This document shows, piece after piece, positions 1 to 64,000 of a DNA stretch of 64,000 nucleotides (position 1 is the first letter of the stretch; the number at the start of each line of letters is the position of its first letter). The DNA lies in assembly GCA_016748015.1 (NCBI GenBank), contig JAAOMT010000571.1:346582-410581 (forward strand). The letters run 5' to 3'. The notes beneath the pieces were generated by a model. The model worked only from the letters and a program-made list of their open reading frames with translations, was not told where the DNA came from and made no database searches. This DNA is from Geosiphon pyriformis uo1. Lineage: Eukaryota > Fungi > Glomeromycota. The position numbers and the translations under genes are program-made.

Positions 1-1290
1 ATACTTGATATTGTTATAATTGAGTTCTTGGAAGTAGGTGGCAAGTGTTTCACTGTTAAGGTCTTCAGTTTCTAATCGTGAATAGTGTGCTAAATTATTG
101 TAGAGATTGCTTCTAACTTCTGAAATATTGTAATTTCCAAGAAGATAATTGTTGATACAATTTTCAATATATAGATAAAGTGTTCTTTTGACAATTTCAA
201 TTCCGTCTGGAATGTTGAATCTTTGCTTTCAATGAGTGTAAATTGACTGGTAATACTCTAGAGTTGCTGTGTCTGGTGTGGTTGCTACTTTGAATTTTGT
301 TGTTGCTGTGTTATTTCCATGGGAAAGCACCAAATGTTACTGAAGGTTTTTGGTTTCTTTTCTTGAATGTTGTAACTGTCTGTTGGTTGCAAATTCACGT
401 TTTCTAGAAGTAGTTGGACCTCCAGTAACTGAATTTATCTTTAAATTATCTCCTATAATTTGAACTGCTGGGCTTATAAGTGGAATGGCCAATTCCTTGC
501 CAGTTACTTTATGTAGTTACATTGTAGTAAATGTCAACTCTTTCTTAGGAATTGCTCGTCTGGAAGCTCACTAAAAATATGTAGTTATTTTGCTGTGAAA
601 GTCAACTTTTTTACAGGAATCTCATCTGTAGGCTACCCTAATAATCATAATAAGAAAAGAAAAGAAAAATAAAAAAATGTAAAAGAAATATGATTTTATT
701 AAGGGAAACGTTTTCTATCTAGATCTGGAGTCACTAACAGTTTACTGAAATTAGTCGCTAATCAATTTTAAAACGTTAATTGGGTTTTTGGGGATTTTCC
801 AAATGCAATAATTAAAGAATTTGGTTTTTTGAATTATTTAATATTTATTTCTTTTTGTGTGTGTAGAAATAGTTTTAAGTGATAAATCTAAAGTAAGATA
901 CATTTTCTCAAAGAAAGAAGCTTTTCTTTTATACAACTTGTTATAACACTATTCTATGAAATTGAACTTTGATATTTTCTACAATTTCGCTAAACTAAAG
1001 ATATATTTCAGTGAATTACAAGTTATTTCTGTAAACTATTAGATATTTTGGTGAACTATCAATTATTTTGGCAAATTTCTACAAATTTCAGTGAACTTTT
1101 TGAATGTTACATAGTTTGGGGTATTGCATGATTGATCATTACAATTAGGTTACATTTATGTTATATGCAAATTGGGTTATTAATTAAATAATAATTTCGA
1201 ACATTTTGCTAATGTAATAAGTGATAATTTGAACAATAATATATGCTAATTAATAATAGAAATTATAAAGATAATTTCATGTTAAATAAT
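1..1290 (-). mobile_element. 5' end of an LTR retrotransposon (family 2): ~1 kb LTR (335-~1290), PBS and start of a gag-like ORF running off the window
   Basis: On the minus strand the LTR ends ...CAGTAACA (335) and is followed by a TGG-initiated PBS, TTTGGTGCTTTCC. An ATG then opens a nearly intact frame (MEITQQQTKFKVATTPDTATLEYYQSIYTH*KQRFNIPDG...). The LTR sequence recurs as a decayed copy at 25451-26420. Confidence 0.7.
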
Positions 1291-4200
1291 ATCTTTAATT
1301 TTGTCTGGTAACATTGCTGAATTGGGGCAGGCTGAGCTATTGGTGTCAAAATGATCATTCCTCATTGGAAAAGACTCAGTTTGTGTGGCTATGACTGTGG
1401 AAAATTGTGATACATAGGTGTTTAGAGATTGCTTCAGAGCGCTTCTGTTTATTTTGCTGGTGGAAACAACTGTGTATAATCTTGGCACTCTTTTGGATGG
1501 GGCTGGTGGTAGAACTTGCATTATTAATTATTCTTTGGATACTGGTAATAGATTTTACTGTGCTGTGGTCAGCTTTGAATCTAAAAGAGATTTGGATTTT
1601 GCCTTTCACACTGAGCCTAATTTTGGTGGTGTGCGACTCTTTTGGGCTAAATTGGATTTGGTTCAGTACAAAAGGAGTGTTTTGGACATTCAGTGCTTAA
1701 ATGTAATGCTTCTGCTAATAATATGCCATCATCATCTTTGGCTAAATCTTTTAAAGGTTTTGTTTCTAAGAAAAGATGTCTCCAGCTGGCCAAATTATAT
1801 CAAAAGAAGGATGTTCCGATCTCTCACTCTGTTGCTTTTGGTGGAAAATCCTGGGCCCAAGTGGTCTCAGTGGCAACCCTTTTCTTTCATGACTTTTCTG
1901 CTGGTTCTGGCTTAGGTTCTCTCCTTCCTTTACATCATGGCTTTGGTGATGTTTCTTCTTTGAATGACTGCTTGGCTTCTTTGGAATGCTTATTAAAGCT
2001 TCTTTCTAACTGGGTGTCTACCATTATTAGGCATCTTGCCAGTGTTGAACTGGTGCCTCTGGTGTTCTCATCTCTTACTTCTCCTCTCAACACTTCTGCA
2101 TTTTCAGCTTTGAGTTTAGACTTGGATATGGTTTTGGATGGCACTTCAATGTTGTCTGCTCCTCATTCCTTTTTTGCTGTTATTGTTGGTAAGCCTACTC
2201 TTGGTTCGAGTAGTTCTAAGGTTCTCACTGGCAAGGTGAATGGTTTGGAATTTAAGTTAGCATTCTTAGAAGCTTCTATTGGTTCAGTGTTGGCTTGTTT
2301 AAATAATATGTGCTTTAGTTTGGGTGCTCCTTTGTCTTCTTCATCCCAATAAATAACCTGGTTTGGAAATTCGCTATGTGTAATATTTGGGGTCTCAATG
2401 TTTTTGCAAAGCAAGTGGATGTTCTCTATTGGCACGTGAATTCTGGCTTTACAATCTTTTTTGTAACTGAAATGAAATTAAGATCCTCTGTTGGTCCATG
2501 GATTAAGGATAAATATGAAGGTGTTTGTATCTTTACTTCTGGGTTGGATGTTGGTTTTCTTGGTGCTGGTATTGCCATCATTATGAACAATTCTTTGGCT
2601 TGTCATGTCTCTAAGGTTGAGGAAGTTTCTGGCCAAGTTGTTGCTGTATGGCTTCTGTTCAAGAATAAACTTTCGGTTTCTGTTATTGGGTTGTATGTTG
2701 GTGCTTCTTCTGGTGTTTGTTTTGGTCAGGCTTTTGAGGTAAATTTTCTTATTGCTAAGACTGTTAACTCCAGCACCTTTGTTGTTTTGGGTGAGGACTT
2801 CAACAAAAATAGATCTGGGAGGAGTGCAAGCTTCAGGTTCTGCTCGAGTTTGGGTTTGGTTAATTCATTTTCTGGTCATCTTTTGGTTGGGACTACAACA
2901 TGAGGTAATTCTAGGGGGGTTGAGAGGACTATTGATTTCATTTTTGTTAGTGAGAATTTGGTTTCTGCTGTGGCTGGCCATAGAGTTGGCCTGGTTTTGG
3001 ACTTTTTCGACACCAATCACAATGCTATTAAAGTCTCTGTTGGTTTGGATGGACTCTTGAATGTCTATTTGAATAGCTTGCGCAAACAGGCTAATAAAAA
3101 TTGCTGGAAGTTTAATATCAAGGATGCAGATGTTACTGAATGGTTTTGTTTCAGAGACTGTTCCTCTGTCATGGTTTTGGGAATAAAAGATGATTTCCTT
3201 GCTGCTGCTGCTGAGCAAGATCTAGATGCTATGTGGTTTCTACTGAAAAAAGTGTTGGTAGATTCTGCAGATAATATCTTTTCTCAGCATTGGTTCAGTG
3301 AATTTCAGTGTTCAAAAAATAAACAATCCTCTAAGTTTTTGGGCTTGGAATTGCTAATTGTCAAAATTGTCAAAAAGTTTGGCTTGACTGATACCTTTGG
3401 TTTTGATTGTCTTGTAAAAAAATGGTCTATATTGGATGCTGACAAGGCTTTTATGTTGATGGATATGGTCCAATCAGGTCAGAAGAAGGTTGCCATTCTT
3501 AAGTTCTTGTCAATCATCAAAAAAGAGTACAGAAAGTTCAAATTATATGAATCGAAACTGGTACAGGAGGCTTCTATTAGGAAAGCTATTAAAAAACGCA
3601 TGGAAAAGTTTTGTTCTGACAAGGGTAACATGATCAGGAGTGTTTTGAATTGACTCTTTCGAAAGGTTGTGTTGGATCATTTATTCATTGACAATGAGCT
3701 TGTTTTGGAGCCTGAGAAGGTAAAATTGAAAGTTGACAGTATTATGGAAGACTAGACGAGAAGACAGATGGTGCCTTCAGTGCTGCCTGATCTCTGGGCT
3801 CGTCAGTATGCCTCTTTGGCTTATGTTAAGAATGATGCTTTTTCTGATGTTATGAGTGCTATCACTTTGGATAAATTGCTTTTGGTTGTTGGTAGTTTGC
3901 CTAATGGCAAAGCTGCTGGCTTGTCTGGTATTCCTAACAAACTTTAGAAGTAGAGTAGTGAGGAAGTGATGAAATGTCTCTTGGTTTTGTTGAATGTGTG
4001 TTTGTCTGTTGGTTCAGTATCTGCTTTATGAAAGAGGGTCTGGGTCTCAATGATCCCAAAACCTTATAATTGGGATAAAGTTCTGACAAACACTTGCCTC
4101 ATCACTTTGATAGAGACAACCAGAAAGATTCTCTCCAAGATTCTTTCAGATAGAATTTCTTTTGTGTGTAGTAGATTTGGCATTCTCCGTGGTGACAATT

Positions 4201-7165
4201 TCTCAGTGTTAAAAGATACTTCAATACAATCTCCTGTGTTTGCTGTTGGATCAGTGGTTGAAGATGCTCTTCAAAAAAATAGAGAACTTTGATTAGTTTT
4301 GCAAGATATGCGCAAGACATATGATTCTGTTGGTTGGCACTATCTAAGAGCTAATTTGCATCATATCAAAATATGTGGCAGGTTTATTAACTTTTTTGGT
4401 AGCATTTATGAAGACAGGGTTAATAAGGTGATGACTGATTTTGGTCTTTTGAATGATTATAGAGTGCATGATGGCCTTGATTAGGGTGAAGTCTTCTCAC
4501 CTCTTCTTTGGAGAATCTTTTATAACTCACTCTTGTGTAAGGTTAAAAGGCATGAACATTTGTGTGGTTATTGTATTAATACTAAGTTTGTAGTAAGAAC
4601 TGACAGAATTGAGAATAGTGGTGGGATGTCTTCCTTCTTTGCTACTAGTGCTTTTGTGGATGATATGATTTGGATTGGAAATTGTCAAGCTTCTATGTAA
4701 TATGCTTTAAATATTGCTAGTGAGTTCTTTTATATCAATAATATTTCTATAAACAATGAGAAAACAGTAGCTATACCTATTAATCAGGGTGTTAAGATTG
4801 CTACTTTGAGTATAAGTGGTCGGCTGATTTCTATTGCCAGGAAGGGTGAAGCTCACAGATATTTGGGAATTTTTTTGTCAACTAAAGAATTGTCCAAACC
4901 AAGTTTGGTTAAGGCTCACTCAGATGTTCGTTTTTTTGTCAACAAGGTGCTCAGAAAAGTGATTACAGATAAGCAGTTTTCCTATTTGGTGTTGGCTGTT
5001 TTGCAGTCCATTGTTAGTTATGGTACACAGTTTCATCTAGTGTTTGCCACAGGTGAAATGTTTTAGTTAAAAAGGACTTCAGATCCAAGGCATGTCTACC
5101 TCATGATTTTCCTAATGCTGCTCTGCATCATCTTTCTCTGTATGGTCTGAAATCTTTTAAGCAGGTGCAGTCTGAAAGAAAGATGGCTTCTATGGTCTTG
5201 TTTGCTAATACATCTGGTATTTTTGGCTGCTTATTTAAACATAGGTTTTTGGACTTGCAGGTTCTGAGTTGGACCCCTTTGAATCCTTTTCAGTATCCTG
5301 TTAAGTTGTGTGTTAGTCCGGTGAACAATTTTTTAGTAGATGTTGTGAAGATTTTGATGAATATTGATTTCTCTTTGGTAAACAACCTCTTCAATGCTTT
5401 CCATTATCCTGGTTATTTTTCAATGCCTTCGATTCTTGAGAAGTTTTTATACTTCGATTCTGTTTATTCTCTTAAGTGTTTTGGTGTTGCTTTCAGCAAT
5501 CAGCTTTTCGATAAAAAGGGGTTGTTATTGGATTGGAAGACTTTTTGTTGTTGAAAGTGTTTAGATCCATGGGGTCTTGTGCCTCTTTGGTTTACAATTG
5601 CTTCTAAGTACTTTCTGAATCAGAGTTTTTCTTCCTTTCACTCATCTGTTGCTGTCTAACCTGGTGGTTTGAACATTTTGAAGTCTAATATGTTTTCCTC
5701 TGTGCAGAATGGTTTACATGAGATTTGGTTTGGCTATTTTGAGGCGTATATGGATGGGTCTTTGAAGGGGGCTGGATCTGCTGATGTGTCAAGTGGTGCG
5801 GCTGCATATTTCCCAGTTTTGGGATTGGGTGTTGGAGTCAGAGTTTGTGGCCTTTTGTCCTCTACTATGGTGGAGTTGCAGACTGTTGCTCTGGCTTTGG
5901 AATGTGTTTCCTCATCTAGTTCTGTGGTTTTGTATCTCAACAGCCAAGCTGCTATTGATGTGTGCATTTCTGAAATGTTGCTTGAAGTTCTGGATTTCCG
6001 CAATCACTGCTGGGTTGAAAGAAAACATGTTTTCAACTTGATTAGGAATAAGGATCTTAGTGTGAATTGGATCAAAGTCAAAGATTATGCTGGTGTTCTT
6101 GGCAATATGGAAGCTGATAGGTTTGCAGGTGAGGCTGCCTGCTCTTCTTTTGTTTTGCCAATGAGAATATGAGAGCATTTTTTGGTGGCTGATGACACTG
6201 TGGTTTTGGGCAATGCCCACCACTTTGTTAGGGATGTGTTTAGGTCTATTTGTTATGCTTGTTGGGAGGCTGGTCCTGGTCGGAATGTGGTTTCAGCTAA
6301 CATGTTGGGGGATTTTGATTGGGCTGCTTCTGCAAAGATCTGACATCCTGACTCACACATGCTTACTGGGTTTATTAGCTGCAAGTCGGCAAATCTTCAT
6401 ACATATTTGATGAAGGCATTACATAAGAGATTGCCAGTGGTGGTCAGAAAGAGGCTGTATAATAGATGTTATCCAGATGTTCAGTATTTGTTGTGTAGGG
6501 AGATAGAGCTGCCGGACCATGTTTTTACTTGTTCACAAGATGTTCATATCTGGAGAGAAATTTTGCTGGAGGCTTCTATGCACTGGGCTTTTTTGGTTGG
6601 TGTTTGTGATCTGTCCTCCTCTTTTGTTCTTTAGGTCTTTGATTCTTGTCATTTGGACATTGGCAGATATTTGGTTTTATGTAAGGGTTTTGTGATGAAG
6701 GTTTGGTGTGCTGAGGCAGTGGATGTTTTCGATGATGTTAAGAAGGCTTCCTGTGTTGTGGTTGATTTTGTGAGGTTCTTGGTTGAATTGTATTGATCTA
6801 GAGTCTGGTTGGTTAGATCTAGATTCAGGGTAGACATAGAAAAGGCTGGCTTGGTTGGTGATAATGGTTTGGTGTTGGGTTTGTTCCATTGTGTGTCTTC
6901 TGTGCTTTCTGATGGTGTGGTAAGGATGCTTGACATTGCTGAGTCTTTTGCTATCAGTTTTGGCTATCTTAGGCCTTGCCTCATTTTTTTGGTTCTGGAT
7001 GGTAGACCTCATGTTAATATTAGTGTGTAATGTTGTCTTGTCTGGTCTGAGTGGCTAATCACATGTTGTTGATACGTGAGTTGCATTTAGTTTAGGCCAC
7101 TTAGTTTGGCTTTATGTACTAGATAGCAGTTGGGCTTTACTCATTAAATGCTTAATAAAAAAAAA
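1291..7165 (+). mobile_element. LINE (non-LTR retrotransposon), 5'-truncated and decayed, inserted in the family-2 LTR
   Basis: ORF1 remnant runs to 2352 and ORF2 remnants span 2349-7030. A short 3' UTR and an A-tail (7157-7165) follow. A possible short TSD (AAATAAT) is weak. Confidence 0.93.
2349..7030 (+). pseudogene. LINE ORF2: APE endonuclease - reverse transcriptase - RNase H - C-terminal zinc knuckle, with many stops and frameshifts
   Basis: APE motifs: CNIWGLN, VTEMK, LGEDFN, TIDF, TNHN. RT motifs: QDMRKTYDSV, GLD*GEVFSPLLW, AFVDD, YLGI. RNase H motifs: YMDGS, VELQTV, LNSQAAI, WIKVK..GNMEAD. Decayed CCHC: YLLC..ELPDHVFTC. Confidence 0.93.
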
Positions 7166-7295
7166 TAATTAAACTATAAAACTGTTAGCATTAAATACAA
7201 AAATAGTTTTTTTAAAATTATATTAGCAAAAAATTTAATATTTAAATAAGTTTTTTTCAAATTAAAAATAAAAAAATCATCTATTAACTAGAATA

Positions 7296-8478
7296 TTTTT
7301 TTTTTATATTTAACGAGTAAGATCCAAATACTGTCTAATACAATACATCAAAAAATTGATCTAAACTAGATGTGAATTATGTATTTTCTATATGTAACCA
7401 GCCACTCAAGCCAATTAGGACAACACTAAGCATTTATATAAACAAAGACAGGACTTTTAATACTTGAAAAAAATAAACAAGACTTATAAAATTCAAAACC
7501 AACACCAAATGTCTCATTAATACCTAGTAATTTAACTATATTAGCAGAAAACATTAAAGACAGTCCAGAAACCAAACCCAAAACTGATTTATTATGTGGT
7601 ATCAGTTTATTCTTCTCTATAAAAGTATGATGTTTAGCATAAACCAACCAAACCTTTTTTCTAAAAGCAAAACAGAAGTCATGTACAAAGTCCACAACTC
7701 TTTAACTCACAATTTTGGAATCTTTAAAAACAAATGCAGTCTTCTGAAGCCAATCTTTAAAAACAAAGCCCTTATAAAGAGCTGTATATACTACAGCATT
7801 TGAAACACAGAAGAACAACAATTGTAACATGCATAAAAAAGAAGAGAAAAGACCAGAAAATGCATACTAAACAGCTGCATAAGCATTCAACAATTGACAA
7901 TGAACAGATTTATCAACTATGCAAGAAAAAACATGATTAAAAACCTCAACATTTTTATAATACAAACATAATACACTAGAATAATACTTGTTATACAGGT
8001 ATTTCCAAACAGTAACTGATAATTAACAATACAAAGCTTTCATAAAATACATATAAGTGTCAACAGTAAACTTACTAGTAAAACCAGTAGCCATGTGTGA
8101 ATTGGAATGACACATCAAGAATAAACTAAGCCAATCAATATCTGAGAGTAAACTATTATCCAATATTTCAGACCCAAAACCAACTTCCTAATGCACATAA
8201 TAAATAGACCAAAAGATTCTATAAATAAAATGTCTAGAATTACCAGAAACGACACTACTATTAGCCAAAACACAATGTTTTTTCAAATTAGGAGAAAAGC
8301 ACTAAGGGGAAAAAGAAGCATCATTAGCAAGTGTGTTAGCACATTTGTTACCAAAAATATCTGAGTAATCTTTAACTTTGCACTAGTTAACATCTAAATT
8401 TTTTTTTCTAATAATGTTCATAATATGTTGACACTTGACCCAATACTAATTCCGAAAATCTGAATGCATTAGACCCTA
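7296..8478 (-). mobile_element. Second LINE of a related family, 3' ~1.2 kb only, more decayed
   Basis: Poly-T at 7296-7305 is followed by sequence matching the reverse complement of the first LINE's 3' UTR. ORF 7426-7695 (MDFVHDFC...VFVYINA) parallels the ORF2 C-terminus. The RNase H end (W/CKVKDYSDIFGNKCAN) lies at ~8330-8390. Confidence 0.88.
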
Positions 8479-9347
8479 AAATATTTATAAGTTTTTTTAT
8501 GTTTTATAATTAAAATTAGTATATTACTAATAAAAAAAATGTTTTTTACTTTTTAATTAATAAAAACAATTATAGTTTTATTATTATTAATAAACTTATT
8601 ATATATCTTAATTTTAATTAAATTTTTATATAAATAATATTAATTAACTAAATTATAAGTTTTGTAAAATTAATTAAAGCTTATGTTTTTTTTAAAAATA
8701 TTTTTTATTATTAACTTTATTGTAAAGATTAATAATTAAATTAAAATATCTTTTAAAACCAAAAAATTAATTTTACATATTAAACATAAATTTAACAAAA
8801 TTAAGAATTATTTTAAAACAAATTTATTATAATATTTTTATAATTTAATCAAAAAATTTAACAAACTAATAGTTTTTTATCTGTTATAACTCATAAAAAA
8901 GAAATCATAATAGATAAAAAATAGCCAATAAAAAAAACATAGTAAAAGAAGAAATTCTAAAATTTTTCTTAAAAAATTACTAGATTCTAGAATTCTAAAA
9001 TTCCAAAATTTCTTTAAAAAAAATTGAAAAATTTTAAGAAATCTTATATAACATGAATTATATATATATAATGAAAGTATTAGAAACAGAAAAAAGCATT
9101 CAGAATAAAGAACAATAGTTAAAGACAAGTAATTATCTAATATTTTTTTTACAAAATAGTTTTTTATAACTTAAAGTGAGATCAAACTCATATTAATAAA
9201 ACATTTATTATTATTCAAATTTATGTTCTTATTGTTTGATTAAGAAATATTAATTAATTTTACATTATTAATAATTCTTGTTAATAGAATTTAATACTTA
9301 ACTATATTAAACTAATAGTTTTTAATTATAGTTATTAATAAAATACT

Positions 9348-9378
<31 letters not shown>

Positions 9379-10231
9379 TTTTTATTTTTTTTATTTTTTT
9401 TGGTTTTGTTTTCTTTGTTATTATTAATTGATTAAAGAAATTAAGTACTGAGTAATTGACATTAAAAATAAATTAGTAAAAAATCTGTAAAACAAAAATA
9501 AAAAAAACTTAAGAATAGTTTATTAAAAAGATATAACTATTAGAATAATCCAGTCACCATACTAAAAAAAAAATTCACAGAAAAAAAAATCATTAATTGA
9601 ATTTCTGTTCATTATACAAAAGACTTAACCAAAATTTTTAAACTCTAAAATCTTCAGAAATTACTATTATCAATAGTTATTAAACACCAAATTATAAGTT
9701 TGTTATTTGTTTTAATACTTTAAATAATTATCTGTAATATTTGGTGCTTTCTGTAAAATATAATCTAATAAAAAATTAATATCAATATCTATTATTTAAA
9801 ACAGTAATAGAATCAAAAATAATAGAAACAAATTACTTAAAATTTATAAAAGTTTTATTTTAATAATATCAAACTCACTTTAAACTAACAAGTAACTATT
9901 GACTAACAGAATTAGCTTTCAACTTCTATGTTAATAAAAAAATTATATTCTACTTGGAAAACCAAGAAGATTTAAAAACTGCTCTTAAAAATTTCTACAG
10001 TAAATTACTCTAAAGTATTACATTTTTACAAAATTATTTGTTTACTTTACTAATCACAAAAATAAATTAAAAAATTAAAAATTATATTCTACAAAAATTT
10101 TTTATTGCTTTTACAGACAAAGAAAAAAAATTACAAACTCTAATAAAAACATCAAGAAAAATACAACTGTCTATATAAAAAAAACCAAAAGTTATTTTAT
10201 TTATTCACTTATTATATTATTATATGTCCAG

Positions 10232-13200
10232 TATTACAAATAATTATTTAGAGTATTGAAACAAATAACAAACTCATAACTTGGTGCTTAATAACCGAAA
10301 ATATTAGTAATTTCTAAAGATTTTAATTAAGTTTTTTATATAATGAACAGAGATTTATTAATAATTTCTTCTGCAAATTTTTTTTCAGCATAGTAGCCAG
10401 TTTATTTTGACAGTTATGTTTTTTTGGTAAGCTATTCTTAAATTTTTATTTTTGTTCTCAAATTTTTTACTAGGCTATCTTTAACATCAAATACTTAACA
10501 CATTATTTCTTTAATTAATTAATAAACAACAAAAAAAAATTTAATATTTTATTAATAGTCATAATTAAGAGCTATTGTTCTAATATAATTAAATATTAAA
10601 GTTTATTAATATAAATTATTAATATTGATATAATTTTATTTCAAGTCATAAAAAACTATCTTTTAAAAGAAAAAGTATAGGATAAGTAGTTATCATTAAC
10701 TACTATTTTGTTTGAGTCAAATACTTTTTCTGTTTCTAATATTTTCACTATATATATATATAATTTGTATTATATAAGATTTTAAAATCTTGCAATTTCT
10801 TAAAAAGAATTCTGAAATTCTGAAATTTTGCAATTTTGCAATTTTGCAATTTTTTAAAAAAAATTCTGATTTTCTTCTTTTTATTATACCTATTTTTGAT
10901 TGACTATTTTATTTATTATTATAATTACTACTTTTTATAAGTAATATTATTCCCTTCTTTTAATATTGAACTTTATCAAGATTTTCTAAATCTTTTAAAT
11001 TTTTTTTTGAATTAGTTTTATCACTTTTTTTTCAAGAATTGTTTTTGTAATTCTGGTTTGTAATTTGTCAAATTGGGTATTGGTTAGTTTTTCTAGTTGA
11101 TTAATAGTTACTGTATTTATTGTTAGGTGTAACAATATTTTTGATTCATCTTAAAATCCCATTTATAGTCAATAGATTGTTCTTATATATGTGAATAAAT
11201 TGCTTTTTTTCACAACTTGTTCAATTTGTTATAATATAGTCATATTAAACATTTTTTTGGTTTTATTTATATATAAGTTCTAAATATTTAATTTTTGTCT
11301 CAACTAATAATAACAAAAGTTTTTAAGAATTTGTTGTGTCCATTGGTTTTAAATTTTTAGTAGTATTTTTTTATTTAGTATTATTATTTTTGAAGTTTTT
11401 AATATCTTTTTTACTTTTTCTATTATTTTGTTTACTGAATTTTTAGAAGTATAATATCTGAGATATTGTTCTTTTCTTTGAAATTTTTGAGTTATTTTTT
11501 TGTCTTTATATTAAATTGTTTATTTGTTAATAGTAACTTTTAAACTCAATTTTTAATATTAGATAAATTGTAATAGTTGTTATATAAATAAGTAAATATT
11601 GTCAATAATTTCTATTTTTCTGTTTGCTTTTGTTGTATGTATTGGTTCTTTATATACTGTTTTTATAGATTAATTTGACATGTTTGTGTTAATAATTATA
11701 ATTGGTTTTAAATTTTGTAAAATTTCATCTGGTTAGATTAGTATTTATTGTATTTTTAGTTGTAAAATATTATTGATAGATGATAATACTATATTGTGAT
11801 ATGATTTTAGTCAATTCTCATGTGTTGTTTTAGCTAAAATTTTGTTGTTTCATCTTAATTTATAAGTTCTATTTTCTAAAATTTCTTTAATGTAAAATAG
11901 TCTATTCTATTTAGAATCAAATTTTTCACTTTATTGTTTTTTTATTTTAATATAATGTAAAAGTATTTTGTCTTCAATTCTGAATTCGACTGGTTTATCT
12001 GATAATTAGTATTTTTTTTGGTCTTTTTTATGATTGCTTTTTTATGAAAATGTTCTGTTAATAGATCTGAATGCATATTAAACAGTATTGGTTTTTTTCT
12101 GGTTCTGTGATTACTTTGAGTAACTGGTCTAAATCTTTTCTGTTTTTTTAATATAGTATATTTTGGTAAGTAATAAAGTATTTTAATTGCTATTTTATGT
12201 TGTTTTGTTTTTTTTAAGATAATTTCTTCTCAAATTGTTGAATATTAATATAATATTGAAATTGTTAATATTTTTATGTATTTATCTTTTGTTATATTTT
12301 TGGATTAAAATGTTTAGATTTGTTTTATTTGTAACAAACTGTTGGCATTTCTATTTTTTTTCTTTTTTATAATATATAATATAATTAAATAATAATAGTT
12401 TTATTTTTTATCTTGTATGATAATTGTCTTTAAATTTTTGTTTTTGAATTGATGTTAATCTTTTGTGGTTAGTGTATATATTAAATTTTTGACTTAAGTA
12501 TTTTTTTTATTTGATGACAGTCTAATAAATAACTAAATATTCTAATACTAAAGTTTTATAATTCTTTTTGGCTGGACTTAAACTTCTGCTGGCATATGTC
12601 ATTAAATGTTCTTATTTATTGGCTCTTTTTTGTAACAATATGGTTCTCAATACTTGATTAAATGCATCAGTAGTGATAATAAATAGCTTGCTGTAATTTG
12701 AATAGATTAATACTAAAGCCTAAATAAACTTTTTTTTTAAGATATTGAAAGCTTCTTGTTAAGTTTTAGTTTATTTATATTTAGCATTTTTTGCTTAAAA
12801 CTAATAAAATGACTGAATTAATTTGGAGAAGTTTTGAATAAAACAGTAATAATATTTAGCAAATTCCAAGAATGCTCTTAATTTTGTAAGATTTATTGGT
12901 ACTAAAAAGTTTTTGATTATTTTAATCTTGTTTAAATTTGTTTTTATGCTATTTTTGTTCACAACATGACCCAAAAACTTGAATTCAGTTTTGTCAAAAA
13001 AGTATTTGATTACATTTAATTTCAATCTAACTTTTTTTAACTTTTCAAATACTTGTTAAAAATAATAAAGATGATTATCAAATGTTTTTGAAAATACATT
13101 GGTAATATTTAAGTAAATTACTATAAATTTCTATAGCAATTTAGTATAAACAATTTTTATAAGTCATTAAAAAGTGGCTGAAGTATTGGTTAAGCCAAAA

Positions 13201-16200
13201 ACATAACATTAAATTTGAAATTTTTTTCTTTAATTGTAAATACCATCTTTTTTTTGTTATCTAAATTTATGGCTACTTACTAATAGTCTATACAAAGGCA
13301 GATTTTTCCATTTTTTTTCTGAATAAGTATCATTAATAATGATTATAAACTCATTAATAGTTAAATTAAACTGTTGTTCAACATTCAATTGATTTTTTGT
13401 CAAATAATCTTATGATTAATAAGTGGTACTCTATATGTTCTTTGTTTAATTAACATAATATCTCCAATTTTAATTTGATATTGAATAATATCAATTCTAT
13501 TAAATTTGTTTTTATTAACAAAGATATCAATAAAATTGTTAAGTAATATTTTAAGTTGTATATATTAAAGTGTGTCTAAATTTTTCAAGTTTATTTGTCT
13601 TAATAGTTCTGGTTGTAATAAATAACACTTTTTTTGTTTATAGATTATTTGTAATATAATATCTATATATTTACACAATTGTCAAAAGTTTAGAATAGCA
13701 ATTGATAATTGGTTCTCAACTTCAATACTTAATTATCTAATAATAGTTCTATTTGGTATTTTTATAAAGTTTTTGATTGTGTTGTATATTGGAATTTTAA
13801 TATATTTGTGGTTTTTGACTGGTATATAAAAATTAATAATACCAATCTCTTCTGACTTATAAATATTTAGTTTTGTTTCAAAAATTTAGGATTGATTTTT
13901 CATTTTTCTCTTTATAATTAATATATGCTAATCATATGATAAAATAAAAATAGATTAATTGGTAAAGATAATTTCTTCTTTATTAATTGTTTTTTTTTCT
14001 GTTATATTAACTAGTATCTTTATTTTACTTGTGGATCCAAATCTTTTTATCTCTCTTGCTGTAATTTTTAACTCTTTTCTCATTCTTATTAATACTAACT
14101 AAGCTATTTTAATCAGAAACAAAAATATTGCCTGTGTTATTTTTTCTTTTAATTCAATAATATATCTTTTTTCTGAATTATTTTGTAGGATTATAATAAT
14201 ATTTTTCACATATTTTGCATCAATTGTTTCTCTTCTAATATTAATTTTTTTTTTGCAAAACTAGATTTAAAGACTAATTGCACCATTGTTATTGCTAGAA
14301 TTTCTAGTATTATTTTTAGATCTATACTAATATACAAATAAAGTTTCAATCTGATGGCAGTTTTTCTTGAATATCTAAAATTAAACTCTGTATTAGTATT
14401 ATGTACATATTCTGATATAATACTTTTATTATTATTACTGAATTATTTAAGTTTCTGCTTTTTTGAAAAATTTGAGAATATAATATATTGTTTGAAATTG
14501 TAATTAAAGTTTGAATTATTATTATTATTGTTGCCATAGTGAATAATATTAAAACTGTTATTGTTATTATTATCAAAGTCTAAATTACAATTGAATTTGA
14601 TTTTGATTTTAATATGCATTTGCTAATTGGCTCTTTTTTTTCAGAAATTAAATAGATTAAGCATAATAATGAATTGTAGATGAAATCTCAATTGTTACAA
14701 TATTCAAAGTTACTAAAAATTAAGTAATATTTATAGAATCTTGTATTTAATTGTTCTAAATGCTGCTTTTGTTCTTTTCAAGTAGATGTTAAATCTTGGT
14801 AATGTTTATAGAATTGTTCTAAATTGTTCAAAATATCAATAAATACATTTGAATTGAGAATGAAAATGGTTTTGACAAGTTTTGGTAAGTTGTTTTTGAT
14901 AGCAAGTATTTTGTTGAATGAAGTGCTTTAATTTTAGCACTTGCTATTTACCAGATTTTGTTTTTATTATATGAATAACTGTTTAAGTATAAGAGTACTT
15001 GGTTCTATATAGCATTGAAAGACGTTTTTTTGTTTATTCAGTTATTTATAAAGATTGTGTATTAACATGATATATTACATGTTTTTTCTTATTCAGAAAT
15101 ATTATTTCACATTTTTTTATTAAGTGAAATTTTTTTACAAGCAAAACATGGTTTGTTGTTCTATTTTTTTTGTCATTTTGAATACTTAAAACGTTTTTTG
15201 TAACACAATTTGCAATAATAATGAGTATATATTCAGTAGTCTTTTTTTGGCAAAATTTAAGCTTCTATAAAAAAAAGTTTTTTCTTATAATCAATACATC
15301 TAAAAGAAATATAAGATAGTTTTTTTTTTGTTTCAATAAATAGGATATATGTCAACTGTTAGCTGTTTCTTTAATGACAGTAGTGTTTTAAGAGTTATTT
15401 TCCTTTTTTTTTTCTTTTTTATCTTAAAAGAGTATTGGTGGTAACTTATTGTGATTATTGTCAATTTACAAGACTTGATAGGCTTTCTAAGTAGATTGTT
15501 TGTTTCCTTTTCAAACTTAATTAGTGATAATTGGGTGATAGTATTTGTTTTGAAGTAACTACAAGTGGCTAATATCTGAGTATACTGACTAATTTGACTG
15601 AACTATAACTCTTGTATAGTTCAATCAAATACAGCATTGGTCTTGAACAGCCAGTCATTACTAATAAGAGCTTGATATTGTGTGGCTTTTATAATTAAAA
15701 CTTTAATTGGCATGATAATATTATTAACTTTAAAAAAAAAGTTATTAATTTTACCAATAGGAGTCTTAGTTGTTCTATTGGCTGTAATGATTTTGGTGTT
15801 AGTAGTATTTTCAATTTGGTAATTTAATTGGTTTATAAGTTGTCATGTAATAATATTGCTTGCTGACTCATTATCAAAAATTAGCTTAATAGCTTGGCTA
15901 TTAACTTTGGCATTTATGTATATTGTAGTAATTAGTTTAGTGTTAAAAATGGCTCTACTAAATAATAGGATTTTTAATTGGTCTTCTAACTCAAATAAGA
16001 AAATAATGATTAGTAATTTATTTTCTGTAATGTTATTAGTAAATAGTTAGTGGTTGGTTTTCAAGTTATTGGGTGAATTGTTTTTTGTTACACTCAAAAA
16101 GCTTAACTAGTTCTGAAAATTTGGGTTTTGGACATATTCATTTTCTGAATTTTTTGGGCATAATTTTGATGTCTGATTTGAAAAATTGAAAATTAGTTGG

Positions 16201-19116
16201 TGCATAATTATTGCCAATCTTTAGTTTTGTTGTGTGTGTATAATTCTCAGTTTTTAGTTTTTGGTTGTTATTTGAGTTAAGTTTTATAATAATGTTTAAA
16301 TTAATTAGAATTAATAAATAATTTAAGACTGTAACTAATATATTATTAATATTAGAGTTTGATATATTGAAAGTAAGTATATTAGTTGTTGTATTATTGG
16401 TGCATAATAAAATTAGTATGGTTTTAATAACAAATTGTTAGTAGAGTTTTAGTTTAAAACCAGTGATCAGAATTTTAATATTGATTTCCTAATTATTAAT
16501 TATTTTATCTAAAATAACAATCTGTTTTTAAATGATTTTGTTTATTATAATAATAACAATTATGCATTTTTTGTTGTCATAATTAATTGACTAATAATAA
16601 TAATAAACATAATTGATTTTAGAAACAATTAAAGTTTTCTGGATTATTATGATGTTAAGAAGATTAATAAATTGTTTGATTGTTAATTAAGTATTCTTCT
16701 AATTTTTGATTAATAGAGTTACTAAATTGTTTTAGCTTAAAATCCAATTCAGATAATTTATTTATTACTAGATTTATAGTTTGAACATGATTGGCTTTGA
16801 ATTTAGCTAATTCAAATTTTCTGATGTGAGTAACTGTGTTTTGTAGAATATTTGGATACATTAAATATACTTGTTATAACAAATTGCTATATAATTCATG
16901 AATAAATTGATTTAAAATCTGTGGCACTGTAAAGTAGTCAGTGTTAATTACTTAAATTTGGCACAGATTTCTGTAGAAATATTCCAAGTAAATAATAACT
17001 GCTTTAGTATCACCTTGTTTGATTGTAATAAAACTAATTAATAAGCAATTAATGCTATTATTATTACTAAAATACTGTAAAAACACAGTTTTAAACACAT
17101 TAAAATCTTGGAATTTGTTTACAAAATTCTGATATTACAAATTGGCAATATTTTAGAAAAAGTATAAGATGGCTTAAAAAGCTTTGGTATTATTTTATCT
17201 ATTAACTGTAATGGCTTTTTCCATATTGTTTAGCTATGCTTAGGCATTGTCTTTTTTGCTAGTGAATTTTTTAAGTTTGACAATAGATACATATGTTATT
17301 GGTGTAAATTGTTGTTGTTGTGGTTGTTGTTAAAATTGTTGTTGAGATTGTTATTATTGTATAATAATTAGTACAACTAATGAATTAATCACAATAACTG
17401 GCAGTAAGTTTTGTTGAAAAATAGGAGTGAAATTTGAATTGTTTAAATTTTGGCTAAGTTTGAATAATCGAAGTTATAATTTTTGGATTAATTAGGATTG
17501 GGTTTTAATTATTATTTTTCTGATTGTTGCCTTCTTCTTTTTTTGAATTAGTGTCTTTCTAATAACTGGTAGATTCGAAATTTGGTTAAGATAATAATAA
17601 TTAAAGTCCTAATAGTGTTGTTAATTACAATTTAAATTTTTTAAAGAAATTATCATAGGTTTTTAATAATTTGGCTTTTTTTGATTATTTTGGAATAGTA
17701 CTCTGAATAATAGTATTTTTGCAGTTGATAATAATATGAATTTAGATAGTATATAAATAGTATTTCCTAGTATATAATAGTATAATAGGTAAATAGGTAA
17801 AAAAATTCTTGATTTTTTTCAAGTAGACAGTTGTATTTTCCTTAATGTTCTTACTAAAGTTTGTAATTTTTCTTTGTCTGCAAAGGTAATAAGAAATTTC
17901 TGTTAAGTGTACTTCTTAATTTCTCTGTTTATTTCTGTAATTAGTAGTGTAAACAGATAGTTTAATAGAAATGTAATGTTTTGTAATAATTTACTGTAGA
18001 AATTTCTGAAGATGGCTTTTAGATTTTCTTGGTCTTTCAAGTAGAATTTAATTTTTTTGTTAACATAAAAGTTAAAAGCTGATTCTGCTGACCAATAATT
18101 ATTTGTCAGTCTGAAATAAGTTTGGTAATATTAAAATAAGAATTTTATGAATTCTAAATGATTTTCTCTTATAATTTTTTGGTCTGTTATTTTTCTGAAT
18201 AGTTAATGTTGATGCTAATTTTCTGTTAGATTATATCTCATAGGGAACACCAAATATTACAAGTAATTATTTGGGGTGTTGAAACAAATGACAAACTCAT
18301 AACTTGGTGCTTAATAGCTGAAAATATTGATAATTTCTGAAGGTTTTGAAGTTTGAAAATTTTGGTTAAGTTTTTTATATAATAAACAGAAATTTAATTA
18401 ATGGTTTTTTTTGTGAATTTTTTTTTCAGTATGGTAGCCAGTTTATTTTAACAGTTATGTTTTTTTGATAAACTATTTTTAAATTTTTATTCTTGTTATC
18501 AGATCTTTTATCAGACTATTTTTGATGTTAAATACTTATTGTTTAATTTTTTAATCAATTAATAAACAAAGAAACAAAACAAAAAATAAAATAAAAAATA
18601 AAAAAAAAATAAAAAATTAGTATCTTATTAATAGTTATAATCAAAAGTTATTGTTTCAGTATGATTAAGTATTAAAGTTTATTAACATAAATTGTTAATA
18701 ATAAAAAAGTAATTAATATTCTTAATTAAAAATTAGATGATAATTAAATATTTTATTAATATTAATATAATTCTATTTTAAGTCATAAAAAACTATCTTT
18801 TAAAGAGAGAAATATAAGATAAATAATTATTGTTAACTAGTGTTTTGTCTGAATCAAATATTTATTTTGCTTTTAACATTTTTGTTATATATATACATAA
18901 TTTATGTTATATAAGATTTCTTGAAATTTTTCAATTTTTTTGAAAAAAATTTTGGAATTCTGCAATTCTGCAATTCTATAAAAGAAATTCTGGAATTTTG
19001 GAATTTTAAAATCCTGCAATTTCTTGAAAAAAATTTTGGAATTTCTTTTTTTATTATGTTTATTTCTAATTGGTTATTTTATTTATTATTATACTTTTTA
19101 CTTTCTATAAATAACA
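10232..19116 (-). mobile_element. Ty3/gypsy LTR retrotransposon copy A, same family as B and nested in it: gag-PR-Cys-rich-dUTPase-RT-RH-partial IN
   Basis: The 5' LTR spans 18255-19116 (starts TGTTAT) with a PBS at 18241-18252. The PPT is at 10950-10961 and the 3' LTR spans 10232-10946. RT thumb is ORF 12801-13025 (FLGHVV...LRAFLEFAKYY). RNase H motif IITTDAF is at ~12670. The integrase H..H motif (~12050) is joined almost directly to a GPY/F-like tail (~11900), so the catalytic core appears deleted. Confidence 0.9.
14030..14420 (-). pseudogene. dUTPase domain of gypsy copy A (decayed)
   Basis: Remnants of motifs 2-5 are visible, including KSSFAKK, ETIDAKY, ITQAIF and ITAREIKRFGST. Confidence 0.8.
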
Positions 19117-22100
19117 CTAAAAATATTATTTAGATAATATTAATAATTATGGTTATGACAAAAACACTATTAATATAAGTACTATTTCAAAACAATAAAA
19201 AAAAACTAAACTATTAAAAACCTATAATGATTTTTTTGAATGATTTAAATCATGACTAACAATATTATCAAAACTTTAATTACCATCATCTTAACCAAAT
19301 TTTGGATTTATCAATAATTAAATAAACATCAATTTAAAAGAAAAAGAAGACAGTAATTAAAAAAAAATACTTAAAACCCAATTTCAAATAACTTGAAAAT
19401 CTAAATTCTAATTGTTCAAATTCAGCAAAACCTGAACAATCTAAACTCAGTTTAACAAAATTTATCTCTAGCTATCTCAATTAATCAACTACTAGTAGTA
19501 ATAATTGCCATTTTTTAACAACCATAATAACAACAATTTATATTAATAGTCTATGTACCAATTACAAAACTTGAAAAATTTATTGACAAAGAGAACAATA
19601 TTAAAACATAGTTAAATAATATGGCAAAAACCATTACAATCAACAGATGAAATAACACTAAAGCATTTTAAGCTATCCTATATTTTTTTTAGAATACCAC
19701 CAACTTGTGATATTAGAATTTAATTAACAAATCACAAACTTTTAACGAATTTAAAACTGGGTTTTTGTAATATTTTAATAATAATAATAGTATTAATTGT
19801 TTGTTAACTGATTTTATTACAATCAAACAAAGTAATACAAAAGCAGTTACTATTTATTTAGAATGTTTTTACAAGAATCTGTGCCAAATTTAAGTAGTTA
19901 ATACTAATTATTTTTTAATGCCACAGATCTTAAACCAATTTATTCATGGTTTACACAGCAGTTTACTACAATAAATATGCTCATTGCACCCAAATACTCT
20001 CTAAGATATAATTATACACATCCAAGATTTTGAATTGGCCAAACTTGAAGCCAATTACATGCAAACTGTAAATTTAATAATAAACAAATTATCTGAATTG
20101 GATACCAATTAAAACAATTTGGCAAAGCTATTAATCAGAAAATTAAGGAATACTTAACTAATAATTAAATTATTTATTAGTTTTATAACATTGTAACAAT
20201 CAAAAAAACTTTAATTGATTCCAAAATCAATTGTATTTATTATTATCATTGAATCAATTATGGCAACAAAAAACATGTAATTGCTATTATTGTAGTAAAC
20301 AAAACTATTTAAAAACAGATTATTGTTTCAGGTCTAATAATTTATAATCAAAAAACCAATATAGAAATAATGATTACAAATTCCAAATCTTAAACTATAT
20401 TAATAATCTATTATTTAAACAATATTAATATCAGTTACATTTCTTTTAAATGACATAACAGCCAATATACATATCTTCTATTTATTAAGTTTCAACACTC
20501 ATAATTTATTAACTATTACAGTTACAAATAATTTATTAATCTCAACCAATTTAAATACCACCATAAAATTTAGTTCAAATATTAACTGAAAATTCAAGAC
20601 CAAGAATTACATACACATAATAAAATTAGAGATTGGCAATAATTATGTATTAGCTAATTCTTAACTCCTTATACCAGTTATTAAAATTGCACTCAAGAAA
20701 TTTGGAAAATAAAAATATCTAAAACCTAAATTTTCAGAATTATTTAAGTCTTCTGGCTATATCAGCAGATAATTTATTTAATAATCTAAAAATTCACTAC
20801 AATTTACTAATCAACAATATCTCACCAACAATTATTACAGAAAACAAATTACTAGCTACTATTTTTTTATTTAAATTAAAAAATTAATCAAAAACCCTAT
20901 TATTTAGTAAAGCCACTTTTAATACCAAACTCATTATTGTTATATATATTAACACTAAAATTAATAATTAATCTATTAAACTTATCTTTAATAGCAGATT
21001 AGCAGACAATATTATTACAGAACAATTCATAAACCAATTAAATTACCAAGTTAATTAAGTTGTTAGCACCAAAATTATTACTGTTAATAGAGCAACAAAA
21101 ACTCTAATTGAAAAAATTAATAACTTTTTTTTTAAAGTTAATAGTATTATTATGCTCATCAAAGTTTTAGTAATAGAAGTCACACAATACTAAGTTTTTA
21201 TTAGTAATAACAAGCTGTTCAAAATTAATACTATACTTGATTAGAATACTTAAAAGCTCTAATTAACATTTAATAATTAGCATATTCAAGTATTTGCCAC
21301 TTATAGTTATTTCAAAGCTTTTTTAAAAAAACAATCATTGATCAAGCTAGAAAAAAACCTACTTGAAAAGCCTATTAAGTTTTATAAATTAAAGATAATT
21401 ACAATAAACTATTATTAATACTCTCCTGAAAAAAAAAGATAAACTCTAAACCATTACTATTATTGAAAAAATAGCCAACAATTGATATGTATTATACTCA
21501 ACTCTAAAACTAAGAAAACAACCACTTTATATCTTACTCAAATACAAAGACTACAAGAAAAAGCTTTTATTTATGAAAGTTTGGATTTTGCCTAAAAAAA
21601 ACTATAAAACATGTATCTATTACTACTGTAAAGCATATTACAGAAAATATTTTCAATACTTAAAATAACAGGAAAAGTAGAACAATGAACTATGTCTTGC
21701 TTACAAAAAAATACTATTCAATAAAAAAATATAGAATAATATTCTTAATCATAAAAAAACATGTGATATATTGTGTTAATACACAATTTTTATAAATAAT
21801 TAAGTAAATAGAAGAATATCTTTTAATACTACATAGAACTATGTATTTTTATGTTTAGATAATTATTCATATAACAAAAATAAAATCTAAAAAATAACAA
21901 ATGCCAAAGTCAAAGGTACTTTATTCAATAAAATTTTAACAATTAAAAATAATTTACCAAAATCTGTTGACACTGTTTTCATTTTAAATTTAAACATATT
22001 TATTAATATTATGATAATTTAAAACAATTCTATGAACATTACTAAGATTTAATACTCATTTAAGAAGACAAAAGCAGCATTTAGAACAATTAAATACAAA

Positions 22101-22191
22101 ATTCTGTAAACATTGCCTAATTTTTAGTGACTTTGAATATTGTAACAATTGTAATATTATTTATAATTCATTATCATATATGATTTATTTA

Positions 22192-23471
22192 CAGTCTAAA
22201 ACAAAAAAAATTGGACAAAAAAATGCATCTTATAAGATTTGATCTAGTTTAACCAATTTTGGTTAAATTGTGGTAAGATTAGTTGGAAATAAATGCAAAG
22301 GTAAGTGGCTATTGACTTATATATTTTTTTTGTGCATTTTATTAATTTTTTTTTAATTCTTATGCGAAAATGACAACATCTAAGCAAGAAATGTAATAAT
22401 AAACAGTATTGTATTTTTGGAACCAAGAAATATAAATTGCAGCAGAAATACAAAAGCAAACAAATATACCATATTTTACTATTTACAATATTCTTAAAAA
22501 ACTCAAAAAAATCAGGGTGATGGAGCATACAGATGGAAATAGTTGGCCAAAAAAGATTAAAAAAGTTGCTTCACGAGTATTACAATTATACATCAAATAG
22601 AATTTCTCAATTTCAATAAGAACTTTGACAACAAAGTTGTCAAAAATAAATGTAGAGGTATTCTATAGAACAATTGGAAGGCATTTAGCATTTTTTGGTT
22701 ACAAAAAAGATCTTTCTCAAGCCATTCCAATGTTTACTGATAAACATAAAAAGAGACATTTGGAATAAGCTTACCAACACTTGAATAACAATTGAAACCA
22801 AACTGTTTTTACAAATAAAACGGCCTTTTGTTTATTTTGGAACACACTAGAGCATTAATATAGAGATTTACAGTCCACCCATGCTATTTTAAAAGATCAA
22901 ACAAAAGTCTTTGCTTGGAGTGGTTTCTATAAAGGAAAAAAAACAAGTTTATTTTGTTTTACTGAAATAATAAATAGTCATTTTTACATAAAAATTCTTC
23001 ATATTCACCTGCCTAAAATTAAAAAAATGCTTGGGCATGGGTGGCAGTTTTAGCAAAACAATAATTCAAAACACAAAAGCAAAGTTTCCCAAGCCTTTAT
23101 AGCTACTAATATTAATAATGTTCTTAACTGGTCTGTTAACTTACCTGACTTGAATTCTATTGAAAACTTGTGGGCTATTGTCAAGAATAAAGTAGAAAAG
23201 TGAATGCCTGAAAATTGTAACCAGTTAATATAGTTTATAGAAAAAGAGTGGCAGATGATTTCCAGATCTATCTTTATTGGATTAGTAGGATTAATAAAAC
23301 AGCATTGTAAGATGGTGATTGCAAAGAATATCATATTAATATTCTATTAATTTTTTTTAATAAAATAATGTGCTTTTTATCTTTCTAATGATATATTTTT
23401 TGTAAAATTTGGTTCATTAAATAAAGCACAATAATTAGTTTTTTGTGTCCAATTTTTTTTGTCTCACACTG
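22192..23471 (+). mobile_element. Tc1/mariner DNA transposon, full-length but decayed, inserted in gypsy copy B
   Basis: TA flanks both ends (22190-91 and 23472-73). TIRs are CAGTCTAAAACAAAAAAAATTGGAC and CAGTGTGAGACAAAAAAAATTGGAC. DDE remnants: VFTNKTAF, F*QNNNSKH, WSVNLPDLNSIENLW. Confidence 0.92.
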
Positions 23472-23704
23472 TAATTTTCAAAAAAAAAAAACCAATTAGT
23501 AAATATACTTTAGACTTAGAATTGAAATTTAATTACAATTTAAACTTTAATGATAATAACAATAATGATTTTAATACTGTTCACAATGGCAATAATAACA
23601 ACAATAATTCAAATCTTAATTTCAATCCTAAACAATATATTACACTTCTAGATTTTTGTAAAGAACAAAAACTTAAATAGTTTAATAATAATAATAAAAG
23701 TATT

Positions 23705-24060
23705 ATGCCAAAATGTGTACATAATATTAACACAAAATTTGATCTCAAATATCTAAGAAAAACTGTTATTAGATTGAAATCTTATTTACATACCAGTATA
23801 GATTTAAAATTAATATTGAAAATTCTAGCAACAACAATAATGCAATTAGTGTTTAGATCTAGTTTAGCAAAAAAAAGAATTAATATTAAAGAAAAAATAA
23901 TTAATGCAAAATATATAAGAAATATTATTACAATACTACAAAACAAATCAGAAAAAACATATACTATTAAACTAAATGAAAATATAACACAGACAATATT
24001 CCTATTTTTAATAAAAATAGCTTATTTAGTATTAATAAAAACAAAAAAAAAGTTAAGAGA
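23705..24060 (+). pseudogene. dUTPase domain of gypsy copy B (decayed)
   Basis: ORF 23705-24094 shows NTKFDL (motif 1, DAGFDL), RSSLAKK (motif 2), KIINAKY (motif 3, GIIDAGY) and ITQ (motif 4). It is truncated before motif 5. Confidence 0.8.
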
Positions 24061-25450
24061 ATTAGAAGATTTGGAAAATTTTAATAAAGCTTAATATTAA
24101 AAGAAAAGAATAATATTATTTATAAAAATAGAAATTATAATAGATAGAAAATGGTTAATAAAAAAGAAACATAGTAAAAAAAGAAATTTCAAAATTAAAA
24201 AATTTCAAAAAATCTTATATAACACAAATTATGTATATATAGTAAGAGTATTAGAAGCAAAAAAAACATTCAAAATAAAAAACAGTAGTTAAAGACAAAT
24301 AATTATTCAATATTTCTTTTTTCAAAAAATAGTTTTCTATAACTTAAAGTAAAATTAAACTCCTATTAATAAAAACATTTATTATTACCTAAATCTATGT
24401 TCTTATCACTTAATTAAGAAATATTAATCAATTTTATACTATCAACAATCTATGTTAATAAAATTCAATACTTAATTATACTAAACTAATAGCTTTTAAT
24501 TACAGTAATTAACAAGATATTAATTTTTTTTTTTTTTTTTATTTTCTTTTATTTTTTTTTATTTTTTCTTTGGTTTTGTTTTTTTTATTATTATTAATTA
24601 ATTAAAAAGATTAAGTACTGAATAATTGATGTTAAAAATAGTTTGATAAAAGACTTATAAAACAAAAGTAAAAAAAATTTAAGAATAGTTTATCAGAAAA
24701 ACATAACTGCCAGAATAATTCAGCCACAACACCAAAAAAAAAATTTACAAAAAAAAAAACTATTAATTAAATCTCTATTTATTATATAAAAAACTCAACC
24801 AAAATCTTCAAACTTTAAAACTTTTAGAAATTATTATCATTAACAACTATTAAACATTAAATTATAAATTTGTTATTTGTTTTAATACTCTAAATAATTA
24901 TTTGTAATATTGGTAAATTTTTGATTATATTAAACAATTTATCAAAATTAATATTAATTATAATACTTAAAAATACAGTAATATTAATATAAGCCAAAAA
25001 TAAAAATTGTTAAATCCAATAAACTAAAATTACATTAAACACTATTTTTTTTATTTAAACTTCTATAATTGTATTTATATTAAACTTAATATTAAGCAAA
25101 TTTAAAATTAAATTATTATTTACTATAAAATAATTTAAAACTACTTTATAAAACAGATATTTTAAAATACTATAAACAATATAATTCTTATTAATAATAA
25201 AACTTTTTATTTTTTTTAATAATAAATAATCAAATATTTAAATTAAAAACTAATTAAAATTTTTAAAACTTAACTGCTTTGTATTTTTTCTGGCTTTAAT
25301 TATAACTAATAAAATAATATTAAAACTTAAACTTATATTTGTTAATTGCTAGATATCTATAATTATAGTTATATTAAAATATAATTAATATATTAATAAT
25401 TTATAAATTTTAAACTAAAAATTTAGTAAAGCTGTCTTAATAATTTTAGA

Positions 25451-26420
25451 TGTTATTATTAAAAATTTTAATTATTTTTTGTAATATTATTAATACTATT
25501 TTGCTGTTAATTTTATTGTTAATAAAAGTTAAAAATTTTTAATAAGTTAATTTATTTTTAAAGTATTTTTTTATACTTTAAATTATTATTATTATTAAAT
25601 TTATAATCAAATGACTAATTCTGTATTAATTATTTTATATAATTATTTTACAGTAAAAGTTAAATTTTTTTACAAAAATTTTTATCTATAAACTTTTTTA
25701 TATGTGATTACTTTGTTGTAAAAATCAATTTTTCTATAAAAAATCTTAATTATAAACTACTTAATTATAAAAAAAATCAAAAAAAATCAAAAATATAAAA
25801 AATATAAAAAAAATTATTTTCAGTTCAAACTTAAAATTAATTACATATTTATTAAAATTAAGAGTTAATTAAATTTAGAATATTAATTATAATTATAAAT
25901 TTTTGAATAATAATAATTAAAAAAAAGTTTGATTTTTTAAAATAAAATTTTTAAATTAATTTGTAATAGTTAATTATTTGTTAAAAAAATAATTTTAAAA
26001 TAAAATACATTTTATCAAAAAAAAAAGCTTTTTTATACAATTTATTATAATATTATTATATAGTTTACACTTTTTTTTGTTAATATTTTGGTAAATTAAA
26101 AATATATTTTATTAAATTACAAATTATTTTTATAAACTATTAAGTATTTTAATAAATTATTAAATATTTTGTTAAATTTTTAGATATTTTAATAAATTAT
26201 TAAATATTGTATTGTTTAAAATATTGTATAATTTAATTAATACAATTAATTATATTTATATACTATACAAATTAAGTTATTAATTAAATAATAATATTTA
26301 ATAATTTAATAAATAATAAGTAATAATTTAAAATAATAATATATATTAATTAATAATAAAAATTTATAATATAATAATTTTATGCTAATTAATAACTTAA
26401 ATTTTTATTAATAATAATAC
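25451..26420 (-). mobile_element. Solo LTR of family 2, extremely AT-shifted
   Basis: Collinear with 335-1290. For example, 583 agttattttgctgtgaaagtcaacttttttacaggaatctcatctgtaggct aligns with 25641 aattattttacagtaaaagttaaatttttttacaaaaatttttatctataaact. Confidence 0.75.
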
Positions 26421-29400
26421 CAAAAGTTTTAATTTAAATAATCTAAACAACTTTTTTGAGTTAATATTATTATAAATATAAAATCCTATTTTTTTAAACA
26501 TAATATTTGTTAAATTACACATAAAATTACATAATATAAGTTATATTAATTTAAAATTTTTAGTTTATGTAAATTTTTTTAAAAAATTAAACAAATTATC
26601 AGTTTTTAACAAAGTAATTTTTTTAAAACATAATTATTTTTTATTATCTGTATTTTTAATATTATATTTTATTTATTTTTATTAATTTGTTTTTATAGAA
26701 AAGTTAATTAAATAATTTATTTATAGTTAAAATATCATAAATAGCTATAATATTTATAAATAAAACAAAAAAAAATATAATTAATTGTTTTTTTTACTTT
26801 TTTTAAATTGTTTTATGTAATTATTTTTGTAAAAAAAATTTTAACAATAAATTAACCAATCTAAAATCCAAGCATTTTTTAAATTTAGTACTTTTTTTGA
26901 CTATTTTTATTGAAATTACCACTTAAAATAACAAATAAACTATTATTTACTACTTTAATTATAAAAAATTAATTAAATAAATTTAATTTAAGCATATTAT
27001 TAGTTTAATATTTATATATAAACTAAGAATTAAAAAATTGTTTTTAAACATTAATTTAATAAACAAAAAATATTTAACAATTTTAATAACTTTGTAAATA
27101 TGTTATATTAAATTAATTTTTATAATAATTTTTATTTTAAATTTTATATAAATAAATTTTAAACTAAAAGTAAAATACATGTTTTTTTTATATTTATTTT
27201 TAATTTATTAAATTTTTTAATTTTGTTTTAATAACTACAAAAATCAGATTGTTTTATTTTTTAAGCTATTTAACAATATTTATTTGTTTTATAAAATTAT
27301 TTATTTTTTTAATATTATATGTTACTATTTTTTAAATAAAACTATTTATTAAAAAAAAAAAAAAACAAATTAACATTAATATACAAATAATTTAATTTAA
27401 ATAAAACCAATTTTATAAAACTTTTAAATATTAATATATTGGTTTTTAAATTACCAATTATGATAATAAAAATTTTTAAACTATTAATATTTAAAAATAA
27501 AAAATTATTGAAGATATTATATATAAAAAAATAATGTATTTTGGTTATATATAACTATATTCAAATTATTAATTACTATAAAAATTTTAAAAACAATAAA
27601 AAACAATAAAAAAAAAAGAAACAAACAATAACAAATTTAAATTATGTAAAACTTTAAAAACTTAATCTAATAAAAGTTCTAATAAATATTTAAAAATACT
27701 TAAACAAATTAAACAGAAAAATAATAATTTTTTATTATTTATATTATAATTATAAATACTAAAAAAAATCAATAATTTATTAATATTAAATCTTTTTATC
27801 TTAAGAGAATTTATTTTAAAGTTAAGATAAATATAACTTTTATTATTTTGTTTTATAATTATTATTAGCCAAAAAAACATTATTTATCTTCTTATTAAAG
27901 TTTGTTTTTATGTTTAAAAAGTTGTTAACAATAATTAAAGATTTGTTTAAAAATATATTTTTTTATTTTTCTAAATATTTAATATTTTTAATTAATTTTT
28001 TTTGTTTTTAACTAATAAAACCATAAATAGACTCTTTTATCATTTTTTTTATTATACAACTACTAAAAGTAATTGTTAGATTTGTCATAAAGAGGTTTGT
28101 GTTATTAAAAATATTAAAAATATTAAAAAATAATAATAATAAAAAACAAAACTTTTTTATTAAAATAATATTCTTTTAAAAATTTAAAAAGTACAAAAAT
28201 TTTTTTTTTTATAATAATAGCAATTAAGTTTTATTAAGTAATAAAAAAATTAAAACATTAAAATTAATATTTTTAATTTGTATTTTTAATTCGTAAATTA
28301 AAATTTTATAATTAAGTATTTTAATATTTTACATAATTATATATATTTTAAAAAATATAATTACTTAAATATTTTTTTAATAATAATAATATAATTTATT
28401 TTTAATAATTTTTATTGTTTTTTATTTATTATTTTAAAAAATTTATATTTTATTCAATAATAAAATAATATATATATATATTAAATTAATTTATTAATTA
28501 TAATAAACTTTTTTTTTTGAAATTTTTATTTATGATTATAAATAATTTTAAAATTTTAAAATTTATTTTATTAAACTTTGTTATTATTATATATTTTTTA
28601 GTTGGTTTTAAATTGGATTTTTTGAAATTTAAGTTTGTTATATTGGTTTTATTAATTGGATTTGTTATTAAATTTATTAATACTTTAATTGTTTTGATTT
28701 TAAGTTGTTTAAAGCTTTTTTTATTTTATATATTAAATTAAAAAATAATTGTGTAATAATTAAAAAATTAGTTAAAACTTTTTAAAATAAGATAAGTAAA
28801 TTATATAAGAAATATAATATAATAAATACTAAAATTAGTATTAAATCTAATAAAAATATAAATTTTTTTAATATTATTATTAATAAAAAAGTTTTTACTT
28901 AAATAATAATATTTTAAAAAATCTAAGTTTTTGAAATTAAGTATAATATAAATAATACTGTCAAGTAAATAAATAGTATAATTAATAATAATTATATTTT
29001 AAATGTTTTTTTATATATAATATATTTTTTAAAATAGGGTTTTCTTTTTAGATTTAATATAATTTAATCTTAATTAAATTAAATAATTAGTTACATATAA
29101 AAAAATAGAAGTTATAATTATTTATAAAATTTAATAATTTTATATTATAATTATTATACTTTATTAAAAAAATAAAAAAAAATTCTTTATTTTTTAAAGT
29201 AATATTATAATTTTTATTAAAAATACTAAATTATTAAAATTTGTAAAATTTAATTATATAAATTATACTTTTTTGTATTTTTAATAATTAAAATTTTTTA
29301 TATTTAATATAAGTAAAACTTAAATATTTAATATTACATAATTTTTTTTATGCAGTTATAAATAATTTACAATATAATAATTTTAACATATAAATATATA

Positions 29401-29890
29401 AATTTATTTATTTTTGTGTTAATAATATCTGATTTTATATAATAGTATTTAAGAAGTTTTTATTTATATATTTAGATATATTTTTTATTAAACATAATTA
29501 ATAATATTATAAATATTTTAAACAAAATATTAAATATTGTTAAAAATATTTTATTATAATTTTTAAATGTTTTATCTAATAGTATGGCTATTTGCATTTT
29601 TTTTGTCAAAAATATATTTATTTAAAATTTTTTTGCAAAAATACTATTAAAATTCGAAATAATATTACAAAAAATATATTTTACAATAGTTATACTTAAA
29701 ATAAATACAATTTTTTTTTGTTTAAATTATAATTAATAAAAAAATTTGGTTTTTTAGCAGTATTACAAAACATTAAAAAAATCAATTTTAGTAATAATAG
29801 ATAAAAGCCTTGATTAAACTTCTGTTTTAATTGTTAACTTTAAAAGCATAAACTGATTAATTTTCAATATTAATTTATAGACAAAAATTT
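26421..29890. other. AT desert of unrecognisably mutated repeat relics
   Basis: G and C are very rare, CpG is essentially absent and there are no credible ORFs. Confidence 0.6.
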
Positions 29891-30161
29891 TTAACATAAT
29901 CGACACCTTAAAAATTCAAGCAGAAAAAATGTTGTGCACCGTTGCTTTGCAACCCCCAAGAAAGGTGGCGTCAAGGGAGCGAACGACGTTGCTCGAAGAA
30001 ATTTCCACTGACCATCAACAGCCGGCGCGTCCTTCAAAAAGCTCATCAGCAATTAACGCGTGTCCTGTCTCTTTTTACCATGAACTCGCTAAACTCAACG
30101 TTTTTAACGTGTCTATCAGTCCTATAATTCATTCTCAAGATTACAAGTCTCTCCACAAATA

Positions 30162-30213
30162 ATCCTTCCGTAGGTTCACCTACGGATACCTTTACTTCCT
30201 CTAAATGACCAAG
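30162..30213 (-). pseudogene. Isolated ~52-nt fragment of the 18S rRNA 3' end (ITS1F site plus terminal hairpin)
   Basis: The minus strand reads CTTGGTCATTTAGAGGAAGTAA-AGGTATCCGTAGGTGAACCTACGGAAGGAT. This is the fungal SSU end with the ~11-nt AAGTCGTAACA segment deleted. No flanking 18S or 5.8S sequence is recognisable. Confidence 0.85.
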
Positions 30214-32339
30214 TGTCAGAAGGTAGGGCCATTCGATATACAGTTTCTCGTTTAAGGGTTTAAGTGTGCATGTCTTGTCTTTTTTATAGGGTTTCGACAT
30301 TTTGCCAGTTGATACTATGAATATTATTTATATAATAGTACGTCTTATGAAACTTTTTGACTCAAACCCAGATCTTTACTGCTGATCGGCGCCAAGCCAC
30401 TGACGTGACATCTTCACTGTCCATATCTAAATATAATATTGTTTTTAGATTTAGAGCAAATGGCTTAATTAAGCTAAAATATTTTTCGTTTGCTGTTCCT
30501 TTTTTTGACTGTGATAACCAATGTTTAGCGTGACATGTGCTGATTTGCCCGTAAATCACGCCATTCACTGGAAATAAAAGTGATCGGTGGATCAATAAAT
30601 AAAAAATTGAACAGCGAGAACTAACACAAGTTTTGATCCTTTGGGGGATGAAAGTTTATTTTATAAATTGGCTTATTTCTGAATATCCAAAAACTTTTAC
30701 TATGAAGAATAGCTCTTTCTGATTTTTTTCAATAATGATCTGATAGTTTGATCAGAAGCGAGAAATTCTGTTTTACTTTTAAATATTTAAATATTATTTG
30801 GATTTAATTTTGTGGTTCAAGATTAATTTTAGGATCTTAATAATATTCTTTACAATTTGGAGAAGTTAAGTGTTAAGAAAATAAGATTTTTTTGATTAAA
30901 CTTTATTCGGGAATTAGGGGTTGAATCGATTTTTTTAATAATTGTTATCATTTGACTTGTGGGAAGAATATTCTAGTGAATTTCTGAATTGTTCCTGATT
31001 GAATAAATTCTTTATTTTGTGATTTCCAAAATGTAGTATCACTCAGTTAGATAAATTTATGAAAACAAAGATATTGTTATTCAGATATCAGTTGATGCAG
31101 GGGCTTTGGGCTTAGACATTATTTTTATCCCAATCTATACTGTATATATGGTTGTGCAAGAATTAAAGTTGGACAATTCTATTGCTATTGTGTCGTGATT
31201 CTTCATCATATATAAGGAGAGTAAAAGGTAAAAGTTAACGTTAATTCTAGCAAAGCCATTTCCTAAATTAGAAACTAATTAAAAGTTGTAAATGAAAATT
31301 TTTTAAAAAAAGTCGATTTCATAACAACGTGCTTTGTCCAGTTCTTAAGGAAAAAAACCTGTACAAAATTAGTCCCCAGTCATTAATTGCATCAAAACTA
31401 TGGCCAAAATTGGTAAAGGCTGTATACTGCATGATCTGTTATGGAAGAAGTCAATCGAAAAATTTAAATTAATAAACATCCCTAACAATCAAAATCTCAT
31501 TTTTTAAATAAAGCCCATGTAACTTTACTCGACTAGGAGTACCTGCATTTAAATGCAGAAACTCTTCCCCTGTTTTTTTTTTACTGCATATTTCCTTGAA
31601 ATCCAGAAGTGTTGGTTTCAAAGCCACATCTTTTTATCCTCTTTCATCTTTTTGGGTTTTTATGAGCAACGGCGAGTACAATTAGCTTGTGAACTATGAG
31701 AAGTTTTGTGGACTTCAGCATGTTGGAAATTTCTTTTTTTCAGGCTGAGCTTTGACGCACGAAAAATTTACTTAAAATGGTAATCAGGCATTCAATAATT
31801 TGAAATTGCCAATTAGAAAGATTGAAATTTCATCAGTCGGTGTTACGATAAATTAATGATGGATTATAAGAATTTTCATTGTGTTAATTGATAACATAGG
31901 GCAAAACCATCTCTTAAAATAGATGGACTATGTCATTAAAAATATCATTCTTCTTTGAAATCATCTATGAACCAAACTGATGGTACAGCAAAAAAAATCA
32001 GGGGTTTTTTAGTTGGAAATTTCAAAGATCAATGGTTAGAAAAAGCCTCATAATATCTTTTTTTGCTTATTTAGGCAAACCTTAAGGCGCTTGTTGCATA
32101 AGACCTTGTTCCACTGTTGTTTTAATTATAATATTCTTGTTTCCAGTTTGGAGATTTGTAAAATATCCTAAAGTTGAGTGAATCAAATGCATTAAAAACA
32201 GGTTCCCAAAATTGTGTGAAACAGTTTGATTTCTAAAAACCAAATTTAGAATCGATTTTTAATAACCATTTTAATTGTGATCTAATAAATTCACCAGTCC
32301 CTCACAAATTTGGGAAGAGGGCGGTGCAGATAAAAGGAT

Positions 32340-32347
32340 TATAAAAA
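32340..32347 (+). promoter_or_regulatory. Candidate TATA box of GN-repeat gene 1
   Basis: TATAAAAA lies ~150 bp upstream of the ATG at 32490. Confidence 0.4.
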
Positions 32348-32489
32348 GGGGAGGTTGGTCAACTCATTAATGTTTTTCTCACCCATCGAATTACCACTTT
32401 TCGTTTTATAAAATTAAAAAAGTTGCTTTCTGTTCTTCAAGCGACCTCCAGACGTAAAAATCAAAATTTTTTTTAATAACCAATAAAAA

Positions 32490-33892
32490 ATGGCAAAAAT
32501 TATCTACCTTTCCTCGGTTACTTGTGCCGCTCTTCTTACATTTGCCTTGGTCAATGCCGGTGATTTCAATGGCAACGCCAACGGAAATGGTAACGTTGGT
32601 AGCTTAAATGGCAATGATAACGGTAATAACAACAAAGGCAGCTTTAACGGAAATAACAACGGAAACCTCAATTTTGGCTCTGCTAATGGTAACGCTAACG
32701 GTAACAACAACAAGGGTGACTTTAACGGAAATAGCAACGGAAACTTGAACTGGGGATCATTCAATGGTAATGCTAATGGTAACAACAACAAGGGATCATA
32801 TAACGGCAATAATGATGGTAACTGGAACTGGGGTTCATTCAATGGTAACGCCAATGGTAACAAAAATGTAGGATCATACAATGGTAATAATGATGGTAAC
32901 TGGAACTGGGGTTGGTTCAATGGAAACACCAATGGAAACTACAATTTAGGATCAACTAACGGTAACAACGTTGGAAACAAAAATCATNNNNNNNNNNNNN
33001 NNNNNNNNNNNNNNNNNNNNNNNNNNNNNNNNNNNNNNNNNNNNNNNNNNNNNNNNNNNNNNNNNNNNNNNNNNNNNNNNNNNNNNNNNNNNNNNNNNNN
33101 NNNNNNNNNNNNNNNNNNNNNNNNNNNNNNNNNNNNNNNNNNNNNNNNNNNNNNNNNNNNNNNNNNNNNNNNNNNNNNNNNNNNNNNNNNNNNNNNNNNN
33201 NNNNNNNNNNNNNNNNNNNNNNNNNNNNNNNNNNNNNNNNNNNNNNNNNNNNNNNNNNNNNNNNNNNNNNNNNNNNNNNNNNNNNNNNNNNNNNNNNNNN
33301 NNNNNNNNNNNNNNNNNNNNNNNNNNNNNNNNNNNNNNNNNNNNNNNNNNNNNNNNNNGATGGTAACTGGAACTGGGGTTGGTTCAATGGAAACACCAAT
33401 GGAAACTACAATTTAGGATCAACTAACGGTAACAACGTTGGAAACAAAAATCATAAACGAGGTGACTTCAATGGCAACGCCAACGGAAATGGTAACGTTG
33501 GTAGCTTAAATGGCAATGATAACGGTAATAACAACAAAGGGAGCTTTAACGGAAATAACAACGGAAACCTCAATTTTGGCTCTGCTAATGGTAACGCTAA
33601 CGGTAACAACAACAAGGGTGACTTTAACGGAAATAGCAACGGAAACTTAAACTGGGGATCATTCAATGGTAATGCTAATGGTAACAACAACAAGGGATCA
33701 TATAACGGCAATAATGATGGTAACTGGAACTGGGGTTCATTCAATGGTAACGCCAATGGTAACAAAAATGTAGGATCATACAATGGTAATAATGATGGTA
33801 ACTGGAACTGGGGTTGGTTCAATGGAAACACCAATGGAAACTACAATTTAGGATCAACTAACGGTAACAACGTTGGAAACAAAAATCATTAA
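32490..33892 (+). CDS. Secreted Gly/Asn-repeat polyprotein (KEP-type precursor): signal peptide plus at least two 143-aa modules separated by KR; spans an assembly gap
   Basis: Signal-like sequence MAKIIYLSSVTCAALLTFALVNA. Module 1 (32559-32987) is 11 copies of the 13-aa repeat GxxNGNxNGNxNx. After the gap, ...KNH-KR (33455-33460) precedes an identical module at 33461-33889 and a TAA stop at 33890-33892. Confidence 0.9.
32988..33358. other. Assembly gap (N run) inside the tandem coding repeat
   Basis: 371 Ns. The ~95 nt after the gap are identical to the end of module 1. Confidence 0.99.
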
Positions 33893-35089
33893 GATCATTA
33901 TCAAAGACATTGCAAATGAGGCATTTTCAACACCATCTAATTTAGATAATGTTTACAAGTCCTGTACTTTGCTAGACTTCAAGTAACTTTGTTGTAGTTT
34001 TATTTAGTCATAATGTTAAAATTTTCACGTCTTTCTATGTAATTATAATTTTGGATGTGAATTTAGACCTAATTTTACTGATTATCCACGATCGAAATAC
34101 ATAACTAGTAAATTTCTTTCAAGAAATAAAATCAAAATTTTAAATACAGTAATTGGTTATGAATTTGTTTAAAGTGACTTAAACAGGTTTCGTTGGTGAA
34201 ACTGAAATAAGCAAAAGTATTAAAAAAAGCAAATGATCGAAATTTCTACGCATAAGATCTTTCAACACTCTTAATTCGTCAAAATATTTTGATATTGGCA
34301 AAATGGGAAATGATAAACTTGAAAACCTATTTAAGGTTTGGTCACTGCTATGGATACAGAGGTAGCTCAGAGCCAAATTTTATTATGCACACATTCGGGC
34401 TTGAAAGTAGTCACGAAATATGGGTACACAGTTTCATGAGGTGAAACTTGAATGGTACCACTTCAGATTTCCTATCTTGAACCCACACAAAGGTAAACTC
34501 TAATCGTAATTTTAATATGATGTTTTGTGAAAATCTTTTACTGAAATGCAACAGTGAAATCAAAAAGAGAGATAAACTTAAAACATATCTAGTTTATTAA
34601 TCAGTAATCACAAATTTGATATTTATCCATCTCACATACAATCAGCACAATTACCATCTAGTATTAGAAAGGCTTTCGTGTAGCAATTTGGTTCAATTAT
34701 AGGACTATCTCAACAGGAAATACAATGGGCGTAAGTATGATAATTTGGTCAAAACTTCTTTCAAGTATTCAGGATGACGCCTTTGCTGAAATAGAATTTT
34801 ATAAAGTCTTTTAATTGGAAAATTATTTTAAACCTTTAAAACCAATTTGAGTATCACTCATTTCCAACAATAATTGATAAGAATTTTTTGTTTTTGACTA
34901 TTCGATTTTAATAATATTGATTATTTCGAAAAATATTTTTCATCCCATATCGCATTATCACATTTTTATAACTTATAATTATGCTAATGATTTTAATAAA
35001 AATGTACTTTGACTAAAGTTGCCATAATTTTTTCCCTGAGATTCAAACCTATTACATTTACAAACATATGAATAACCAGAGGTGGGAGA

Positions 35090-35660
35090 TTACCTCGTTC
35101 TTGCTTTAACTGATAATGTAAATTAAATAATGATGATATTTTAATAAAACAAAATAAAGGTTATAAAAAAATTTCTGTTTGAAAGTTTTTTACCTTAGAA
35201 TTTAAATTAAAGATTTTAAATTAATCTAGTCAAAAAGACTTAATATTAAAATATATTTTAAATTGTGTAATATGAAAGCTATATAATAACAAAGTTATAT
35301 AGTTTAATATATACAATTTATTAATGTTAATTTTTAACGATAACAATCAATTACAAATCTAATTATAATAATCGTTTACAATATGGAATTTTTAGTAAGA
35401 CAATAATTCAAAACACATCTTAAAATGATCTCAAAGCCTGTTTTCCAAAAATGCAGTTTTTTTGGACATGATATAGTCTTAATCTTAATCTAATTGTAAA
35501 TATTTTAACCAAAATTACATTAAAAAAATAAGATGACAAAAACAAAGTGTCAAACAAAAGAGTTTTGTTATGTTGTTAAAAAAGAGTGAAAGAATCTTTT
35601 AAAGAATGAAGTTTTTAACTACATTAATAGTATACAAAATCGTCTTAACTAGACATATGT
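35090..35660 (+). mobile_element. Heavily mutated Tc1/mariner transposase relic
   Basis: TAG TAA GAC AAT AAT TCA AAA CAC (**DNNSKH, from QQDNDPKH) at ~35393 and SLNLNLIVNI (from SPDLNPIEN) at ~35476. Confidence 0.55.
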
Positions 35661-37065
35661 TTTTTAACTTAAAAACAATACAAAAAATAATTTTTATTAT
35701 TATTATTGTTATTGAATAATTAAATAAATTTGATTATTATTGTTTTACAAAGAAAAAATTAAAATATATATTATAAAAAACAAAATTTTATTGTTTTATA
35801 TTCACAAATTGCTTTTTGTTTGTTATTACTTTTTTTTTTTTTTACAAAGATATTACAAAGAAATAAAACAGCTTCAGAAAATATTTAAAAGTACAAATGT
35901 CATTTTTATGTTTATAACAATCAAGAAACTTAAAATTAAAAATTTTTGAAAATATATCAGTTTTTTTCTAACGGCTTGAGAATTAAAAACTGTAATAAAA
36001 TTTATTTAGTAAATTTTATAAAAAACTACCATTTTTAATTAAAACTTTATTATCATTACAAAATAAATGGATTTGAATATTTTCTTAAAATAATTTGTTT
36101 TATTAATATATATTATTTTTTTATGAATTTTATTTTTCACAATATGTTGTAAATTAAAAAACTATTTTATTAAACATAAAAAAAATAATTTTTTATTGCA
36201 TTGTAGACTAAAAATTGTATTTGAATAGTTTGAAATAAATATAATGCTTAATTATTATATAGTGGTAATTTAGAATTATACAAACCCAATTAGTTACGAT
36301 TTATGTGATAGTTTATCATATTCACCATTTCATTTTTACTATGCATAAATACTAATAAATTTTACAAATTAAATGTTTATATGATTAAAAAATTTGCAAA
36401 TTTATAATATTTAAAATTTGTCTATAATATATTAAAACAATAAAAAACTTAAATGCTTATATTTTTTAAAAAAATTATTTTGGATTTTAATTGGCATATT
36501 TTTAATAATAATTTAGCTCACAGTATATTATAAAAGATATATTTTAATATTTTGTATTTCAAATACTACAAAAATTCAGACAATATTGAAATAATTACAT
36601 CTTTTAATAAACATTATCAATGTTTTCATCTTGAGAAAAATATTTCTTATTTGTTGGTCTATTTTCAGTTTATTTACATACAAAGCAAAAAGTAACAAAA
36701 GGTTTTAATACAATTAATGTCTTGTTTTGCATGAAAAAATTAAATTCGAAGTAAAATACTGGAAATTAAAATCATTAAATTTTATCTGTTATGAATGGGG
36801 TAAATGTTTGAAAATGTTTTTGAGACAAATTATTAGATGGCAAAGGTTATCAAATTTGAGCTTAGTGAATATTTCCTCAGTTGTATTCCGAAGTGTGTCT
36901 TGACAAATTTTCAAATCCTCAAATTTGGAAATAGATTTCCAAAGCAAAAATTCAGTTTCTGTATTTATTGCTCGAGGGAATTTAGGATCAAATAAAAGAT
37001 TGTACATGTCGAAATAATTATAACACTTAAGATCATTGTGATTATACATATTGAACTATAAAAAA

Positions 37066-37602
37066 TTAGACATATTTTAATACCGATCCATTAACATGAG
37101 TTTTTTCTCTCACAGGATAGCGTTTTTTAAGCTCATATCTCTTAGATACATCTCTCTTCAAGTCGTCGTTGCTATTCCTATTACCGTTAGACCAACCGCT
37201 ATTGAAGTTACCATTGTTGTTCCCATTCAAGCTACCGTGATTATTGTTGCCATCATTATTTTCATTATTGCTGCCAAATTTATCATTTCCATTACCACCT
37301 CCGCGTTTGCTGAGCCGAGTTTGCCTCAAAATTGGCTCTCTCTTATATAAGTATCTCTTCCAGTCGTCGTTGCCGTTCCTATTACCGTGAGACCAACCGA
37401 TATTGAAGTTACCATTGTTGTTCCCATTCAAGCTACCGTGATTATTGTTGCCATTATTATTTCCATTATTGATGCCAAGATTATCATTTCCATTATTATT
37501 TCCATTACTACTTCCGCGTTTTTCATTCGCTGAGACCGTTCCAGTAAAGGTGAGGAGAGCAACATAAAATAAGGCAGATATTACAAAAGTTTTCTTTGCC
37601 AT
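37066..37602 (-). CDS. Secreted Gly/Asn-repeat KEP-type precursor, gene 2 (178 aa): two GN modules and short KR-flanked spacers
   Basis: Signal-like MAKKTFVISALFYVALLTFTGTVSA, then NEKR | four 13-aa repeats | KR YLY KR EPILRQTRLS KR | a second degenerate module | KR DVS KR YELK KR. TATATAAA lies ~75 bp upstream. Confidence 0.9.
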   Translation of the reverse strand: MAKKTFVISALFYVALLTFTGTVSANEKRGSSNGNNNGNDNLGINNGNNNGNNNHGSLNGNNNGNFNIGWSHGNRNGNDDWKRYLYKREPILRQTRLSKRGGGNGNDKFGSNNENNDGNNNHGSLNGNNNGNFNSGWSNGNRNSNDDLKRDVSKRYELKKRYPVREKTHVNGSVLKYV

Positions 37603-40600
37603 TTAAAGTTCTCCTAGGAAGGATCTTTCTTTTGAAATTATTAAGATGAAGTTTTTGTTGAGAAGGCAATGGTTTTTTTATATACCTTTCAAATGTTAGG
37701 TTACTCTAGAAATTCAATTTTTTCAGGCATAACATTAATGGTTAATTGGAGTATTAACTATTCACCCTCTTTTTAGAGTAGCAAAAATATTTCTCATATT
37801 TACAATTAATTTCACTTGTAACGCATTATCGTTATTTGAAACTTTTTTTAGTATATTCTATATTATTCTGATATAACTAAAAAGATTTCCAGTCTAGCAC
37901 ATTCTTACGCTAAGGGCTATCATTGAAATTTTAGAACAAAGCCTTTGAGGCTTTAAACCTTAATTTTTCGTAGTAAGAATGAAGCCACTATCTGTGACTT
38001 TGAATCTAGACCATTTTAATTACTCTAGTAAAATAACGTTTGCCAATTTGATTTTTTAAGAGAATAGATTTGATCGGATGACTTCCCAATATCTTATTAA
38101 TTTGAAATAGCAAGCAACATATTAAACCAAAGAATGACTTTGATATTTCAGGTTTTGAGGCTAGTGGTAGTGATTTCACGACTTTCTTAATTGGGGTTTT
38201 ATTGTTTTGGCTCTTTTGCCTTTTTTGCCTTTTTTTAAGGCGGAATATTTCTTTTCCAGTTGCTTATTCTTCAATAACATTATATGACATGTAAAAACAT
38301 CTTAAACTAATAAATAATCAAGGATTACCTAATTTTAGAGGCTGGTGGCAATATATTCTTATTAGGATTTCATTGATTAGCTTTTTTTACCTTTTAATTC
38401 ACCTATAAATTTGTGAATTCAAGATGTTTAGATATTTTGCAAAATATTATTTATTATTATTATTATTTTTCAAATTATATTATACGTAAAATCTATTGTC
38501 TTTATCGATTTTAACAAAGCAAACCGTGAATGTTGGTGCTGTGCCGTTTTGTTTAACTGTTAATTGGTTCTCTATCTCCAAGCTTTCTTGCAATTAAAAC
38601 ACTCTTTCAATAATAAAATAGGGAGGATATTAGATAAGATTTTAACAAACTTAAAGATAAAGCAAGGAGGCAACAAATCTAGGTGTAAAACTTACAAGCT
38701 GTTCCTAAAATTAGAGAATCTCGTATTAAATTTTTGTTAAATAGTTCATAATTTCAATTCTCGATTCATAATTTTGCTCAATTATTAACCCTTAAGACAT
38801 GTAAGTAGTTTTAATCCAAAATCATTATTTCACTTTCCACAACACCTATTTGCTTCTTCGATGTTTGTGACGTCACATTGACGGATATAAAATGGATAAC
38901 AAAAAGATTTATCAGTCTTATGTTTTAACTTTAGGCGGAATTTTAAAACAACGACTGCAAAACTTATACTTTTCAATAATTAAAAGGTTTAAAGAGAAAT
39001 TAGGATATTAATTAATAAATGAAAAAATTAATATTTGTAATATTTAATTTTTTTACCTAAAATTTAAAACAATAATTTATTATATAATTTTTGGTCAATG
39101 GATGAGATATTTGTTAGAAGGTTAGATTATATTTTAAATATGAAAAAATAATCCCGTCTCTTCAGAAAATTCAAATTATTTAGCAACAAAAATTATGTTT
39201 TCAAATTAATTTAATCAGTTCTATCAAGTTTTTTATTATCAATCCCACCTTTATTTCTTTTTTCTCTTCTTAGTTGTTAAAAAAAATCAATATATCAAGT
39301 TTTCTTCGTTTTTCACAAATAAACTTGATTTTATAATTCACCAACATTATAACATCTAATTGTACATAGACTTGATCCTGCTTATCAGGAAGAGAGAACT
39401 AGGCTAGAAAATTTGTTAGTTAGGTAGAATCTTAAATGGGGAGGTTAAATTGGGTAATTTATCGAATACAAGATAGTATTTCTTCGGGTTTATTGAAAAT
39501 GGTTTTTGTCAAATTCTTTCAAGAATCAAAAGTAATTATGTTGGGAAATATTTTAATTTTTAAATTCTCGAGATTCTAATTATTTGATTATGTATGTGCA
39601 GAGTAAAGTTTTATCTCATGGATCCAATTTTTTTCGAGACATATATAAATTAGTTATTTATCTTTCCCTATGATCATAGATTTGGTTTCTAAAAAATCAA
39701 CTATTTAGTAAAACTTGTATTTATTAAATTAAAAGTAAATAAAAGGTTTAAATAACAGAAAATCCCAATACTATTTGTTATGCATATAAGTATATTGTTT
39801 CTAAAAATATATAACTTTTCATTTTAACATAATGGTGTATTGCATCGATTGGTGCAATCCCAATATCCCATTGTGATCGTCATTCTTCACCATTTTTTTA
39901 TAATATAAAATAGATTTTAGTTCCACAAAAAAAATGAACCTCAAAAGATCCCCAAAAATACTAATATCAATAAAAATTTTTCCTTGTGAGATGTTAATAT
40001 AGCAAAGTGAATATTGAATCCGCTGTAGAAACCCTTGTAAGTTCAAAGAGAATGATATAAATACGCCCACCAATGGTAAAAGACAGGATTTAACTTTCGT
40101 AAATCCTTAATACCAGTTATTGCTGACCTTTATTGCTTTCTGTACCTACATCTAGTCCTGAGTTTCAGGACATGACAACTATGTCAGCCGGAATAAAATT
40201 CTAGTTCGTAAGATATGGATTTAAACCTCGGACTGAAAAGTTTTTTATCTCCTACAAAAAGTTCTTAAATTTGTACAAACAAAAACTAAATAACTATTGT
40301 AGAAAAGACTTTTTCAAAACAATTGAAATCAAAAAATATAAGTTTAAAGATGAATGGAAATCATGAAGTTTTGCAATTTAAACCTATCTTATATCATTAT
40401 GTAGAAGATTAAATTAATCGCAAGCTCTTATTGTCATCATATTAGGCTGTTATTTAAATATAGATAATGGAAAATAAATTAATACTCCCAATAAAAATAC
40501 TAAATAAGCAATACAGCACCAACATATTACCTGCAGAAGCCTATATATTAGAAATTGGGATTCTTGCCTTAATATAATTTGAAAAATAATAATAATAATA

Positions 40601-41790
40601 AATAATATTTTGCAAAATATCTAAACATCTTGAATTCACAAATTTATAGGTGAATTAAAAAGGTAAAAAAAGCTAATCAATAAAATCCTAATAAGAATAT
40701 ATTGCCACCAGCCTCTAAAATTAGGTAATCCTTGATTATTTATTAGTTTAATATGTTTTTACATGTCATATAATGTTATTGAAGAATAAGCAACTGGAAA
40801 AGAAATATTCCGCCTTAAAAAAAGACAAAAAAGGCAAAAGAGCCAAAACAATAAAACCCCAATTAAGAAAGTCGTGAAATCACTACCACTAGCCTCAAAA
40901 CCTGAAATATCAAAGTCATTCTTTGGTTTAATATGTTGCTTGCTATTTCAAATTAATAAGATATTGGAAAGTCATCCGATCAAATCTATTCTCTTAAAAA
41001 ATCAAATTGGCAAACGTTATTTTACTAGAGTAATTAAAATGGTCTAGATTCAAAGTCACAGATAGTGGCTTCATTCTTACTACGAAAAATTAAGGTTTAA
41101 AGCCTCAAAGGCTTTGTTCTAAAATTTCAATGATAGCCCTTAGCGTAAGAATGTGCTAGACTGGAAATCTTTTTAGTTATATCAGAATAATATAGAATAT
41201 ACTAAAAAAGTTTCAAATAACGATAATGCGTTACGAGTGAAATTAATTGTAAATATGAGAAATATTTTTGCTACTCTAAAAAGAGGGTGAATAGTTAATA
41301 CTCCAATTAAACATTAGTGTTATGCCTTAAAAAATTGAATTTCTAGAGTAACCTAACATTTGAAAGGTATATAAAAAAAACCATTGCCTTCTCATAAAAA
41401 ACTTTTTCTTAATAATTTCAAAAGAAAGATCCTTCCTGGGAACTAAATATAAAATTCTAAAGAGTACTTTAAGTGGCAAAGAAAACTTTTGTAATATCTG
41501 CCTTATTTTATGTTGCTCTCCTCACCTTTACTGGAACGGTCTCAGCGAATGAAAAACGCGGAAGTAGTAATGGAAATAATAATGGAAATGATAATCTTGG
41601 CAGCAATAATGGAAATAATAACGGCAACAATAATCACGGTAGCTTGAATGGAAACAACAATGGCAACTTCAATATCGGTTGGTCTCACGGTAATAGGAAC
41701 GGCAACGACGACTGGAAGAGAGACTTATATAAGAGAGAGCCAGTTATTAAGTGAATTGGGCTCAACAAACGCGGAAGTGGTAACTTGAAG
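37290..41790. repeat. Inverted duplication: near-identical arms ~37290-38482 and 40570-~41790 around a 2.1 kb spacer
   Basis: The promoter (~870 bp) and 5' coding regions are reverse complements with few substitutions. More diverged homology continues outward (36840-36910 vs 42075-42137). Confidence 0.92.
39370..39870. repeat. Dispersed diverged duplication, copy 1 (copy 2 at ~62350-62905)
   Basis: ttatcaggaagagagaactaggctagaaaatttgttagttag aligns with ttatcaggaagagagagaattaggataaaaactttgtgagttag, and both copies share gattggtgcaatcc. Confidence 0.7.
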
Positions 41791-41838
41791 AGAGATCCTA
41801 TGTTCATTTTACCCGATATCCCAATTGATATGTCTTAA
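41473..41838 (+). pseudogene. GN-repeat gene 3, inverted paralog of gene 2: GTG start and premature TGA; probable pseudogene or truncated single-module variant
   Basis: The start context is tttaaGTGgca, against tttaaATGgca in gene 2. TGA occurs at 41752-54 where gene 2 has CAA. The frame continues IGLNKRGSGNLKRDPMFILPDIPIDMS* to 41838. Confidence 0.8.
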
Positions 41839-44800
41839 AAAGTTTATTTTAGATCAAGTTTTTAAATTCTCTTAGCTGTACATACTCCCTTGTTCATGTA
41901 ATTAACTTGTATAATTTCTTATAAAGAGATTTATTTTACATGAATCTCAATAAAAAAATGTCAATCTTTTGGTAAATTCGAATTTGATATCCTAGTTTGA
42001 CTTGCATACTTAAATGATTCCATTTATAATAGTCATTTCAATATATAAACCGCGAATTTAATCTTCATAAATAGGCAAAATATACTTCAGACTACAGCTG
42101 AGAAAATGTTCAGGAAGCTCAAATTCGATAACCTTTGATTTGTAATATTATCCGCTAAAATTTAAGTTTTTTTCTATTATGATAAATACAACTCGAATTT
42201 ATAAATTACGATCAATGGTTAATTTTTTCATGTAAAGCAAAATATTAGGTTTATTAAAAAATCTTTGTACTCCTGGTTTTTTAAAAAAAATATAATTCCT
42301 ACATATTTTGCTTTCCATGACATTTTTTTGATAAATGCTCTAGATTTGGATATGACTAGCCAAATTTGAGCTTTTCAAAATCAATAGTTTTTTAAAGAAA
42401 ACCATAATTACAAATGTCAAACTTTTATCTCTGAAAAAAATTTTAGTATGTGTATTTTTCTAATAACTTCTAAAATTATTATTATTTAAAAAATTTCTGG
42501 TAAAAATTCTTTCTTATTTTTATATCTATTTGGGATTTATTTTATAATGTAAAATATTCAAATTTGTGTAGTTGAAATAGAAATTAAAAAACTAAGTTTA
42601 TTTTTTCAACTAAATTTTAATTTCTTGTCATCCAACTACTATTTACAGATTACAACATATGTATTTTCAAATATAGACATGAATTATTCTCTTTCTAATT
42701 AGCCATCTAGGCCAATTAAAACTACTTTGTGTTAAAGCATTATGCAAAGTATTTATTTTTTAGTTTTTTGTTATGTTTCAAAGTAGAATCTAATATGCTT
42801 ATTAGAACACTTATTATATTATCTAAACAATTAACAGATTTAAGCAAATACTATAGAACATTTTTAACAATTTTAAAATATTAATTATTTAATACATCAA
42901 AATTTTTGATTCAGTATTTAGTATTAATTTGTAGTTAATTCAATTTTTTAGTGCAAAACTGAAAAATCAAAGCTTTATGCTTTAAAGAATAAAATAAGTT
43001 TAAAAACAGTAGTAACAATAATAAAGTTGTTAAAATATATACAAAAATTATCTAATATATAACTTTTTAAATAATTTTTTTTTAAATATATATAATACTT
43101 ATAATTTATAATAATGAAAACATAAAAAACAAAACCAATTATTAAACACAGCATATTTTATTTAGTTTTAATGGTTTTTACAACAATAAAACAATAAAAT
43201 TACTAATTTATTTAATTTTATTACATTTTATTATTGTTAAGCTTGATTTAACGTTAATTTTAACTAATTTTAACTAGACAAAATAATTTATTTCGATTTT
43301 AAAATAATATTTAAATGCTTTTATGCTTTTATTTATTGAAAGCTTTTCTATTAATTGAAACTAAATTTGTTAATAAACTTAAAAGTTAACATTATATTTA
43401 AAAAATAAAAGTTAAATATTAAAATAATGGCATTTTCAATAGTATATACTTACAAATTTGTTATCATCAAAATTAATTTAGTGTTTTGACAATTAAATTA
43501 AATATATTGTCTGATATCACAGTATTAATATTACCCAAAATTCTTTTGTAAGCTTTTAACATTAATTTTATTCTATCTACAAAGCAAATTACGATAATAA
43601 GTACTAATTTTAAAGGATTACTTGAACAAAAATTCTTATGTTCACTCTAATTTGGTTAATACTTGAGTAGCTTTTTACTTCTGTAGTTAATTGCTTTGAA
43701 GAGCAGAAAAAGATAACATAACAATTAAAATATGTCAGACAATATTTTTATTGACATATTCAGCAGCAGAGCACAGCCATTATTAGATAACACAAAGTAA
43801 TCTAACTAACTACTGATAAATGTGACTTAACTAAATGCCACTATGCCTAAGGAAATACTTTGCCAGCCGAACTTCAGAATCCATTTTGCTTGTGTGGCAT
43901 CAGAATTTTTTTTTCAGCACGTTGCTCAAGATTTTTCTTTAATACTGTTGAGAACACAACTAATGTTGTGGTTAACACAATAATTTGCTGCAATAGCATT
44001 ATATGTCCAATTTTTTCCAGGTGTGTCAAAAAAACATTGATATGTTTGAAGGTGAAAATTATGCGAATAACAAAAGATCTGTAATGGAAGAAATTCACAA
44101 TTTAAAAAGTAAAATGAGTGTTTATATTATATAGCAATAAGCGCATATATGGGGCGTGCTGCAACAAAACAAAAAATATTATTGGTTCAATAATAAGTCA
44201 TGGTTTCATATTATAAATTATATTTGTTTAAAAACAAGTCTTAATTTTATTCAAGTTTCCAAACTAAAATAAAATTATCTAGTTTGCTTATTATTTTTCT
44301 TTTCAACTTTGTTTTTTTTTTTAAATTTTGAGACAAATAGAAGCACAAGCAGATTTTAGAGTAAATGAATTGCTACCCTCTTCAGTTATTATTTTATGGA
44401 ATTCTTTTACAGAATGGTGGTTTTAATCAACTGTTATAAATTGTTATTTTACTAAAAAAAACAAGCCAAACAAAGAGTAAAAAAATACAGCTACTTTCTT
44501 GACTGACACAATACTTGAAGTCTCTGAAAATGTCTAAACTTTTCTGAATTTTTTTATTTCTTTGACATAAGTTCCATTGAAATTCTCATCGCCAATATTT
44601 TTTCTCTACAAAAATACAGAAATCTAAGTGATTTAAATGATTTTGGAATACTGGAAAAACAAACTTCATTAAAAAATTTTTGACTTGCACAATTTATATT
44701 TAGTAATAAAATTCTAAAAACAAAATTTAGCATGTTAAAATACCATATGCTAAAAATTATCATATTTGAGTTTCATTAATATTTTTTCAACTGTATTCTG

Positions 44801-45079
44801 AAGTGGATTTTATTAATAACTATTTGAGTTCTCGACTTTGGATTTTCGAAGCAAGAGACTCCGTTTCTGTGTTTACTAGCTTTATCTATTTAAGAAGATT
44901 AAATTCCGGCTTATATATCGAATCACTATTATAAATGAAATCATTTAATTATGCAAATTAAACTAAGTTATTAAATCTGTCGCTTCTTCGAATTTACTAA
45001 AAAGATTTATATTTTTTTATTGAGATTTAAGTAAAATAAATTTCTTAATAAAAATTAATATAAGTTAATTATATGATAA

Positions 45080-45400
45080 GGGAGTATGTACAGCTAAGAG
45101 AATTTAAAAACTTGATTTAAAATAAATTTTTTAAGACCTATCAAATCGGGATAGGTTTATAGGGTGATTATTCCCTAAATAAAATAAAAACTACCGTTAT
45201 AATTTCCATTGTTGCTTCCAAGATTACCATTTCCATTATTATTTACATTTTAAATGTTAGGTTACCCTAGAAATTCAATTTTTTTCAGGCATAACACTAA
45301 TATTTAAATGAAGTATTAACTATTCATCTTCTTTTTAGAGTAGCAAAGAAATTTCTCATATTTTTAGAGAAAACCCTTTTGTAGTAATAGAATGAAGCCA
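45080..45400 (-). pseudogene. Deleted remnant of a fourth GN-repeat gene
   Basis: 45080-45152 matches the gene 3 stop and 3' UTR (41815-41889). 45191-45243 encodes NNNGNGNLGSNNGNYNGS. 45250-45365 matches the promoter at 37690-37800. The TATA box and signal peptide are missing. Confidence 0.8.
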
Positions 45401-45411
45401 TTTTTTGCGCC

Positions 45412-45412
<1 letters not shown>

Positions 45413-45451
<39 letters not shown>
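45413..45451. repeat. (AAT)n microsatellite
   Basis: Direct reading of the sequence. Confidence 0.9.
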
Positions 45452-46617
45452 TAAAGCAAGAGTTAAATTCGAAGCAGTTTTTTAAGAAATGAATATTTTT
45501 GGTCATTTAATACTTTTTAGTTTTTGGAAAGATTTTTGACTCACTCTTTGAATGTCTCTAATTTTTCACGTTTAAAAAGATTAAAATCATATAATATTAA
45601 CTTATTAAGAATTAATTAAATTTTGAAATTAAAAAAATATTAAAAAGGTAAATAAACAATCATTTTTTATTTATTTATTTATTTATTTATTTTGTTTGAT
45701 TTGGTTTTGTGAATAAATATTTCTTAAATTCTAAATTTTTGCGTAATTGATTTCATTAGCAAAATATTATCCTTATTTTTAGTATATTAATTATCGTTGT
45801 AAACCGAAATATTTTTAGCAAGAAGATATTTTATGGTCAAAAACCATAAATTTCATGAACCATAACCTTTCTTGAAGTTTTGAACCTCAAATTTTCTTAT
45901 TATCTGAGTGAAAGTTTCTAATTGGTGGCTTTGAATTTTGAACATTTTATTTTATTCTGATAAAATGATGGTTTATTAATTTTAGTTTTAAACCTTACTC
46001 AGATCCTGTTTGTTTTTTTTAAAAAAAAAATCATAATTGTTATTAATCAGATGGAATTACTTTTTTAGGCAAAAATTGAACATATAAAACTACTATAAAT
46101 CGCTTATCTGACAGATCATAGCCTTTGAATTGACAAAAATAAGATTTTAAATACGTTCATAAATTGTCAACTAAATGATTATCTTCATAAAAAAGATTAA
46201 ATATTTAAACGGTAATATTTGTAATTTTTGACTTGTAAGTCTATAGTTGTTCTAGAATGTGAATAAATTTGATTTTTAAATATTTTTTTTGATCATAATA
46301 GTTTAAAATTATTTCAAGCTAATTAACTAAAAATAAATATTTTTCACTAAAAACTTTTGTATTTGACTGGAAATTGGTTTAACATGTTTTAATATTTTTA
46401 GTACATTAACCATAGCTTCTTCATTATATTTTGTAAAGCAAATTATTGATAAAATTATTAGTATGTATGTTATTTTATTCAGAGTAAATTTTTTAATGAG
46501 TAATATTTTTTGAAAATATTAATTTATTTTAAATGTCTTCTTTTTAAAATTGATAATTATATATATTTTGTTAAGAGTTAAAATTTTACTTCTTTTTGAT
46601 TCAAATATATATATGTA

Positions 46618-47380
46618 CAGACGGGTCACAGAAAATTAGGAAAATTTCCTCAAAATCTTGAAGATTTTTTTAAAGATTGCAATAATATTAACAACCTTAA
46701 AATTGCACTTGCGTGGTTATCGTTCATAAAAAAAGACATTCATCATCTTTTGTTTAATCTATTATTTAAGTAATGAGCGACTTGAAAATTTGTGTATAAT
46801 GTCATAAAAGGAGCTTTATAATTCTGATTATAAATTAGGATTCATTAAAAGTGGAGGTAAATCTATCATGGTATGGGGACGTATTAAAGGACAAAATTTA
46901 AACCATTTAATTCATACCTTTTTCACGTATGACTGGTGAAGCATATGGAAGCCTTATATTAGAGATATAGTTTATCCAATGATTATGATCAATATTTCAG
47001 AAAGATAACGCTCCAATTCACAAATGCAAGCTTGTGAAAGAAACTTTAGGATAATCTTGGAATTTTGACTTGGAATAGCCCCCACTAATCCCCAGATCTT
47101 AGTCCAATAGAAAATATGTGGAGAGAGGTTAAAAATTGGATTCATCAAAATTGAAAGCCAAGAACAAAAATTGAATTGGGGTAAACAGTCTTTACTAGAT
47201 GGAACAATGTTCCATTAAAGACAAATCTTCAATTTTAATTAACACGATGTCAAAACGTGTGTTAAAAAATTAATAAAAAAAAGAAAGTTTTTTTTTTTCA
47301 ATAATCAAGTTATAGTGAAAAAGAAAATTTTATTACATATCTCGGTACCATTTTTTATCCTCGTAATTTTGTGTGGCTAA
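46618..47380 (+). mobile_element. Internally deleted Tc1/mariner relic
   Basis: TA is followed by the left TIR CAGACGGGTCACAGAAAATTAGG. Motif remnants: SGGKSIMVWG, FQKDNAPIH, PDLSPIENMW. A partial right TIR lies at ~47360-47380. Confidence 0.75.
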
Positions 47381-47449
47381 AAAAATTTTAACTTTAAAGT
47401 TCGTATTTTACTCTTTATAATCAATTCGTAATTCGTTAAAGTGATCAAT

Positions 47450-47823
47450 GCAGTTTTTGGCAAATAATTCCATCTTCAACAAAATATCGGTTCAAATTAT
47501 CCCATATTTTGCGAAATTTGTTTTTTCTACTTCACGTTTAACGATTGCCCATAGATTTTCAATAGAATTTAGATCCAGATTACACGACAACCAGTCAATA
47601 GCTTGAACATTTTTCGCAAGAAATGACTTAGCTACTCGACCTTTATGCTTGGGATTGTTATCTTTTGAAAGTTTTCCAATTCTTCCCAAGTATCCCATTA
47701 ATGACATTTGACCTAATCAACACATTTCTGCTTTTCAAGTCTCATCAGCATCAGCATCAGCATCAGTGTAGTAATGGTAGGGTGATTTTTAAATTGTGCG
47801 ATATGAGATGTGTACACCCTCTG
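47450..47823 (-). mobile_element. Tc1/mariner transposase fragment
   Basis: ORF 47492-47707 contains DNNPKHK...WLSCNLDLNSIENLWAIVK. A possible end, TA-CAGAGGGTGTACAC, is at ~47823. Confidence 0.75.
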
Positions 47824-48136
47824 TATATTTAGTTTAGTAGAAATTTTTCGCAGACAAATGAAATTTTTTATAAGCATATTGATATACTTTTCTAAATATA
47901 TTTTTCACATTTTTATTGCAAAATTGAGATAGGAAATTTAGTGAGTTTACTTAATTTGACACAGAACATTCACTTTCATTCCAAAAGGATAATCAGCTTT
48001 TTGCTTCTTGTGTTCCTTGACCGAGAGATTCATCTTCGATGTCAATTACACACAAGGCTGGAAATTAATTACGCTTTGGAAATGAAAGAAAATTAAGTCC
48101 TTTGAGTACGCTAATTTTTCCCTGTTGACTGTTACG

Positions 48137-48140
<4 letters not shown>

Positions 48141-48175
<35 letters not shown>

Positions 48176-48258
48176 AATTACTTGAAGAATTATTTGAATT
48201 GTGTTTCACCGTTAAAAATTAGATTAAAATAAGAATAAGAATAATACTTATTATTGTT

Positions 48259-48298
<40 letters not shown>

Positions 48299-48555
48299 TG
48301 TCTTCTTCTTCTTCTTCTTTTGAAATCAAAAAAAAATACTTTCAAAATACCCAAGTTAATAAATCATCAAAAGAGAAACGCCATTCTTCTTCCATATTTG
48401 GTAAATGTTTATAATATTTTACGAACAATAGCAATTTAAGTGAGGTCATTGACGCATGATTAGGATAAACTTCTACAAACCTTTCCCAAAATCTGCCTAT
48501 ACACAAAGTTACATTGTAAGTTACATTTGACTTACATGCATTTGCAGCTGAATAC

Positions 48556-48593
<38 letters not shown>

Positions 48594-49230
48594 ATGATGA
48601 TTATGATGATGATTATGTACGCGAATATAATGATTCTAAAACTTTGTAAAAAATAATTCTAAAAATAAAAACTTTAATTGTTTGTAAACACACATACATC
48701 TTTTTTATTCCCAGGCACGAATCAGAATCACATTGTAAAAATATAGAGGAGGACAGGGTAAACACTCCTTGTTTAATAATAATAATAATCATGGAGACCA
48801 TATCGTAATTCGTACTGGTTACCTACTTTATTTTTTTTATTTTACAAGGGAGTTGTTTGAAACTTTGACGACTGTTTTTAATTCCAAGTTTCAAACATCA
48901 AGAAATAGAATTTTTAAAAGTGAGAGATTTTGAATAAGGATTAAAGTTATAACGAAACTCTGAAGAATTAAACTATCCTTAGTCTTATTATTATTTTAAT
49001 GATAAAATTTTGAATAAATATAGTAGCATTTGTATCATTATAAATATCTTTGAATTTATAATGATTATAGATTACTGAATCATAACAAAATGTTTGATTA
49101 TGCATAAAATTACATAAATTAAATGTGACATTTAAACATTTTACGACAATGGGAGATCTTTTGGATTATACATGTAAAAATTGATATTAACAAAATCCAA
49201 AGTTTCAAGTATAAATTTTTAAATTCTCAC

Positions 49231-49274
<44 letters not shown>

Positions 49275-50943
49275 GGTAAAATGCTTTTTTTATTTGAAAC
49301 AGATACATGGGAACTGGAAAAATCCAAAACGGATGGATTATGGGTACACAAAATTTGCCATTGTTCCTTTCCAGAAAATCTTTTTTTTCTATGATCTATT
49401 TTCGTATTCAGGACTTATTTGTTTTTTCCCCTTATTTATGTATGATGCATAATGTTTAATTCCCAAAATAGGAATTGAATTATGATCATTGTTAAAACTT
49501 TACTATGTTTTTTTAAATCAGGAAATATATAAAATTTTTCATATCTTGGATAACTTTCACACACACCCACACACACACATATACACATACACTTACACAT
49601 ACACATATACACACACATACACACATACACATACACCATTTAATTTTAAAATTACGAGAATTTGTGTGTTTCATATCGTGAAACATATATGAACTTACCT
49701 TGTTCATTTGCTTTCTATTTTCCTTTCTGTTTCATTTGATTTTGTAACTTTCTTAAATCTTCTCATTCATTCATAGTGAATTGTAACCCCAGGAAAACTC
49801 TTCAAGAGAATTCTATTGCAGTAATTTCTAAATTTAGTCAGCCAACTCATTATTTCATTAAACAGATTCTCTGGAAAATAGAACAACTTTCAAGAAACTG
49901 AAAAATTATTTGATCAAATTATTTTTTCAAATTACATAAGCATTTGTAAAAATATCGAATCTAATGACAGGATTTTTTACGATAAAGTTTTTTTTTTAGC
50001 TTAGATATTTCAGTAAAAAGAATCTTTTATTTTCCAAGTTAAAATTATCAAACACTTTTCGGAGTTGTTAAACCAAGAGGGCATAAAATCTCGTTGCCAC
50101 AAATATTCACAAAAAAAACAAAAACAATTCATGACCTTTGAATTGCTAGTTAGTATATTCCAATTAAACTTTGGTGATTCAAATTATCAAAGTTAATAAT
50201 CTACTCTTGAATTCTCATCCTCAAGTTCTTTTTAATTCTGACTTAAACAAGATTTTGAATATTTAATAATAAATCAGAGGAACAAAGTATATTAGAAATA
50301 TGAGAAATATTTTCATGCAGGGAGGCGTCTCATAAGATTACCAAAAAAAATTATGAACCAATCATTTCCCCTGTTATATTTTTATCATGATTTCTTATAA
50401 TTGTGAAACTTACAAATGTTACTCGTCAACCATGTCTATTTCAAAGGTCAACCGTTGTTCAAATGTATTTGAAATTTTTTTGTGTAAAAAAACATATGAA
50501 CAATAGTATATAGTATCACTTCAAAAAAAAAAAAAAAATTTGTGAAATATTTTAAAACGTGAAATTAGTTTTTATGCATAATTTGTAATTTATTTTTTTA
50601 TTTTTTTATTTATTATTTTATTAATATCACGAATCTAATAATTTTTTTTCTTTACCTATCTAATATATTATTATGTTTTGAAAAGTTTAAATATTCGGCA
50701 GTATGAAAAAAAATTTGAAATTTGAAATTTGAAATTTTTTACCCCATGTAATTGAAGTGATTCAAGATCTCACAAAGTTTCAGATCGTACTTTGTGAACA
50801 TTCAAATTTTTTTTGGTAGGTAGGTATCCTATCAGAATGATTTTTCAAGATATAGTGTTTAGGCAACTAACTAAACTAATTAATTAATTAATTAAAAGAA
50901 CTATAGGTTTTCGGTTTCTCATAATAAAAATTTCATGCTTTCA

Positions 50944-50997
<54 letters not shown>

Positions 50998-51745
50998 CAT
51001 TATCATCATCATTATCATTATTACAGATCTTGTAATTCTGGAATTACTAGAATCCTCGATATAAAAAATCAAGGAACTACCTTCTCCATTGGTCTAATTT
51101 CTAATTTCTTTTGGCTCATTTTCCAAATGTTTACAATGAGTTATAAGACTAACTAACTAAATAATTAATTAACTGTATTTCTTTTACTTTAAAAAATAAA
51201 ATTATATAAATTTTTTTTCTTCATTGTTCCTATTTCAAATTCATAAATTGCTGCTATGATCAAAATAGAATACAATGGGTATGAATCTAAAAAAAGATAA
51301 AAATTACAACCTTCCAAACAAAAGTGTAACAAATAATTTTTCATAGTTTTCACGTGGGTAAAAATACTATTATAGGGTAATCAATGGTTATTTTTTTCTT
51401 AGTGTTCCTCTCTGTACCACATATTTATAATTCCCTCAATTTAATCGGCCTGATCATGGTAGGACCAATTAGAAATACAGCTTTTTTTTTTGTGGTGAAT
51501 CATATAAATTCCCCTGGGTCCTTTGTCTTGTTCTTTGTATCTGTAACTCTGGGCAGTACCGCTGCAGCGTAATTTGATTTTTAATGTTAGGCGAAATTAA
51601 ACTTGTCCTTCCAATCACTCGGATCCCAACAATGGTCAAAAATGGTACAAAAAATGATTGGACCTAAAATATCTGCTTTCCTAGTCCGAAAGAACAATGG
51701 GATACATCATCATCATCATCATCATTATCATCATTATCATCATCA
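48141..51745. repeat. Microsatellite-rich intergenic region: (ATT)n, (GAT)n, (AC/ACAT)n, (AAT)n, (CAT)n
   Basis: Tracts at ~48141, 48262, 48556, 49231, 49557, 50947 and 51706. Confidence 0.85.
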
Positions 51746-52155
51746 ATAAGAATTTCTTATTGGTTATTCTATCAAAATTTTTATTTACGTCATATATACA
51801 TTAGATATGATGGTAATTAAAAATTTTTTGCTAAAGATACCGATTACCAAAAGTGATCTTGAATGTCTCAATTCTCAACCATCTCATATAATCATTGTTC
51901 AAAGAGAGTATAACTGTCTTTCCATTCTTGGAAATTTGAACAATGGGAATTAACACGTCCTCCTATAGCCTTGAAGTTATCGCGTAGTTTTTGTTAACTG
52001 ACTAAATGCCGCGTTTTTGCATATAAATACAAGTAAAATAATTGCTCTACAAAAAAAATTCACAGAATTGAACAAAGATTCTATTGTTTTGATTCTTTTC
52101 GAGATATCATTAAAAATATTTGACGAGTTCCTTCCTTCGATAAAAAAAAAACGTA

Positions 52156-53553
52156 ATGTCAACCGTTAACAAATCCTCCTCTGGTGGTAATAAGAGGCAT
52201 TATGCCTCAAAAAGGGTAATAATACATTAAATGTGTATTTTTTTCTAGTAAAACTGGTCTTTTAAACATCATAATTACCAAAATAAATTCTTTATCAAGC
52301 TTTACTTTTTTGTTTAATTAGACGACGACGACGACTAAACGTGGTAACGGTCCCTCCCAAGACTTTCAGTTTGTTACTGGGAATTCTAAACGACGAAGAA
52401 GCCGTAATTATTTCTTTCTTTCTTTTTTTGAGTTTTTAAATCGTTTCTTTTTTATTATTCTAAAATCTGTTCCGTTTACTTTTATCCTAATCAGAGTCCG
52501 AAAATTATGACGATACCACAAAACCTTCGGGTCGAGAGGAAAAGTCATTATTTTCCTTGACCATAAAATTCTTGGGCCTTCTGCGTGAAGTACAGGGTCG
52601 TGAATTGGACCTTAAATTAGCGGCAAAGACGTTAGGGGTTGAGAAACGTCGTGTTTATGATATAACGAATGTTTTGGAAGGGATTGATCTTCTAAAAAAA
52701 ACCAAGAATCATGTCAGTTGGGTGTAAGTCGAAAAGTATTTTAAACATGTAATATGTTCATATTATTGAAGTTTCTTGGTTCAAATGCTAATTTACCTTT
52801 TTTTTATTTTTTTTTTTATTATTTTTTTTTTTTTCAGAGGACCAAAGGAATTGTTTAATTGCTCACCCCCGGTGTCTCCACTGGATGATGATGAAAATAA
52901 TATAAACGAAAGAAATGCCAGAATCCGAGCCGAGAACGAAAGTCTCCGGCAAGAGCGCGAATATGTGGAAAAGCTTTCGGCGCAAAAAGAAGAAGAGATG
53001 AGTACCTTCAATAAAGCTCTTTTGTTTGTCACTGAAGATGAGATCAGTGAAATGTTTCCCAATCAAGTACTTTTTGCTGTCTCGGGTCAATCCGACCAAG
53101 GATTGGAAATTGAAAAAGTATGTTTATCTCCTTTTTGCTTAATGCTGTCACTTTTAGATTTTTATAAAATTATTTAACCTTGAAATTTTTAACACCATTG
53201 TAATGTAGAATGGTCGGAACTTTAACATTTATCCCAAACCAAAAGAAATTATACAACTAGGAAATTACACCAAAAATTCAAAATTTCCTTCGGTTATTCC
53301 CAACGGTGGTTTCCAAAATCATCATCCCAGCCCCCCGATAAATACCCACGACACTTATCCTTTACCAAATCGTTCTATATTACTTCTACCACCAATATCA
53401 CCTCGGCGTAACATGCCAACTTCAACTCCACCCGAGGAAGGGTACGATAACGGAAATCGACAAAAGAATCGTTTCGCTTACGATGTCCATCGGGACTGTC
53501 AACAATGTTCCGATTATTTTTCATATGATGTAGGACACAATTCTTTTCATTAA
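52156..53553 (+). CDS. E2F: E2F-family transcription factor, about 5 exons (52156-52164 uncertain, 52322-52403, 52495-52723, 52838-53117, 53209-53553)
   Basis: Winged-helix DNA-binding domain [17 protein letters not shown]...[39 protein letters not shown] coiled coil and marked box follow ([20 protein letters not shown]). GT-AG introns preserve the frame. The first exon is uncertain. Confidence 0.92.
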
Positions 53554-54446
53554 ATATATATGCACACCACTACAAAACTTCTATGCCTCAATACTTTTTT
53601 CACCCTATTTAAGATTTTATCTTTCTTAAACACTTTTTCATTTTATGCTTTCCAATTTTTATTAAGCTTTTTTTCTCCTTCATCAATCAGCGAATTTAGT
53701 GCACAAATCATGAAAAATAAAACTTTTTTTAAAATTAAAGTAGTCCGAATTTTATCACAAACTATCTGTTCTGTTAGCATATAATAATTTACTCGAGAAA
53801 ATTATTTTCGTTCTATTCGTTTCTTTTACGCATTTTTCTTCGTAATCTTTTACTCTAGTTTTTCAATAACCGTAGTTCTTTTTTCCTGTTTGTTCAATTT
53901 TTTATTCAATCTTGTTCTGTTCTGTTCTGTTATTTTCTCTTTTGTTCAATACTAAAAAAGACTACGCTTAAATTACTCGCGTTTTTTATCTTAAACACAC
54001 ATGAACTTTAGATTTTTTTATATATATTGTATTGTATTAAATATAAAATATAAAATATAAAATAAATATAAATATGTATATTATACTTAAAAGTTTGAGT
54101 GTTATCCAAAAAGACCGATATTTGGGAATTTATTAAAAAAAAGTGTTAAAAGCCTAAATTTTTGCCAAGCAATTCTTTTATCAATCAAATTCTTTAATAA
54201 TCCATATCAGGTTTATAATGGTGTTAATAAATAGTACACCTTTTTTATTCCCACATTCTGTATTGGATGAACTCATACTACCCCCTGAAATCCATTAGTA
54301 TTATTTTTATTAATGGAAAATAATTTAAAAGCAAAAAGTTTGAAAATCGATATTTAGCATTAAAAAAAATAATTCTATAAAATATTTGGACATCTCATGA
54401 AAAAATTAACGAAATATAATTAGTCCTTAGCAGTGAAATATTAAAC

Positions 54447-54546
54447 TTTTTACTTTGAATGTAACGATTAAAATTTTTACTTTGAAAAGAAGGATGTAAT
54501 GATTAAAATTTTTACTTTGAAAAGAAGGATTTAACGATTAAATTTT
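54447..54546. repeat. Short tandem repeat, about 3 copies of a 26-36 bp unit
   Basis: TTTTTACTTTGAA(AAGAAGGA)TGTAACGATTAAAA repeated. Confidence 0.7.
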
Positions 54547-55624
54547 CATATCAATCTTATCGCCGCTAAAATAAAAATAATTTTTAATTGGCCGATTGCC
54601 CAATGCATGCATGCATGCATGTGTGATCAATTAATTACACATACAATAAAAATTAAAAAATGTGTTTTTTAATTTTTTTATGAATAATAATAATAATAAT
54701 AATAATATATTTGCTAAAGTTAATTTGAATTAGTATCTAATTAAATTGCTTGATATGTTAAATTTTTGTTAATTTTTATCAATTTTAAAAACTAAACAAA
54801 TTATATTTTTATATTTAACTTTAACTAATTAACTTATTGAATTATTTAATTTTAAAAATTAAATTGATAATTGATAATATAAAAACTAAAATACTTTCTT
54901 CTTTTTTGTTTTCTAAAAATATTGCTAATTCTGATGGTATTTAAAAAATAATTAAAATTGTCAAAAAATTTTTAAATAAATAATTTTTTACTTTTAATGT
55001 TTAATAAAACTTTTAATATTAATTTGTTTTATATTAAAACTACATTCTAGTTTTTACATAAATTTATTAATTTAAAATTAATTATTAAGAATAATATTAA
55101 ATTTTTCTGTATGAAATTTGCGTTTTAAGTTTTTTTTAAATATTGATGTACAACTTGTGCTTGCTAAATTACTTTTTTTTATTACTTTTAAAATTTTTAA
55201 GTGTTTTAAAATATTTGAATTTGCTTCAGTTTTTTGGATGTTTTTTCTAATATAATTAAAAATGCTCTTAATGTTTTTATTAAGTTTTTGATATCAAATT
55301 AAAATTTTCTGATTTATAATAATATGCTGTTGTATATTTCGAATTTTTTAAAGTTATTAAGATTGTTTTTGTTTTATTAATTAATTTTAATAATAAAAAA
55401 TAATATTATAATTTTACTTCTGATTATACAGTTTTTAAATTAATAATTAAACTTGTTTTGTTTTTTTGTTTTCTAATAATTAATATTAGAAATTTGTTAT
55501 TGTTATTTTTAAGTTTAAAGAAATACTTAATATTGCTGTTATTAAAACTAGTATTTTTTAAAAAAATTCATATCCAATAAAAACTCTTAAATATTAATAC
55601 TACTATAAATATTCAAGATTTTTT

Positions 55625-56247
55625 TAGGGCTTCTAACGATTCGAATTGGGTCGAGTCTTGGTCTGACTCAGATTGACTCTGAAAATTTTTATTTTTAAAA
55701 ATTGAGTCGAGTTTAATAGCCTATGATCCAAATCAATTTGTTATTTGTCATATGTAAAAATTTTATTGGTAAAATTTTTATTCTCGACCAATAGAAAGAA
55801 TAATGACACTCAATTTTCAATTTATAAAAGACCTATATTTTCTTTGTGTTTCATTTTGTAAAAGAGCTATAAATCATGACAAATGAAGACAAGTTTTATG
55901 TTCATTATTAGTAAGTATTAACTATTCAGTTATCCTAAAGCTTTGTTCTACTACTAATAATAATTTTTTTTACCTGTATAAAAAATAGTACTGGTTATAT
56001 GGGGACATCTTTTTTTCAGTCATAGTAATTATAGTATCTACTTTAGTATCACTATCAAACATATTATCAAGTTAAAAAGAGCTAAATTGAGATTTGATCT
56101 ACTTATATATAAGACTCAGCAAATCGAATCAAGTCATGAGATTTTGACTCGTATCAATTCCAAGGCAAATTATTTATAACTTGAACTCGATTCTTATGAG
56201 TCAGGTACTGAGTCAAAGAGAGTTAACTCGAATCTTTTAGAGCTCTA
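55625..56247. mobile_element. Non-autonomous hAT-type element (MITE)
   Basis: TIRs TAGGGCTTCTAACGATTCGA and TAGAGCTCTAAAAGATTCGA. 8-bp TSD GATTTTTT/AATTTTTT. Subterminal GAGTC/GACTC repeats are present. Confidence 0.7.
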
Positions 56248-58319
56248 AATTTTTTTATATTTTTTAAAGGCCCAAATTAAGTTTATTTTTAATTTAGTTA
56301 TTGGTTTTTTTAAGAGTTTTAATCAGTTTAATGATAAATACAAATCCTATTTTTTAAATATTTATAATATAAGTTATAAGTTTATTGTGATTAATTATAA
56401 TAAAATATATAAAATATGAAGTTTATATAATAATAATAAAAAAATAAAGTTTCATGAAAAGACAATAATAAAGTAAATATAAAAACATATTTATAATAAT
56501 TAATTATTTAATAAATACTTTAATAAATTGAAAACAATGAGTTTTTTTAATTTTTTAAATAAATAATATTTATTAACTTAGATCAGATTGGTTGATTATA
56601 TGTAAAAAAAAAAAAGTACATAAATTAAACTTTTAATTTAATTCTTAAAGGTAAAAACAATATTAAGAATTTATAAGACTACATTTTGTTAAAACATAAA
56701 AAAAAAACATATAATAATTAATTTAAAAAATAATAAACTAAAGAAATAATTAACTGAACAATTCATTTAAAAAAATAATTTAAAACTTTTATTTTTAACA
56801 ATTTAATTTTTTTGGTATTACAATCTATTAAATTATAAAAGACTAGTCAAATAAAAAAATATAATTATTAATTTTGTGTATTTTTAATTAAAACTAGATA
56901 AAAAGATAACATTTTAATAAATTGTAACTTTTAATTATATAAATACGATTCATTTTAATTCATGTAAAACTTATTTTTTGTATATTAAAATCTCATTTTT
57001 AAAAAGTTTTAATTAAAAATTTAATTTTATATTTAATTTAAAATAATAATAATTCAAAGACCTCTTTACTTTGTAAAATAAATCTTATTTTTTTACAAAG
57101 ATATAATTATAAACAAAAATTTTTATTTTTATTAGTTTTTTAAATAATACAGTAGTGCTTAATAAGAACTTGACTAAATATGTGCTTTCAAAATTTTGAA
57201 TAAAGCCAAATAGAAAAAACTAAAATTTTAATGAACATATGTTTTTTTTTTCAATATTTGTGCAAATTTTAAAGTCTCAAGATTTACGAATATTGAAAAA
57301 CATTTTATCATTAAAATAACAATTTTAATTTATAATTATTTTTTTTTTGACTTTATATATAACTTTTTAAATAATTTTTGCGAAAAATATTATTTAACAA
57401 TTTATTTTATTACAATATATATAATTTGTTTAATCGAATATTTAGATATTTAATAAATAAGTAAAAAAATAACTAATTTTTATTTTTATTTTTATCTTAT
57501 TTAAACATACTTAAAATTTTTCAATATTAGATTTTTGGTTAAAAATAGTTTATTAAATTAAAAATTAATTTAAATTTTACATAAAAAACTAGATATTAAA
57601 TTTGTAAAAAAAAAAATTTATTTTTCTATTCATTAAGCCATTATAACTTTTATAAATAAAATGTTTAAGAATTTATTGTTATATTTTTAATTTTATTTTT
57701 AGAAACTTTTAGTTGATTCATACAAAAATAGTGAAAAGTAAATATTTTTTTTTATGCTTTATACAGTAAGCTCTACTGTTATAAAATTTAAATGTTCTAT
57801 GATAAATACAACTTATGTTCTTTCTGTATGTGATTAGCTAATCAAGGCAACAATATACACAGATAACTATATCTTTAATTATATGACCAACCATTGCAAC
57901 ATGTTCAAACAAAGAAGATATGTGAAAATAATTTTTACTTATTAAATTGACCAAAAATTTTGATATTCTATATTAAATAAACTTTCATTCGAAAAATTAA
58001 CAATTCGCTAATTTACAATCTATAAACTTCAGATCTTTAGCATATATTAATCAATTTAGAAATTCTATCCCTGTAAGCAATTAGAATTGATTGAACAAAC
58101 TCCATAATTTTGGCAGTTGTCTTTTATATATCCTTAAAGCTTCTTAGAACCATTCCTTCATTTTAAAGCCCTTTGCCAGAGCCATATACAGCTAGTTTAC
58201 AGTTGTTAAATTGCACATCTTATTATAAGATATTAGAAATGTCTTGTAAAATATTAAATTTGTGAATGCCAGACTGATTTGACCAATCAACGAACAATGT
58301 CAATCCTAATGTTTATATC

Positions 58320-60877
58320 TGTCATAAGTTAGAACAGGATTTGAGTTAATTTAGAATTCTAATTCAACTTGAATTAATTCGGAATCATTAATTCAACACT
58401 GTGTTGATTCCGAATCAACTCAACCAATTACATTATTTGGTTAATTGGACAGTAAAAAATTTCTCTTTCATTAGTCAATCAAAAAAATCAAAGTTTTGAT
58501 ATTTAACACGTTTTTTTATGGCTTCCCAACATCATTTATTATTTATAAATTATGAATGGCTTACTCAAGAAACATTTTCTGACCTTTTTGAAAGCTATTT
58601 ATTAGCTAGAAGTGAAAAAAGACAAGCCAAAACTTTGCTTTCTCAAGATTACATAAACCAATACATTAAGATATTAAAAAGTACTCCTGAAGGAGAAAAC
58701 TTTTATTCTAACTTGAAATTTTGGGTATGCACTAACTTTTATATTGCACAAGTCGGAAGACAAGATATACTTTATCTTAAAAAAACAAAAAAACCAGTCT
58801 GTTTGAAAGAAAAATTATATGAAAAACTATGTGAATTTTATTTAGAAATAGAACATAGAGGAATGAGTAAAACTTATAACGCGGTATATAATATTAATTT
58901 AATTTTTTATATAAATAGATACTAATAATTTTTTATTTATAGATTAAAAATAAATACGCTTAGGTGCCTGAGGATTTAATAAAACAGTTTTGTTCTCGCT
59001 GTGCTAGATGCATTACGCGATGATCCTTAGCTTAACCAATAGCTGCAAATCCGATATTAGCAAAAGGCTTCATGTGTTGTTTACAAATAGACTTGGTTGA
59101 AATGCACAATCGACCAGATGATTCTTACAAATATATCTGTCATGCTCGGAATCATTTTACGAAATTTTCTTGGACTACGGCCCTTTTTTCTAAAAAAGCA
59201 AAAGAAGTAGCAAGCTTCCTTTTTCAACTTTTTACCACATTTGGACCTCCAACTATCCTTCAAACTGATAATGGAAAAGAGTTTATGGCTAATATAATCA
59301 GAAAATTAACAGAAATGTGGCCAACTATTCTTATTATAAATGGATGCCCAAGACATTCTCAATTCCAAAGATTAATCAAATGAGCAAATGATGTACTTCA
59401 ACAAAAACTTTCAAAATGGATAGAGGATAAAGAAACTAATAATTGGTCGCATGGTTTATATTGGGTGACATGTAAAAAAAATTATTTTTATTTTGATTGA
59501 ATTATTTAAACAATGACTAATTTATTTTTATGTTTAGATGTAATGAACACAGAAGTCTCTGTGGTTACTGGCTTTCCACCTTATTAAATAGTGTCTGGAA
59601 GAAAATCTTGTGTGAATTATTTTCTTTTCGAGTCCCTTTTTGAACAATCAATTATGCAAGAAAAAGATCTTTCTAATAACTTGGATGTAGAGCCAGCTGA
59701 TGAAGAGCCAATCCAACAGGAAATCAAAAGTAATAGTGATCTGCAGTAAAACAGATCGCAGCAATAAGATGACCAGCAATGGCAGCAAAATGACCAGTAA
59801 CAAGATAACCAGCAGTAGCAGCAAGATGTCCAGTAGTCACAGCAGAATAACCGGGAGCAGTGGCAATAATCACTAAACTAGCAGCATCAATCTAATATAG
59901 TAAATAATATTGAAAAAGAATTAAGAAGAATTGAGCCACGAGTGGAAGAACCAAGCAATCTCTTGAAAAATACTAGTACTCACTCTAATAACTCTCATGT
60001 TTTTTCCATTATAATTTCAAGAGATGAGATAATGTTTTTTATTATTTGCACTTTTTAATATTATTCTGTATTAATCTCATATTTTTTAATAAGATAATGA
60101 TGACCAGAACAATGTGCTACATGATATTACTAACTTACCCACTGGCCATCATAAAATATGCCAAATTGTTCGTGACTGATATGTTAATAATGCCAAAGTA
60201 ATGCTGCATAAAAATACAAAGCAGAAAATATCTTATGAGATTGGAGATTTTGTGCAAATTGGGATTCCAAAGATCAATTGTTCAGGTACTGATAGAAAGC
60301 TCCTTATCTGCAAAGTGATCAGAACTGTTAATGAAAGATTATATAGACTGGAATGCAAGTCAGGAATATTAAAAAATTCTTATCATGCAATAGAATTAAT
60401 GCCTACTAAGGCTACTGATTTTCCAGAATTACGAGAAATACTAAACATTTTTATTTCTTTATGTGAAGCAGCCTTATGCCAAAGTCGGGGGGAAATGACA
60501 GATTATCAATGCAATTGTAAAGGAAGCTATAGAACTAATCATTGTAATTGCAGAAAAGCCAGGGTTTTATGTGGTGCACGATGTCATGGTGATAATAGCA
60601 ATGCTTGTGAGAATCGAAACAAATAATTAAAATTATTAGATATGATAATAAAAAAATGTGTCAAATATCAAAACTTTGATTTTTTTGATTGGCTAATGAA
60701 AGGGAAACTTTTAACTGGCCAATTAACCAAATAATGTAATTGATTGAGTTGATTGAGTTAATTTGGAATCAATACAGTGTTGAATTAAGGATTCCGAATT
60801 AATTCAAGTTAAATTAGAATCCCAAATCAACTTAAGTTGATTCCGAATTATCTCAAACCCTGTTCCAACTCATAACA
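58320..60877 (+). mobile_element. Ginger-like (integrase-type DDE) DNA transposon with long TIRs and an intron-containing, decayed transposase
   Basis: TGT...ACA termini, ~190-220 bp TIRs and a perfect 4-bp TSD TATC (58316-19, 60878-81). HHCC remnant, QIDLVEM, TILQTDNGKEF, a Q-rich linker and a C-terminal CNCKG...CNCRK...CGARCH. First intron at 58884-58942. Confidence 0.9.
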
Positions 60878-62349
60878 TATCCACCACATGCTCGAAAATA
60901 TGATCAGATGATTACACTTTCTCATACTTGATGCAGGATACCCAATATTATGCAACTTTTTTTATTCTGCAACTGGAAATTTACTATGCAGTATCTTTAT
61001 AATATATGTATGAAGCCCAGCTGTCTTGAGTAAATATTGTTATATTTTTATTTGTTTAATTTATTAATAATATTAGAATTGCATATAAATTTTTAAAATT
61101 GGATTGCCAAAATTATTAATGTATTTTAGTTAAACAAATATTTTCTAATGATTAAAATTTAATTCAAAAGATTTAATAATAATGTAATTAAGAGAGAGAT
61201 ATAAAAATAATACAATTTATAGATTTTAAAAATTAAACATAGTAATAATAATAATAATAATTTTTATTTAAACATTAATTTTCAAAAACAGAGTTTTTAA
61301 TTCATTTGAATATTTTTTGATAAAATTTTTTATTCAAGTATACATAATTAATAAGATTTTTAATAAGTTTCCAAAAATTTTTATTAATATTAAAGTTTAT
61401 TCAATTTAGTGAAGATTTAATCAATACTTTATTTAAAACTAAATTTTTTTAAATAATTTTAAAAGGTTGAATAATGTTAATTTTATGTCAAAATTCAGAC
61501 TTAATCAACAATTTTAATTAAAAAAAAATTATATTGATATTAAAGATTTTATTAATTTCATAATTAATTTTTTGAAGTTGTTTTATATAATCTTACAGCT
61601 GGTAAATTAATTGATTGTAAAAAAAAAAATTGTTTCCAATCTCATTTCCTTTCACTGAAAAAGTGGTTTCATAACTAAAAGTCATTATTTCATCTTTCGA
61701 CAAAACCTTTTACTTATTCAAAGTTAATAACACTCGTTATATTGGTAGATTTATTTATAAGATAGAAAGGATGACTAAAATATTGTGTTTAAATTTTAGG
61801 ACAAACTTTTTGAAACAATGATTTATTATCTTACAATTATTCAATATATGAGATTTTTATTAGAGCGTTTGGGTTACCATTTGTTATATAAAAAACTGGT
61901 AGTCATAATAAATCTTAAATAATTTTTAATAATAAATACCGAGTTTTTAAATTTTAAATTTTCAAATTATTATTCTTTTTTTTCTTTTTTGTTCATTATT
62001 ATACATCTTTTTATTCTTTCAAGTAGTCATTTCCTTATATATATCTCTTTTCTCACTAGTCTTTAATACACAAACGTTTACAATTATATTATAAATTTGG
62101 ATAGAAAACCGTTTATCATTGCATATGTAACTTGAATTTTTATGGGGGAATTTCCAATGATAACTTATTTATTATGATTTATTTATATCTATTTTTGTAG
62201 GAGTTTCAAAGTTTTTGAGCATTCACTATTAATTGAGGAAATTCAATGGCAGATGATTCTTTAAGGTTACAACAAATTAAAGTCATAAATTTGAAAAGAT
62301 TAGATGAATAGTTTCTAAAATTTTGCTTTAATGAATATTAGAGTTTCGA

Positions 62350-62905
62350 GATTTAGTTACTGATTATCAGGAAGAGAGAGAATTAGGATAAAAACTTTGT
62401 GAGTTAGATAAAACTTTGAATGGTGAGATTAAATTGAGTAATTTATTGAATATATAAAATATTATTTCTTGAGATTATTGACAATAGTTTTTTATTATAT
62501 TGTTTTGAGAATAAAATATGTTTTAATTTGTAAATTCTTGGAATTCTAATTATTTGGTTAGGGTACTTGCAGAATAAATTCTTTTCCCATTTGATCCAAA
62601 TTTTTTTTTAGAGACATATATCAATAATATAAATATTTTTAAAACTATTCTTTATTTATCTTTACTATTATCATTTAAATTTTAACCGATAAAAGAATCT
62701 ATAGATTGGTTTCTATATACAATTAATTATTTTCATTAATTTTATATGCATTAAATTAAAATTAAATAAAAAGTCTAAACAAAAGAAAATTTTTCGAATT
62801 CTCTAGACCATTGCGGACTGTCAATATTATTTGTTATGTCTGTAAATGTTTTTCAATACATTAATTTTAAACACAATAGTTTATTAAAATGATTGGTGCA
62901 ATCCT
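62350..62905. repeat. Dispersed diverged duplication, copy 2 (of 39370-39870)
   Basis: Collinear similarity in the same orientation. Confidence 0.7.
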
Positions 62906-63580
62906 AAACTAGGCATTTATAAATTACCATTAATAATTTTTTTTGGTTAATCTCTCAACTCCTCAAATAAACAATAATAAATTTATGTCAAAAAAGATTT
63001 CCATAAATAATAAAGGTTGAAATAGACTCGTGAAAAATGATACAAATTTTAATTTAGAAAAAATAATATTGAATCCATTGAATTAAAGACCCATTTTAAA
63101 AAATAATAATTAAAGTTGAGTAACAAACAAACAAACAAACCTTTTTTGTTGTTGTGAGTGAAGAAATATATTATAATAATATTCAAAAACTTTTGAGATG
63201 AGAAACCGTTTATTTTTGATTTAGTGGTCTATGAATATTTATTATTAAACATTTTTATCGTTTTTCCAATTTGATTCTAGAATTATTGTTTTATATATAA
63301 GATCAAAAGTTTTTTTAACAAAAGAATATATATGTTGATAAAAGAACCAATTAAATCTGTAAACTCTTTTATTTTGTATTTTTTACTATAATTTGTGTAT
63401 TAATAGTGTTAAATATAAACGTTAATAGGTATAAAAAAGAAAGATGAAATGAAAATGATTCTTTAAATTCTTTTCATCGTAATCTTGAATCTTCTATGAT
63501 AATAATACGTTTCCATAAATAAATACTTAAATTTCGAAATTTATTATAATAATCCCTTTATTATATTCAACATATAAATA

Positions 63581-64000
63581 ATGTCATCAAAAGAACTCTT
63601 GAAAAACAACATTTTTTCCATTGATGATGATGATGATGATGATGAGTTAAAAGTTTTTGAATTTGCTCAATCAATGATACAACCAACATCACCCGAGTCT
63701 GATATTCAAGTTACCGTCGATATAACCACAAAAAGACCTAACTTCAACCACTTAGAAAATGATGCTAATACAGATGAAAATTTTTTCAATTCCCATCAAG
63801 AAGTTTACTTTCATTTTAGCACTATTGTTGTTGAAAAGAATCAAAATCAATCTAAACCACAAGTAAGACAAACAACTTCAGTCAAACCTTTAGCTAACAG
63901 CAGCAGTGAATCAATCAGAAAATACTTACAACCGAATACAGAGCGACGAAGAAAACTTGTAAGCCCATTCATCCTTTATAGTAAACTTAAAAGTCCAGAG
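63581..64000 (+). CDS. 5' part of a gene truncated by the window end; possibly an HMG-box protein
   Basis: Open frame of 140 codons from ATG (MSSKELLKNNIFSIDDDDDDDE...). It ends RRRKLVSPFILYSKLKSPE, resembling the HMG-box start RPxNxFILYR. Confidence 0.6.
   Translation, partial: MSSKELLKNNIFSIDDDDDDDELKVFEFAQSMIQPTSPESDIQVTVDITTKRPNFNHLENDANTDENFFNSHQEVYFHFSTIVVEKNQNQSKPQVRQTTSVKPLANSSSESIRKYLQPNTERRRKLVSPFILYSKLKSPE

Follow-up and report, generated by a model that had tools for sequence, protein, structure and literature searches.

The window analysed here is a 64,000-nt stretch of the genome of Geosiphon pyriformis, a glomeromycotan fungus with Nostoc as its cyanobacterial partner. An earlier sequence-only reading of it described four related loci sharing a 13-residue Gly/Asn repeat. 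The repeat is present in all four, but only genes 1 and 2 are intact; gene 3 lacks an ATG and locus 4 is a remnant. On sequence grounds, the four loci are two genes and two relics.

Gene 1 (32490..33892, forward strand) is a single-exon precursor, and is probably the published gene GpRIC2. A TATA-like box lies 5' of it on the same strand (32340..32347), and contigs of the RNA-like run X3 start at 32395. The gene begins with a predicted 23-aa signal peptide (32490..32558, forward strand), cut after V-N-A, which has a basic N-terminus, a hydrophobic core averaging 2.3 in hydropathy across 11 residues, and small residues at -3/-1. It is followed on the same strand by module 1, consisting of 11 units of 13 aa (32559..32987), and then by an assembly gap (32988..33358). 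After the gap come the final 32 aa of the preceding module with its KR site at 33455-33460 (33359..33460), and the last module (33461..33889), again on the forward strand, with the stop codon at 33890. The last module is identical to module 1 as protein and differs from it by three synonymous bases. Signal peptides had been claimed for the intact copies, and their hydrophobic N-termini fit this, the signal peptides of the loci being judged by hydropathy and the -3/-1 rule only.

The gap is drawn as 371 nt. However, its flanks are out of frame with each other (offset mod 3 = 2), and the 96 nt directly before it are identical to the 96 nt directly after it, so that 371 nt is not the true gap length. 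The number of modules was therefore estimated from sequencing depth in DNA run X1, which may be the very sample that was assembled. The module contig has a depth of 227 and the KR-junction contig a depth of 150, as against 83 and 90 for the single-copy flanks, while the collapsed contig from upstream of genes 2 and 3, known to represent two copies, has a depth of 140. Relative to single-copy DNA, these correspond to 2.6 for the module, 1.7 for the KR junction and 1.6 for the known two-copy stretch, from which we infer that gene 1 has three modules and two junctions. The gap most likely covers a KR followed by the opening 111 aa of the middle module, giving it a true length of around 340 nt. 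The precursor thus comes to 23 + 3 x 143 + 4 = 456 aa, as a depth inference in which no read or contig spans the gene; other module counts give 311 or 601 aa. Collapsed contigs of X1 and X5 contain a base combination absent from both assembled modules, as expected of a middle copy. A two-module reading, with the flanks overlapping by 96 nt as they are joined by a contig of X5, was also considered, but a collapsed repeat yields the same contig, and the depth favours three.

The 13-aa unit can be written as G-x-x-N-G-N-x-N-G-N-x-N-x, and 11 such units form the 143-aa module of gene 1, which, as noted earlier from the sequence, contains neither Cys nor Pro. The module is 41% Asn and 24% Gly (65% Asn+Gly), with 1.4% Thr, five Lys and five Asp, and with Trp, Tyr and Phe making up 11% of residues, at fixed positions. 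The period is confirmed by a lag-13 self-identity of 0.62 in the gene 1 repeat, compared to a mean of 0.24 and a maximum of 0.35 in 10,000 shuffles. The lag-26 self-identity is higher still, at 0.79, indicating that the units alternate in pairs. Of the 385 codon pairs compared at the fixed Gly and Asn residues, 211 show synonymous differences. The repeat is therefore constrained at the protein level, and this variety of synonymous codons rules out an origin as a DNA satellite.

Gene 2 (37066..37602, reverse strand) is an intact precursor of 178 aa, annotated in NCBI (P0058). It has a predicted signal peptide, a 52-aa module (37360-37515, reverse strand), a degenerate 48-aa module (37159-37302, reverse strand) and short Tyr-containing spacers bounded by KR. 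Its 5' half and upstream DNA lie in the left arm (37292..38482) of an inverted duplication; the right arm, at 40570-41783, is 94-99% alike. Gene 3 (41473..41754, forward strand) has GTG in place of ATG, a base confirmed in DNA run X1, with an in-frame TAA immediately before it and no Met. It contains one 52-aa module (41560-41715) and ends early, with a stop codon (TGA, 41752) at a point at which the frame of gene 2 stays open. Gene 3 is an inverted duplicate of gene 2, and probably a pseudogene. Locus 4 (44886..45363, reverse strand) is what deletion has left of a gene 2/3 unit: there remain upstream pieces (45236-45363), a 56-nt scrap of repeat (45194-45249) and the downstream flank (44886-45153). 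The 4 x 13 = 52-aa modules reported for genes 2 and 3 are thus found once in each gene, the second module of gene 2 being the degenerate one, and their strictness is overstated, in that the fourth unit of the gene 2 module departs from the pattern.

Genes 2 and 3 and locus 4 form one local duplication series, which rules out a system of four genes. Nor is the clustering notable in itself, given the number of related loci elsewhere: a genome search found at least about 100 matches to the RIC-type repeat, at no fewer than about 40 loci. The paralogues differ in layout: some are polyproteins in which KR separates modules of 2 to 11 units, others are uncut arrays reaching 25 units, and still others are fused to Ser/Thr-rich (mucin-like) or Pro-rich tracts. 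The period of 13 is free of indels across arrays of up to 25 units. Short Tyr/Trp spacer peptides are present in gene 2 and in paralogues. KR is missing from many of the paralogues, which shows that the family can do without cleavage; this observation also counts against a coat built from released modules.

The sequence-only reading did not recognise the repeat as a described family. This was wrong: the secreted GN-repeat family is already known and named, as the GpRIC or GN-rich family of Hoffrichter (2018) and Schultz et al. (2022). One of the outcomes that the reading listed as refuting it, assignment to an already characterised family, has thus come about in part, in that the family is described. 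Schultz et al. (PMC8786786) take GpRIC1-3 from the Hoffrichter 2018 thesis, as the Geosiphon counterparts of GN-rich secreted proteins of Ambispora and Paraglomus, and list GpRIC2 as a 456-aa ORF with Sanger-sequenced cDNA (their Table S9). They report that RIC1-3 account for 22.3, 5.0 and 3.0% of the reads in a Geosiphon cDNA library, or around 30% jointly. They already propose that KR may be a Kex2 site and tie the GN-richness to amyloid, and they class the GN-rich proteins as intrinsically disordered.

Gene 1 shares with the GpRIC family its species, a predicted ER signal, GN-rich repeats and KR sites. Its three-module length of 456 aa, drawn from depth before the comparison was made, matches the published GpRIC2 ORF, and this length is seen in none of the other paralogues retrieved, a few of which contain gaps. 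All five of the short motifs tested are common to gene 1 and Pabra_AGL2 of Paraglomus, and gene 1 is the sole paralogue with all five; RIC2 is the best match of Pabra_AGL2 (PMC8786786). Gene 1 is thus very probably GpRIC2, an identification made through length and motifs and not through direct comparison with the sequence of MH580278. Gene 2 is most likely a minor paralogue within the Geosiphon RIC family. What is added here is the probable genomic position of RIC2, where the gap hides the gene from annotation. A 13-aa period is not named in the passages of PMC8786786 consulted, and the paper treats three genes, compared to the 40 or so loci found in the genome. The same 13-aa unit, with a signal peptide and with KR after whole modules, is found in Amlep_AGL4/5 of Ambispora leptoticha and in Pabra_AGL1/2/4 of Paraglomus brasilianum, and an Ambispora carrier was also recovered directly by search (P0045).

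Genes 1 and 2 appear to be transcribed. Contigs of runs X2 and X3 are restricted to genes, with none on intergenic DNA, and these runs are thus RNA-like, though not on record as RNA. The X3 contigs over gene 1 run from upstream of the start codon into the 3' UTR, and X2 holds gene-specific contigs for gene 2. Gene 1 and its UTRs are at great depth in both X2 and X3, a contig depth that cannot rank genes. The Geosiphon genome also has a gene for a Kex2-type P-domain convertase, and this enzyme would presumably cut the gene 1 precursor after each KR.

The combination of signal peptide and KR sites, pointed out at the outset as the KEP architecture, is supported by the sequence. Like KEPs (PMC6339444, PMC7329392), notably Rep1 of Ustilago maydis, gene 1 has a signal peptide and identical modules separated by KR, and like Rep1 it has no STE13 dipeptides. 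We found no sequence relation between gene 1 and any of Rep1, alpha-factor and Ece1. Its modules, at 143 aa and three copies, lie beyond the published limits of size and number. The rule of Umemura (2020) calls for at least three repeats, each 8-100 aa long and set between Kex2 sites, whereas the gene 1 modules are 143 aa long and gene 2 has two long modules; that of Le Marquer (2019) calls for at least four fragments at KR/RR, where gene 1 gives three and gene 2 eight. Gene 1 is thus not formally a KEP by the published limits, yet it is probably KEP-like in its working.

In order to obtain information on the module fold, AlphaFold2 was run on two alignments. With 22 aligned windows it gave a weak two-strand solenoid with two short strands and a pLDDT of 53. 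With 73 in-register windows it gave, for eight units, a pLDDT of 98.3 and a pTM of 0.88, values that may be inflated by overlapping repeat windows in an alignment that took in bacterial, plant, algal and ascomycete sequences. Two of the five models converged (pLDDT above 96), the remaining three reaching 54, 39 and 32. The low convergence, and the different solenoid given by the shallower alignment, are points against a coat of folded modules. DSSP finds a single bridge per 13 residues in the confident model, with no strand as long as three residues. The 13-residue unit is thus predicted to be a regular coil with one turn per unit. The β-solenoid originally suggested therefore holds in part: the prediction is of an ordered fold that resembles a solenoid and completes a turn every 13 residues, but with its one bridge per turn it would not be a canonical parallel β-solenoid, which has at least two β-strands per turn.

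The predicted ordered coil, which is new here, stands against the published label of disorder. In the account of Schultz et al. (2022), the products would be secreted intrinsically disordered proteins that serve as a hydrated gel or as a glue, amyloid formation being no more than a tendency. The content of 65% Asn+Gly and the assignment to the disordered class in PMC8786786 agree with this, as do the three low-confidence AlphaFold2 models and the shallow run, and the repeat has no match among Pfam, NCBIfam and PDB sequences. On the other hand, the 13-aa register is strict and indel-free in dozens of genes and in several kingdoms, and two models exceed a pLDDT of 96. Since the period is kept without indels across arrays and kingdoms, a folded repeat fits better than disorder, and we consider the disordered gel unlikely.

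Structure searches gave no clear relative. Foldseek, run with the confident model against PDB and viral libraries, found no significant match. Among 48,161 PDB representatives, the best Z scores were 4.8 for an RTX roll, 4.4 for the polyproline-II antifreeze bundle of a springtail and 4.2 for CsgA (rmsd 8.1). Matches at Z 4.2-4.8 are at background level, and the absence of a match to this predicted model is no proof of a new fold. Higher scores (Z 10-13, rmsd above 7) to YadA heads, CsgA and the ryegrass IBP were artefacts of the poor model with pLDDT 53. A literature search for motif strings of the repeat found no match, a search of the ESM Atlas by features returned only unnamed bacterial clusters, and a search for related loci with the repeat alignment confirmed none, probably owing to low complexity.

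The springtail match bears on the suggestion that the modules bind or nucleate ice. A regular repeat coil would be compatible with this, and fungal solenoid ice nucleators exist (PMC12978214). However, a Z of 4.4 is background, the module is only 1.4% Thr, it lacks the Thr-x-Thr flat face of β-solenoid ice-binding proteins, and it has no Pfam ice-nucleation match. An ice-related role is very improbable.

According to PMC8786786, the GN-rich class is confined to Glomeromycotina. Here, carriers of the unit were found among bacteria, plants and algae as well, and in one ascomycete. At least three strict in-register units are present in 55 of the 164 proteins retrieved, only a few of which are from Geosiphon or Ambispora. 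Carriers among the 55 include secreted proteins of Mesorhizobium, surface proteins of the VPLPA-CTERM type, a hydrophobin fusion of Microdochium and, in Prunus, Root_cap proteins, with related proteins in Coccomyxa, Humulus and Salvia. It is worth adding, as a point in favour of a coat, that the unit is found elsewhere in fusions with wall or surface anchors (hydrophobin, VPLPA-CTERM, Root_cap, Ser/Thr tracts). The sequence is too simple to separate common descent from convergence across kingdoms.

On the basis of these observations, we hypothesise that identical uncapped modules, matured by Kex2 and Kex1, stack head to tail into fibres that make up a wall or surface coat, to which we give a probability of roughly 0.55. 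The precursor would enter the ER and lose its signal peptide, and Kex2 in the Golgi would cut after each KR, releasing three identical net-neutral modules of 143 aa per mRNA. Each module would fold into a narrow coil that makes a turn every 13 residues, with Gly 1, 5 and 9 at the turns, the fixed Asn residues stacked in ladders, and a sticky face formed by the aromatics of positions 3, 11 and 13. Because the module has a whole number of units and no capping domain, head-to-tail stacking is possible, and modules could join in this way into amyloid-like fibres. In bulk, this would yield a structural fibre outside the cell or a coat on its wall or surface, which would work in the manner of the Rep1 repellents of Ustilago or of curli. 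The share of library reads reported for RIC1-3 (PMC8786786) is a level typical of structural proteins.

Folded coils could also act as monomers or oligomers without forming fibres, binding a surface such as chitin/glucan, the Nostoc sheath or minerals as adhesins or spacers. The aromatic residues, abundant and fixed in position, would suit such a role, and the unit often occurs as a stalk-like domain in fusion proteins. The gene 1 modules are anchorless, however, and mass output of identical uncapped units better fits polymerisation, so we give adhesion a low probability. A further alternative is that the modules are symbiosis-specific effectors or signal peptides directed at the Nostoc partner. 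The name and the discovery in a Geosiphon expression library (PMC8786786) point this way, as do the KEP-like layout and the short Tyr/Trp spacer peptides. Against this, Ambispora and Paraglomus, which are not Nostoc hosts, share the repeat and the KR layout, and neutral 143-aa modules at several per cent of the mRNA are unlike signals. A search of the genome for a UstYa/DUF3328 oxidase, as in dikaritin-type RiPPs, gave no match, but its control was also silent. We regard the effector role as improbable.

If the modules do form a fibrous coat, the early-branching Glomeromycotina would possess an abundant protein coat that has no relation to hydrophobins, and this would bear on the properties of the wall and on the interface between fungus and cyanobacterium. 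Hydrophobins have an eight-cysteine pattern, in contrast to the Cys-free gene 1 modules; a search for hydrophobin genes in the Geosiphon genome gave no match, but the controls were also silent. With RIC2 located in the genome and a fold predicted for its module, its role becomes testable with one Cys-free protein of 143 aa.

A close parallel to the proposed fibres is with the curli proteins CsgA/CsgB and with Fap, which are likewise secreted Gly/Asn-rich repeats with one turn per repeat; the uncapped stacking proposed here would be a further likeness. The curli repeat is around 22 residues long, compared to 13 here; the gene 1 repeat matches no curlin or Fap profile in Pfam or NCBIfam, and its resemblance to the CsgA fold is at background only.

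In Mesorhizobium B1-1-8, the repeat gene is the first of three co-oriented genes for secreted Gly/Asn-repeat proteins. A scan with the second gene of this cassette yielded 28 loci, almost all of which have the run of three. Of the 30 bacterial loci examined, 27 have a LuxR-type regulator adjoining the cassette. In curli, the regulator and subunit genes have the layout csgD/csgBAC, which the Mesorhizobium cassette recalls. A three-gene secreted repeat cassette beside a LuxR regulator is favourable to a coat, whereas the lack of an export pore nearby is not: no pore of the curli or Fap type was found within 3.5 kb of the bacterial genes examined. An autotransporter lies upstream of the cassette in three loci. 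The unit is sporadic in Alphaproteobacteria, with two of 401 genomes sampled from the class containing it (E 1e-10).

We suggest, tentatively, that the 13-residue unit may have a repeat fold that is not yet described, a narrow coil with Asn ladders that differs from the solenoids solved so far, and that this fold might build extracellular fibres across kingdoms. It would do so in Geosiphon as modules released by Kex2, which would form a large share of the secretome, and in Mesorhizobium and other Alphaproteobacteria as a three-subunit system that resembles curli and stands under a LuxR regulator; this broader proposal is a doubtful one. The Mesorhizobium cassette is a genetically tractable model for the 13-residue unit.

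The strict 13-residue Gly/Asn repeat of the RIC family is also found in bacteria, in a three-gene cassette encoding secreted Gly/Asn-repeat proteins A, B and C, which is conserved in Mesorhizobium B1-1-8 (L072:5001-6834; CP083956) and at loci L074-L100. Protein A contains 8-9 copies of the strict 13-mer, protein B has irregular repeat spacing, and protein C has a 9-mer repeat. The cassette is adjoined by a LuxR-type regulator, and often also by a HisKA_3 kinase. It carries no annotation, and its gene layout resembles that of curli.

In plant Root_cap (PF06830) proteins the strict 13-mer lies immediately C-terminal to the signal peptide (P0023, Prunus; P0167, Humulus; P0169, Salvia), and it directly follows the signal peptide in the similar-looking algal proteins P0025, P0027 and P0031 of Coccomyxa. 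In Microdochium bolleyi a fusion protein (P0003) has 8 strict units N-terminal to a Cys-rich domain, a hydrophobin by its UniRef name. Three units each are present in the small, secreted, Cys-rich metagenomic proteins P0011-P0013, which may be methanosarcinal.

Within Geosiphon, spacers of 3-5 residues, of Tyr/Trp/acidic type, are repeated many times between KR sites in gene 2 (window 37066-37602, minus strand) and at the paralogous loci L067 (1802-3271), L044 and L039. Several RIC-family paralogues would thereby set free short spacer peptides. In the NCBI gene model G9A89_006378 (L056, P0032) an assembly gap separates an F-box/LRR-like part from the RIC-family precursor with which it is combined, and this fusion is probably a mis-annotation.

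The gene 1 module (window 32559-32987) contains no N-glycosylation sequons despite being 41% Asn, while several paralogues have many. Shuffled versions average 4.5 sequons, and only 0.1% of shuffles have none. The absence may be a simple consequence of the repeat register.

Elsewhere, the window contains a decayed retroelement of higher GC (1418-7012; RNase H domain at 5669-6172) and a fragmented transposon with an integrase core (rve; 58518-60626). An ORF at 23705-24094, in very AT-rich DNA, matches dUTPase (PF00692, E 2.5e-7) and is possibly an element remnant. The exon at 52776-53177 has a weak, below-cut-off match to E2F CC-MB (PF16421) and likely belongs to an E2F transcription factor gene. 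GC is 8-13% across 25000-30000.
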